A stretch of 34,185 nt of DNA, counting the filler, from an uncultured Methanosarcinales archaeon (GTDB taxonomy: Archaea > Nanobdellota > Nanobdellia > Woesearchaeales > CALCXY01): assembly GCA_964385185.1 (NCBI GenBank). It is 17 parts of 17 records of this genome, joined end to end, with 100 filler letters (N's around TTAATTAATTAA, not from the genome) between each part and the next. Parts side by side here need not be neighbours in the genome. Positions count along the whole stretch, not along the records: positions 1 to 2,452 come from CAYLOA010000068.1; 16 more parts are not named here. One strand, given 5' to 3'. Below are positions 1 to 34,185 of this stretch, piece by piece. How positions within the stretch are numbered: position 1 is the stretch's first letter; every line of letters begins with the position of its first letter. The notes beneath the pieces were generated by a model that saw nothing but the letters and a program-made list of their open reading frames with translations, was not told where the DNA came from and searched no databases. A program made the position numbers and the translations under genes.

Positions 1-59
1 AAATAAAATTTTGAGGGATGCCTCAAAATTTCACTTCTCATAATTCTGATGTTAAGCGA
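1..59 (+). repeat. Right half of an attC-like site (hairpin plus R' core), cut by the window start
   Basis: Perfect 11-bp stem AAATTTTGAGG(6-16)/CCTCAAAATTT(21-31), then GTTAAGC at 51-57, which fits the GTTRRRY core. GTTAAGCGA is the exact reverse complement of TCGCTTAAC at 2395-2403. Confidence 0.6.
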
Positions 60-124
60 CATATTACTCAGGAGCACTTTTTGGATTTTTTAACGGGCAG
101 GAAAATTTAGATTGCTGTCGTTCT

Positions 125-574
125 TCACAATGTTACGAACTCCGTCTTCACCTGCTTAAACGACACTAAAGATTTGATTTTGACTACACCTTTTCTAGAA
201 ATAACATTCTTTACAAAATCATAATATGCATCTTGATCTTTAACTCTGACTTTCAAAACCATCTCCCAATCACCAGTACAAATATCAATACTTTCAATCT
301 GATGGTGTTTTGCCAGATCCTTACCAATTCTTTCAGGATTCCCATACTCATCTGGAGATAAACTTATCAGAACATAAGTACAGAATCCCTCATCAATTTT
401 CTTATAATCAAATACTGCTTTATAGGTTTTAATAGCTCCCTCTTTCTCTAACTTCTTAATGTTGTAGTGGATTGTGGTGGATGGCTCTTTTATCTTTTTA
501 GCTATCCTAGCTATCTGCGGGGTACAATTGCCTTCTTTAAACAATTTAACAAGTTTCTCAGTTATATTCTTCAT
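125..574 (-). CDS. Lrp/AsnC family transcriptional regulator
   Basis: N-terminal HTH (IARIAKKIKEPSTTIHYNIKKLEKEGAIKTYKAVFD) and C-terminal RAM domain with CTGDWEMVLKV; 149 aa. Confidence 0.93.
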   Translation of the reverse strand: MKNITEKLVKLFKEGNCTPQIARIAKKIKEPSTTIHYNIKKLEKEGAIKTYKAVFDYKKIDEGFCTYVLISLSPDEYGNPERIGKDLAKHHQIESIDICTGDWEMVLKVRVKDQDAYYDFVKNVISRKGVVKIKSLVSFKQVKTEFVTL

Positions 575-578
575 ATAA

Positions 579-648
579 ATTGAATAATATTCAATAATAT
601 ATAAATTTATCGCCCAATATTCGTACTTTATTCAATCAATTATATTAA
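579..648. promoter_or_regulatory. Divergent archaeal-type promoter region with palindromic operator
   Basis: Perfect palindrome ATTGAATA-A-TATTCAAT at 579-595 and a second TATTCAAT half-site at 629-636. TATA-like TTTATATA on the minus strand (598-605) and TTATATTAA on the plus strand (640-648). Confidence 0.6.
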
Positions 649-715
649 GATGGTACCACTTCTCTTATCTGAGATAAAATGAAAAATCAATCACTAGAGG
701 CTAAGGCACAAAATT

Positions 716-1573
716 GTGCTGGTCGTCGGTATCACAAGCAAAGAAGATTTAGCTAGATTTATCACTCAAGAGCCTTTAGTTGAGACTAAGCCGTCATTGG
801 CTGGAATTTCTCAAATATCAGAAGTAAATGCGCTATACTTTGGTGTTGGTCTCTGTAATGGAGTTCCTATGCTTAGTGCAGGTCTGCCCATTGATGTTCT
901 GAGCATGATTCTTAGCGGAGAACAGCTAGATGTACCAAAACATATCTTAGTTGCAGATACTCATGCGACAACTAACGGTTTTGATGCTCAATCGGTCGAT
1001 AAATTGGCTGGGCAATACCAAGAAATGTTTCAAAGAGTCGTAGAAAATCTAGGTTTTACTGGATGGCACGTTGTAAGAGCATCGGAAATAGATCAAACTC
1101 CTACTTACAGAGATCTTCTTAGCACTATAGAAGCCTCTCACGACTACATCAGAAGAGAATTGGCAGATATGCGTTGGTTCAATCACGAACATAATGTAAA
1201 TCTCAAAGTTGGCTGGGCTCTTAACGGAAGTAAGAATTCAGATGAAACATCATTTGACCAAGAATTCCAACGTCAATTTGAGGATCCTTTAGGATTTATC
1301 TACGTGATGCCCGGCAGGACTTTTGATCCCAAGAGGCTTCGCTCTGCTCCATACTTTTGCACAAATCCGGAAGAAAGAATCTTGCTCAAAGTAGATGAAA
1401 ATGTCGCGAATAAGATAGCTTCAGCTCAGGAACAATTTGGTCAACAGGCAACAAGACCATACGAGAAATTCCTTAGTCACGTAATTAGGCTATATGACAA
1501 AACTGTAGAGAGAACAGAACGAGGACCTATTGCAGGCAGATTACAACAAGTGATAGACAGGTGTACAAAATGA
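716..1573 (+). CDS. Class Ic aaRS catalytic-domain homolog (TyrRS/CDPS-like) without HIGH or KMSKS; start uncertain (GTG 716)
   Basis: Motifs in the expected order: ALYFGVGLC, HILVADTHATTN (cf. archaeal TyrRS IILLADLHAYLN), VVRASEIDQTPTYR (cf. AlbC SLSELQETPEYR), DYIRRELAD (YxxxE of CDPS, YxxxQxxD of TyrRS), NLKVGW. Reference sequences recalled from memory. Confidence 0.6.
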   Translation: MLVVGITSKEDLARFITQEPLVETKPSLAGISQISEVNALYFGVGLCNGVPMLSAGLPIDVLSMILSGEQLDVPKHILVADTHATTNGFDAQSVDKLAGQYQEMFQRVVENLGFTGWHVVRASEIDQTPTYRDLLSTIEASHDYIRRELADMRWFNHEHNVNLKVGWALNGSKNSDETSFDQEFQRQFEDPLGFIYVMPGRTFDPKRLRSAPYFCTNPEERILLKVDENVANKIASAQEQFGQQATRPYEKFLSHVIRLYDKTVERTERGPIAGRLQQVIDRCTK

Positions 1574-2271
1574 AAGAAAAAATCTTAGGAGTAATTGGAG
1601 GACTAGGACCTGAAACAGGATGTAAGTTTTGTCTAAATGTAAACCGGAAGTTCAAACCCATTACAAAAAGACAACCTCACATTTTACTAGATAATCTTCC
1701 AATCTCCCAAGAAGCAGAAGAACGCCTGATTAATGGAGGCCCATCTCAAGAACACCTGGACTTGTTGTTAGATTCAGTAAAACGCATGAATAATCTAAAT
1801 GTAGACTTAATAGTTATTGCCTGCAATACTGTTCACATCTTTATTGATGAACTTAGAGAAAAATCAACTGTTCCTATATTGAGTATCATAGAAGAAACAG
1901 CAAAAAAATGTAAAGACATGAACATTACAAAAGTTGGCATTCTTGGCTCTACCAAAACAATCAAGTCTGAGCTTCATGCCAACGAACTTCGCAAATGGAA
2001 TATTGAATCAATAACACCTGAGGATACTAGCCAACACTTTGTAAGTGAGTGTATTCTAAGAATTATCAACAACCAAGTTAAAGATAATGATAAAATACGA
2101 ATGATAAAAATAATAAAAAAACTTGAGAAAGTGGGAGCCAGGGGGATAATTTTAGGATGTACTGAATTACCCTTGTTAATTTCAGATCAAGACGCAAACA
2201 TACCAATAATCAACACTACTGAAATCTTAGAGGATTCTTCTATAAACAATTTAATTAACAAAATCAAATAA
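1570..2271 (+). CDS. Aspartate/glutamate racemase family protein (PLP-independent)
   Basis: GVIGGLGP at the N-terminus, both catalytic Cys motifs (IACNTVH, ILGCTELP) and GILGSTKT. ATG at 1570 overlaps the upstream TGA (ATGA). Confidence 0.93.
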   Translation: MKEKILGVIGGLGPETGCKFCLNVNRKFKPITKRQPHILLDNLPISQEAEERLINGGPSQEHLDLLLDSVKRMNNLNVDLIVIACNTVHIFIDELREKSTVPILSIIEETAKKCKDMNITKVGILGSTKTIKSELHANELRKWNIESITPEDTSQHFVSECILRIINNQVKDNDKIRMIKIIKKLEKVGARGIILGCTELPLLISDQDANIPIINTTEILEDSSINNLINKIK

Positions 2272-2452
2272 ATTTTCCTGCCCTAGGAAAGTAGTATCGC
2301 CATGTGGCTCAAAGAAAAGTGCTCCTTGCGTCATACGCTGCGTTCGCTTCGCTCACTTGGGGACGCTGCGCTTTCGTCGCTACGCTCCTCACCCTCGCTT
2401 AACAGCAACTATGCGGAAAGTCCCTCAGCTCGGGACATTTCCCAAATTGTTT
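2269..2452 (+). repeat. Structured non-coding element ending in the left half of an attC-like site
   Basis: Holds the reverse complements of three blocks at the contig's left end, two GNA-triloop hairpins on the bottom strand, GCTTAAC (RYYYAAC) at 2397-2403, and the hairpin GAAAGTCCC...GGGACATTTC. The contig breaks inside it. Confidence 0.6.
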
Positions 2453-2552
2453 NNNNNNNNNNNNNNNNNNNNNNNNNNNNNNNNNNNNNNNNNNNNTTAA
2501 TTAATTAANNNNNNNNNNNNNNNNNNNNNNNNNNNNNNNNNNNNNNNNNNNN
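2453..2552. other. Artificial contig linker (N44-TTAATTAATTAA-N44), first of 16
   Basis: The same 100-nt linker, with stops in all six frames, starts at 2453, 4965, 7369, 9772, 12055, 14283, 16495, 18545, 20492, 22386, 24190, 25990, 27669, 29325, 30952 and 32576. Confidence 0.99.
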
Positions 2553-2561
2553 ACAACAGGA

Positions 2562-2882
2562 ATGTGGGTTCCAAACTACATAACATCTTTATCGGAAACA
2601 TACAATCGAATTATGGAATCTCCAAGATTAGGAAAATGGATAAATCTTAGAGCAATCAATACAGAATTTCCAGATGGCTCAGATTTCCAACGAGTACAAG
2701 GTACGATAGCCCCTTTCCAAGGAAAGTACACAAAAGGATTTTTTGTTGGTGGAGCACACCAAAGCAACGCGAATACCGGATTAGATATAGGGTATCAAAT
2801 AAAAATTGGAAATCTAAACCTATACATTGAGCATGATCGAAGCATAAAAACTACAACATGTAATGCATCAATGAAATTCTAA
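2562..2882 (+). CDS. Hypothetical protein (possibly 5'-partial)
   Basis: 106-aa ORF at the contig start with no recognisable motif. Confidence 0.5.
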   Translation: MWVPNYITSLSETYNRIMESPRLGKWINLRAINTEFPDGSDFQRVQGTIAPFQGKYTKGFFVGGAHQSNANTGLDIGYQIKIGNLNLYIEHDRSIKTTTCNASMKF

Positions 2883-2973
2883 GAAAAGGAACGGCTCCCC
2901 ATCCATAGTCGTGGGGGGTGGTTTTAGAATGTAGGAAAGACGGAGAGCCGTAAGCGTGATACTGTGTGAGTTA

Positions 2974-3375
2974 TTACTTTTTCAACTTCAAGGTAGGCTT
3001 TCTCATTTCTTGGAGCCACATAAGCCCAAGTCTAATCATTTCTTTATTGAATCGTTCTGATATTCTATATGTCTTCTTATACAAATCATAATCAATCAAT
3101 CCCATACTTTTCAAAGGTGTTAATATCCGATCGTAAAATTGTCGTTTATTATAACTTAATTTTACTCGTTTACCTCTTACTTCCTCAATTTCGGTTTCAA
3201 AGATACCGTCATGCAACTGAGTAGCAAAAAAACTCATCTCAGTTTTAGTAATTTCACCTTCATTATTTTTTATATATTCGATGAGGGCTTCACCTACAAT
3301 TTTCTGCTGTTTAGTAGCAAAGACTACCTCAAATATGTTGTCCGGTAAATTAAACCGGTCGAACAACAATACCAT
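2974..3375 (-). CDS. Conserved-looking archaeal hypothetical protein, probable winged-helix
   Basis: QFYDRILTPLKSMGLIDYD...KTYRIS resembles a recognition helix plus wing. TATA-like TTTAAATA lies about 25 nt upstream. Confidence 0.6.
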   Translation of the reverse strand: MVLLFDRFNLPDNIFEVVFATKQQKIVGEALIEYIKNNEGEITKTEMSFFATQLHDGIFETEIEEVRGKRVKLSYNKRQFYDRILTPLKSMGLIDYDLYKKTYRISERFNKEMIRLGLMWLQEMRKPTLKLKK

Positions 3376-3443
3376 AAATCACTTTAGAGGAGAACTACTA
3401 TTTAAATATTACGATTATCGTTACTAGTATACATATTCCACAA

Positions 3444-3953
3444 CTAGAACTTGCCTTTATTCACTCCACAATAATATCCAATTAGATTAGTAACAATATG
3501 CAAAGCTCCATAGATTAGGATTCCATACATCCAATATCCAATACCCACCGGCTCCAAGAGTGACAACAATAACAAACTCCCCAGAATCCAATCAATCTGA
3601 TCCCAAGGCATCCAACTTGTCCCAGGAGCCCTACCAAACTGCCTCTTCACAAAACTCTCAACTAAATCTCCCAACAAACTGCCCAATCCTAACACAAGAC
3701 CCAAAACTACAAAGCCATATTCTTCATATCCAGGAAATACTCCCATCATTCTCTCTAAATACACAACTAATACAGCCACAAGTGTTCCAACAACTAAACC
3801 CTTCCAGGTTTTATTATCTCCAAACACTCTTTTTCCCCTAAACGAACTTCCAAAATCAACAGGAGTATTAAAGAATCGAAATTTCTTAAAGATTGACAAC
3901 ACCATATTACCTAATGCAGCCGGCAATAATAAAAAAAACACTTCTATGATCAT
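3444..3953 (-). CDS. carS: CDP-archaeol synthase (DUF46/CarS family)
   Basis: LPAALGNM, PVDFG...GKRVFGDNKTWKG, GDLVESFVKRQFG, and PWDQID motifs. Confidence 0.9.
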   Translation of the reverse strand: MIIEVFFLLLPAALGNMVLSIFKKFRFFNTPVDFGSSFRGKRVFGDNKTWKGLVVGTLVAVLVVYLERMMGVFPGYEEYGFVVLGLVLGLGSLLGDLVESFVKRQFGRAPGTSWMPWDQIDWILGSLLLLSLLEPVGIGYWMYGILIYGALHIVTNLIGYYCGVNKGKF

Positions 3954-4459
3954 TTACTCACACCTCGATAATATTGAATACTAACTACCACACTGAGAAA
4001 TGCAATTAGAAAACTAACGTAGTAAAAAGTATCAATATACGAAAATAATAATAAGATAAATCCTAACAATTGAAATCCTGTAATTACTTTACCAAGAAAA
4101 AGAGATTGAAAATTCGGTTTCTTCAATTTTCCTAAGGAAACATATAACATTCCAAGCAATTCTAACCATTCTCTCAGAAAAAAGATAAGAATCATCCATA
4201 ACGAAATCTCTTTAAGAAAAATAAATCCAATAACTACAATTGCCATACCTATCTTATCACATAGTCCGTCCAGGGCCCCTCCAAAATCTGAGGATACTTC
4301 AAATTTTCTCGCCAAATAACCATCTAAAATATCTGTTACTACGGAAAGAAAAATAAGAGCAATTACAATGGCAATATTTTCATGAAAATAAAGTACAAGC
4401 AATGCAAGTATAATTCTTGAAATCGGAAAAAAGGTTATAATACTATTAATTAATTTCAT
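3950..4459 (-). CDS. CDP-alcohol phosphatidyltransferase family protein
   Basis: Signature DxxDGxxAR...GxxLDxxxD (TDILDGYLARKFEVSSDFGGALDGLCDK). ATGA overlap with carS. Confidence 0.92.
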   Translation of the reverse strand: MKLINSIITFFPISRIILALLVLYFHENIAIVIALIFLSVVTDILDGYLARKFEVSSDFGGALDGLCDKIGMAIVVIGFIFLKEISLWMILIFFLREWLELLGMLYVSLGKLKKPNFQSLFLGKVITGFQLLGFILLLFSYIDTFYYVSFLIAFLSVVVSIQYYRGVSK

Positions 4460-4800
4460 TTGTTCATTTTCCTTTTGTATTTCATCTTAGTTCTATATTC
4501 ACTGTAGGTTATCCATCCACTAACTATTAATTCACGAAGATTAAGCGATTTTTTCTTAATAACATCCTTTCCATCTAACTCAAAATATAGTTCAACAAAC
4601 CCATTATCAGCACCATTTCTCAATAAACTACTTCCTGCTCCTTGCCCTGAAAACCCAAATAAAGCAAAGTCAATAGCCAACAATATAGTACTCTTACCAG
4701 ATCCAACATCTCCTGATAATAATAAACTACCTTCTAAAAAATCAAGTTCTTGATAAACATAACTTCTAATATTCTCTAATTTTATTTTCTTAAGAAGCAT
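4456..4800 (-). pseudogene. rad50: Rad50/SbcC ATPase, N-terminal part only (truncated or chimeric)
   Basis: MLLKKIKLENIRSY, Walker A SGDVGSGKSTIL, AIDFALFG. Similarity ends near residue 85; no coiled coil or Walker B follows. Confidence 0.75.
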
Positions 4801-4963
4801 ATGTTTCCTCCATTTTTAATTCTTTCAAAATTTCCTTTATTATCCTCTCCTCAAAAATAGTATTAGTCTCTCCTTCATTCTTCTCATCATTCAAAACTTC
4901 CATTAAAGGTTTAATCAATTCATCATCAAACTCTTTCAAAACTTCTTCTTCAACATTATCCAC
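4790..4963 (-). CDS. C-terminal end of a probable Mre11/SbcD nuclease (5'-partial)
   Basis: Open frame from the contig edge (VDNVEEEVLKEF...LNDEKNEGETNTIFEERII...TYAS*) overlapping the rad50 start. The call rests mainly on position. Confidence 0.5.
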   Translation of the reverse strand: MDNVEEEVLKEFDDELIKPLMEVLNDEKNEGETNTIFEERIIKEILKELKMEETYAS

Positions 4964-5064
4964 ANNNNNNNNNNNNNNNNNNNNNNNNNNNNNNNNNNNN
5001 NNNNNNNNTTAATTAATTAANNNNNNNNNNNNNNNNNNNNNNNNNNNNNNNNNNNNNNNNNNNN

Positions 5065-5124
5065 AAGTGTAAATCCAAAGGCTAATGCGCCTAATCCTAC
5101 ATGTTTTAGTAACTTATATTTCAT
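5065..5124 (-). CDS. Start of a secreted protein (3'-partial)
   Basis: MKYKLLKHVGLGALAFGFTL begins directly after the stop of 5126-5647. Confidence 0.5.
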
Positions 5125-5125
5125 T

Positions 5126-5647
5126 TTATTTTTTTAATGCCTCTTCATATCTTTTAGATCTTTCTTCGATTCTTGTTCTGTAGTTAATTTGTTCTTTCTT
5201 AGGTTTAGCTTCTTCTATTTTTGCTTTTGTTTCTAAACTCCAAACCTTTTCTGATTCTTTCTTTGCATTATTATTAATTGTATTGTATTTTTGATTGGTT
5301 TGATTTACCTCGTTGTCGTAAACTTCTTCTGCCTTGTCAATTTGGTCTTGCATTAAACTCTCTAAACTGTAGCCTCTGTTCTCATCTCTTTCGAAAATTG
5401 TTCCATCTACTTGCGTGTATGTTAAGTCATTTAATGTTGAATCTTTTGAGCTATTATCGCTTGTTAAGAGATGTGTTCCAACAGCTAATCCTGATCCTAT
5501 TGCTATTGGGAGTATCGTTGATTTTGTTAAAGAATATAATTTAGAACCTGTCCATTTTGCTAGGTCTATTAGATAGTTGTCAAATACATTTATCTGAGTT
5601 CCACTTGATGGACTTTGTGATGCGTTTGAATCGTTTTGTTCTGCCAT
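5126..5647 (-). CDS. Hypothetical single-TM protein with charged helical C-terminus
   Basis: 173 aa with hydrophobic ILPIAIGSGLAVGTHLL; TTTATATA promoter-like element upstream. Confidence 0.65.
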   Translation of the reverse strand: MAEQNDSNASQSPSSGTQINVFDNYLIDLAKWTGSKLYSLTKSTILPIAIGSGLAVGTHLLTSDNSSKDSTLNDLTYTQVDGTIFERDENRGYSLESLMQDQIDKAEEVYDNEVNQTNQKYNTINNNAKKESEKVWSLETKAKIEEAKPKKEQINYRTRIEERSKRYEEALKK

Positions 5648-5777
5648 TTTATATTTTGTAGTAATTTTATAGTAGTAATTGGGTATATAAATGTTTCTAT
5701 TTTGATGGGTGTTTGTTGAGTTGATTAAATGAGTGGATGAAAGAAATCTTTATAAATGATAGATTGCTAAAAGGTTT

Positions 5778-6539
5778 ATGAAAAAGGTGTTTGGAAGTAG
5801 GTTGCAATCTTTGTTAATGTTATCTGTGTTGCTTTTGGTTTTGGTTCAGGCTTCTTTGGTTATTGCTCAAAAAGATGTTGGTGTTCCTGCCCCTGCTGAG
5901 ATAGTTGGGACCTCTAGTAATATTTTTGATCCAATTCGTAGTTTGTTTAGTGATTGGTCTGAGGGTAATGTGAGTCCTAATGTTGCTAAGTTTTTCTTTT
6001 TCTTTTTGCTTACTTTGTTGTTGTATTCGATTTTTGATACTACTGGTCTTGTAAATAGTCCAGGTATTAGATGGACTCTTTCGGCTGTTGTGGCCTTTTT
6101 ATCTACTGCTTTTATGGCTCAGTCGCAGGTCTGGTTATTAATTATTAGTTATGATGCGCTGGGTATGACTATATTGTCTTTGTTTCCTGTTGCTGTGCTT
6201 TGTTTTTATACATTTAGAGTTGCTTCTAGTGGTGGTCCTGGAGGGATTGTTATTCAATATGTTTCGTGGATAGTTTATTTGGTTTTTTTGATAGGATTCT
6301 TTGTTGCAGGAATGTTTAATGGAGCTGTTAGTTATTCTGATCCGTTTGCTTGGATTTATATTGTTGCTGTTGTTTTTTCTATATTAATGGTTATAGCCAA
6401 TAAACAGATAATTGAGTTTATTATTAATAAGTATATAGAGGCTCAAGGAGAAGCTGCTGGTAGGACTGCTGATCAGGTTGTTAATGCTGCTGATGCTATG
6501 AAGACTATTGCGGAAGGGCTTGGACATGGTAGAGGTTAA
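5778..6539 (+). CDS. Hypothetical multi-pass membrane protein with signal peptide
   Basis: N-terminal signal sequence and about 5 hydrophobic segments; CTTTATAAA upstream. Confidence 0.75.
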   Translation: MKKVFGSRLQSLLMLSVLLLVLVQASLVIAQKDVGVPAPAEIVGTSSNIFDPIRSLFSDWSEGNVSPNVAKFFFFFLLTLLLYSIFDTTGLVNSPGIRWTLSAVVAFLSTAFMAQSQVWLLIISYDALGMTILSLFPVAVLCFYTFRVASSGGPGGIVIQYVSWIVYLVFLIGFFVAGMFNGAVSYSDPFAWIYIVAVVFSILMVIANKQIIEFIINKYIEAQGEAAGRTADQVVNAADAMKTIAEGLGHGRG

Positions 6540-6570
6540 ATCTTAAATACTTGTTTTTTGTTAGATTATT

Positions 6571-7278
6571 ATGAAAAAAGAGTTTTTGTTTGTTGTGCTA
6601 TTATTGGTTTTGTTTAATGTAATCTTTGTAATTTCTCAGGAGGGGCTTGAGAATGTTCCTGGGGGCAAGGCTTTAGGAGGAATTGAGGTTAATGAAGATA
6701 CTGGCCAGATAAAGCAGATTGAGGATATTAGGGAAGGAGTAGATAAATCTAGATCTCAGAATAGTAGTTATCTTTGGGAACAATGGAAGGCTATGCCTGT
6801 AGTGGGTCCTTTTATAGTTCTTCTTTCGTATGTTGGTTCTTTCATTGAGGGTGTTTTTTCTTTCTTGGATCCGGTCTGGAATCTAATATTTCAGAGTGAG
6901 TATGTAAAGAATTTTGCATTTTTTGTTAGGTTGGTTATATTTGTACTCTTGATTGCGGTGTTGTATTTTCCTTGTCGAGAGATGTTAAGAAGTCCTGTTC
7001 TAGGATTTTTGGCATCTCTAATTATTTCTATGATTATAGGGATAGCAGGGACTATTAATAGGGTGGGAGTTTTTGCAGATGCATTTACATTTAATATATG
7101 GACATTTTTTATGTTACTTTTAATATTGTTATTATTGTTTGTCGTTTATTCTTACTTTATGAAGCGTTTTAGAAAAAAGGCTGAAAAGATTCATTTGGGA
7201 AGATCTGATAAAGAGAGAGTGACTGCTGGTGATGCTTCTCGTAAACTTCTTTGGGGATTGGGTAGATCTACTGGTTAG
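6571..7278 (+). CDS. Hypothetical multi-pass membrane protein with signal peptide
   Basis: Signal sequence plus 3-4 TM segments; CTTAAATA upstream. Confidence 0.75.
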   Translation: MKKEFLFVVLLLVLFNVIFVISQEGLENVPGGKALGGIEVNEDTGQIKQIEDIREGVDKSRSQNSSYLWEQWKAMPVVGPFIVLLSYVGSFIEGVFSFLDPVWNLIFQSEYVKNFAFFVRLVIFVLLIAVLYFPCREMLRSPVLGFLASLIISMIIGIAGTINRVGVFADAFTFNIWTFFMLLLILLLLFVVYSYFMKRFRKKAEKIHLGRSDKERVTAGDASRKLLWGLGRSTG

Positions 7279-7468
7279 TCATTTTGTTAAGTGATGCCTA
7301 AAATTCATCGGAGTGTTGATGATCTTTTTTAATTTCTTGTTCCAATGCCAAATGAATTACTTAAGTCTNNNNNNNNNNNNNNNNNNNNNNNNNNNNNNNN
7401 NNNNNNNNNNNNTTAATTAATTAANNNNNNNNNNNNNNNNNNNNNNNNNNNNNNNNNNNNNNNNNNNN

Positions 7469-7558
7469 AATTTTTCCTGTTAAGAATAATGCAAATGCTA
7501 GGACTGCAATGGCAATGACCATGGCGAGCAACCAGAATTGTACTCCTCCTTTTTTCAT
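7469..7558 (-). CDS. Class III signal peptide (prepilin-like) protein, 3'-partial, not in the ORF track
   Basis: MKKG|GVQFWLLAMVIAIAVLAFALFLTGKI; ATGA overlap with the upstream gene. Confidence 0.75.
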
Positions 7559-7845
7559 TCGAATCCTATCTCCTTTTTAGGTATACAACAAGGACCTGAT
7601 TTTGATTTATCATCTTTTGGGTCTTTACAGCCTTGTGCTCTTACTTTGAGGGTGTCTGCACCGCAAACCTTCTTAGTTAAGTCTATTTCGCAGGTTCCTC
7701 CTTGTCCTTGGCATGTTTGTGCTTGGTTAAATACACTAAATCTTCCTGTGAATGCTGCTGTGATTAACAGCAAAATTATTAGCCCTATCACTATATAGAT
7801 AATCATGTGTACTGACATTTGAGCTATCCTATTGGTACGCAACAT
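7555..7845 (-). CDS. Small pilin-like protein with Cys-rich C-terminus
   Basis: RIA|QMSVHMIIYIVIGLIILLLI, then C-x4-GxC...C...C...CC. Confidence 0.75.
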   Translation of the reverse strand: MLRTNRIAQMSVHMIIYIVIGLIILLLITAAFTGRFSVFNQAQTCQGQGGTCEIDLTKKVCGADTLKVRAQGCKDPKDDKSKSGPCCIPKKEIGFE

Positions 7846-8072
7846 TTTTGATTGGATCCTGTGTCTTTTGCTAATCTTGATATGGGCGTTGCTTCAGGAC
7901 ACTTTTCATTAGTAGCTTGATTAGTTCCACCCATTTCGCCACATTTTTGATCAAGAGATTTATCAAATATTTTTGCTTTTCCGCCAAATATCATAAGCAT
8001 AATTACTAAAGCAATAATCCCTATTCCTATCCAAATCATAAGATCTACAGAGATAGCGCCCCTTTTTGACAT
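7824..8072 (-). CDS. Small pilin-like protein with Cys-rich C-terminus
   Basis: MSKRG|AISVDLMIWIGIGIIALVIML, ending KCCVP; looks paralogous to 7555-7845. Confidence 0.78.
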   Translation of the reverse strand: MSKRGAISVDLMIWIGIGIIALVIMLMIFGGKAKIFDKSLDQKCGEMGGTNQATNEKCPEATPISRLAKDTGSNQKCCVPIG

Positions 8073-8118
8073 TGTAGTGTAATCAGAGAGAAGGGTATTT
8101 AAAGTTTATGTTAGGTCG

Positions 8119-8553
8119 CTATATATTTAAATTATCTGCTTCAGTTTTATGTTGCGGGTCACTTATCGTTCCAGTTGTAGTTTCTACTGCCTTGATTGCT
8201 GCAAGATAATCTTCTGCGTCTAATCTAACCTTTATTTCAACAACACTCTCGTATGCTCGAAATGATTTTCTGATCTCTATTTTTGAGTCTTTTTTCAATT
8301 TCTTTTCCTTTTCCTCTAGGCAGTCTGATAGTTCATTAATTAATGATGTAGCTTGAGATGGAAGAAATCTTCTAAAAGAAGTGTCTATCTCTTCAACTAC
8401 TTTGTCTTCGTTGCAGATAGAGCCTATGCCTAGGGTGTCTTTTAGTTCGTTTCCTCCTGAATAGAGTTTGGATGCGAAGAACCAGATTAGTAAGAATATT
8501 CCTAAAATAGATAGTGCGACCAATACTGTTCGTTGAATCTGTCCTTTTTTCAT
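8119..8553 (-). CDS. Class III signal peptide protein (start revised to ATG 8553)
   Basis: MKKG|QIQRTVLVALSILGIFLLIWFF; ATGA overlap with the stop of 8550-8681. Confidence 0.72.
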   Translation of the reverse strand: MKKGQIQRTVLVALSILGIFLLIWFFASKLYSGGNELKDTLGIGSICNEDKVVEEIDTSFRRFLPSQATSLINELSDCLEEKEKKLKKDSKIEIRKSFRAYESVVEIKVRLDAEDYLAAIKAVETTTGTISDPQHKTEADNLNI

Positions 8554-8681
8554 CGTCCAAAAATACTTGAGATACTCTGACCCAAAATTAGATCCTTGAA
8601 TAATACTGCTAAAATTATGAGTAGTACAATCCCTGCGAAAATAAGGAGTGTTTGCCAACTAATTGTTCCTTTTTTAACCAT
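8550..8681 (-). CDS. 43-aa minimal pilin-like protein, not in the ORF track
   Basis: MVKKG|TISWQTLLIFAGIVLLIILAVLFKDLILGQSISSIFGR*; TATA-like TATAAATA about 25 nt upstream; stop overlaps the next ATG. Confidence 0.72.
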   Translation of the reverse strand: MVKKGTISWQTLLIFAGIVLLIILAVLFKDLILGQSISSIFGR

Positions 8682-8716
8682 ACTAGCATAACAGCTTCAA
8701 GATTATTTATACTTTG

Positions 8717-9604
8717 CTATTTTATAAGATTGCATCCCACTGAAGCAAGCTGTTCGGGTGTGAAATCTATGAATAAAGTCATTGCCAGATATTCTGGTTT
8801 AGCAGTGGAAGTAAAGTCGATAATTCCATGAGTTACGACACTTACAAACGTAACAAATCCTGCAACACCTGCTGCAACCCAACCTACAGGTGTGGTTGCA
8901 ATTAGTATTACTGCTACTGTTGTCCCTGCAACAGATCCTAATACTCCAGAGCCTATAAGCGTATTTTCAGTTCCTCCAGACAATCCTTTCCGGAATTCAT
9001 CGATAGCTCTTTCTCCTCGTGCATAGGCAAACAATATTGCGTATTCTTTGTCTCCTGAGATTTCTTTTTCAATATTGTTGTCTTTCTTGTTATAGAGCTT
9101 TTTGTCATTAATTAGACTCTGAAATTGAGGTGTTTCCACATTAGCTAGATAATCCATATAGGTGAGTGAGCTTTTTCTTGGTTTATTTGTGGAAAGATAC
9201 TCTGTAAATTCTCCAATTGTTTTGCCTTGATTCTTATCATCGAAAGCGATATGGGTACAGATATTGCAGTAAGTTCCTTCATTTGAGAATAGTTCCTTTT
9301 CGCCTCGTCCGAACTTTTGCCAACAATCCTTCATCTCTTCTGCTAATTCATGCTTAATTGCTTCTGAATTCTTCTCGATATTTTCTTCGTAAAATATTTC
9401 TTTAGTTTTGCATCTAAGAGGGATATCTCCTCCACTTAATTTAGAAAGTAGTGAGCTTAATTCAATGCTTGTAACACAGTCATAGCCTTTTGTATCTTTG
9501 TCTAGGACTTCTTCTGCTTCGCTTTGTGTGATTAGTATAAGTGTCAATATTATTAATCCCAGGATAAGTCCTACAAAAATCAGATTGGCTTGTCCTTTTT
9601 TCAT
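8717..9604 (-). CDS. Class III signal peptide protein with Cys-containing domain and late hydrophobic hairpin (start revised to ATG 9604)
   Basis: MKKG|QANLIFVGLILGLIILTLILI; LAEEMKDCWQKFGRGE and YCNICTHI; Gly-rich TPVGWVAAGVAG segment. Confidence 0.75.
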   Translation of the reverse strand: MKKGQANLIFVGLILGLIILTLILITQSEAEEVLDKDTKGYDCVTSIELSSLLSKLSGGDIPLRCKTKEIFYEENIEKNSEAIKHELAEEMKDCWQKFGRGEKELFSNEGTYCNICTHIAFDDKNQGKTIGEFTEYLSTNKPRKSSLTYMDYLANVETPQFQSLINDKKLYNKKDNNIEKEISGDKEYAILFAYARGERAIDEFRKGLSGGTENTLIGSGVLGSVAGTTVAVILIATTPVGWVAAGVAGFVTFVSVVTHGIIDFTSTAKPEYLAMTLFIDFTPEQLASVGCNLIK

Positions 9605-9873
9605 ATTTTTGGTGCTTGATTTATCCATTTTGTGCACTGTGGTAGTGATCCTATGGGTTGTATATGGACAAATGCTATATCATCTATTCCACTGATTTCT
9701 CTACCAGCTCTCCAAGAATTAACAAAATCTGGTAAAATGTTACTGTAAATGAATTTGTCTAGAGCGTTGGTNNNNNNNNNNNNNNNNNNNNNNNNNNNNN
9801 NNNNNNNNNNNNNNNTTAATTAATTAANNNNNNNNNNNNNNNNNNNNNNNNNNNNNNNNNNNNNNNNNNNNGC

Positions 9874-9993
9874 TGTAAGTTCTGTCCCCATAAATGCACG
9901 TTGGCCTGGAATGCAAGCTCCCAACAGTAATCCTAAAACTATCAAGATCGTTAACTTTGGGAAATATCGGCTAATGTTGAATGTAGTTTGCAA
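9874..9993 (-). CDS. Start of a lipoprotein, probably SCO/SenC family (3'-partial)
   Basis: TTG start 5 nt after the ctaAB stop; lipobox LLGA|C followed by FMGTELT. The family call is from context. Confidence 0.5.
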
Positions 9994-9998
9994 ATTGA

Positions 9999-11807
9999 TT
10001 AAAAAGTAACTGTTGCGTCAACCATCATAGATGTGAACAGTAAAGCTAGATAGAGCAGTGAATAAAGGTATAATCGGCGCGCACTTTGTCTCGTTGTTGC
10101 CCTAAATACTTGTATTGCGTAAAAGAGAAAGATCGCCCCGAGCATGACAGCACTAGCGGCGTAAATCACGCCTATTACGCTTGTCGTTGCAAATAATATT
10201 GTTAATGTAACCAGGATTATGGAATGGCCCAATATTCCTTTAGCTGTTGCTTCTTCCCCGTATTCAACTGGGAGCATAGGAATCCCAGCTTTAGCATAGT
10301 CGTCCTTGATAAGTAGAGATAATGCCCAAAAATGTGGCGGTGTCCAAAAAAATACTATTCCGAATAGATAGAGGGATGGAAGTTCCAGTCCACCTGTTAT
10401 GGCAGCCCATCCGACCATAGGAGGCACAGCCCCGGCGGCGCCGCCTATCACTATGTTGTGTATGGAAGTTCTCTTTAACCAGGCTGTGTAAACGAGGACG
10501 TAAAAGATAGTTGCTCCGGCAACCAATGCGGCGCTTACAGGATTAACCCAGTAGAAAAGTACAATGAACGCAATTACATTTAGCGTTATGCCGAAATAGA
10601 GGGCATGATTTGGGGCAATGCGATTGCCAGGCAGAGGCCTATGACTGGTTCGGCTCATCTTGTCATCTATATCACGATCCAAATAGTGATTTATCGCGTT
10701 AGCGCCTCCGGCTCCAAGTGAGCCACCGATTATTACAAGCAAGGTTGTTAGAAGCGGTGGCACTCCGTTGGAGGCTAAAAACAATCCGCCTAGGGCAGTA
10801 ATGAGCAAAAGGACAATAATCATCGGTTTGGTTAGTGCTAAGTAATCCATTGCCGCTGCTTTGAAATTCATGTTGAACGAATTGGGTTTCACCAATGTTG
10901 CCAATATCACAAGATTGCCCCATTGAGCTGTCGCCAATGTCAAATGTGAAATACGCGACAAGGAAGAGAATCCGGTTAGAGGATTGGCGGCTCCAACTAT
11001 GACTTGGGATAATGAAATGGCGACCAAAAATGCCCCTGCGAGTCCAGTAAGCATCGACCGGCTCCGTTGTGACCAGGCAATGAGCCCTACTCCTATTCCT
11101 ACCAAAGTCGAAATCCCGGCAAGCATTCTATGGGACAAATGTAGCCATTCAAGGGAGATATCTGGCACTAGTGAGTTATTACATAGAGGCCAACTTGGGC
11201 ATATGGTGCCTGCTCCTTGGCCTACAGTGATAGACCCTGAAATTATCACTATTATCGTGATCACTGCACCCAATGTAGCCAAAAAGAAGATTCTGGGAAC
11301 GGGCTGCTTCGAGTTTGTGGAATCATGGTAAGTCCAAATTATGCCCACGATAAGTAGGGCAAAAATGATTTGCGCTGTTGTAAGGTGCAGAGTTCGAAAA
11401 TGAGGGTTGAGTTCGGTGAATACAGTCGCGCCTCCTAAGCCACCTGCCACTATTATTAAAAGCACAGTTGCCCAAAGTATGTTTTTTATTGGCCTGACCG
11501 AAGGCCGTATGAATGTTGCGAACAGTGCCGTTCCAATTACGAAAATACCCGTTAGGGTTGCAAGTAGTCTGTGGAAGTACTCAACCAAGCTGTGAAAGTC
11601 GAGAGGCGGTACTATTTTCCCATAACATAACGGCCAGTCAGGGCATCCCAACCCGGATCCGGTAACTCGTACGAGTGCTCCCACGGCAATTAGGAAAAAA
11701 ACGGTGGTTGCACAAACGGTGATGAGAATCAGCAATGGCGTACCGTGAAGATTGCTGTGCAACCCTTTTGCAGGGCCAGTGATATTCTTGTTGGCCATAA
11801 CCTTCAA
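9999..11807 (-). CDS. ctaB: Heme A synthase (CtaA/COX15) fused to protoheme IX farnesyltransferase (CtaB/CyoE)
   Basis: N-half: GSGLGCPDWPLC, EYFHRL, CPSWPLC, HLSHR. C-half: LTKP, NHYLDRDIDDKMSRTSHRPLP, YTAWLKR, FFWTPPHFWAL, DDYAKAGIPMLP. The start may be ATG 11798. Confidence 0.95.
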   Translation of the reverse strand: MKVMANKNITGPAKGLHSNLHGTPLLILITVCATTVFFLIAVGALVRVTGSGLGCPDWPLCYGKIVPPLDFHSLVEYFHRLLATLTGIFVIGTALFATFIRPSVRPIKNILWATVLLIIVAGGLGGATVFTELNPHFRTLHLTTAQIIFALLIVGIIWTYHDSTNSKQPVPRIFFLATLGAVITIIVIISGSITVGQGAGTICPSWPLCNNSLVPDISLEWLHLSHRMLAGISTLVGIGVGLIAWSQRSRSMLTGLAGAFLVAISLSQVIVGAANPLTGFSSLSRISHLTLATAQWGNLVILATLVKPNSFNMNFKAAAMDYLALTKPMIIVLLLITALGGLFLASNGVPPLLTTLLVIIGGSLGAGGANAINHYLDRDIDDKMSRTSHRPLPGNRIAPNHALYFGITLNVIAFIVLFYWVNPVSAALVAGATIFYVLVYTAWLKRTSIHNIVIGGAAGAVPPMVGWAAITGGLELPSLYLFGIVFFWTPPHFWALSLLIKDDYAKAGIPMLPVEYGEEATAKGILGHSIILVTLTILFATTSVIGVIYAASAVMLGAIFLFYAIQVFRATTRQSARRLYLYSLLYLALLFTSMMVDATVTF

Positions 11808-11921
11808 TATACGTTACTCAGGGGCAGATCTAGAAGGAATCTTACCTATGTTACTGGAATCTGGCAACAATATGGTATTCGGAGAGGTTACATTCTCAAC
11901 TGGCGTTTTGCCAAAATATTG

Positions 11922-11950
11922 TTGACTCTGGTTTGCTAAATTGGTATTCT
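11922..11950 (+). promoter_or_regulatory. Bacterial sigma70-type promoter for a divergent gene starting near 12014
   Basis: TTGACT-N17-TATTCT with TG just upstream of the -10 box. Confidence 0.55.
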
Positions 11951-12155
11951 TGCACCAGTTTGTGAGTTGCGGCATTTTTCACAAAAGGCGCCTCGGGAGC
12001 TTAAAAGAGAAAAATGGGAATCAATAAATCTATACTCCATAACTTGGCCAAACTNNNNNNNNNNNNNNNNNNNNNNNNNNNNNNNNNNNNNNNNNNNNTT
12101 AATTAATTAANNNNNNNNNNNNNNNNNNNNNNNNNNNNNNNNNNNNNNNNNNNNG

Positions 12156-12341
12156 AAAGTTTTCGGAGCTATTGCATCTGGAAAGGGTAAAAAACTTGCT
12201 AAATCACTTGATTTTGATCCTGTATTACAAGGTCATATTAAACGGGCAAATGATGCAGCAGTAGATGTGAGAAAACACGTTAATATAAATCGTAAAAAAG
12301 ATCCAGACTTAGATGATTATCTAAAAAAACGGGGTCTTTAA
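12156..12341 (+). CDS. Small phage protein upstream of the tape-measure gene (5'-partial), not in the ORF track
   Basis: KVFGAIASGKGKKLAKSLDFDPVLQGHIKRANDAAVDVRKHV aligns by eye with the 66-aa ORFs at 32281 and 33905. Confidence 0.65.
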   Translation, partial: KVFGAIASGKGKKLAKSLDFDPVLQGHIKRANDAAVDVRKHVNINRKKDPDLDDYLKKRGL

Positions 12342-12371
12342 TCTTAAATAAAACAAACTAAGGTATATTAC

Positions 12372-14282
12372 ATGGCCTTAACAAATGCACAATTAAAAGA
12401 AAGAAAAAGTCTTTTAGAAGATATTGAAAAAAGTGAGCTAAAAATTGCTGGTCATACGGCAGTAATCGAAAAGGGTACAGGTTTAACTAATGATCAATTA
12501 AGGAAGATAGCAACGAACCGAGAAAAAGCTACCCAAGAATTAAAGAGGCAGAGAAAAGAATTATCAGACATTCAAAAAGAAGAAGATAAAATTAATGCTA
12601 AATTGGAAAGACGAAAGCAGATTACTAAAGAGTATGGTGGAATAGAACAAGATATAATGGATTCAATAAAATCTCAACCCAAATTTTTACAAAAAATAGA
12701 TATCGCCCGAGAAGGTATTCTTGAAAATCTTCAAAAAGCTGAAAAATTAGAAGCTAAAGGTTCAGCAAACATGACTCGCCGTGAGAAAAAAGAATTATCA
12801 ATGAGGAATTCCATCTCTGATTCAATTCAAGGTATTTTAGATAATTCTGCAAATATAGCTTCAGAAGAATTTACATCATATAATTTACAGAAACAAATTA
12901 ATTGGGCAAGAGCGAATGAACAGAAGGGTCTTGTAGCACAATTAGAGAATATGCAAGAAATGCAAGAATCCCAAAAACATATGAATGATATTGCAATGGA
13001 AGGTGCTAATCTTATGAGGGCCCCGATAGATAAGTTAAGAGAAGTTATAGAAAGTGCACCTGGTGGAAAATTTTTGAGTAAATTATTGGGATTGGAAACT
13101 TTAGGAGATAAAATTTCAGCATCTTTTTTGACTGGGTTTAGAAAAATGATAGGATTAGAAGATAAGTTACCAGGAGCAGAAGAAGCACCAGAAAAAGTAA
13201 TGGGTTCTAAAGGTAGAATGGTTACGGAAGGTGGAAAGGCACATAAAAGAGATGTAAAAAACAAATGGTTTGACTCAAAAGAATACAAAGAAATGGAAGA
13301 ATCACAAGAAGATGCTGCCGAATCTGCAGAAGATCAGGCAGAAGCCGCAGAGGATACTAAAGATGCAACTGAAGGAGCAGGAAAGGCAATGATAAACGTA
13401 ACCACATCGGCTATTGCAATATTAGCAGCAATAATTGCTTGGACAGTTGAAACTGTGAGATTTTCTATGCAATTAGGAGTTGCACGTGGAGAACTAAGTG
13501 CAATAGCAGTATTATTTAAGGAACAAACTAAAGCAGCACTTACAGAATTTGGTAGTATGCGAGGGGTAAGTGATTCATTATTGGCCAATATGTGGCTGAT
13601 GGAAAAGACACTTGGTGCTCAAGCAGCAGATATAGCAAAAATCTTGGTTTTACAGACATCTATTACAGATCAAACAAGAGATATGGCATTAAAAGAACAG
13701 TATAAATGGATAGAAAGTATTCAAAATGAAGGACTTTCTGTAAAAGATGTTTTCGCAGATATGGCACAAAACGCCGATTTTGTGGCAATTCATATGAAAC
13801 ACGGTGTTAAAAATATGGTAGATGCCACAAGAGCAGCACATCAGATGGGATTGAGTTTAAGTGAAACAGCGTCAATTGCAAATAAATTACTTGATTGGGA
13901 AACTTCTATAAAAGATGAAATGGAATTGTCATTACTATTAAATCGAGATATAAATTTTGATAAAGCAAGAGGTCTTGTATTGGCTGGAAAAACCACTGAA
14001 GCGGCAGCGGAAGTTAAAAGACAGATGGGTGGTGAAGCAGCATTTACAGCAGCGGGAATAATTGCAAGACAAAAGATGGGAGAAGCGATAGGACTTCAAG
14101 GTAAGGCCTTAGCAGAATTTATGCAGACAGACCAACAAAGAGTCGAAGCCCAGAAACAGGCAACAGAAGACCAAGCAAAAGCAGATGAAGCAGCGGCCGC
14201 AGAAAAGGCAAAAATGTGGGGTTTGATTGGAATGGCAGCAGGAGCCGTAGTTGTAGCGATAGGTGCTGGATTAGCAGCCGCA
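12372..14282 (+). CDS. Phage tail tape-measure-like protein (3'-partial)
   Basis: Long Ala/Glu/Lys/Met-rich helical protein with hydrophobic Gly/Ala stretches. LLDWETSIKDEMELSLLLNRDINFDKAR resembles motifs I recall from large-phage tape measures. Confidence 0.7.
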
Positions 14283-14382
14283 NNNNNNNNNNNNNNNNNN
14301 NNNNNNNNNNNNNNNNNNNNNNNNNNTTAATTAATTAANNNNNNNNNNNNNNNNNNNNNNNNNNNNNNNNNNNNNNNNNNNN

Positions 14383-14811
14383 GCAAAGAAAGTTGATCCA
14401 GTTTTAGCAGGGAAATGGATTAGAAGAGAACTCAACAGAGTCTTAAACTATAACCAGAAATCATTAAAAGAAATTTCTCTAGATGAGCCAAACTTCATAA
14501 AACTCCTAACATTAATAGAAAAGAAAACCATAACAGAATCAACAGCTCAAAAACTTCTAGAAACATTCATAACTTCTCCATTCGACCCAGAAGTCTACGT
14601 AAAAGAACAAGGTTTAGAAGCTGTCTCAGATTCATCTCAAATTGAAGAATTCGCAGAAGAAGCAGTAAAAGAAAACCCTGAAGCGGTAGCAGACTACAAA
14701 TCAGGAAATGAAAAAGCCATACACTTCATTGTGGGCCAAGTAATGAGAAAATCCAAAGGCCAAGCCACACCAGCTGAAGTGAATGATATTCTGAAGAAAT
14801 TGCTAACCTAA
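14383..14811 (+). CDS. gatB: Asp/Glu-tRNA amidotransferase subunit B, C-terminal YqeY-like domain (5'-partial), not in the ORF track
   Basis: KWIRRELNRVLNY...GLEAVSD...ENPEAVADYKSGNEKAIHFIVGQVMRKSKGQATP. Confidence 0.9.
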   Translation, partial: AKKVDPVLAGKWIRRELNRVLNYNQKSLKEISLDEPNFIKLLTLIEKKTITESTAQKLLETFITSPFDPEVYVKEQGLEAVSDSSQIEEFAEEAVKENPEAVADYKSGNEKAIHFIVGQVMRKSKGQATPAEVNDILKKLLT

Positions 14812-15279
14812 ATCTGCAATCAGCCTTTCTGCCTCAGCATAAATTTCAGTTGAAAGATACATACCTTTCCTGAGGAGCTCCTGCAATAGTTCAATGCCTT
14901 CTTTACCTGTGCACTTTTTCTTTTCTACATTCTGTAAGATGATCCCTACTGTTCCTTTTACAGGGATATCTTCAATTTCTGCTATAGTTCTTGCCTGTTC
15001 ATCATCTGTCAAGAGCATACCTTTCATTTCTTTTGCAAGAGAAATAGCATGCTGTTCACCTGTATCTAGAGGGAATGGAATAACCTTTTTCACTTCTTTT
15101 ACTTTGATAAATCGGTCAAGGAACTTCTTTATGTATATCTGTTCAGGACAATTCTTGAATAATAATTCTCTTTCCACCTCGGCAGGAATAAGGATCTCAG
15201 AGTAAAGATTCTCCAGGAGATCATATCTGAATATTTTTCCCAGGAGAATAAGGACAGTGGTATTGCTGATTATCTTCAT
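14803..15279 (-). CDS. PIN-domain toxin, DUF3368/COG2405 type
   Basis: IISNTTVLI, IPAEVERE, LDTGEQHAISLA, LLTDDEQAR, VKGTVGII. Confidence 0.85.
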   Translation of the reverse strand: MKIISNTTVLILLGKIFRYDLLENLYSEILIPAEVERELLFKNCPEQIYIKKFLDRFIKVKEVKKVIPFPLDTGEQHAISLAKEMKGMLLTDDEQARTIAEIEDIPVKGTVGIILQNVEKKKCTGKEGIELLQELLRKGMYLSTEIYAEAERLIADLG

Positions 15280-15572
15280 AGTGACTCAAAATCCTTTTTC
15301 AGCGATTCAAGGCTATAATTCAGAGGAACTTTCTTATCCTTCAACAACTGAGGTAATTCCCAGACAGAAATCTCTGCAAACTTTGAAGCCTGTCCAAAAG
15401 AAAACTTTCCTTGCCTATATTGCTCTACAGCATAGTTTTTTTTCCATTCTATCAAAGCAGTAGCTAATAATTTCCTTATTGCACCAGATTGATCCAAGTC
15501 TTCCTTGTCAGCAACAGTTTTCACACCAGCAATATACTTGTCTGGAAGTCTTGTGGTTATTATTTTTGTCAT
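15276..15572 (-). CDS. UPF0175/COG2886 antitoxin with RHH-like N-terminus
   Basis: IITTRL...DQSGAIRKLL and YRQGKFSFGQASKFAEIS; ATGA overlap with the PIN gene. Confidence 0.85.
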   Translation of the reverse strand: MTKIITTRLPDKYIAGVKTVADKEDLDQSGAIRKLLATALIEWKKNYAVEQYRQGKFSFGQASKFAEISVWELPQLLKDKKVPLNYSLESLKKDFESL

Positions 15573-15580
15573 AGAATACG

Positions 15581-15605
15581 TTGTAATACATTGTAATATA
15601 TAAGC
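15581..15605 (-). promoter_or_regulatory. TA promoter with tandem operator repeats
   Basis: TTGTAATA at 15581-15588 and 15591-15598 (10-bp period), next to TATA-like CTTATATA on the minus strand. Confidence 0.55.
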
Positions 15606-15613
15606 TTATCGGA

Positions 15614-16363
15614 TTAACCCCTAGCATACTCCCACATTTTATAAAAAAACTTTCTATAACTATCACTAATTGCAGAGCTATGAATCACAACAGCAACAGG
15701 CTCCTCCTCAAAACCAACCTGCAATACAAAGTCTCCAAATATAATTACACCCTGTGGAGCTATCCCTGGAACAAACCTATACATTGGCGTCCCAAACTTT
15801 CTATAATAACCATATTCTTCAACCTGTTTTCTAGCATCCTCATTAGCAATCAACTTCACCTTATACTTCATCTTAATCCGTTTCTTATGAAACTCTCGAA
15901 AAAATCTTCTAGCCTCCTTGCCAAATTGTTCCTCAAACCCTGCAGCAAAGCCAATATACTCAGATCCAACAGGAAGAGTTGTCAAAATAAAATTAAAAGC
16001 ATTATAGAGACCTTTCCAACCTGTAAAAACCTGAGCTTCCTGCCTGTCCTGCACCAATGTTTGCTTCGCAATCAACTGTGGAACAACCTTCTCCAACTTC
16101 TGTCGTTTATCGTCAACATAATCTAACAAATTCTGGGGATTGTGAGCACTAAACAACTTCCGTTTACCCTTCAACACATACCCAACCAACCCCTTTTCCA
16201 TGAGTTGATTCAAAGCATTATACACTACCGAGTTCTGCAACCCTGATTTACGAATTACCGGCCCAGAAGTAGTCTCTCCCAACTCCAACAAAGCCACATA
16301 GACCTTAATCTGACCCTTACTTAACCCAATATCCTCAAGAACACCCATCTCTACCATACACAT
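15614..16363 (-). CDS. TrmB family transcriptional regulator
   Basis: LEDIGLSKGQIKVYVALLELGETTSGPVIRKSGL...L.EKGLV wHTH plus C-terminal PLD-like effector domain. The start may be a few codons later. Confidence 0.88.
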   Translation of the reverse strand: MCMVEMGVLEDIGLSKGQIKVYVALLELGETTSGPVIRKSGLQNSVVYNALNQLMEKGLVGYVLKGKRKLFSAHNPQNLLDYVDDKRQKLEKVVPQLIAKQTLVQDRQEAQVFTGWKGLYNAFNFILTTLPVGSEYIGFAAGFEEQFGKEARRFFREFHKKRIKMKYKVKLIANEDARKQVEEYGYYRKFGTPMYRFVPGIAPQGVIIFGDFVLQVGFEEEPVAVVIHSSAISDSYRKFFYKMWEYARG

Positions 16364-16389
16364 TCAATCCCTTCAGAATATTTAAATCT

Positions 16390-16407
16390 TTCTCCTAAAA
16401 AGGAGAA
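16390..16407. promoter_or_regulatory. Palindromic candidate TrmB operator
   Basis: TTCTCCT-AAAA-AGGAGAA perfect inverted repeat abutting the BRE/TATA (GAAAGATTTAAATA, minus strand) of the trmB gene. Confidence 0.5.
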
Positions 16408-16808
16408 TAAAACAATAAATACTCTTCCTGATACTACTATACAATAACAAAGTCGTACTCGGACATGAAACGAGTGGTGGTGAAACAAATGAATNNNNNN
16501 NNNNNNNNNNNNNNNNNNNNNNNNNNNNNNNNNNNNNNTTAATTAATTAANNNNNNNNNNNNNNNNNNNNNNNNNNNNNNNNNNNNNNNNNNNNCGCAGA
16601 GTATTTTAATCACCGTAAATCGCATTGACACCGTAGTTTTCGCTAACATTAGTAGTATTAATTTTCTGCAAAGCAGACTATAGTTTAGGGGGAGTTCTTG
16701 AGCCGAAGGCTCTTTTAGTTTAGTACATTAAGGGGAGTTCCGTTTTATCTTTTGAGCGTAGCGTTACTTTGAAAACAAGAAGAAAGGGGCAATTTCTATT
16801 TCATTATT

Positions 16809-17561
16809 TTACAGGGTCGCTTGTTTCCACAATATTTCAAAATATTTCCTATATGAATCAGCTGATTCTTTGTTTTTTATCAGAAAACAAACAGGAGTTC
16901 CATGAACATTAATTGTTACTACATAATCTTTGAAAATATCAATCCATGCCGGTGTTTCCAAATTTTGATTCATGTATTTGACTTTGGTAAGTTTCATTAT
17001 CTTTCTTTTCTTTCCAAAGTCCCTACAATCATGATTATAGAGGATTCTCATTTTAATGCCGAGTTTGATTCTTTTCTTATTCCATTCCATCAAGTATGCT
17101 TGGAATTTTTCATTGGCCTCTCTAGGTACACCCAAAATATCTATGGTGTCTCCTCTTTTCAATTCTTTTAATATCCATTCATAAAAAGTTTTAAATCCCT
17201 TAACTCCCTCATAAACTTCTGCCATTGGTTTATACTTCTGTTCTTCATATTGTGCTCTGAGTTGAGGGATTACTTGTTTTAATTGAAGCTCTTTTTTCTT
17301 TAGATCATCCTCTTTCTCTTTTAGATAATCTAATAATCTCTCTGGATCTTTAGCATGATAATACTTTGTCCCTGCTTTAACTGAATATGTTACTAGTCCC
17401 TTGAGGACTAATTTATCTAAAATTAAGTAAGCTTTTCCAGAAGCTATTCCTGCTTTTTTGATTATTGGACCAGTTGTTGATGAACCAATTTCTAACAAAG
17501 CAAAGTATACTGCTATCTCTGATTTAGTTAAACCAATCTCTGTCAATAATTCTTCGTACAT
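16809..17561 (-). CDS. TrmB family transcriptional regulator
   Basis: LTEIGLTKSEIAVYFALLEIGSSTTGPIIKKAGI...LDKLVLKGLV; AEVYEGVKG; SYRKYFEILWKQA. Confidence 0.9.
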   Translation of the reverse strand: MYEELLTEIGLTKSEIAVYFALLEIGSSTTGPIIKKAGIASGKAYLILDKLVLKGLVTYSVKAGTKYYHAKDPERLLDYLKEKEDDLKKKELQLKQVIPQLRAQYEEQKYKPMAEVYEGVKGFKTFYEWILKELKRGDTIDILGVPREANEKFQAYLMEWNKKRIKLGIKMRILYNHDCRDFGKKRKIMKLTKVKYMNQNLETPAWIDIFKDYVVTINVHGTPVCFLIKNKESADSYRKYFEILWKQATL

Positions 17562-17656
17562 ATTACTAAAAATGGGCTATTTCTATTTAAATCTTTCCAT
17601 TAGTGCCCACTCGGAGGGAGGCAGCCTTTATATCTTAATTTAGTTACTACTATTGC

Positions 17657-18532
17657 ATGGTGGATAAAAAGAAAATTATTTTGGTAGATGCATGTTCAAC
17701 ATGGCTTAAGAAGAATGAAGGCCAAACTGATCAAGTAGTTCTACCTCTGGGTCTCATGTATTTAAGTTCTCACCTAAAACAACAATTTGGAGATTCAGTA
17801 GACACTAGTATTTTACATTCAGTTGTAGATATTAAATCTGATGAACAATTAAGGGAAATAATTGAGAGGGAAAAGCCAGACATTGTTGGAATAAGAACTC
17901 AAACAGTATATCGTGATGAATTCCATAATGTTGCAAAAACTGTAAAAGAAACTTCTGATGCCCTTGTTATAGCTGGCGGGCCACATGTTTCTTCTGATTT
18001 AGATGATGTATTAAATGCAGGGGTTGATATCGCAGTTATAGGTGAGGGAGAACATAGTCTTGCTGAAATTGTTGCAGGAAAAAAAAAAGAAGAAATTATA
18101 GGAATTGCTTACAGGGAGGATGGAAGAACAGTTAGAACTATACCCAGAGTTGGAATAGATAACTTAGATGTTCTACCATTTCCGGATTATGATAACATTG
18201 ATATGGACAAATATGAATCAAATTTGAGCTATGGTTTTAATTTTAGAAAACAAGGCGTTGTGACAACCTCCAGAGGCTGCCAATTTACTTGCGACTTTTG
18301 TCATACAACATTAGGCAAAAAAAGTAGGCTACGTTCAGCAGAAAATGTTCTTGATGAAATTCAAGAATTGTCCGATAGGGGAATTAAAGACATTTACTTT
18401 GTTGATGATATATTTAATATCAACAGAAAGCGAGCACTTGAAATTTTTAGAGGAATATCTGAGCGAGATTTGGGTCTTCGTTTATATTTTGTAAACAAAC
18501 AAAGTCTTATCTCTATATTCAAGATTGTATAG
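17657..18532 (+). CDS. B12-binding-domain radical SAM protein (incomplete at the contig end)
   Basis: PLGLMYLSS, KPDIVGI, IAGGPHVS, GEGE, LPFPDY, TSRGCQFTCDFC (CxxxCxxC), YFVDDIFN. Confidence 0.9.
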   Translation: MVDKKKIILVDACSTWLKKNEGQTDQVVLPLGLMYLSSHLKQQFGDSVDTSILHSVVDIKSDEQLREIIEREKPDIVGIRTQTVYRDEFHNVAKTVKETSDALVIAGGPHVSSDLDDVLNAGVDIAVIGEGEHSLAEIVAGKKKEEIIGIAYREDGRTVRTIPRVGIDNLDVLPFPDYDNIDMDKYESNLSYGFNFRKQGVVTTSRGCQFTCDFCHTTLGKKSRLRSAENVLDEIQELSDRGIKDIYFVDDIFNINRKRALEIFRGISERDLGLRLYFVNKQSLISIFKIV

Positions 18533-18645
18533 ATGCTATGTTTANNNNNNNNNNNNNNNNNNNNNNNNNNNNNNNNNNNNNNNNNNNNTTAATTAATTAA
18601 NNNNNNNNNNNNNNNNNNNNNNNNNNNNNNNNNNNNNNNNNNNNT

Positions 18646-20491
18646 AATTTATTCCCCAGTTGGGATGGTGGATTTTGGTCTGCAATTAGTGGGATGGAAG
18701 ATTGGTCAGCCACCAATCGCGGACGAACACCAGAAAAACCTACACAAGTTGTATTTAGTCAAAAAGGTGCTTATGGACAAGGCCCCATTCATAAAAATAT
18801 AGGAAATTTTGAAAGTGATGATGATCCAACTGCAGAAGATTGGTCCACAGCTGGACTATATTGGATTAATACTAATCTTGAGGCTCCAGGAATAGCAGAA
18901 ACGTTATTAAAACCAAATAAATATTATTTTAGGTCAAATTATGGAGCTTTAGATCCAAAATATGCATATATAACTATGTTTGGTAAATGGCATTCACCAT
19001 TAGTAATGGGATGGGCATATTTAGATCCAACAGGTTTTGATAATATTGATGCGAAATATAAAGATGCAGAATTCCATCCAAGATGGTTTGAATTTGAAAG
19101 CACACCACTTGAATCTAAAAAGATTCTATATCCAACAGGATTTGGAGAGGGTAAACGACCAGACCCCGGTACTATTTCTTGGACTATTGCCGGTGATGGG
19201 ACAGCGTGGTCAGTAGGTGATTTTTTAAAAGGTTTAGATAAAGGAGAATATGGAATTTCGTCTGATAAAGGTGTAACTCATAGCGAATTAATAGATGTAA
19301 CAAATCAACTTCCATTAGGATATACTTCTTTAACTGCATTATATGGATCACCCCGCCAAACCGGTGAAGGAGAATCAAGTCATCCAATTTGGATGATGCC
19401 AGATGGATCTTATAAACCGGCCCCCACTCATAGTCCAGATTATCTAACACTAAAATATAGTGAAATTGGGAACAAAGATAGATTCGGGAGTAATTGGTCA
19501 AAATATTTTGGGTCTGATTATTCCGGATTTCCATCTGGAATATTAAGATATTCTTGGAGATTTTTTGATCCTGGTAATGAAAAAGGAAAACTTTATTGGG
19601 GAAATAGTGAAGGTACAAAGGCAGTAGAGACTAACGTTCCTGAAGGCATAAATTTAAATGTTTTTACTCTTGGGAAGGGTTCTCATGGTAATTTAAATCC
19701 CAGGCAGGCTTTATTTTGGGAAGAACGTAAAGCAGAAGCCTCTGAAATAACTGAGACACCAGATCCACTCCTGCCAGGAATATTACCAGGAACTACTACA
19801 ATAACACCAGTCACAGTAATTTCATTATTAAAAAATGGAAAATGGTCAATTGGACATGGAACAGCACCACGAAGTTCTGAAGATATAAATTTTCTTGTAT
19901 TACCATATCAGAATCTTGATATTAAAACTTCTTATGGTAAAGAGCTTGGTAGGAATCCTTGGCCAATTGATGATGATAGAATATATTTTTCTTCACTTAT
20001 AAAACATTCTTGGAGATTTTTTGATAAATCACATAAAGATAAAAAAGATCCATATTGGGATGATTTTAAAGCTGTGGAAGTTGAAACAGAGCAAGTGCAA
20101 GCTGAGTTTGAAGAGACTGTTGATTCTCTAATAGATAATGGGAAAGTTTTTACAATTAGTAAGAGGGCAGCTAAGGGTCTTGGTTCTTCCGGAAACCAAT
20201 CAGAAAATTTACTTAAACGTTATTCTACTTTATCTTATGGTGCAATTCCAGATTCACCTACATTTGCAAGACCTGAAGATATTAAGGATGATGCACTACA
20301 CGGAAAATATAATTATGAAAAAACATTAAGAAGTGCAGGTGAATTGAATTTAAATGCAGACGATAAAGATGCAAGACCAAAGTGGTTAAAAGCGTTATCA
20401 GCAGCAGATGGTAGTGGTGTTAGAGATAAAACCAAAAAAATTGTAGATGATATAGGACAACCTGGACAAGCGGGTGTACCAATAGTTAAAG
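18646..20491 (+). CDS. Probable phage virion or tail-associated protein (partial at both ends)
   Basis: Frame open across the whole contig; Gly/Pro/Trp/Tyr-rich with an internal SWRFFD repeat. Codon style is like the tape-measure contigs; the phage call is inference. Confidence 0.45.
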
Positions 20492-20666
20492 NNNNNNNNN
20501 NNNNNNNNNNNNNNNNNNNNNNNNNNNNNNNNNNNTTAATTAATTAANNNNNNNNNNNNNNNNNNNNNNNNNNNNNNNNNNNNNNNNNNNNAACATTAAT
20601 TATAAAATAACGCAATCAAACCCCTCCTCCCAAAATATTTATAAACCACACCCACTTTAACATAAC

Positions 20667-20876
20667 ATGAAAGAAAAAAGAAAAGAAAAAAAATCTGCTT
20701 GCAGATGTAACGTAAACACATGCACTGGAGGAGGATATTGTCTCGGATTCATTGGAGCAGCAGTTTACAACATATCAACCGCAACAACTTTCGGAATGGG
20801 ATTCTGGGGATTCCTAAAAGCAATCGTCTGGCCTGCATTTTTAGTTTTCGAACTCATGAAATTCTTAGGAATGTAA
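20667..20876 (+). CDS. Small two-TM conserved hypothetical protein
   Basis: GGGYCLGFIGAAVY...GFLKAIVWPAFLVFELMKFLG; TTTATAAA about 25 nt upstream. Confidence 0.75.
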   Translation: MKEKRKEKKSACRCNVNTCTGGGYCLGFIGAAVYNISTATTFGMGFWGFLKAIVWPAFLVFELMKFLGM

Positions 20877-20996
20877 GACAACAAGATAATTCTTTTAGTA
20901 TACAGACATAGTTTTCAACTCGTTTTAAATAAGATAACTCAAATACTTTTATAAACTATAATTAATTAATCCCACTATTAACTAAAGAGGTTTAAA

Positions 20997-21374
20997 ATGG
21001 TATTAGAGATTTCAATATTTTTTGCAAGACTTTGGGGTGGTTTCTTTGTGATCTTTGGATCGCTGTTTATTATATCGAGACAATTAGGTAAGACCATCGA
21101 AATGACTGATGATAAAGCCTTTGTCATTTCTACTGGTTATATCACACTACTTATGGGCTTAGTTACTGTAATTTTACATAATCTCTGGGTTGCTGACTGG
21201 AGAATCATCATCACTATTTTAGGTTGGTCTACTTTAATCAAAGGAATTTCTAAAGTTGGATTCCCAGAAACTATTCATAAACAAGCACAAAGATTCAAAA
21301 AGAAACAATGGCTTAGTTCTGCAATCATAATTCTCTTAGGCGTATTTCTACTTTGGATGAGTTTTAGCTCGTAA
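20997..21374 (+). CDS. Four-TM hypothetical membrane protein
   Basis: VILHNLWVADWRIIITILGW...IKG pattern; GAGG upstream of the ATG. Confidence 0.75.
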   Translation: MVLEISIFFARLWGGFFVIFGSLFIISRQLGKTIEMTDDKAFVISTGYITLLMGLVTVILHNLWVADWRIIITILGWSTLIKGISKVGFPETIHKQAQRFKKKQWLSSAIIILLGVFLLWMSFSS

Positions 21375-21511
21375 ATATTTATCTCCAAGATATAGACTAA
21401 ATGTATTCTAGAATTAAAGTAATAATGCCCCGTCCGGACAGTTAGAATAAGTTGTGTGCTCTTGTTTAGTATAATAAAACAATTAAACCTAGATATTATA
21501 TAAATATATCT

Positions 21512-21823
21512 ATGAAAAATAAATCTGATAGCGTTTTAGAGAATGAGATTGAATATCTGAAGGTAATTATTTCTGGGATTAAATATAATAATGAAGAAAG
21601 ATTTGTGATAGCTGTATTGTTTGATAGTGGGGCAAGAGCAGAAGAATTTCATAATATTAGAAGGGAAGATATTCAGCTTCCAAGTGGGTCTGATAATTAT
21701 GTTCAAATTACTCTCAAGGAAGAATATTCTAAAACAAACGGAAGAACTATTAGTTTATATTCATTCTATTTGTTTATTGAGAGTATCGGGATCCTCTTCA
21801 TGTATCCGTTTTTCCATCTCTAG
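21512..21823 (+). pseudogene. Tyrosine recombinase/integrase fragment
   Basis: Box I AVLFDSGARAEEFHNIR and catalytic Lys region SKTNGRTISL. No HxxR or Tyr box; similarity stops near 21760. Confidence 0.8.
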
Positions 21824-22384
21824 TACTGATTCCAATGCTTTATCCTCCCAAGATTGATCGGGATCATCGCAAGCAGTAAACCTACTCTCAACGTGACAGG
21901 TAATTTCCGCAAGTGCGTATGCCCTTACTCCGACCGCTCCCCCAGCTTCATTTCTCTCAATAACAACCTTTTGGATTGTACATCTCGGTTCTGGAGGAGT
22001 AACGATTTCCTGTTTGCATTGTCCTTGTAAAAGGCAAAGTTTATCTGGATTTGCAACATTACACTCGTCCAAACACTTCTCACAACCCTCCGATTGTTTC
22101 TGCAAAAATTCGTGTAATGATGTTTGTCTACTACATAAAGAGGTAACCCTTCTACAAACATTTGCTTTCGCCAGTTCAATGGAATCTTCAAGAGACAAAA
22201 GCTGGTTCATAATGTTATGTTGAAAGCCTACGTAAGATGTCAAATTCTCACTCAGTTTAAATATTTCATTGCAAGAATAATCGACACACGACGTATCAAC
22301 TTCTACTTCTACCTCTTTCCCATCAAATATACCCATCTGAGCCAATCCTTCTTCATCAGAACCCTCTCCAGCAAAATTAAACGC
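21761..22384 (-). CDS. Cys-rich hypothetical protein (5'-partial)
   Basis: Frame is open from the contig edge; many Cys including CEKCLDEC; no family recognised. Confidence 0.55.
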   Translation of the reverse strand, partial: AFNFAGEGSDEEGLAQMGIFDGKEVEVEVDTSCVDYSCNEIFKLSENLTSYVGFQHNIMNQLLSLEDSIELAKANVCRRVTSLCSRQTSLHEFLQKQSEGCEKCLDECNVANPDKLCLLQGQCKQEIVTPPEPRCTIQKVVIERNEAGGAVGVRAYALAEITCHVESRFTACDDPDQSWEDKALESVLEMEKRIHEEDPDTLNKQIE

Positions 22385-22485
22385 ANNNNNNNNNNNNNNN
22401 NNNNNNNNNNNNNNNNNNNNNNNNNNNNNTTAATTAATTAANNNNNNNNNNNNNNNNNNNNNNNNNNNNNNNNNNNNNNNNNNNN

Positions 22486-22584
22486 TTCTATTGGTGCAAC
22501 ATGATTTGGATTATAGTCATTTGCTTTTAATTCACTTGCTTTTAACCACTCAACTTTGTTGATTGGCATTTGCTCTTTGGACAT
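22486..22584 (-). CDS. ParB/Srx-fold protein, YbdM/IbrB-like (3'-partial), not in the ORF track
   Basis: MSKEQMPINKVEWLKASELKANDYNPNHVAPIE, with the ANDYNPN motif; AGGAG upstream; overlaps the 3' end of the upstream gene. Confidence 0.8.
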
Positions 22585-23857
22585 CTGCTAACTCCTTTGC
22601 ATATAATTGTTTTCTAGACTCCCATTCCTCAACATAAGTATTAGAAAAGTATGCCGCTTGTTTTCTATCCTTTAAATCTCCCCTTACTGCTATTTTTAAT
22701 AAATATTCCCAACATATGCCAGTAATCGGATGAGGTGTTTTTCGTACTATGGGGTCAGGTGTTTTTTTATTGTGTTGAGAAATTAAATCATTAATCCTGT
22801 TTTGAATATGAAGTTGTTCTTTGGGAGGAAACTTTCTAATCCAATAAGAAAGATAATCTATCCATTCCATTCCATCAGGTTTATCAGGATTCTTTCTGTT
22901 GGAATATAAAACAGTTAATGCGTGTCTTGCCGCTGTATTCGCACCCATAACTCTTGTACTCATTTTATCCCAAATGTCAGGAAAGCACTCATGATACATC
23001 CATAACCCCTCTAGAGGTTCTTCCCCATAAGGAGGCGCACACCTTTGAGCAGAGTGAGTGATTCCACATTTTTCCATAATATCATAAGAAATATTATAAT
23101 CCCACCCTAGTTCATTTGGTGCTGTCCAAATATCTTGCGTACTCCAATCATAGACAGGATACACTTTCCAATAATTTCCAGCATTGTTTGATATATTCTT
23201 TTGCCTTTTAGAACGTACTGGAAATTTAGTTAAATCAACTTTGTTCCTGATGGCTTCTTCAACTGGCATTGTTTCTTTGGGTTGAATAATATAATTTTCG
23301 TGAACCCTTTGTGATACGGCACGATACCTTGTTAAACTTTCATCTGCCCTTATACCCATCACGACTCCAGTTCTTCCATACTTCTCAACTGGAAACAACA
23401 TTGGAAACAGAAAAGGTATAGTCAGTCTAGCGCTAGGCACATCACTATTATAATAATCAACTTTTGTAATTCCTTCAGGAGGTAATGGTCTTACCCATTT
23501 GTCTTTTTCTTCAGGCGACCAAGTGTACCAATAAGGTTGTTTTCTGCTACAAGCGTTTCTATGAACAACTGGAATACAATACCATCTAAAATTAATATCA
23601 GGATGTTTACTTACTCTCCGACAATAATGTTCTGTTTCATAAGGTATTGCTTCCTCATCTACAAACACAACATCAAGAGGGAGTCGGTTTCTTTCTTTGG
23701 CAACTTCTAATGTAAGATTTAAACAAGCTGTTGAATCCTTACCACCACTAAAAGAAACCGATATGGTATCAAATTGGTCAAACGCATTGTTCAACCTTTC
23801 GTAAGCTAAATCTAAAACTGTTTTATCTAGATTTTCTTTTTTTAATATTCTTCCCAT
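22550..23857 (-). CDS. PAPS-reductase-family PP-loop protein, YbdN/IbrA-like (DUF3440)
   Basis: VSFSGGKDS, FVDEE, GIRADESLTR, YPVYDWSTQDIW, QRCAPPYG, WDKMSTRVMGAN. Confidence 0.88.
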   Translation of the reverse strand: MGRILKKENLDKTVLDLAYERLNNAFDQFDTISVSFSGGKDSTACLNLTLEVAKERNRLPLDVVFVDEEAIPYETEHYCRRVSKHPDINFRWYCIPVVHRNACSRKQPYWYTWSPEEKDKWVRPLPPEGITKVDYYNSDVPSARLTIPFLFPMLFPVEKYGRTGVVMGIRADESLTRYRAVSQRVHENYIIQPKETMPVEEAIRNKVDLTKFPVRSKRQKNISNNAGNYWKVYPVYDWSTQDIWTAPNELGWDYNISYDIMEKCGITHSAQRCAPPYGEEPLEGLWMYHECFPDIWDKMSTRVMGANTAARHALTVLYSNRKNPDKPDGMEWIDYLSYWIRKFPPKEQLHIQNRINDLISQHNKKTPDPIVRKTPHPITGICWEYLLKIAVRGDLKDRKQAAYFSNTYVEEWESRKQLYAKELADVQRANANQQS

Positions 23858-24188
23858 ATACAGTCCATATCCAAGCTATTGTTCCTGATGATAGAACTGT
23901 AAAAATTGCTCCAACAACCTTGTAATGTAATCCTCCTCCAAAATTACCATAAGCCATAAGAGGTGCGCCAATAAATAACGCAATACAGATACCATAGAAC
24001 ATTCCTTGTTCAGATAACTTGCCTTTTATAATTGTTAAAACAGTTGGTATAAGAGTAGATGCTCTCAATGTTCCGTAAAACAAAAATAAATATAATATTT
24101 TCATATCAGGAATATTAGCAATAACCAAACCAGCCACTCCTAACAACACCATACCTACTTTTGCATATTTCATTGAATCCACTTTATT
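23823..24188 (-). CDS. C-terminus of a membrane transporter, probably sodium:solute symporter family (5'-partial)
   Basis: Four TM segments ending in a basic tail; LFLFYGTLRASTLIPTVLT...GMFYGICIALFIG. Confidence 0.55.
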   Translation of the reverse strand, partial: NKVDSMKYAKVGMVLLGVAGLVIANIPDMKILYLFLFYGTLRASTLIPTVLTIIKGKLSEQGMFYGICIALFIGAPLMAYGNFGGGLHYKVVGAIFTVLSSGTIAWIWTVYGKNIKKRKSR

Positions 24189-24289
24189 TNNNNNNNNNNN
24201 NNNNNNNNNNNNNNNNNNNNNNNNNNNNNNNNNTTAATTAATTAANNNNNNNNNNNNNNNNNNNNNNNNNNNNNNNNNNNNNNNNNNNN

Positions 24290-25989
24290 ATTTTACCTAA
24301 GGCTTCTTGAACTCTTTCATAAACAGGATTATCTACCCAATCATCTCCTTCTCTAAATTGAGATTGTCTAAATGTAGTTGGGTTTTCTCTAACAGTATTT
24401 ATCACATCCATTAGTCCAGGTATTTCTAACTGTTCTACAGCTGATAATTGTTCATTTGTTAATGATGCAATATATTGTGCACCAAGAGTGTTTTCTGAAC
24501 TTGAGTGTGTTGATAAAAATGGTTGCTCTCCTGAATATCCTGGTTCTCTCCAGAAATTTAATAGGTTATAGACAACTGAGTTTGAGTCTTTAAACCAAAG
24601 AGCTTTATGACCAAGCCTAACTGATTCATCTGTATGTTCAGGTGTTACTAATAATCTATCAAAAACTTCTCCTCTAATCAAATCATTAAATGAGTCCAAT
24701 GCTTCAATACCATAAACTTCTCTGACACTTGCATTATTTCTGAAAACATCCCATTTTTCCATATTCAATTCTTTAAGAAAATCAGATTTCTCAGATGATT
24801 TCAATGAGCTTTCAATATGACTTGCTGCTCTTTCAAGATTCCATCTTTGACCAGTAATTGAATATGGCAAATCTTCATCAGATATAGCACTCAATACGTG
24901 TTCTTTAGCTGCTGAAAGTGATGTCAATAAGTCTCTTCGTTGAATATCAATAGGTACTTGAGTCAGATAATCTGCAAATTCTGTAAATTCATCATTTGTA
25001 GTTTTACTACCTCGAATCATACCTCTTTCAACAATATTCTTTAATTTGTAAGGCAATGCGTCAAGCCTATCATTAAGAGATTTAGCTCTCTCTTTTACTT
25101 CATCAGAATCGTTCCAATCAGAATAGTGCCTTTGATTTAGACCAGCTCTTAAAAGAGATAATGCTTCATCAACAAGAGTTGGATCACTTAAAACTGCAAC
25201 TTTCTCTCTTCCATAATGATCATCTCGTTTTTGATTTGCTTCTAATTCTGCATCAATTCTTGACATAAAATATTTAGAGACATAATCATCAGTTAATGAT
25301 TCAAGGATTGCAGGGGCAACTGCTTTTTGTTCATCATCGGTTCTAACTAATTGGCTTGCTAGTTGATCATATTGATCAAATAACTGACTAGCAAATCTGC
25401 CAAATAAGTTCCCTTGTGAATCTTCAAAACGTCTAGTTTCTGAATATCCAAGTTCTCCAATTCTAACTCCATCATATTGAGTATGAGAAAGATCATATAG
25501 TGAACTAATTCTGGAACTCAAATCTTTGATTTGACCTTTAAACCGAAGACCTCCAAGAAATCTTTGTCTTAGATCTGAGCTTTGAGATGATAAAGTATCA
25601 ATTTGTGTAGAAACATCTTCATAACTTTCAAAACCTGACTCTGATAATAGTTTTTGTTTATAATTATCATTTAACTGCTTTGCAGTTTCTCCATTTGCAT
25701 CAATACTTGATCTTGCTTTTTTGACATCAGTAATAATTTGTGCAGCAGATTGAATATTGCTTGTAGAAGTTAAATCAGAAGGTTCTTCAGCTAGTTTTTC
25801 TAACTGAGCGATTCTATCATTTATGTATGTAATACTTTGCTCTGAATCTTCACTCAGTGCTTCTAACTCTAGCTTAATCTGTTCAGCTGTTTTCTTACCA
25901 ATATCTAATGAAACTGGAACAGCAGGGTGGCTCACACTAAACATATTTCCAAGATTATTTGCAATTTCCTCTAAAGTATGCAAATTACT
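24290..25989 (-). CDS. Large helical hypothetical protein (partial at both ends)
   Basis: Single open frame across the contig with coiled-coil-like N-terminal part; no motif recognised. Confidence 0.65.
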
Positions 25990-26089
25990 NNNNNNNNNNN
26001 NNNNNNNNNNNNNNNNNNNNNNNNNNNNNNNNNTTAATTAATTAANNNNNNNNNNNNNNNNNNNNNNNNNNNNNNNNNNNNNNNNNNNN

Positions 26090-26828
26090 CATCAGGACAA
26101 GCTAATCCTCCTGCATAATCCTGGTAGTCACAATTCACAGTTCCACCACAACCATCATCAACTCGACCACATTCATAAATTCCACCAACAAATTCTTGTC
26201 TTAGACATTCTTCCTGAGTTTTAGCAACACATATATCAAATTCAGGTTCATCTGGAAGTTCAAAAGAACTATCAGCAGTAACAAACTCTTCAATCATCCA
26301 TTGATTACCATGGCAGTCCCATCTTCCACTTTTTGAACAAGCATAAGCAACTACATAATACTCTCCATAAGGAAAACTATCAACATCCACATCAAATTCA
26401 TAATCTACTTCATCAGTTTCAGGAGCAGTGTTCCATAACCAGTTAGAAGTTCCAATTTGATCTCCATCAAATGTAAACCGAATCCACTCTCCATCTTCAT
26501 CAGTCAAATATCCATATTTATATACAACTCTTTTCTCAAACCCTGTTTCGTCATCAATCTCGACTGGAGGCAAATCCCTTTCTCTTTCATCAACAAATAA
26601 TTCAACTTGCTCCGAATGCTCCTCACCTAACAAAACTATATTATCATTTTCAATAAAGAATGATGTTGGACTAGCGTAATCTTCATAAACAGTCTCTACA
26701 GCCTGCCCCACTAAACTATCAGTAGGAGTTGTTCCTGGAGCACCAGGTTCTGCAGGTAAATCTTGCTGCTCGCAAGCAGTTAATAATAGAACTAACATTA
26801 ATACACAAACTAATAATATTCTCTTCAT
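26090..26828 (-). CDS. Acidic surface lipoprotein-like protein with Cys-rich repeat (3'-partial)
   Basis: MKRILLVCVLMLVLLLTA|C lipobox; YACSKSGRWDCHGNQW; CGRVDDGCGGTVNC. Confidence 0.7.
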
Positions 26829-26839
26829 TATATACACCT

Positions 26840-27196
26840 CTATTTTTTATGAATCTTTTTATGGACATAATTCAAATAATGAGTTATCTCCTCAATTACT
26901 TTATTGTGATGCTTCTTTTTGAAACTAAGATGAATTATAAAAATAAATAAAAGTAGGTTAAAAACAATTAGAATAAAAAAACCTAAATAAAAAATATTAA
27001 CGCTCTGTTCTAAATCTGTAATCTTACTTTGCAAAATCATTATGTTATCATCAATAGAATTATCAGAAGAAATTACTTCCTCAACACTATCTGAACTATC
27101 TCCCAAACTTGGAGTTGGTGGTGGGGCTGGAGGAGGAGCAATAACCAAACTTGCTAATAATACTAATAAAACTATTCCTATCACCGATCTTTTCAT
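26840..27196 (-). CDS. Small secreted, membrane-anchored protein with poly-Pro linker
   Basis: MKRSVIGIVLLVLLASLVIA signal, APPPAPPPTP, and a C-terminal TM. Confidence 0.65.
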   Translation of the reverse strand: MKRSVIGIVLLVLLASLVIAPPPAPPPTPSLGDSSDSVEEVISSDNSIDDNIMILQSKITDLEQSVNIFYLGFFILIVFNLLLFIFIIHLSFKKKHHNKVIEEITHYLNYVHKKIHKK

Positions 27197-27274
27197 AATT
27201 AAATGAATTATTTGATCATTTAAATATCTTTCCCCAGTCAAAACTTTAATATACTAACTTAATTTACTCCTAAC

Positions 27275-27668
27275 ATGTTTTTCCCAATTATTGTAACTGT
27301 AACAATCATTACTTTACTAATCGGTTCATACACAGATATTAAAACAAGAGAAGTACCTGATTGGTTGTCTTATGCTTTAATCTTCTCAGCATTAGGAATA
27401 AGATCCATTTTCTCAGTGTCATTAGGGTGGGATATTCTATTAAGCGGGATTTTAGGGTTTGCTGTCTGTTTCCTTTTCGCCTATCTCTTTTACTATACTA
27501 ATCAATGGGGAGGTGGTGATGCTAAATTGCTCATGGGTATGGGAGCAATGATTGGAATTATCTACCCTTTCACTCCGGAAAGTTTTAATCTCTTAATTTT
27601 TTTTCTAGCTTTGTTATTCCTAGGAGCAATTTACGGATTGATTTGGATGATTGTTTTAGCTATTAAAA
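27275..27668 (+). CDS. A24 prepilin/class III signal peptidase (3'-partial)
   Basis: Both catalytic Asp motifs: SYTDIKTREVPD and WGGGDAKLL. Confidence 0.9.
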
Positions 27669-27911
27669 NNNNNNNNNNNNNNNNNNNNNNNNNNNNNNNN
27701 NNNNNNNNNNNNTTAATTAATTAANNNNNNNNNNNNNNNNNNNNNNNNNNNNNNNNNNNNNNNNNNNNGACATAATATCGTCGTAGATTTCTCGTACCTG
27801 TTTATTAGCTTCTGAATACTCAATAAGTCTTGTTGTAGGCAATTTAAACTCCAATCTACTTTAATGAATTTAATTGTTAGTCTTGGTTGGATATGATACA
27901 ACTCTTGGGAC

Positions 27912-29150
27912 TTGAAATACTTGATTGATGTTAAAACTATATTTGGCAATTGGTGGTCAGACGGACCATTACAGTATAGTGACTTACGAGTATTTGGATT
28001 CGCGTCGATACTGAGTTCTGTTGGGTTAACTGCTGAGCAGGTTGTAGTTGGTTGGTACGTACTTGAATTGACTGATTCTGCTTTCATGGTTGGGCTGGTG
28101 CTCGGAGTCAGAATGTTGTCTAACACCATTTTCGGGATTCCTTCAGGTATTGTGGCAGATATGGTAAACAGGCCTAAATTCATCAGATCTTTAAGAGTAG
28201 CCACCGCAGCACCAATTTTGTTATTAGGGATACTTATAGTTACAGGAAGTGCTGGGGTATGGCATGTATTGGTTTTGACGGTAATTGCAGGAGTATTCCA
28301 AGTTTTCGAGAGTACTGCTTCTAGCAGTTTTGTTTATGATGTGGTGGGCTCGGAAGGAGCGATTCAAGGACTAGCCCTGTTGTCAATGATTGGAAGAATA
28401 GGGAGAGTTATTGGATCAATAAGTGTGGGATTTGTTATTGGCTATCTCGGATCAGGTTACGCATTAGTAGGAACTTCCGCTGTGTTTTTTATCGCATCTC
28501 TGGCAATGATGAATATCCGTTCACGTGGCCAAGCGGCCCCTTCATCAAAAGATTCTCTTAGGGAAACCGTAAACCAGTTTTTTAAAGAATTGGTGACAAA
28601 TCGGACTTTGATAATAATGTTTTCTGCTACCGCGTTGGTTGAGATTCTGGGGTTCTCACATAAAGTTCTTTTGCCAAGCTTGGCAAGGGATGTATTGGAT
28701 GTCGGAGCTGAAGGCTTAGGGATTATGAACGGGGTAGGATCACTGGGAGGAATTATAGGCATCCTTTTGCTTACAATTGGGAGGCGCCATGATAAAGGTA
28801 AAGGCATATCTTATTTAATAACTATATTAATTTTCGGTTGTTCGCTGATGGTACTTTCTTTGGCAAGCAACTTTATCTTTGTGTTGGTTGTACTTGCTGT
28901 AATAAATGCGGTGATGGCACTATCGGACTTGTTGTCTCAGGGGATTATGCAACTTGTAGTACCCAACAAGTTTAGAGGTAGAGCTATGGGTTCGTGGATG
29001 TTAGCACTGGGAGCTGGTCCAATAGGTACCTTACAAATAGGTGCTATAGCTTCATTATCAGGGGTTTCTGTTGCTTTGGCCATCAATGGTTTTGGATTAG
29101 TGATATTAGCCTCTTTGTTTATATTGTTACCAATGATTAGGAGGATATAA
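27912..29150 (+). CDS. MFS transporter (bacterial-type)
   Basis: About 12 TM segments; GIVADMVNR, LLPSLARDVLDVGAEGLG, QLVVPNKFRGRAMG. Confidence 0.9.
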   Translation: MKYLIDVKTIFGNWWSDGPLQYSDLRVFGFASILSSVGLTAEQVVVGWYVLELTDSAFMVGLVLGVRMLSNTIFGIPSGIVADMVNRPKFIRSLRVATAAPILLLGILIVTGSAGVWHVLVLTVIAGVFQVFESTASSSFVYDVVGSEGAIQGLALLSMIGRIGRVIGSISVGFVIGYLGSGYALVGTSAVFFIASLAMMNIRSRGQAAPSSKDSLRETVNQFFKELVTNRTLIIMFSATALVEILGFSHKVLLPSLARDVLDVGAEGLGIMNGVGSLGGIIGILLLTIGRRHDKGKGISYLITILIFGCSLMVLSLASNFIFVLVVLAVINAVMALSDLLSQGIMQLVVPNKFRGRAMGSWMLALGAGPIGTLQIGAIASLSGVSVALAINGFGLVILASLFILLPMIRRI

Positions 29151-29426
29151 ACCGACTAAAATTTCAAAAGTCTAAGTTATTTCATAAGAACTAATTATTA
29201 GCTAGGATGCCTAATTTAGGCTCAGGGATGTGAGAGTGTTGTGAGTTTGAGATTTGCATTTGATTCTGTTCAGTCAGGGGGCGGAACCTTTCAGCTGCGT
29301 CAAGTATTTTACTGAACAATGAATNNNNNNNNNNNNNNNNNNNNNNNNNNNNNNNNNNNNNNNNNNNNTTAATTAATTAANNNNNNNNNNNNNNNNNNNN
29401 NNNNNNNNNNNNNNNNNNNNNNNNAT

Positions 29427-30932
29427 AGTGCTACTTGTGATATTGGTTTGAAAGGGGGAACTCCTCCTGTTAATTGTAAATTCACAGGGACTGCCTTTCA
29501 GTGTGGGGTTGACTTTGGTAAAGTGCAAGGTGTGCGGTTTGTAAGAAACCCTGGAAGTTTATTTATCGGTAGTAATAATGCTTTTAGGAATGGAGATCTT
29601 ATGAGTTGGGAATATGAAACTCAGATGGAGATTCCAGATACTGCTATAACTCAATCTCAACCTAATGAGTTTACAAAATACTTGGGCGTTAGGATATTAA
29701 ACCAAAATAATCGATTAGTCTATGATTCTAGGGATACTTTTAATGCTGGAGGACAAGGCTTCGAAGAGATCTTTGGTGATGGTACTTTGACTGGAGAGAT
29801 AAAAGGTTCGAAAGTAGATACAGGGATGTTTGGGAGTAGTGGGAGCGGTGTGACTATTGGTAGACCTGAGGGAGAAATCATTATTACACCAACATCTACG
29901 AATTTAGCAAGTAATGCAAGAGGAGAGGGTCCAAGTGCAGTATTTCAGTTTATTGTTACTGGAACCAAATCAAACGAACAATTTTTTATCTTGAAGGGTG
30001 GTTTTCCTTCTAATTTTGATCCTTTAAACTTACCTACAAATGCACGTCAACTTACAGCAAATGAATTCAATCCAACCATTAAAAGACTAGCTTTTGAGTT
30101 TGACAATACTAAAATTACTATCAATGAATTAAAAGGATTTGATCCTTCTCCTCCTGGTGCACAGGTTCCGGTTGCTTATCGAGGATTTCAAATTTCATAC
30201 TCAGATCCAAGTAGTGGAGGAAACCTCTGCGGCGGTAAAGAACGAGTAACATTCACGGCTGAGTTTGGTATCTTTGATGGTTCTGAGAATAGAGGGACAT
30301 TTGAGCCTAGCTCTACTTTGGCTAGAGATGTGAGTGGTAATCCACAAAAAAGAAGGGTGAAGTTTGATGTTATTTGTAGTGCTACAGGTATTACACAAAC
30401 TCAGGCTAGACAGAGATGTAGTGCTACGCAGTCTAAGAGAGCTTGTTTTTGTGGTACTCAGGTTGAGTTTGACGCTTTTTTAGATCCTGCTAATATTGGT
30501 ACACCAGCTGGAAAGTTTAATTGTGGTACAGGTATTGTTCCAGATCATGGCTTTTGTGTTGATGATGTTTGTAGTGCTTTACCTGGTTGTGATACTAGTG
30601 GAACAATAGCCAATAAGGCTGAGTGTATATGTAATACTAAGACTTGTACTGTTGGGAAATTTTGTTATGAAAAAACTTCAACGATTCTTTCTTGTGAAGA
30701 TGATCCAAGGAATATTGTTCCTCCTTCTATTGTTGGAGATTCCATCAAAATTACTGCTTTTGACCTTGTAGGAAATATAATACTCACACCACAGACTATA
30801 AGTTCTAGTTCCTCAAGAATTGTCTTTAATAATTTAGTATCTGAAAAAATTTCCACACTTCTATTTGAATTTAGAATCAAGGATGATCAAGATATTACTA
30901 AGACTAATGTTTTTTTCATGGGCTTGAATTAA
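29427..30932 (+). CDS. Large extracellular protein fragment with Cys-rich module (5'-partial)
   Basis: Beta-rich Gly/Thr/Ser composition; ACFCG...FNCG...GFCVDDVC...CICNTKTCTVGKFC; frame open from the contig start. Confidence 0.65.
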   Translation, partial: SATCDIGLKGGTPPVNCKFTGTAFQCGVDFGKVQGVRFVRNPGSLFIGSNNAFRNGDLMSWEYETQMEIPDTAITQSQPNEFTKYLGVRILNQNNRLVYDSRDTFNAGGQGFEEIFGDGTLTGEIKGSKVDTGMFGSSGSGVTIGRPEGEIIITPTSTNLASNARGEGPSAVFQFIVTGTKSNEQFFILKGGFPSNFDPLNLPTNARQLTANEFNPTIKRLAFEFDNTKITINELKGFDPSPPGAQVPVAYRGFQISYSDPSSGGNLCGGKERVTFTAEFGIFDGSENRGTFEPSSTLARDVSGNPQKRRVKFDVICSATGITQTQARQRCSATQSKRACFCGTQVEFDAFLDPANIGTPAGKFNCGTGIVPDHGFCVDDVCSALPGCDTSGTIANKAECICNTKTCTVGKFCYEKTSTILSCEDDPRNIVPPSIVGDSIKITAFDLVGNIILTPQTISSSSSRIVFNNLVSEKISTLLFEFRIKDDQDITKTNVFFMGLN

Positions 30933-31051
30933 CCAAGGTTGAATCAGTTTTNNNNNNNNNNNNNNNNNNNNNNNNNNNNNNNNNNNNNNNNNNNNTTAAT
31001 TAATTAANNNNNNNNNNNNNNNNNNNNNNNNNNNNNNNNNNNNNNNNNNNN

Positions 31052-32257
31052 TTTTAATCCACCCACCAAAGTTTTAATCATTGTTTGAGCTGAACCCACA
31101 ACAGATTTAAGTGCCTCGTCTTGAGTCATAGTACCTGCCTGTACTTGTTTAAATGCGCCTTTTGCACTATCTTTAAAAGTACTCATTACTCCATCGAGAT
31201 CAATAGTACTACTTATAAGATTACCAAATGGTAATGCTTCCATTGCCGACTTCATTTTATCAAAAGGTGCAGAAACAGCATCTACTGCGGCCGCAATTTG
31301 TTGATGTTGAAGTTTTTGTTCTTTTGCTAATTTGACATTTGCTTTTGCATTGTCTACTGCAAGCCTGGCGGCGGTATCACCTTTATCTATCTGATCCTGT
31401 GCTTCTTTTCTCTTTTTATTTAACTCTTTAACTAAATTTAGTTCTGCTTCGGTCAGATTTCCTTTAGCCATCATCAACCCAATCTGCCCCTCTAATATAG
31501 CTACTTCGGATTCCATTCCTGTTTTTCTCTCTTCCCACAATCCCAGATTTCTTTCAGCTATTTTTTCTTGTTTTTCCATCTCTCCAACCATATCCATAAA
31601 ACTACTCTCTCCAATCTCATCAAAATTTATAAGTAATTTGTTTGAAGATTCTATTGTGTCGCCGAGTCCTTCAATCATCGTTGTTACTGTTTGTCCAACC
31701 ATTGCATGTAAGCTACGCCACGATTCCATAGCATTTTTTGTTGCCTGACCTTCCTGAGTTCTAAGATCTACCATTGTGCCTGATACATCACCTGCTTTAC
31801 GCAGAGTCGCATACAATTCATCTGCTGCGTCAGTCCCTTCTTTCATAAACTCTGAAAGACTTTCTGCACCAGTAGCAAATTCGTGCATCAGATTTGGTAA
31901 GTTTTCAAGCACCCTCTTAACGGAGTCTGTGTCATTCTTAATTCCTATTGTTGCTAATCCAGTTTGATGTGCGGCATTAGACCAGTCAATTGTCCTTTTA
32001 TCAATTCCTTCAATAGATTTACCAACATCTTTTTGTAACGACTCTACCCGTGACATAAGGGTATAAACTTTCTGTTCACCTTCTTCTCGGACTTTATTAA
32101 TAGCCGCCTGTTCTTTTTTTATATTTTTAAGTCGTTTTTCTTTGGCCTGTAAGGATTGTATTTCCTTATCATCCAATGCGCCGGACTTTTTCTTGAGCTC
32201 ATTGATTTGGCCCGTGAGTAAAATTTCTTCTTTTCTTCTACTGATAGAAGTTGCCAT
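31052..32257 (-). CDS. Phage tape-measure-like protein, allele A (3'-partial)
   Basis: Helical and heptad-rich. APFDKMKSAMEALPFGNLISS aligns with APIDKLREVIESAPGGKFLS of 12372-14282, and the same small gene lies upstream. Confidence 0.65.
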
Positions 32258-32280
32258 TATATATTATTCCTAATTTAGAT

Positions 32281-32481
32281 TTAATACCCAGCGTTCTTTA
32301 ATCTTTTTTCTAAATTATCTAATGCATCGCTGGTTTCTTTTGCGGCCGCTTTTAGGCCTGGATTATCTTTCAATATTTTTAAAACATTTTTAGTTCGGCC
32401 CTTGAGAATACCTTGTAATATCTTCTCAAAAACACCTTCTCTAAGTTGTTCTTCTGTTAACTTATTTTTGGACGAAGCCAT
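32281..32481 (-). CDS. Small phage protein upstream of the tape-measure gene, allele A
   Basis: 66 aa with AGGAG at 32489-32493 (minus strand); homolog at 33905-34105. Confidence 0.75.
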   Translation of the reverse strand: MASSKNKLTEEQLREGVFEKILQGILKGRTKNVLKILKDNPGLKAAAKETSDALDNLEKRLKNAGY

Positions 32482-32675
32482 TTTTATTCTCCTACATATG
32501 ATTTTATTTTATGATTTCCTTTGGTTAAACAGGATAGTATAACTCACTAATAAATATCATATATAGGAAAAAATGNNNNNNNNNNNNNNNNNNNNNNNNN
32601 NNNNNNNNNNNNNNNNNNNTTAATTAATTAANNNNNNNNNNNNNNNNNNNNNNNNNNNNNNNNNNNNNNNNNNNN

Positions 32676-33881
32676 TTTTAATCCACCCACCAAAGTTTTA
32701 ATCATTGTTTGAGCTGAACCCACAACAGATGTAAGTGCTTCGTCTTGAGTCATAGTACCTGCCTGTACTTGTTTAAATGCGTCTGTTGCACTGTCTTTAA
32801 ATGAATCCATTGCTGGCCCCAAACCAATAGCACTACTTATAAGATTACCAAATGGTAATGCTTCCATTGCCGACTTCATTTTTTCAAATGGTGCAGAAAC
32901 AGCACCTACTGCGGCCGTGATTTGTTCGTGTTGAATTTTTTGTTCTTTTGCTAATTTAACATTTGTTCTTGCATTTGCTGCTGCAGTCTTGGCAGCATCT
33001 TCACCTTTTTTCATAGTATCATGTGATTTTTCTAATTGTTTATTTAACTCATCATATAAATCTCGCTGTTCTTTGGTCATATTTTCTATAGGACCCATCG
33101 CTTTCAACTGTTCCTGTAACAGTTCTTGTTGCGACTGCATTTCAACTTTTCTCTCTTCCCACAATTCAAGATTTCTCTCGGCCAATCTTTCTTGTTTTTC
33201 CATCTCCCCAACCATGTCCACAAAACTACCTGTTCCAATCTCATCAAGATTTATAAGTAATTTTGCTGAAGATTCTATTGTCTGACCGAGACCCGCAACC
33301 ATCTCTGCTGTTGTTTGTCCAACAACCTGTCTTAATTCTCCCCACGTGGATACCGCATCTCTTGTTGCCTTACCTTCCTTGGTTCTAAAATCCACCATTG
33401 TGCCTGCAATTCTACCTTTTTCACGCATTTTTTCTAACAGGCCTTCCGATAAATCATTTTCTTCGTCCATAAAGTCTACAACATTTGCTGCACCTTCTGC
33501 AAATTGATTCATCATGCCTGGAAGTAATTTCAAAATACCATGAATACTGTCTGTATTATTTTTAACTCCTAATGTTGCTATTCCAGTTTGAAATGCGGCA
33601 TCAGACCATTTAACAGTATCTTTTCCAGCCACATTAATAACTTTACCAATACTTTTTTGTAACATCTCCACCTGTGAAGTAAGGTTATAAATTTTTCTTT
33701 CACCTTCTTCTCGGACTTTATTAATAGCCGCGTGTTCTTTTCTTATAACTTTAAGTTGTTTTTCTTTCTTTTCTAATTCTCTAATTTCTTTTTCAGTTGC
33801 ATTACTGCCCAGTTTCTTGAGAGCATTAATTCTTTCTATTAATATAATTTCTTTTTTTCTAGTACTAAGGGGATTAGCCAT
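32676..33881 (-). CDS. Phage tape-measure-like protein, allele B (3'-partial)
   Basis: Colinear homolog of 31052-32257 with the same 1206-nt span. Confidence 0.65.
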
Positions 33882-33904
33882 TATATGTTATTCCTAATTT
33901 AGAT

Positions 33905-34105
33905 TTAATACCCAGCGTTCTTTAATGATTTTTCTAAATCATCTAATGCTTCACTGGTCTCTTTTGCAGCTTGTTGTAGAGCAGGATTATCTTTCAATAT
34001 TTTTAAAACATTTTTAGTTCGGCCCTTGAGAATACCTTTTAGTATCTTCTCAAAAACACCTTCTCTAAGTTGTTCTTCTGTTAATTTATTTTTGGACGAA
34101 GCCAT
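33905..34105 (-). CDS. Small phage protein upstream of the tape-measure gene, allele B
   Basis: 59 of 66 residues identical to 32281-32481 by hand count; AGGAG upstream. Confidence 0.75.
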   Translation of the reverse strand: MASSKNKLTEEQLREGVFEKILKGILKGRTKNVLKILKDNPALQQAAKETSEALDDLEKSLKNAGY

Positions 34106-34185
34106 TTTTCTTCTCCTACATATGATTTTATTTTAAGATTTTCTGTGGTTAAACAGGATAGTATAACTCACTAATAAATATCATA

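What the first reader, a model, noticed from the sequence alone, without database searches (positions are those of the whole stretch)
51..2452. Contig 1 looks like a single integron-type gene cassette
Seen: GTTAAGCGA (51-59) preceded by a hairpin, and TCGCTTAAC (2395-2403) followed by a second hairpin, with the contig ending inside that site. Established: a cassette starts with TTRRRY from R' and ends with RYYYAAC (R''), and the two are complementary within one cassette; repeated attC sites often break assemblies; integrons have been reported in archaea. Inference: a cassette of about 2.4 kb carrying its own regulator and promoters, unlike the usual promoterless single-ORF cassette. No IntI is visible in this window.
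Basis: partly seen in the sequence, partly recalled or inferred. Interest (0 to 1): 0.75.

Follow-up and report, generated by a model that had tools for sequence, protein, structure and literature searches.

The report
Mobile three-gene cassette, archaeal integron-like system
This small contig is one mobile gene cassette of a tiny marine archaeon, found next to different neighbours in different genomes, and it belongs to an integron-like gene-shuffling system that seems to use a plain Xer-type recombinase and whose cassettes have ends that pair with each other.

Summary
Confirmed and extended. Window 1-2452 is a whole contig holding one cassette of about 2,441 bp: Lrp regulator (-), then TyrRS-fold protein and Asp/Glu racemase (+). 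All six other copies that reach the left end have different upstream DNA and join exactly at position 51/52. One 99.9% identical copy has another neighbour and completes the right site. Public runs show the site halves at raised depth (right half about 10-20-fold), joined to other cassettes.

The sites are not canonical attC. They have a paired 6/8-nt spacer with a 2-nt bulge and no unpaired central spacer. No IntI was found in the genome. A XerA-type recombinase without the IntI insertion lies beside an attI-like site, as do 26 of its 30 closest homologues.

Cassette heads and tails carry private complementary blocks (40 of 50 cassettes; 0.7% of cross-pairs). Here the racemase's last codons mirror Lrp codons in 5 of 5 cassette copies and 0 of 5 non-cassette relatives.

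This scan noted the system and the end-pairing before on other DNA; my paper searches found neither. Recombinase activity is inferred, not shown.

The parts
1..51 (+). 3' half of the upstream neighbour's recombination site: loop hairpin 6-31, inner arm 33-43, 8-nt spacer 44-51; crossover after G51
   Evidence: Family 3'-half profile score 23.4, one of 4 hits in the genome against 0-2 in shuffles; replaced by other DNA in six other copies
51..57 (+). Core site GTTAAGC (R'); the cassette starts at T52
   Evidence: homology to six other copies begins at 51/52
52..124 (+). Non-coding cassette head; blocks 52-59, 70-81 and 95-109 are complementary to the tail
   Evidence: positions 52-81 invariant in 6 of 6 copies while the stretch between blocks varies
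125..574 (-). Lrp/AsnC-family transcription regulator, 149 aa; codons at 172-182 are complementary to 2259-2269
   Evidence: PF01037 E 1.4e-11
575..715 (.). Divergent intergenic region with a conserved AT-rich palindrome (581-593) and a TATA-like stretch (about 597-608); candidate promoters and Lrp operator (inferred)
   Evidence: Conserved in cassette and non-cassette relatives; no expression data
716..1573 (+). 285-aa protein with a class Ic aminoacyl-tRNA-synthetase (TyrRS/TrpRS) fold, without HIGH or KMSKS motifs
   Evidence: Model pLDDT 93; Z 19.8, rmsd 3.4 over 249 residues to A. pernix TyrRS; weak PF00579 in 10 of 41 family members
1570..2271 (+). Asp/Glu-family amino-acid racemase, 233 aa; its last codons mirror Lrp codons
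   Evidence: PF01177 E 3.9e-38, TIGR00035 above cut-off
2259..2396 (+). Cassette tail: blocks 2259-2269, 2269-2283 and 2315-2326 pair with the head; G+C-rich family segment at about 2335-2396
   Evidence: DNA match of 2265-2410 in 32 of 401 genomes of the order, own genome included
2397..2452 (+). 5' half of the cassette's own site: inverse core GCTTAAC 2397-2403, 6-nt spacer 2403-2408, inner arm 2409-2419, loop hairpin about 2415-2441; cut by the contig end
   Evidence: 5'-half profile score 20.5; completed in L032; depth 58-112 against 5-7 in the body

Best explanation
Positions 52-2452 (plus 40 unassembled nt) are one mobile gene cassette of an integron-like system of DPANN archaea. The host is probably Woesearchaeota, inferred from the names of homologues.

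SHOWN by comparison: the unit moves as a block with a fixed left junction G|TT. Its site family is repeated, covarying and widespread. The same genome holds a XerA-type tyrosine recombinase, lacking the IntI insertion, that lies divergent from an attI-like site.

INFERRED mechanism: the bottom strand of the site folds into a hairpin that mimics a Xer-type double-stranded site (arm, 6-nt spacer on one side and 8-nt on the other, arm). The recombinase cuts at AA|C and exchanges one strand with the double-stranded attI-like site or with another site, and replication resolves the product. Head and tail of one cassette pair in single-stranded or circular form. This extends the fold to about 370 nt and favours recombination between a cassette's own ends.

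INFERRED origin: a pre-existing divergent Lrp / TyrRS-fold / racemase module was captured as DNA together with its promoters.

Cargo, least certain (about 0.4): an Lrp-controlled amino-acid-modifying unit. The TyrRS-fold protein would use an already activated aminoacyl donor, as cyclodipeptide synthases do, and the racemase would supply a D-residue.
For: Seven different left neighbours with one junction. L032 is 99.9% identical over 2,411 nt but has a different upstream half-site. In four public runs contigs break at 55 and 2399, and other heads and tails join the same half-sites. In 44 distinct arm pairs chosen without a pairing filter, 9.7 of 11 positions pair with the own partner against 7.2 permuted (maximum 7.75 in 1000 permutations), with several pair types per column. 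Strict 3'-half pattern in 60 of 301 genomes, reversed control 0. attI-like motif within about 200 nt upstream of 26 of 30 closest recombinase homologues, own included; background 2.6%. Complete sites within 1.5 kb upstream of 6 of those 30 and none downstream. An array lies beside the 64-66% identical homologue in G097. Own head-tail block of 12 nt or more in 40 of 50 cassettes against 0.7% of cross-pairs, confined to the first 120 nt. Modelled cognate junction -75.7 against -52.5 kcal/mol with foreign heads.
Against: No physical link between C68 and the recombinase contig C16; both end at assembly breaks. No circular joint was listed in the four runs, though contigs drop rare forms. The attI motif was defined after seeing the sequences, and the genomes are kin, so the counts are not independent. 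10 of 50 cassettes lack a 12-nt private block. The second XerA-like gene (C34) could not be examined upstream. The tree neither shows nor rejects a single origin of the cassette form (support 27/37). Other small contigs in this window look foreign to the bin, so the assignment of C68 to this genome rests on homology. No activity assay exists.
Confidence: 0.78

Rival explanations
1. The 'attI' is the host's dif-like site and the recombinase is the housekeeping XerA. Cassettes are passengers that exploit chromosome-dimer resolution through a folded single strand, as phage CTXphi does with XerCD, rather than parts of a dedicated integron-like platform.
For: The attI-like motif reads arm, 6 nt, arm. 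The recombinases score near or above the archaeal XerA model (209 and 224.6 bits, cut-off 220) and align without a gap to an archaeal XerA structure. XerA-like matches occur in 116 of 151 genomes. In single-contig genome G128 the only match lies beside a cluster of small genes that carries the family's tail segment. PMC4792948 notes that the CTXphi site mimics double-stranded DNA without extrahelical bases.
Against: Many genomes, including this one, hold two or more XerA-like genes, and one single-contig genome (G026) has no match with this query. Cassettes carry no replication or transfer genes in the arrays read. This rival shares the chemistry of the best explanation and differs only in the enzyme's day job.
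Confidence: 0.12
2. A canonical integron cassette in a CALIN, moved by an IntI that is unassembled, lost or supplied in trans.
For: Cores fit RYYYAAC / GTTRRRY, the crossover is G|TT and the site is 102 nt, within the 57-141 bp range. Ghaly et al. list attC clusters in 16 Nanoarchaeota genomes in the rows shown.
Against: No match over the cut-off for TIGR02249 or NF011946 in a genome rated 100% complete; the insertion region is unmatched. 74 of 87 complete sites pair all six spacer positions around a 2-nt bulge (these sites were selected for stem pairing, which includes four of the six positions). All 16 of those Nanoarchaeota genomes have 0 IntI. Genes point either way in the arrays: 18 single '+' against 16 single '-' of 50.
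Confidence: 0.07
3. The ends are a non-autonomous transposon or palindromic repeat family (MITE/REP-like) that happens to flank the genes, or the junctions are assembly chimeras.
For: The sites are multicopy and hairpin-rich, the unit has interrupted terminal inverted repeats, and the contigs are metagenomic.
Against: The junction is the same base in seven contexts. Upstream DNA differs within 10 nt of it, so no k-mer-length repeat can swap neighbours. The window's junction is spanned by contigs in three runs, two of which look like one data set. Sites are asymmetric, co-oriented in tandem arrays and tied to a tyrosine recombinase with an attI-like site. Target-site duplications were not searched for systematically.
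Confidence: 0.03

Closest known systems
Integrons and gene cassettes (IntI, attI, attC), including archaeal integrons and CALINs of Ghaly et al. 2022 (PMC9668308 / bioRxiv 10.1101/2022.02.06.479319)
   Same: Recombinase divergent from an attachment site followed by tandem cassettes; RYYYAAC...GTTRRRY cores; G|TT crossover; head core complementary to the cassette's own inverse core; variable internal loop; sites break assemblies.
   Different: Recombinase about 45 residues shorter than VchIntIA across the insertion region. Paired 6/8-nt spacer with a 2-nt bulge instead of an unpaired central spacer and two single extrahelical bases. Strong primary-sequence conservation of the arms. Genes in both orientations and multi-gene units with their own promoters. 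Cassette-private head-tail pairing over about 120 nt.
Xer recombination and integrative mobile elements exploiting Xer (CTXphi), as discussed in PMC4792948
   Same: Xer-type enzyme without the I2 domain; a folded single strand that mimics a double-stranded site; arm-6 nt-arm architecture.
   Different: Tandem arrays of unrelated cargo without replication genes; the 2-nt bulge; one recombinase beside the site. Whether the site is dif was not tested.
Class Ic aaRS fold: TyrRS/TrpRS and cyclodipeptide synthases (PMC3105412), for the cargo protein
   Same: Rossmann-fold catalytic domain. ADxHA and a Y-x3-E/Q-x2-D motif sit in the register of the host TyrRS pocket (the second by eye). HIGH and KMSKS are absent, as in CDPSs.
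   Different: Keeps a C-terminal helical domain, which CDPSs lack. Fold is closer to TyrRS (Z 19.8) than to CDPS (Z 11.8 or less). No activity known.

Membership tests
Integron gene cassette (IntI/attC) | Inverse core RYYYAAC and core GTTRRRY, complementary within one cassette | tested here: met
   GTTAAGC 51-57 and GCTTAAC 2397-2403
Integron gene cassette (IntI/attC) | Unit moves with a crossover at G|TT | tested here: met
   6 of 7 left junctions read G|TTAAGC, one reads A|TTAAGC; all have different upstream DNA
Integron gene cassette (IntI/attC) | Imperfect palindrome of 57-141 bp that folds as a single strand | tested here: met
   102 nt in L032, z -7.8; family range 80-203, median 111; covariation
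Integron gene cassette (IntI/attC) | Unpaired central spacer between the R and L boxes (PMC5371416) | tested here: not met
   The spacer pairs fully around a 2-nt bulge in the window's site and in 74 of 87 sites
Integron gene cassette (IntI/attC) | Two single extrahelical bases about six nucleotides apart (PMC3053210) | tested here: not met
   Fold shows a 2-nt bulge and then an unbroken 11-bp stem; perfect stem of 11-12 bp in 58 of 87 sites
Integron gene cassette (IntI/attC) | Hit to the IntegronFinder / HattCI attC model | not testable with these tools
   Model not held; Rfam gave only three chance matches, E 1.5-4.3
Integron (platform) | IntI integrase with the additional I2 domain | tested here: not met
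   TIGR02249 matched in two pieces without positions about 180-237, best 207 bits against cut-off 265; 24 residues where VchIntIA has 69. The assembly is in 85 contigs, so an unassembled IntI cannot be fully excluded.
Integron (platform) | attI-type site adjacent to the recombinase gene, followed by a cassette head | tested here: met
   26 of 30 homologues including C16; background 2.6%; motif defined after inspection
Integron (platform) | Tandem array of sites | tested here: met
   Seven co-oriented 5' halves in G097; in the own genome C25 carries two consecutive sites; C68 is not physically linked to the others
Integron (platform) | Bottom-strand-specific recombination with replicative resolution | not testable with these tools
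   Needs a recombination assay
XerA/dif or IMEX | Recombinase of the XerA family with intact catalytic residues | tested here: met
   NF040815 scores 209 (C16, under cut-off 220) and 224.6 (C34, over); R-K-H-R-H-Y aligned to 4A8E
XerA/dif or IMEX | Target is the chromosome-dimer resolution site at the terminus | not tested
   No whole-chromosome analysis was run
Tyrosyl-tRNA synthetase (cargo) | HIGH and KMSKS ATP-binding motifs | tested here: not met
   Absent from the 41-sequence alignment; the genome has separate TyrRS and TrpRS genes
Cyclodipeptide synthase (cargo) | Class Ic catalytic domain alone, no C-terminal domain, catalytic serine acceptor | tested here: inconclusive
   PF16715 in 2 of 41 members at E 0.065; Z up to 11.8; the C-terminal domain is present; no invariant serine (S123 is 90% or more conserved, its role untested)

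The most novel reading that the evidence does not exclude
A second kind of integron, widespread in DPANN archaea, works without the I2 domain, and its cassettes are made at the DNA level. A chromosomal stretch, here a divergent three-gene module, acquires ends by short templated copying between its two termini. This cassette preserves such a step: the racemase's last codons are an inverted copy of conserved Lrp codons, and the match begins at a shared AATT. The system would be a living counterpart of the Xer-to-integron intermediate and a tractable model for cassette genesis.
Probability: 0.35. Interest if true: 0.88.

Novelty: new variant of a known kind. Interest (0 to 1): 0.72.

Why it matters
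PMC4792948 calls the joint origin of the I2 domain and attC sites a chicken-and-egg paradox and says no reliable model of cassette genesis exists. A cassette system with a plain Xer-type enzyme and bulged, dif-like hairpins would make the first question testable. This cassette bears on the second, because the same module exists with and without cassette ends and cannot derive from one mRNA, having divergent genes and an intact promoter region. It may also explain why all 16 Nanoarchaeota genomes with attC clusters in the rows I saw of Ghaly's Data S1 have no IntI; whether their sites are of this family was not checked. One strict half-site pattern alone is present in 60 of 301 genomes of the order, so the system may be a major route of gene gain in these small genomes.

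Tried and rejected
1. First generic hairpin scans were uninformative: 1 hit against 0 in shuffles and 6 against 3-9. The fixed-offset scan of the own genome at 9 of 11 gave 3 against 4-7 in shuffles. Only the half-site profiles separated signal from noise, and the 5'-half profile alone did not (8 hits against 4-12 in shuffles).
2. Rfam: chance matches only.
3. An 'empty first cassette' upstream of the C16 recombinase was dropped: what follows the head does not match the family 5' half.
4. Empty target sites for the L012 and L013 insertions were not found. The best relatives were only 66-72% identical, so L013 as a secondary-site insertion rests on its lying directly behind an ordinary gene.
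5. No circular joint was listed in four runs, all contigs; no RNA holder was listed. Neither is evidence.
6. Trees: cassette copies needed 2 changes on the single-protein tree and 1 with support 27/37 on the three-protein tree. Single origin is neither shown nor rejected, and L037 may be a loss.
7. In G128 no complete family site was recovered beside the recombinase, only a head motif, tail matches and one 5' half.
8. The sigma-70 promoter scan does not apply to archaea.
9. Pfam, NCBIfam, PDB sequence search and the Atlas left the 285-aa protein unnamed.
10. Paper searches listed no description of this recombinase-site pairing, of the private end-pairing or of the cargo family. The library lacks most subscription papers. 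Two short site motifs were not found in the Ghaly supplements, and I saw no attC sequences in the rows returned.
Full report
OBSERVATION. Window 1-2452 is the whole of contig C68 of a 1.30-Mb, 85-contig genome. GTTAAGCGA lies at 51-59 and its reverse complement at 2395-2403. Both hairpins fold better than shuffles. Between the cores lie an Lrp/AsnC regulator (125-574, minus), a 285-aa protein without family (716-1573) and an Asp/Glu racemase (1570-2271). Homologues that carry a name are from Woesearchaeota; I infer the host group from that. Of 85 contigs, 8 share any 9-nt end-to-end inverted word and 2 share one with a GTTRRRY core, C68 and C25.

THE UNIT MOVES. Searches with the middle protein gave 2 genome loci and 29 metagenome loci. 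Six of these 31 are close (84-100% DNA identity) and reach the left end. All six lose similarity at window 51/52 and all have different upstream DNA. With the window that makes seven contexts. Three are family 3' half-sites (window, L032, and L033 as a variant judged by eye). Two are collapsed sites with only 5 nt between the cores (L012, L044). One is a join behind the 6-nt spacer of another site (L035). One directly follows the stop codon of an ordinary gene (L013). L032 is 99.9% identical over 2,411 nt, has a different upstream half-site, and supplies the 40 nt that complete the right site. The cassette is therefore about 2,441 bp and the site 102 nt (fold -26.4 kcal/mol, z -7.8). Upstream sequences differ within 10 nt of the junction, so an assembler cannot swap neighbours through a shared repeat. 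Twenty public runs from 17 studies, nearly all marine, hold the stretch. In the four laid, the body has depth of about 5-7, contigs on 2399-2452 reach 58-112 and contigs on 1-55 reach 10-36. Other cassette heads and tails join the same half-sites. X1 and X2 look like one data set, and one run may be the window's own source. No circular joint was listed.

THE SITE FAMILY. From 24 distinct complete sites the layout is: outer arm ending TAA, 6-nt spacer, inner arm, variable loop, inner arm, 8-nt spacer ending in G, then TTA and the next head. The 3' offset is 3 nt in 22 sites against 6 or fewer for any other offset. In 87 sites from the larger set, all six spacer positions pair around a 2-nt bulge in 74; these were selected for stem pairing. 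Without a pairing filter, 44 distinct arm pairs pair 9.7 of 11 positions with their own partner against 7.2 when permuted, with compensating pair types. A strict 3'-half pattern occurs in 60 of 301 genomes of the order and its reversed control in none (one matching genome, G275, is unpublished). The window's own variant does not fit that strict pattern. Profiles trained on other genomes find four 3' halves in the own genome (C25 twice, C30, C68:32) against 0-2 in shuffles. Canonical attC sites have an unpaired central spacer and extrahelical bases (PMC5371416, passages), typically two single bases six apart (PMC3053210, passages). Neither is present here.

THE RECOMBINASE. The genome has five PF00589 matches and none over the cut-off of two integron-integrase models. 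Two full-length XerA-like genes start near contig ends (C16, C34). C16 aligns in one piece to an archaeal XerA structure and in two pieces to VchIntIA, with 24 residues where IntI has 69. XerA-like matches occur in 116 of 151 genomes (two matching genomes, G143 and G163, are unpublished). Among C16 and the 29 closest homologues for which loci were returned, 26 of 30 have, read away from the gene, an arm ending TAA, a 6-nt spacer ending G and a family head; background is 2.6%. The motif was defined after inspection. Of the four misses, one has no upstream DNA, one has 93 nt, one is a broken gene and one has unrelated upstream DNA. Six of the 30 have a complete site within 1.5 kb upstream and none downstream. 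In G097 an array with seven 5' halves runs away from a homologue of 64-66% identity. In G177 the first head after this site starts with the same 11 nt as window 52-62. The IntI-specific domain is treated as defining by Ghaly et al. (first quarter of the preprint, passages of both versions and rows of Data S1 read) and as essential for single-strand recombination by PMC4792948 (passages). PMC8138268 says the insertion is not fully conserved in its integron-like subgroup but essential for integron function (passages). PMC9024848 describes the standard detection method (passages). In Data S1 all 16 Nanoarchaeota genomes shown have attC clusters and 0 IntI.

PAIRED ENDS. Beyond the core, the window's ends carry collinear inverted blocks: 70-81 with 2315-2326, 95-109 with 2269-2283, and 172-182 with 2259-2269. 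This is general. Of 50 cassettes defined by half-site profiles, 40 have a block of 12 nt or more between their own head and tail, against 0.7% of cross-pairs; the chained score is 27.5 against 8. The signal is confined to the first 120 nt, and 14 of 99 blocks are coding on both sides. The 50 are not corrected for kinship and a few may be merged cassettes. A modelled junction of tail, site and head folds as one rod of about 370 nt at -75.7 kcal/mol against -52.5 with foreign heads; 47 of 50 cassettes favour their own head. This follows from the complementarity and is not independent evidence. Head positions 52-81 are invariant in 6 of 6 copies while the stretch between blocks varies, which points to selection.

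WITH AND WITHOUT ENDS. The three genes also occur together at 79% identity or less, among ordinary genes and without family sites (L037, L038, L039, L045, L054). In 5 of 5 cassette copies with both ends, the racemase ends LINKI[K/E] and shares an exact 11-14-nt inverted block with Lrp codons. In 0 of 5 non-cassette loci is there a block of 11 nt or more. The Lrp motif is conserved in all ten loci and the racemase tail is not, so the racemase end is the side that changed. In L037 the Lrp stretch is identical to the cassette form, and the racemase stops where the block would begin, at a shared AATT. The five copies descend from one event, and the trees do not fix whether L037 precedes capture or lost its ends. 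Templated copying and gradual selection for pairing both remain possible. A divergent layout with an intact promoter region excludes origin from a single mRNA.

CARGO. The 285-aa protein has 57 homologues and a confident model. It matches class Ic synthetases over its whole length (Z 19.8 to TyrRS, 17.2 to TrpRS, 11.8 or less to cyclodipeptide synthases). HIGH and KMSKS are missing, as in cyclodipeptide synthases (PMC3105412, passages), but the C-terminal domain is kept. Three distant members lie beside a TyrRS-family gene, two of them also beside DAHP synthase, an enolase-superfamily enzyme and a glutamine amidotransferase. I read this as an aminoacyl-transferring enzyme coupled to a racemase under Lrp control, at about 0.4.

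MECHANISM AND VERDICT. Shown: a mobile unit, a fixed junction, a repeated covarying site family, a neighbouring attI-like site for an I2-less recombinase, and conserved private end-pairing. Inferred: single-strand folding, the identity of the enzyme, replicative resolution, the role and origin of the pairing. It works like an integron cassette but fails three defining tests for IntI/attC membership, so I class it as a new variant. The scan noted the recombinase-array pairing and the paired ends before on other DNA, and a sister cassette in this genome. Those notes are not independent evidence. What this locus adds is a near-identical cassette in two contexts and a comparison with non-cassette orthologues. 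Ten paper searches listed no description; subscription literature is largely missing from the library. Interest 0.72.

Noticed in passing
G000:C25:52-3624: A second complete cassette (3,475 nt, three genes, mixed orientation) between two family sites, with its own head-tail blocks of 14, 10 and 12 nt.
   Followed up: partly
G000:C30:10485-10798: A complete 155-nt family site near the contig end, followed directly by the start of another Asp/Glu racemase-like gene.
   Followed up: no
L025:823-2020 (G000:C4, about 62.0-63.2 kb): A paralogous divergent Lrp plus racemase pair without the TyrRS-fold gene and without family sites; similar pairs in L015 and L016.
   Followed up: partly
window 9872-12054 and 27769-29324: Contigs with raised G+C (about 46% and 43%) encoding a heme-A-synthase / heme-O-synthase-like fusion and an MFS-like transporter (judged from sequence, not searched). 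They look foreign to this archaeal bin.
   Followed up: no
window 14383-18544: Two small contigs with TrmB-like regulators, a PIN-like protein and a radical-SAM-like gene (judged by eye). TrmB-like genes are also cargo in L033 and the G097 array, but no family site scored here.
   Followed up: partly
window 12155-14282, 30996-32575, 32676-34185: Long coiled-coil ORFs resembling phage tape-measure proteins; the last two resemble each other.
   Followed up: no
L012:5318-5343 and L044:1120-1146: Collapsed sites in which the inverse core and core are only 3 nt apart, leaving the previous cassette fused to this one.
   Followed up: partly
L035:150-171: The cassette head is joined behind the 6-nt spacer of another site, which suggests recombination at the inner box.
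   Followed up: partly
L049, L052, L055: Distant members of the TyrRS-fold family sit next to a TyrRS-family gene; in L049 and L052 also DAHP synthase, an enolase-superfamily enzyme and a glutamine amidotransferase. Possibly an undescribed biosynthetic cluster.
   Followed up: partly
window 679-759: An upstream ATG opens a 26-codon frame overlapping the start of the 285-aa gene; in L037 this ATG is in frame with the gene. Possible leader peptide or alternative start.
   Followed up: no
L012:1730-2070: A palindromic element of about 340 nt with an internal hairpin, resembling an IS200/IS605-type end (recalled, not tested).
   Followed up: no
G000:C11:12177-12365 and C6:15681-15758: Two nearly identical C-terminal fragments of a tyrosine recombinase, each followed by a related convergent gene.
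   Followed up: no

Follow-up and report, generated by a model that had tools for sequence, protein, structure and literature searches.

Paralogues of aminoacyl-tRNA synthetases (aaRSs) that do not aminoacylate have time and again revealed new biology, as illustrated by CDPSs, HisZ, editing factors and pseudo-dimers. In HisZ, SLIMP and the HisRS-like domain of GCN2, aminoacylation was lost and ligand or tRNA binding was kept, the partner being another enzyme. To our knowledge, all three belong to class II, none is derived from TyrRS and a racemase is not a known partner of any of them. CDPSs (AlbC, Rv2275; PF16715) consist of a single class-Ic-like Rossmann domain without a tRNA-binding domain at the C-terminus, have lost the ATP motifs and have kept a Gly, a Tyr and a Glu of the pocket. 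According to PMC3105412, residues Y32, G34, Y151, Q155, D158 and Q173 of M. jannaschii TyrRS form the tyrosine network, G35, Y178 and E182 of AlbC superpose on G34, Y151 and Q155 of that synthetase, and the catalytic S37 stands two positions after G35. The double-length TyrRS of trypanosomatids (3P0J, 5USF) joins (PMC9437257, PMC5370408) a working TyrRS to a half without catalytic motifs. A regulator of the FFRP/Lrp type next to a racemase gene is known from the DARP (PH0140)-BAR racemase-transporter cluster of Pyrococcus horikoshii, where, according to PMC13628549, the archaeal FFRP DARP controls the cluster, answers to a D-amino acid and regulates the neighbouring racemase gene by L- versus D-amino acid.

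Here we analysed a locus within a window of 34,185 nucleotides (the whole stretch of DNA under study, filler included). Like in the DARP-BAR cluster, an FFRP/Lrp gene and a racemase gene lie together; the racemase of the window is, however, a PLP-independent two-Cys enzyme, whereas BAR is PLP-dependent, and the module includes an aaRS-like gene, which the DARP-BAR cluster lacks. The preliminary description of this DNA had been aware of no described system with this combination, and our literature searches likewise revealed no such system.

Organisation and conservation of the locus

The features of the locus are listed in Table 1. Archaeal origin, already suspected in the preliminary description, is supported because a CDP-archaeol synthase is encoded in the window and the relatives carry the names Woesearchaeota or Nanoarchaeota.

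Table 1. Features of the three-gene locus (positions refer to the window; promoter, operator and second-box assignments are putative)
Feature	Position	Strand	Description
lrp	125-574	-	Lrp/AsnC (FFRP) transcription regulator, 149 aa
13-bp palindrome TGAATAATATTCA	581-593		box 1 of the candidate Lrp operator; lies upstream of lrp, 7 nt from its start
A+T-rich TATA-like stretch	594-610	-	putative lrp promoter lying between the two boxes; kept in the spacer alignment
second, degenerate box region (AATATTC..TTATTCAA)	611-639		conserved in the window, L001, L006 and L002
TATA-like box TTATATTAAGA	640-650	+	candidate promoter of the two-enzyme operon; similar words in the matching place in 8 loci
conserved 5' leader AGAGGCTAAGGCAC	696-719	+	with small hairpin GCAC-N6-GUGC containing the GTG start
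middle gene	716-1573	+	TyrRS-like paralogue without HIGH/KMSKS, 285 aa, GTG start
ATGA stop/start overlap of middle gene and racemase	1570-1573	+	translational coupling
racemase	1570-2271	+	PLP-independent two-Cys amino-acid racemase, 233 aa (C85, C197)

Ten related archaeal loci were found by means of the middle protein alone. All ten come from one order-level group, and the gene neighbourhoods described here represent a single archaeal clade (10 loci and the window). The racemase gene is located directly downstream of the middle gene in nine of the ten (10 of 11 sequences with the window), and the outcome by which the preliminary description would have been refuted, homologs rarely next to a racemase, thus did not arise; in the remaining locus (L010), a HisC-like, fold-type-I aminotransferase takes its place. 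Lrp is encoded upstream of the middle gene in eight of the ten, and the genes flanking the three-gene core vary from locus to locus. Because racemase and Lrp recur at these frequencies while the outer genes differ, the three genes constitute a conserved module, beyond chance. The core persists down to identities of 45% for the middle protein and 33% for the racemase.

The ATGA overlap noticed earlier is indeed present in the sequence. In all 11 sequences ATGA is the end of the middle gene, and the same ATGA is the start of the racemase in nine and of the aminotransferase in one; the racemase ORF of L007 begins further downstream. Among the variable neighbours, a D-aminoacyl-tRNA deacylase (DTD2) directly follows the racemase in L008, an AlaX editing protein (AlaXM) is encoded near the module in L007, an aromatic amino-acid hydroxylase is found in the neighbourhood in L002, and a weak GNAT-like ORF (FR47, E 0.007) lies between lrp and the middle gene in L004. 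PADLOC assigned neither the middle protein nor the racemase to a defence family.

Predicted fold of the middle protein

When the AF2 model of the middle protein (pLDDT 92.3, pTM 0.91) was compared with the PDB by Foldseek, the best 50 matches were all TyrRSs or engineered M. jannaschii TyrRSs (E from 1.2e-8; TM 0.45-0.62 over ~260-350 columns, with the C-terminal helical domain included). The C-terminal helices (residues 230-284) are present in the model, and the whole chain aligns to TyrRS. At the sequence level, hhalign of the family against 22 archaeal TyrRSs gave a probability of 83% (E 9.1e-6, 195 columns), and the family profile matched 116 of 120 archaeal-type TyrRSs colinearly at a per-sequence E<0.01. 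The single middle protein had no match in a PDB sequence search, and the family profile obtained only weak TyrRS matches there (E 0.3). Pfam yielded no family at E<=1, including PF00579 and PF16715, the score against NF006330 was 15.1 bits (cut-off 220), and the ESM Atlas gave only leads below 0.9, namely two clusters at 0.86, of which one contains 24% CDPS and the other 53% DIT1_PvcA. Judging by the predicted structure, the middle protein is a paralogue of archaeal-type TyrRS (class Ic) with the whole fold kept.

In common with TyrRS (class Ic, PF00579) are the whole-chain fold, the C-terminal helical domain and the ADxHA motif, which reads ADTHA in the middle protein. On the other hand, one helix of the connective region of TyrRS (502-513 of the fusion protein P0106, see below) has no counterpart, and the loop after strand 1 is longer than in TyrRS. 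The protein is acidic overall (pI 5.45) and basic only in residues 226-285 (pI 8.99).

Lost motifs and a candidate pocket

All residue counts in this section refer to a family alignment of 203 rows. The HIGH motif maps to M52-L53-S54-A55 in three alignments and thus contains no His; position 52 varies (A, E, Q, M, S and others) and position 54 is S or T, whereas the first His of HIGH (H42) is invariant in the 22 TyrRSs. According to hhalign, G200-R-T-F-D of the middle protein falls on G-x-K-M-S of TyrRS, the KMSKS lysine being absent. One position before that lysine, a basic residue (R/K201) is found in 177 of 203 rows and may substitute for it. The loss of these ATP-binding motifs implies that the middle protein should be unable to activate an amino acid. 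This speaks against the idea, put forward in the preliminary description, that the module aminoacylates a D-amino acid, which would need adenylation and hence the HIGH histidines and the KMSKS lysine that are gone.

Candidate residues of a tyrosine pocket were mapped to Y41, D81, Y144, E148, D151 and D176-E177. The arrangements Y41-x-G43 and Y144-x3-E148-x2-D151 are spaced as Y32-x-G34 and Y151-x3-Q155-x2-D158 of M. jannaschii TyrRS, MAFFT places these residues on the Y/D/G/D columns of TyrRS, and the order of helices and strands in P0106 agrees with the mapping. By hhalign, at low confidence, helix 143-158 falls on another TyrRS helix, so that Y144, E148 and D151 are candidates based on MAFFT, spacing and the order of structural elements. 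Y144 is present in 200 of the 203 rows, position 148 is occupied by E in 142 rows and by Q in 58, and E177 occurs in every row covering that position. While the TyrRS pocket has two Gln, the middle protein has Glu at both places (E148, E177). D176 is located at the position of the Asp of the TyrRS GxDQ motif, which we take to be ribose-binding. Y41 is not family-wide (Y in 113, F in 45 rows), and C47 likewise varies (C in 113 rows, S in 27, A in 16, T in 13); G45 is Gly in 188 rows, with gaps in the others. The loop at the KMSKS position is basic, with G200 in 195, R/K201 in 177 and R/K207 in 154 rows. Furthermore, the family has invariant polar residues without a TyrRS counterpart, namely D60, K164, W167, E177, D181, Y196, Y213 and R221 (182-199 of 203 rows).

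The preliminary description had termed the protein aaRS/CDPS-like. The first half of the term holds, with class Ic and TyrRS now specified, whereas the second does not. As in CDPSs, a class-Ic-like Rossmann fold has lost its ATP motifs and kept, by our mapping, the G/Y/E pocket, the Y-x3-E of AlbC (Y178, E182) being present as Y144 and E148. However, the sequence G43-x-G45 has Gly where AlbC has its catalytic Ser, and the middle protein has the C-terminal domain that CDPSs lack. We therefore rejected CDPS identity in view of the missing PF16715 match, the Gly at the catalytic-Ser position, the C-terminal helical domain and the TyrRS folds among the best 50 matches; with CDPS identity failing on these points, the (cyclo)dipeptide chemistry suggested earlier is likewise unsupported. 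A D-residue-containing product of the module may nevertheless exist.

A widespread family with natural TyrRS fusions

The family of the middle protein comprises at least 539 clusters at 50% identity from archaea and bacteria, the latter including large-genome groups such as the Haliangiales. Its members carry 'hypothetical' names only, there is no curated model, and literature searches yielded no published description of the family. Fusions were sought among the best 150 of the 539 clusters. Three clusters among these 150 are natural fusions to a genuine TyrRS (PF00579); the TyrRS stands before the family domain in some and after it in others, and both the bacterial and the archaeal type of TyrRS are represented. 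In the family tree these fusions fall into two clades that lie far apart; they stem from at least two independent events, and all of them retain every family-invariant residue. In another of the best 150 clusters (P0082), the family domain is fused to a GNAT domain (PF13480). In a word-index search, relatives of greater length with fused domains were not found, a result of little weight given the method, and tblastn of a bacterial member against plasmids gave no match. The preliminary description had missed this TyrRS-specific family and its repeated fusion to real TyrRS.

In joining TyrRS to a degenerate TyrRS-like domain, the three fused members resemble the trypanosomatid pseudo-dimer. Unlike the trypanosomatid half, however, the family is old, has invariant residues of its own and is mostly stand-alone, and its fusions are repeated and occur in both orders. 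The AF2 model of fusion P0106 shows good domains (pLDDT 82.3) with a pTM of 0.53. A TyrRS-like pseudo-dimer packing of P0106 was considered; compared with the Leishmania double-length TyrRS (TM 0.31, rmsd ~20 Å), it is unsupported though not refuted. With at least 539 clusters, a putative TyrRS-type pocket and at least two instances of being welded to TyrRS, the middle protein is no curiosity of a single genome.

The racemase and the Lrp regulator

The identities given earlier for the two outer genes, an Lrp sensor and an amino-acid racemase, were corroborated. The racemase matches PF01177 (E 3.9e-38, 131.8 bits, cut-off 31) and TIGR00035 (161.9 bits, cut-off 93.1), and remains below cut-off for the CuyB equivalog (140.7 bits versus 190). 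Both catalytic Cys are kept, as had been noticed: C85 (IACNT) and C197 (GCTE) fall on the two Cys motifs of the P. horikoshii aspartate racemase 1JFL, and every one of 10 module racemases has both. In the mutant entry 2DX7 the first of these Cys is replaced by Ala. E50 is invariant in the module racemases as well. Arg48 and Lys164 of the P. horikoshii enzyme, presumably the binders of the side-chain carboxylate, align with A49 and an Asn, respectively; the racemase thus lacks these binders of a strict aspartate racemase. A PLP-independent racemase of this kind can take tyrosine, as RacX, a member of the PLP-independent family, has a kcat/Km of 94.5 s-1 mM-1 for L-Tyr (PMC12838360).

In the Lrp protein, the RAM domain is recognised at residues 68-141 (PF01037, 44.6 bits, cut-off 25), while the N-terminal winged HTH stays under the cut-off (HTH_24, 17.7 bits versus 21.9). 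Matches to the Lrp, LrpA and LysM equivalogs are full-length but sub-threshold, and these alignments, like those with FL11, cover residues 3-141. The nearest solved structures are FL11 (PH1519, E 3.1e-13) and DARP (PH0140, E 2.2e-7). The Lrp proteins of seven loci are 66-85% identical; that of L009 is a fragment of 72 residues (71%).

The divergent spacer

The spacer between the divergent lrp and middle genes, described before as about 140 nt with a palindrome, measures 141 nt (575-715) and contains a palindrome of 13 bp. TGAATAATATTCA is a perfect 6-1-6 palindrome without a further exact copy in the window. With up to two mismatches, it occurs five times in the window versus 3.7 expected. As this is chance level, the functional argument for the palindrome is its conserved position upstream of lrp: box 1 is found at the same place, exact or with one mismatch, in L001, L006 and L007, and related boxes stand there in L002, L003, L004, L008 and L009. 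In L003 and L007, an exact second box of the TGAATA[AT]AATTCA type follows ~40 nt from the first. The palindrome resembles what we take to be the FL11 site. Judging by this pattern, it qualifies as a conserved palindromic, A+T-rich candidate operator at the putative promoter of lrp itself.

The leader AGAGGCTAAGGCAC is non-coding yet kept in L001, L006, L004 and L009, with a variant in L002; its hairpin (-12.1 kcal/mol, z -1.5) is not significant alone. Rfam gave no match at gathering score in the window, and in the region 540-780 only a chance-level snoRNA match.

Proposed function

Repeated fusion to real TyrRS makes tyrosine or tyrosyl-tRNA a likelier target than amino acids in general. We tentatively prefer the reading that the middle protein is an ATP-independent TyrRS paralogue acting on a tyrosyl moiety (Tyr-tRNA or tyrosine) beside TyrRS, paired with the racemase for D/L-tyrosine and governed by an FL11-like Lrp. 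Its pocket would hold the tyrosyl moiety, for example the 3' end of Tyr-tRNA(Tyr), without use of ATP, and the protein would work next to TyrRS. The Gln-to-Glu changes at two pocket sites, as in CDPSs, suggest as ligand a tyrosyl ester or a tyrosine without a free negative charge nearby. In the most likely picture, the module would keep the chirality of tyrosine under control or salvage this amino acid: the paralogue would capture or release the tyrosyl group, e.g. from D-Tyr-tRNA, and the racemase would interconvert D- and L-tyrosine such that L-Tyr alone is returned to charging. The Lrp, which resembles FL11, would bind the spacer palindromes and tune expression to amino-acid supply, and in this archaeal clade the ATGA overlap would cause the middle protein and the racemase to be made in fixed proportion.

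We counted the DTD2, AlaX, aromatic hydroxylase and HisC-like aminotransferase neighbours (L008, L007, L002 and L010) for this reading. Also in its favour are the TyrRS fusions, the racemase next door in nine of ten loci with its ATGA coupling, the divergences of middle protein and racemase, which track each other (r 0.83 over 36 pairs that are not independent), the use of tyrosine by RacX, the Ala in place of Arg48 and the precedent of DARP. Against it, we noted that the acidic pI is unlike that of a strong tRNA binder, that DTD2 in L008 makes a second D-Tyr-tRNA deacylase look redundant, and that the aminotransferase of L010 suits L-tyrosine supply better than disposal of D-Tyr. The deviating hhalign placement of helix 143-158, the variable Y41 and the P0106 model without TyrRS-dimer packing have to be kept in mind as well. 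With DTD1/DTD2 and AlaX, the middle protein would share the proposed role of clearing tRNA of D-Tyr, either in trans or, as a fusion to the synthetase, in cis; the analogy concerns function alone, the folds being unrelated.

On a broader scale, it is possible, if somewhat doubtful, that the family is an unrecognised, widespread TyrRS-derived class acting on tyrosyl-tRNA(Tyr) independently of ATP, as a proofreader or transferase in trans or, when fused, in cis, which a dedicated racemase would extend, in DPANN archaea, to a D-/L-tyrosine recycling loop serving translation. A protein acting on Tyr-tRNA would be a new player in chirality control or in the non-ribosomal use of charged tRNA, and the module bears on how genome-reduced DPANN archaea handle scavenged D-amino acids. 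Consisting of three small genes with a defined operator, two of them coding for soluble enzymes, the woesearchaeal module is a compact, testable entry to these questions.

Rather more doubtful is a new aminoacyl-tRNA-dependent synthase or transferase that would hand the tyrosyl group of Tyr-tRNA(Tyr) over to an acceptor by a mechanism other than the acyl-serine of CDPSs, with the racemase supplying or tailoring a D-residue. Apart from the mechanism, this resembles the idea of the preliminary description. The ATP motifs are gone and the aminoacyl pocket is apparently kept, position 148 is mostly E like the essential E182 of AlbC where TyrRS has Q, and fusion to TyrRS would channel Tyr-tRNA. The GNAT/Fem superfamily includes aminoacyl-tRNA transferases, and the GNAT fusion P0082 and the weak GNAT-like ORF of L004 would be in line with such a function, as would the presence of the family in large-genome bacteria (Haliangiales). 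However, a conserved nucleophile is missing, the CDPS Ser position being an invariant Gly and C47 unconserved, and acceptor-forming or tailoring genes are not conserved around the module in the 10 loci. Small DPANN genomes, moreover, rarely carry secondary metabolism.

HisZ acts as regulator of HisG; SLIMP, or in Leishmania TyrRS the degenerate half, plays the same part for its synthetase. By analogy, the middle protein could be a non-catalytic sensor or adaptor with tyrosine or uncharged tRNA(Tyr) as ligand, regulating the paired enzyme, be it racemase, aminotransferase, GNAT or TyrRS. Such a sensor, the first class I counterpart of HisZ, would explain why a constant domain, its catalytic motifs gone and its putative ligand pocket kept, meets varying partners (of 11 sequences, 10 have a racemase and one an aminotransferase; TyrRS is the partner in three fusion clusters and GNAT in one). 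A stop/start overlap is typical for subunits of one complex, and for L-Tyr three routes from different precursors are conceivable, through the racemase, the HisC-like aminotransferase or the aromatic hydroxylase. We nonetheless consider it unlikely: the many invariant polar residues absent from TyrRS suggest an active site rather than a scaffold, the two Gln-to-Glu changes would probably repel the carboxylate of free tyrosine, and the P0106 fusion model has no TyrRS-like dimer.

A working aaRS is unlikely, and a very divergent one, or an amino-acid:carrier ligase, that activates a racemase-made D-amino acid with ATP by means of R201/R207/R209 in place of KMSKS, is a very unlikely reading. The conserved basic loop (G200, R/K201, R/K207) and D176 at the GxDQ position would fit it, but the first HIGH His, invariant in the 22 TyrRSs, is variable here, PF00579 is not matched at E<=1, and Woesearchaeota already possess an ordinary TyrRS, e.g. 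P0227 (E 8.8e-85 to human TyrRS).

That the three genes lie together merely through descent, without a shared function, we regard as extremely improbable: synteny within one order-level group could be inherited and Lrp is far more conserved than the enzymes (mean identity 0.73 versus 0.55), its divergence not tracking theirs (r 0.27), but the core survives at the low identities given above while every flank differs, ATGA ends the middle gene in 11 of 11 and the operator boxes are kept.

Module organisation

At the start of the window three genes take up 2.3 kb, namely lrp, a gene for what we call the middle protein, and a racemase gene. This module, noted in the preliminary description, proved to be real and conserved across related loci; the ATGA overlap and the palindrome in the 141-nt spacer between lrp and the middle gene, claimed there as well, are both present. 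Elsewhere in the window the gene content is archaeal (CDP-archaeol synthase, CDP-alcohol phosphatidyltransferase, TrmB regulators), and neither tRNA genes nor Rfam families were detected within it.

Features of the window and of the related archaeal loci (L numbers)
Sequence	Feature	Positions	Strand	Remarks
Window	lrp	125-574	-	149 aa
Window	Palindrome TGAATAATATTCA	581-593		perfect 6-1-6, 7 nt off lrp start
Window	Leader AGAGGCTAAGGCAC	696-719		non-coding
Window	Middle protein gene	716-1573	+	285 aa, GTG start
Window	ATGA	1570-1573		common to middle-gene stop and racemase ATG
Window	Racemase gene	1570-2271	+	233 aa
Window	Listed ORF	2302-2508		artefact, spans the N run
Window	Run of 44 N	2453-2496		180 nt past racemase; read as scaffold gap
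Window	SMC/Rad50-type ORF	4456-4800	-	114 aa
Window	COX15/CtaA-UbiA ORF	9999-11807	-	602 aa
L001	Sigma-70 ORF	2185-3504	-	439 aa
L004	GNAT-like ORF	5254-5946	+	230 aa
L006	Frameshifted middle gene	6001-6857		
L007	AlaXM-like editing protein	3670-4401		
L008	DTD2	7598-8398		

The middle protein as a paralogue of TyrRS

No Pfam family matched the middle protein at E≤1, and the curated archaeal TyrRS model gave a match of 15 bits and no more. A word-index search returned 57 relatives, 'hypothetical' or without names, some of them from Woesearchaeota. The AlphaFold model calculated from 28 of these (alignment A1) was confident (pLDDT 92.3, pTM 0.91), and its best 50 PDB matches, with E values from 1.2e-8 and TM scores of 0.45-0.62, were all TyrRSs or engineered M. 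jannaschii TyrRSs; no cyclodipeptide synthase (CDPS) was among them. As the alignments span 256-352 columns, the match includes the C-terminal helical domain. Comparison by hhalign with 22 archaeal-type TyrRSs gave a probability of 83% (E 9.1e-6, 195 columns), and 116 of 120 archaeal-type TyrRSs matched the family profile colinearly from the N-terminus (per-sequence E<0.01, best 5.4e-9).

According to PMC3105412, M. jannaschii TyrRS contacts tyrosine through Y32, G34, Y151, Q155, D158 and Q173. With the same spacing, the middle protein retains Y41-x-G43, Y144-x3-E148-x2-D151 and, where the following helix begins, D176-E177; the TyrRS ADxHA motif is kept as ADTHA. In a joint MAFFT alignment of TyrRSs and the family, Y144, D151, G166 and D176 line up with Y, D, G and D of TyrRS. 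The model of P0106, a family member fused to TyrRS, has a Y182-E186-D189 helix followed by an LKIGW strand in its family half and a Y525-Q529-D532 helix followed by an IQLGG strand in its TyrRS half, with one additional helix before. Since hhalign placed the Y144/E148/D151 helix elsewhere on TyrRS, at low confidence, we regard this pocket mapping from alignments and models as likely, short of proven.

The ATP motifs are lost: M-L-S-A stands at the HIGH position, where the family is variable and the histidines are gone, and G-R-T-F-D at that of KMSKS, where the lysine is gone. Conservation was counted over 203 domain rows, many of them close relatives, so that counts are not independent. Near-invariant are G43, G45, P58, D60, A80, D81, H83, A84, S123, Y144, D151, K164, G166, W167, D176, E177, F180, D181, Y196, G200, P212, Y213 and R221; at position 148, 142 rows have E and 58 have Q, and at position 41, 113 have Y and 45 have F. 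Because both TyrRS pocket glutamines are glutamates in the middle protein, the pocket is acidic and would suit an ester or amine over a free carboxylate. Linked changes at positions 41/148/151 (W-Q-Q in 6/203 rows, M-Q-D in 8/203) suggest subfamilies with different side-chain specificity.

The gene had been described beforehand as aaRS/CDPS-like, of which the aaRS half holds and the CDPS half does not. CDPSs do share with the middle protein the lost ATP motifs and a Y-x3-E pair. However, they are defined by an acylated Ser two residues past a conserved Gly and are without the C-terminal domain (PMC3105412), whereas the middle protein has this domain and an invariant Gly (G45) at the Ser position; the nearby C47 is not conserved in the family. 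PF16715 did not match the middle protein either, and CDPS identity was rejected on these grounds.

A widespread family linked to TyrRS

When a profile was run against 1.84 billion representatives, 539 clusters matched with E≤0.001; the number fell to 415 for ≤1e-10 and to 237 for ≤1e-30. Among the best 150 of the 539, four members exceed 500 aa: P0069 (756 aa; bacterial-type TyrRS, then family domain), P0074 (796 aa; family domain, then bacterial-type TyrRS), P0106 (705 aa; family domain, then archaeal-type TyrRS) and P0082 (581 aa; GNAT domain, PF13480, then family domain). Every family-invariant residue is retained in the fused domains; a TyrRS-like dimer was not seen in the P0106 model. A FastTree phylogeny of the 175 of 203 rows with at least 230 match columns placed P0069 and P0074, with their opposite domain orders, in one sub-clade amid free-standing members, and P0106 in a distant clade beside the free-standing P0091. 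TyrRS fusion is therefore independent at least twice, and probably three times. Of 30 clusters whose names were checked, the three fusions are called 'tyrosyl-tRNA synthetase' and the rest 'hypothetical protein' or nothing; the taxa given were Parachlamydiales and Haliangiales. Woesearchaeota also have ordinary TyrRS, e.g. P0227 (E 8.8e-85 against human TyrRS).

The middle gene belongs to a widespread and apparently undescribed family of TyrRS paralogues with ties to TyrRS itself. No published description of family or module was found in the literature searched, mostly outside subscription journals, and absence from it is not proof. One near item, PMC6765224, is reportedly a study of D-amino-acid activation by aaRSs. 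Others are the trypanosomatid TyrRS pseudo-dimer (PMC9437257) and the TrpRS-A/ORF1 pairs found in CPR and DPANN organisms (PMC5370408), the latter a different protein from ours.

Conservation of the module

When GTDB species genomes were scanned once with an alignment of 17 sequences, 35 stretches matched, and ten of them were confirmed as relatives, showing 45-90% identity. The racemase gene lies directly downstream in nine of the ten; L010 instead has a HisC-like class I/II aminotransferase, which likewise starts at ATGA. In eight loci lrp is upstream and divergent (exceptions L005 and L010), with one inserted ORF in L004 and two in L009, and the outer flanking genes differ in every locus. 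Single cases of neighbours are the D-aminoacyl-tRNA deacylase DTD2 immediately after the racemase (L008), an aromatic amino-acid hydroxylase following the module (L002) and an AlaXM-like protein 1.3 kb upstream, on the far side of lrp (L007), which would fit a tyrosine or tRNA theme.

The L004 ORF between lrp and the TyrRS-like gene has a weak GNAT match (FR47, E 0.007); given the P0082 fusion as well, the family may have another recurrent partner in GNAT enzymes. In L006, a close relative (86-91% identical), the middle gene is frameshifted near residue 160, which reflects an error in the assembly or marks a pseudogene. An ORF with sigma-70 regions 2, 3 and 4 lies 2 kb from the module in L001, a contig labelled 'archaeon', suggesting a transferred bacterial gene or a chimeric contig.

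Lrp and regulatory DNA

The lrp product is an Lrp/AsnC protein (PF01037, 44.6 bits, cut-off 25), its nearest relatives of solved structure being P. horikoshii FL11 (E 3.1e-13) and, at a greater distance, DARP PH0140 (E 2.2e-7). The palindrome, which presumably resembles the 13-bp FL11 site, or a near variant adjoins the lrp start in 9/9 spacers examined; a second box follows at ~40 nt (exact in L003 and L007), and TATA-like words flank the boxes in the compared spacers. Taken by itself, the window shows no over-representation of the word, so the case for function of the palindrome lies in its conserved position. With L-Ile, the feast/famine regulatory protein DARP represses a cluster of racemase and transporter genes, and D-allo-Ile lifts this repression (PMC13628549). 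DARP is a precedent for discrimination of L- from D-amino acids by a protein of this kind.

The leader is kept in loci with just 45-59% protein identity. Its GCAC-N6-GUGC can pair as a hairpin enclosing the GTG start codon, and L009 has GUAC instead, with pairing retained as G-U. The fold energy by itself is not significant (z -1.5); the hairpin could be a translational control element.

Racemase

The racemase is of the PLP-independent type (PF01177, E 3.9e-38; TIGR00035, 161.9 bits, cut-off 93.1), with P. horikoshii aspartate racemase 1JFL as its nearest solved structure (E 1.7e-31). Both catalytic cysteines, as the preliminary description had stated, are retained (C85 and C197), and they are invariant in 10/10 module racemases. 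Ala and Asn align with AspR Arg48 and Lys164, which we take to be functional residues of the P. horikoshii enzyme, and no equivalog model scored above its own cut-off; judged from sequence, the enzyme is therefore probably not an aspartate racemase. RacX, a recently characterised member of the superfamily, racemises 15 of 17 tested amino acids including L-Tyr, with a kcat/Km of 94.5 s-1 mM-1 on the latter (PMC12838360).

Possible function

The middle protein cannot adenylate. This, its acidified TyrRS-type pocket, and the ties of the family to TyrRS by fusion and to free-amino-acid-interconverting enzymes by operon constrain its function. The D-residue (cyclo)dipeptide or D-aminoacylation chemistry proposed earlier was right in part only. 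aaRS-derived proteins are already known as a kind; what this one does we infer. Tentatively, we favour a possible role in which it would handle a tyrosyl group next to TyrRS without ATP, while the racemase would convert D-Tyr to L-Tyr, the net outcome being chirality control or salvage. Several points count against this. With a pI of 5.45 the protein as a whole is acidic; L008 has DTD2 in any case; the aminotransferase found in L010 suits L-Tyr supply better; and the gene context covers one clade.

A tRNA-dependent transferase or synthase is a somewhat doubtful alternative, and a HisZ-like sensor or adaptor an unlikely one. A cryptic ligase seems very improbable. Divergence of middle protein and racemase is correlated (r 0.83, 36 pairs sharing phylogeny); that of Lrp, far more conserved (mean identity 0.73 vs 0.55), does not follow them (r 0.27). 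That the three genes have no functional link at all is hardly credible.

Other observations in the window

COX15/CtaA and UbiA prenyltransferase domains are joined in the 602-aa ORF, which may be a heme A synthase/heme O synthase fusion, unexpected for a DPANN-type archaeon. The 114-aa ORF covers just the N-terminal P-loop portion of an SMC/Rad50-type ATPase, which suggests truncation or splitting of the gene.

What the first reader, a model, noticed from the sequence alone, without database searches (positions are those of the whole stretch)
716..1573. Orphan TyrRS/cyclodipeptide-synthase-like protein lacking ATP motifs, with Cys near the nucleophile position
Seen: motifs Y41-F-G43-V-G45-L-C47, ILVAD81TH83ATTN, RAS123E124IDQTPTY131R, Y144xxxE148xxD151 and K164VGW, with no HIGH or KMSKS. 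Established: CDPSs such as AlbC derive from the class Ic aaRS catalytic domain, lack ATP-binding motifs, use aminoacyl-tRNA, and have a Ser nucleophile (GISAGN) plus YxxxE. From recalled sequences, this ORF matches AlbC (YVDTH, SELQETPEYR, YVLAE) and archaeal TyrRS (LLADLHAYLN, YGSEFQ, YxxxQxxD) in the correct order. Inference: a divergent tRNA-dependent peptide-bond-forming enzyme, possibly using Cys47 as the acyl acceptor. It may be closer to the fungal arginine-containing CDPSs than to NYH/XYP CDPSs; I cannot verify that.
Basis: partly seen in the sequence, partly recalled or inferred. Interest (0 to 1): 0.85.

Follow-up and report, generated by a model that had tools for sequence, protein, structure and literature searches.

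The report
TyrRS-derived protein paired with a racemase
This gene encodes a relative of tyrosyl-tRNA synthetase that has lost the ATP-handling motifs but kept the tyrosine pocket; it belongs to a widespread, uncharacterised family in tiny archaea and bacteria that sits beside an amino-acid racemase or tyrosyl-tRNA synthetase itself, so it probably handles D/L-tyrosine and is not a cyclodipeptide synthase.

Summary
The AlphaFold model is confident (pLDDT 92.8). All 43 listed Foldseek PDB matches are tyrosyl-tRNA synthetases, archaeal type best. It is not an orphan: 353 clusters at 50% identity match it, from DPANN archaea and CPR-like bacteria, and no Pfam or NCBIfam model covers the family.

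HIGH and KMSKS are absent family-wide. The TyrRS tyrosine-binding positions are kept: Y/F41, Y144, E/Q148, D151, E177. New invariant residues appear: P58, K164, W167, P212-Y213, R221.

The CDPS reading fails. The position of the CDPS catalytic serine is an invariant glycine (G45). C47 is Cys in only 67 of 127 members, and E148 is Gln in 49 of 127.

Context points to tyrosine chirality. An Asp/Glu-type racemase is directly adjacent in 13 of 17 related loci, with overlapping start and stop. Genuine TyrRS is adjacent in 3 loci and fused in 4 protein clusters. DTD2, a YbaK-like deacylase, an aromatic hydroxylase and Lrp/TK0271-like regulators also occur nearby.

Best reading: a non-activating TyrRS paralogue working with the racemase and TyrRS on D/L-tyrosine or tyrosyl-tRNA. 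The exact chemistry is unproven.

The parts
125..574 (-). Lrp/AsnC (feast/famine) family regulator, divergently transcribed from the TyrRS-like gene
   Evidence: PF01037 E 1.4e-11 and several Lrp-type NCBIfam models, all below their cut-offs. A homologue sits in the same divergent position in 7 of 17 related loci.
575..715 (.). AT-rich divergent intergenic region with short palindromes, such as ATTGAATA/TATTCAAT at 579-595. It is a candidate regulator and promoter site.
   Evidence: Function was not tested.
716..1573 (+). TyrRS-derived protein, 285 aa: Rossmann-fold core, shortened CP1, three C-terminal helices
836..856 (+). Y41-F-G43-V-G45-L-C47, the equivalent of the TyrRS Y-x-G-F-E-P-S strand and loop. 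G43 and G45 are invariant. C47 aligns with the Ser of TyrRS 'EPSG'.
869..895 (+). M52-L-S-A55 aligns with the TyrRS HIGH-type motif (HIAQ in DPANN TyrRS) but has no His. It is followed by a family-specific insertion with invariant P58 and D60 (125 of 127).
953..976 (+). A80-D81-T-H83-A84-T-T-N87, shared with the archaeal-type TyrRS motif A-D-x-H-x-x-x-N
   Evidence: A, D and N are found in 43 of 43 TyrRS rows and H in 36 of 43.
1145..1168 (+). Y144-x3-E148-x2-D151, the equivalent of TyrRS Y-x3-Q-x2-D, which binds the amino group and the ring OH of tyrosine
   Evidence: Residue roles come from PMC1934993 section 14 and PMC3105412 section 12.
1205..1258 (+). K164-V-G-W167 (K and W invariant), a low-confidence loop, then D176-E177-x-x-F-D181. 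D176-E177 aligns with the D-Q of the TyrRS 'GxDQ' motif.
1331..1378 (+). K206-R-L-R-S210 aligns with KMSKS (family consensus x-R-P-K/R-A). It is followed by invariant P212-Y213 and invariant R221.
1561..2271 (+). PLP-independent Asp/Glu-type amino-acid racemase. The ORF starts at GTG 1561. A conserved ATG at 1570 overlaps the upstream TGA stop (ATGA). Both catalytic Cys are present.
   Evidence: PF01177 E 4e-38 and TIGR00035 at 161.8 bits against a cut-off of 93.1. The nearest solved structure is P. horikoshii aspartate racemase 1jfl. C88 and C200 are invariant in 13 of 13 sequences. The overlap is shown.
2453..2552 (.). N44-TTAATTAATTAA-N44 spacer. It marks the end of the contig that carries the finding.

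Best explanation
The ORF encodes a member of an undescribed family that descends from archaeal-type tyrosyl-tRNA synthetase and no longer makes tyrosyl-adenylate.

What is shown:
- It keeps the Rossmann core and the tyrosine pocket: Y/F41, D81/H83, Y144, E/Q148, D151 and E177.
- It has replaced HIGH and KMSKS with its own conserved motifs: L-P58-x-D60, K164-x-G-W167, P212-Y213 and R221.
- It has lost about 25 residues of the CP1 dimerisation insert and about half of the anticodon-binding domain.
- Its gene appears translationally coupled to a two-cysteine amino-acid racemase and sits beside a divergent Lrp/AsnC regulator, which may control the pair.
- In other lineages the same family is adjacent or fused to genuine TyrRS.

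What is inferred:
- The protein binds a tyrosyl moiety without ATP chemistry. The moiety could be free D/L-Tyr, or tyrosine esterified to A76 of tRNA-Tyr.
- It works with the racemase and TyrRS in D/L-tyrosine handling.
[quoted passage not shown] This would be a chirality-correction and salvage module for the synthetase with the weakest stereoselectivity.
For: Fold:
- The AF2 model has pLDDT 92.8.
- All 43 listed Foldseek PDB rows are TyrRS or engineered M. jannaschii TyrRS variants, E 1e-8 to 8e-7.
- 17 of 127 family members weakly hit PF00579.
- hhalign to TyrRS gives E 3.2e-6.

Residue map:
- From: Y41=Y, Y144=Y, E148=Q, D151=D, E177=Q.
- These are the five positions that hold tyrosine in TyrRS (PMC1934993 section 14; PMC3105412 section 12).
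- Family conservation: Y144 in 125 of 127, E/Q148 in 127 of 127, D151 in 115 of 127, E177 in 127 of 127.

Loss of ATP motifs.

Gene context:
- A racemase is directly adjacent on the same strand in 13 of 17 loci.
- It lies downstream in 10 loci (L001-L010 except L007's split copy counted once) and upstream in L015-L017.
- These loci span the deepest split of the family tree.
- The overlap is 13-14 nt in most loci.

Link to TyrRS:
- A genuine TyrRS, above equivalog cut-offs, is the next or next-but-one gene in L012, L014 and L017.
- It is fused in P0070, P0084 (plus P0320) and P0086.

Other neighbours:
- DTD2-type D-aminoacyl-tRNA deacylase (L009).
- YbaK-like deacylase (L012).
- Aromatic amino-acid hydroxylase (L002).
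- HisC-like aminotransferase (L013).
- TK0271-like small ORFs (L015-L017). TK0271 activates aromatic amino-acid operons (PMC6737238, abstract).

Background from papers:
- TyrRS has the weakest stereospecificity of the synthetases and no editing domain (PMC6765224, sections 3 and 12).
- An Lrp-type regulator controls a racemase cluster for D-amino-acid use in P. horikoshii (PMC13628549, abstract).

Inference on the two Gln-to-Glu changes (E148, E177): a neutral ester or amine would suit this pocket better than a carboxylate or acyl-phosphate.
Against: - No experiment or computation here shows binding of tyrosine, tRNA, the racemase or TyrRS.
- The racemase's closest solved relative is an aspartate racemase. 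Its real substrate is unknown. The positions aligned to R48 and K164 of that enzyme are A and N, but the role of those two residues is recalled only.
- The window's own contig carries no TyrRS.
- 4 of 17 loci (L011-L014) have no racemase within the stretch held.
- TyrRS adjacency and fusion are concentrated in one clade, and fusions are rare: 4 clusters.
- Y41 is Tyr in only 56 of 127 members (F in 46), so the ligand need not be tyrosine itself.
- The C-terminal part is only three helices, and the window protein is acidic (pI 5.4). Neither suggests strong tRNA binding.
- Co-occurrence with DTD2 in L009 would make a D-Tyr-tRNA deacylase partly redundant.
- Only 17 genomic loci could be examined.
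Confidence: 0.4

Rival explanations
1. It is a non-catalytic amino-acid-sensing or regulatory subunit of the adjacent racemase. This would resemble HisZ, the HisRS paralogue that regulates HisG. The retained pocket would bind the amino acid, and the protein would form a stoichiometric complex with the racemase.
For: The genes appear translationally coupled, with start and stop overlapping in most of the 13 racemase-linked loci. The adenylation motifs are lost while the pocket is kept. The HisZ precedent is recalled, not checked here.
Against: Ten residues are invariant across 127 very divergent members (mean column identity 20%), including charged K164, E177 and R221. That looks more like an active site than a sensor. 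Family members next to or fused with TyrRS (L012, L014, P0070, P0084, P0086) have no racemase beside them. Asp/Glu-type racemases are not known to need a partner (recalled).
Confidence: 0.2
2. One reading: a CDPS-like enzyme that takes aminoacyl-tRNA, forms an acyl-enzyme on Cys47 and makes a dipeptide or diketopiperazine.
For: - It has the same ancestry as CDPSs, a class Ic core without ATP motifs.
- The Y144xxxE148 motif matches AlbC Y178xxxE182 (PMC3105412 section 12).
- Fusion or adjacency to TyrRS would supply Tyr-tRNA.
- One fusion carries a GNAT domain, PF13480.
- The Atlas feature search lists a cluster that is partly CDPS at rank 10, score 0.86, which is only a lead.
Against: - The position of the CDPS serine (G+2) is invariant Gly45.
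- C47 is Cys in 67 of 127 members, and at least 24 carry A, V, M or G there.
- E148 is Gln in 49 of 127, and AlbC E182Q is inactive (PMC3105412 section 12).
- The P184 equivalent is Ala in 100 of 127.
- PF16715 does not match the window protein at E<=10. It is not among the 25 families listed for 127 members.
- None of the 43 listed Foldseek rows is a CDPS.
- N- and C-terminal TyrRS regions that CDPSs lack are present.
- Helix 91-111 has 2 basic residues where AlbC alpha4 has nine. The helix equivalence is inferred.
Confidence: 0.08
3. It is a catalytically dead partner that pairs with TyrRS in a heterodimer or pseudo-dimer, as in the double-length trypanosomatid TyrRS. It would contribute tRNA binding or regulation only.
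For: Fusions with an active TyrRS half occur in both domain orders, and with both bacterial-type and archaeal-type TyrRS. TyrRS is adjacent in L012, L014 and L017. The pseudo-dimer precedent is described in PMC9437257 section 7 (passages read).
Against: The segment between Y131 and Y144 is 12 residues, where TyrRS has 37. This is the CP1 region that forms the class Ic dimer interface (PMC3105412 sections 11 and 16). The anticodon-binding part is reduced to three helices, against six helices plus a hairpin in TyrRS (PMC1934993 section 11). Most archaeal members pair with a racemase, not with TyrRS. Strictly conserved new residues argue for a function of its own.
Confidence: 0.1
4. It is a decaying TyrRS pseudogene or a spurious ORF.
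For: The catalytic motifs are lost. In one close relative (L007) the gene is split into two ORFs.
Against: There are 353 clusters at 50% identity. Ten columns are invariant across 127 sequences. The fold prediction is confident. The operon partner is conserved.
Confidence: 0.01

Closest known systems
Archaeal/eukaryotic-type tyrosyl-tRNA synthetase (class Ic; for example M. jannaschii, A. pernix 2cya, N. equitans 7fg6)
   Same: Rossmann core and overall architecture, with TM up to 0.64. It has the N-terminal helices, the A-D-x-H-A motif and the tyrosine-binding positions Y/Y/Q(E)/D/Q(E). The D of GxDQ and the Pro after KMSKS are kept.
   Different: No HIGH and no KMSKS. CP1 is about 25 residues shorter. 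The C-terminal domain is about half the size. New invariant residues are P58, K164, W167, Y213 and R221. It is below every TyrRS model cut-off.
Cyclodipeptide synthases (AlbC, Rv2275, YvmC; PF16715)
   Same: Both are class Ic-derived, lack the ATP motifs and carry a Y-x3-E motif in the pocket. The shortened dimer-interface region recalls the monomeric CDPSs (PMC3105412).
   Different: There is no Ser at the nucleophile position (Gly45). E148 is often Gln. There is no P184 equivalent. It keeps the N-terminal and part of the C-terminal TyrRS regions. It matches no CDPS profile, and its closest structures are TyrRS.
Double-length pseudo-dimeric TyrRS of trypanosomatids
   Same: The fused forms P0070, P0084 and P0086 combine one active TyrRS with one inactive TyrRS-like module in a single chain.
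   Different: The window protein stands alone and is paired with a racemase. The inactive module has its own conserved motifs and a truncated CP1. The eukaryotic case is a recent tandem duplication (PMC9437257, passages).
'ORF1' class-I-synthetase-like proteins linked to TrpRS-A in CPR/DPANN (Mukai et al. 2017, PMC5370408)
   Same: Both occur in the same organisms. Both are unknown class I-like proteins that always sit beside a class Ic synthetase.
   Different: ORF1 is linked to TrpRS, is described as lacking the Rossmann fold, and in the bacterial cases as lacking any Trp residue. This family has the Rossmann fold and an invariant Trp (W167). The sequences were not compared directly, because none was available from a tool.
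HisZ (HisRS paralogue, regulatory subunit of ATP phosphoribosyltransferase). Recalled, not checked here.
   Same: It is a synthetase paralogue that keeps an amino-acid pocket, no longer charges tRNA, and is encoded with a metabolic enzyme.
   Different: It is class II, not class I. No complex with the racemase has been shown here.

Membership tests
Tyrosyl-tRNA synthetase (class Ic aaRS) | Rossmann-fold catalytic domain of TyrRS type | tested here: met
   The model has pLDDT 92.8. All 43 listed Foldseek rows are TyrRS, probability 1.00, TMq 0.45-0.64.
Tyrosyl-tRNA synthetase (class Ic aaRS) | HIGH signature motif | tested here: not met
   The aligned segment is M-L-S-A, against H-I-A-Q in 42-43 of 43 DPANN TyrRS rows. 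Only 25 of 127 members have any His between G45 and P58.
Tyrosyl-tRNA synthetase (class Ic aaRS) | KMSKS signature motif | tested here: not met
   The aligned segment is K-R-L-R-S, and the family consensus is x-R-P-K/R-A. A KMSKS-like pattern is found in 0 of 127 members.
Tyrosyl-tRNA synthetase (class Ic aaRS) | Tyrosine-binding residues (Sce Y43, Y170, Q174, D177, Q192 / Mj Y32, Y151, Q155, D158, Q173) | tested here: met
   All five positions are occupied by Y/F41, Y144, E/Q148, D151 and E177. Two are Gln-to-Glu changes. Y41 is Tyr in 56 of 127 and Phe in 46.
Tyrosyl-tRNA synthetase (class Ic aaRS) | CP1 insertion forming the homodimer interface | tested here: not met
   There are 12 residues between Y131 and Y144, against 37 between the aligned Y124 and Y162 of TyrRS. 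Dimerisation itself was not tested.
Tyrosyl-tRNA synthetase (class Ic aaRS) | C-terminal anticodon-binding domain | tested here: inconclusive
   Residues 226-285 form three helices. They align loosely with the first and last parts of the TyrRS domain, which has six helices and a hairpin (PMC1934993 section 11).
Tyrosyl-tRNA synthetase (class Ic aaRS) | Scores above curated family cut-offs (PF00579, NF006330, TIGR00234) | tested here: not met
   There is no Pfam hit at E<=10. NF006330 scores 15.1 bits against a cut-off of 220.
Tyrosyl-tRNA synthetase (class Ic aaRS) | ATP-dependent tyrosine activation and tRNA-Tyr charging | not testable with these tools
   This needs ATP-PPi exchange and aminoacylation assays.
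Cyclodipeptide synthase (CDPS, PF16715) | Match to the CDPS profile | tested here: not met
   The window protein has no Pfam hit at E<=10. Of 127 members scanned, PF16715 is not among the 25 families listed, while PF00579 is hit by 17. Weaker single hits beyond the listed 25 cannot be excluded.
Cyclodipeptide synthase (CDPS, PF16715) | Catalytic Ser two residues after the conserved pocket Gly (AlbC G35, S37) | tested here: not met
   AlbC G35 = MjTyrRS G34 (PMC3105412 section 12) = G43 here. The G+2 position is G45, Gly in 127 of 127 members. C47 (G+4) is C67/S20/T14/A10/V6/M4/G4. No direct CDPS alignment or superposition was possible.
Cyclodipeptide synthase (CDPS, PF16715) | Essential Y178 and E182, and conserved P184 (AlbC numbering) | tested here: inconclusive
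   Y144 is conserved in 125 of 127. E148 is E in 78 and Q in 49, and AlbC E182Q is inactive. The P184 equivalent, A150, is Ala in 100 of 127 (PMC3105412 sections 10 and 12).
Cyclodipeptide synthase (CDPS, PF16715) | Catalytic domain only: no N-terminal TyrRS region and no C-terminal tRNA-binding domain | tested here: not met
   Helices 9-18 and 24-31 and helices 230-284 are present. They align with TyrRS N- and C-terminal parts.
Cyclodipeptide synthase (CDPS, PF16715) | Use of aminoacyl-tRNA, with covalent aminoacyl-enzyme and cyclodipeptide product | not testable with these tools
   This needs labelled aa-tRNA and LC-MS.
Double-length pseudo-dimeric TyrRS | Active and inactive TyrRS-like halves in one chain | tested here: not met
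   The window protein is a single 285-aa module. Only relatives P0070, P0084/P0320 and P0086 are fused to TyrRS.
aaRS-paralogue regulatory subunit (HisZ-like) | Stable complex with the co-encoded metabolic enzyme | not tested
The only evidence is gene adjacency with start/stop overlap.

The most novel reading that the evidence does not exclude
A large, unnamed family of TyrRS-derived proteins in DPANN archaea and CPR-like bacteria has turned the synthetase's own active site into an ATP-independent module acting on tyrosyl-tRNA(Tyr). This would be a chiral-proofreading (D-Tyr-tRNA deacylase) or tyrosyl-transfer domain that TyrRS otherwise lacks. It is genetically coupled to a racemase that recycles D-Tyr to L-Tyr, and in some lineages it is fused to TyrRS as a built-in editing domain.
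Probability: 0.2. Interest if true: 0.85.

Novelty: new variant of a known kind. Interest (0 to 1): 0.62.

Why it matters
TyrRS is the synthetase that discriminates D- from L-amino acid least well, and it has no editing domain (PMC6765224). A dedicated TyrRS-derived partner, encoded with a racemase and sometimes fused to TyrRS, would be a new answer to that old problem in organisms with minimal genomes that live on scavenged amino acids.

Even if the chemistry turns out to be different, this is a third way, after CDPSs and pseudo-dimers, in which the class Ic catalytic domain has been re-used. The family has hundreds of sequence clusters and no Pfam or NCBIfam model. It gives clear, cheap experiments: tyrosine and tRNA binding, a deacylation assay and racemase coupling.

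Tried and rejected
1. Single-sequence searches of the window protein found nothing in Pfam (E<=10) or in PDB sequences. Profile searches against PDB sequences gave only noise-level TyrRS hits, E 0.5-1.6. The relationship rests on the fold search and hhalign.
2. hhalign against a 3-sequence TyrRS alignment was weak: probability 48%, E 1.8e-4, 95 columns. A 33-sequence TyrRS alignment gave 74.7% and E 3.2e-6.
3. The ESM Atlas gave only sub-threshold leads, with a best score of 0.89. A partly-CDPS cluster was at rank 10 with 0.86. I did not use these as evidence.
I used A1 instead. That biases the 17 loci towards close relatives of the window protein.
It was never queued because the queue was full, and the tool was finally declared unavailable. 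No result exists.
6. I planned to fold a natural fusion (P0084) and compare it with the pseudo-dimeric TyrRS. I dropped this plan. MAFFT puts TyrRS rows onto the homologous N-terminal module whenever family rows are present. No usable alignment for both halves could be made, and only 2 clusters of that fusion type exist.
7. pI comparison as a proxy for tRNA binding was uninformative: family median 7.8, window protein 5.4, TyrRS 8.1.
8. Six full-text searches found no description of this family. The nearest was the TrpRS-A 'ORF1' of PMC5370408, which appears to be different.
Only the best 150 of 353 representatives were seen. CDPS and fungal RCDPS sequences could not be obtained from any tool, so no direct alignment or superposition with them was made.
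Full report
**1. The observation**

The ORF at 716..1573 (+, GTG start, 285 aa) exists.

The gene is real. There are 57 clusters at 90% identity with E<=1e-3, and all those with names are 'hypothetical protein' from Woesearchaeota. An exhaustive HMMER search of 1.84 billion representatives gave 353 proteins with E<=1e-3, 269 with E<=1e-10 and 62 with E<=1e-30. So 'orphan' is wrong as a statement about relatives. It is right only as a statement about annotation:
- No Pfam family matches at E<=10.
- The only NCBIfam match is 15.1 bits to the archaeal TyrRS model, which has a cut-off of 220.
- Of 127 diverse members scanned, 17 weakly touch PF00579 (class I W/Y synthetases, best E 2.6e-4). No other family is hit by more than 2.

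**2. A caveat about the window**

The window is not contiguous. Sixteen spacers of N44-TTAATTAATTAA-N44 cut it into 17 pieces of steadily decreasing length. It is therefore a draft assembly joined longest-first. Only 1-2452 is physically linked to the finding. That piece holds an Lrp/AsnC regulator (125-574, minus strand), the TyrRS-like ORF, and a racemase (1561-2271).

**3. Fold and homology**

With a 32-sequence alignment, AlphaFold2 gives pLDDT 92.8 and pTM 0.91. Foldseek against the PDB returns at least 242 matches with E<=1e-3. All 43 rows listed are tyrosyl-tRNA synthetases or engineered M. jannaschii TyrRS variants. The best TM-scores go to archaeal enzymes: 2cya at 0.64 and 7fg6 at 0.62. 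No CDPS appears in the listed rows, though the list is cut.

Profile-profile comparison of the 127-member family alignment with 33 TyrRS sequences gives probability 74.7% and E 3.2e-6 over 254 columns. An independent MAFFT co-alignment gives the same residue map:

| Window protein | DPANN TyrRS |
|---|---|
| Y41 | Y |
| G43 | G |
| G45 | E |
| C47 | S (of EPSG) |
| M52-A55 | HIAQ (the HIGH motif) |
| A80-D81-x-H83 | A-D-x-H |
| N87 | N |
| Y131 | Y |
| Y144 | Y |
| E148 | Q |
| D151 | D |
| D176-E177 | D-Q |
| K206-S210 | KMSKS |
| P212 | P |

P58, D60, K164 and W167 lie in family-specific insertions.

According to PMC1934993 (section 14) and PMC3105412 (section 12), tyrosine is held in TyrRS by exactly the positions that map to Y41, Y144, E148, D151 and E177.

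**4. What is conserved in the family**

Across 127 representatives (mean column identity 20%), ten residues are invariant: G43, G45, P58, K164, W167, E177, G200, P212, Y213 and R221. Ten more are at least 90% conserved: D60, L62, A80, D81, A84, Y144, D151, G166, D176 and D181.

The ATP signatures are gone family-wide. A KMSKS-like pattern occurs in 0 of 127 members, and only 25 of 127 have any His in the HIGH region.

The pocket is kept, with two Gln-to-Glu changes: E148 is E78/Q49 and E177 is E in 127 of 127. I infer that a more acidic pocket suits a neutral ester or an amine better than a carboxylate or acyl-phosphate.

The CP1 segment between Y131 and Y144 has 12 residues where TyrRS has 37. 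This is the region that forms the class Ic dimer interface (PMC3105412 sections 11 and 16). The C-terminal part is three helices, against six helices plus a hairpin in TyrRS (PMC1934993 section 11).

The protein is a remodelled TyrRS, not a decayed one.

**5. The CDPS hypothesis**

Sauguet et al. (PMC3105412, sections 10-13 read as passages) define CDPSs by these features:
- Conserved G35, S37, Y178, E182, P184 and Y202.
- A covalent aminoacyl-S37 intermediate.
- Monomeric state.
- Absence of the N-terminal and C-terminal TyrRS regions.
- A basic patch on helix alpha4.

AlbC G35, Y178 and E182 superimpose on MjTyrRS G34, Y151 and Q155, which are G43, Y144 and E148 here. The results for this family are:
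- The serine position (G+2) is Gly45, invariant in the family.
- C47 is two residues further on. It is Cys in only 67 of 127 members (S20, T14, A10, V6, M4, G4).
- E148 is Gln in 49 of 127, and AlbC E182Q is inactive.
- The P184 equivalent is Ala.
- The TyrRS-type N- and C-terminal parts are present.

The family is therefore not a CDPS, and Cys47 is not a conserved nucleophile. A tRNA-dependent activity of another kind is not excluded. This mapping goes through TyrRS, because no CDPS sequence or structure could be compared directly.

**6. Genomic context elsewhere**

A scan of one genome per species found 17 loci. They come from Woese-, Nano- and Aenigmatarchaeota, archaeon AR5, one Gottesmanbacteria and one MAG labelled Gammaproteobacteria.

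*Racemase.* An Asp/Glu-type racemase is directly adjacent on the same strand in 13 of 17 loci. It lies downstream in the window's clade, usually with a 13-nt overlap. It lies upstream in the distant Aenigmatarchaeota/AR5 clade, which is separated by the longest, fully supported branch of the family tree (midpoint root only). In the window, a conserved ATG at 1570 overlaps the TGA stop. Both catalytic cysteines are invariant in 13 of 13 racemases.

*TyrRS.* A genuine TyrRS, above equivalog cut-offs, follows the family gene in three loci: L012, L014 and L017. In L012 it comes after a YbaK-like deacylase gene. In L017 the order is TK0271-like ORF, racemase, family gene, TyrRS. The family domain is fused to an intact TyrRS in P0070 (N-terminal to a bacterial-type enzyme), P0086 (C-terminal to one) and P0084/P0320 (N-terminal to an archaeal-type enzyme).

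*Other neighbours*:
- A DTD2-type D-aminoacyl-tRNA deacylase (L009).
- An aromatic amino-acid hydroxylase (L002).
- A HisC-like aminotransferase (L013).
- Lrp/AsnC regulators in 7 loci.
- TK0271-like small ORFs (L015-L017), below the model cut-off.

TK0271 activates aromatic amino-acid operons (PMC6737238, title and abstract). An Lrp-type regulator controls a racemase cluster for D-amino-acid use in P. horikoshii (PMC13628549, abstract and passages).

*Results that cut the other way:*
- 4 of 17 loci have no racemase.
- TyrRS links cluster in one clade (96/92 support).
- Fusions are rare.
- The racemase's nearest solved relative is an aspartate racemase (1jfl, E 1.7e-31).

**7. Most likely function**

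Shown:
- TyrRS ancestry.
- Loss of the adenylation motifs.
- Retention of the tyrosine pocket.
- New invariant residues.
- Tight genetic coupling to a racemase, and in other lineages to TyrRS and aminoacyl-tRNA deacylases.

Inferred: the protein binds a tyrosyl moiety without ATP chemistry and acts in D/L-tyrosine handling.

TyrRS has the weakest stereospecificity of all synthetases and no editing domain (PMC6765224, sections 3 and 12). I therefore favour a chirality-correction and salvage module. In this model the protein captures D-Tyr, or hydrolyses D-Tyr-tRNA(Tyr). The racemase converts D-Tyr to L-Tyr, and TyrRS uses the L-Tyr. I put about 0.4 on the general role and about 0.2 on the specific proofreading mechanism.

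Rivals:
- A HisZ-like regulatory subunit of the racemase (0.2).
- A pseudo-dimer partner of TyrRS (0.1), weakened by the CP1 deletion.
- A CDPS-like enzyme (0.08).
- A pseudogene (0.01).

**8. Novelty**

Six full-text searches and passages from two reviews and studies of synthetase paralogues (PMC9437257, PMC5370408) gave no description of this family.

The closest published idea is the 'ORF1' class-I-like protein linked to TrpRS-A in the same organisms. It is described as lacking the Rossmann fold and, in the bacterial cases, any Trp residue, so it is probably a different protein.

I rate the finding as a new variant of a known kind: synthetase-derived paralogues with non-canonical functions.

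**9. What stayed open**

- Only 150 of the 353 representatives and 17 loci were seen.
- No CDPS or RCDPS sequence or structure could be compared directly.

Noticed in passing
window 2453-2552 and 15 further sites (4965, 7369, 9772, 12055, 14283, 16495, 18545, 20492, 22386, 24190, 25990, 27669, 29325, 30952, 32576): The window is 17 short contigs joined longest-first by N44-TTAATTAATTAA-N44 spacers. Genes beyond 2452 are not physically linked to the finding.
   Followed up: yes
window 9872-12054: This piece has GC 0.46, against about 0.33 elsewhere. It carries one 602-aa ORF (9999-11807, minus strand) that fuses COX15/CtaA and UbiA/CtaB domains, so heme A and heme O synthase. It may be a mis-binned contig or a transferred gene.
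   Followed up: no
window 31004-32257 (-) and 32628-33881 (-): Two 417-aa ORFs with no Pfam family lie on different contigs and are 60% identical over 402 residues. They are either paralogues or two related populations in one bin.
   Followed up: partly
L007:6001-6857: In a close relative (86% identity) the TyrRS-like gene is split into two ORFs, 6001-6495 and 6582-6857. The racemase behind it is intact. This could be a sequencing error or a recent disruption.
   Followed up: no
L015:5015-5305, L016:3760-4050, L017:5062-5334: Small ORFs (91-97 aa) directly upstream of the racemase match the TK0271 aromatic-amino-acid activator family at 54.6-73.9 bits, below the cut-off of 130. In these lineages they take the place of the Lrp/AsnC regulator.
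   Followed up: partly
L001:2188-3504 (-): A complete bacterial-type sigma-70 factor (regions 2, 3 and 4) lies 2.5 kb from the TyrRS-like gene, on a contig whose record is titled 'archaeon'.
   Followed up: no
P0071 (581 aa): One family member is fused behind a GNAT domain (PF13480, E 3e-25). Its C-terminal 70 residues look like out-of-frame sequence.
   Followed up: partly
P0070 and P0086: Their TyrRS-like modules are sister sequences (support 93/93), yet one sits N-terminal and the other C-terminal to a bacterial-type TyrRS. This implies either independent fusions or a domain swap.
   Followed up: no
window 1561-2271 (racemase): The positions aligned to R48 and K164 of P. horikoshii aspartate racemase are Ala and Asn. 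If those residues bind the beta-carboxylate, which I only recall, then the substrate here is not aspartate.
   Followed up: partly
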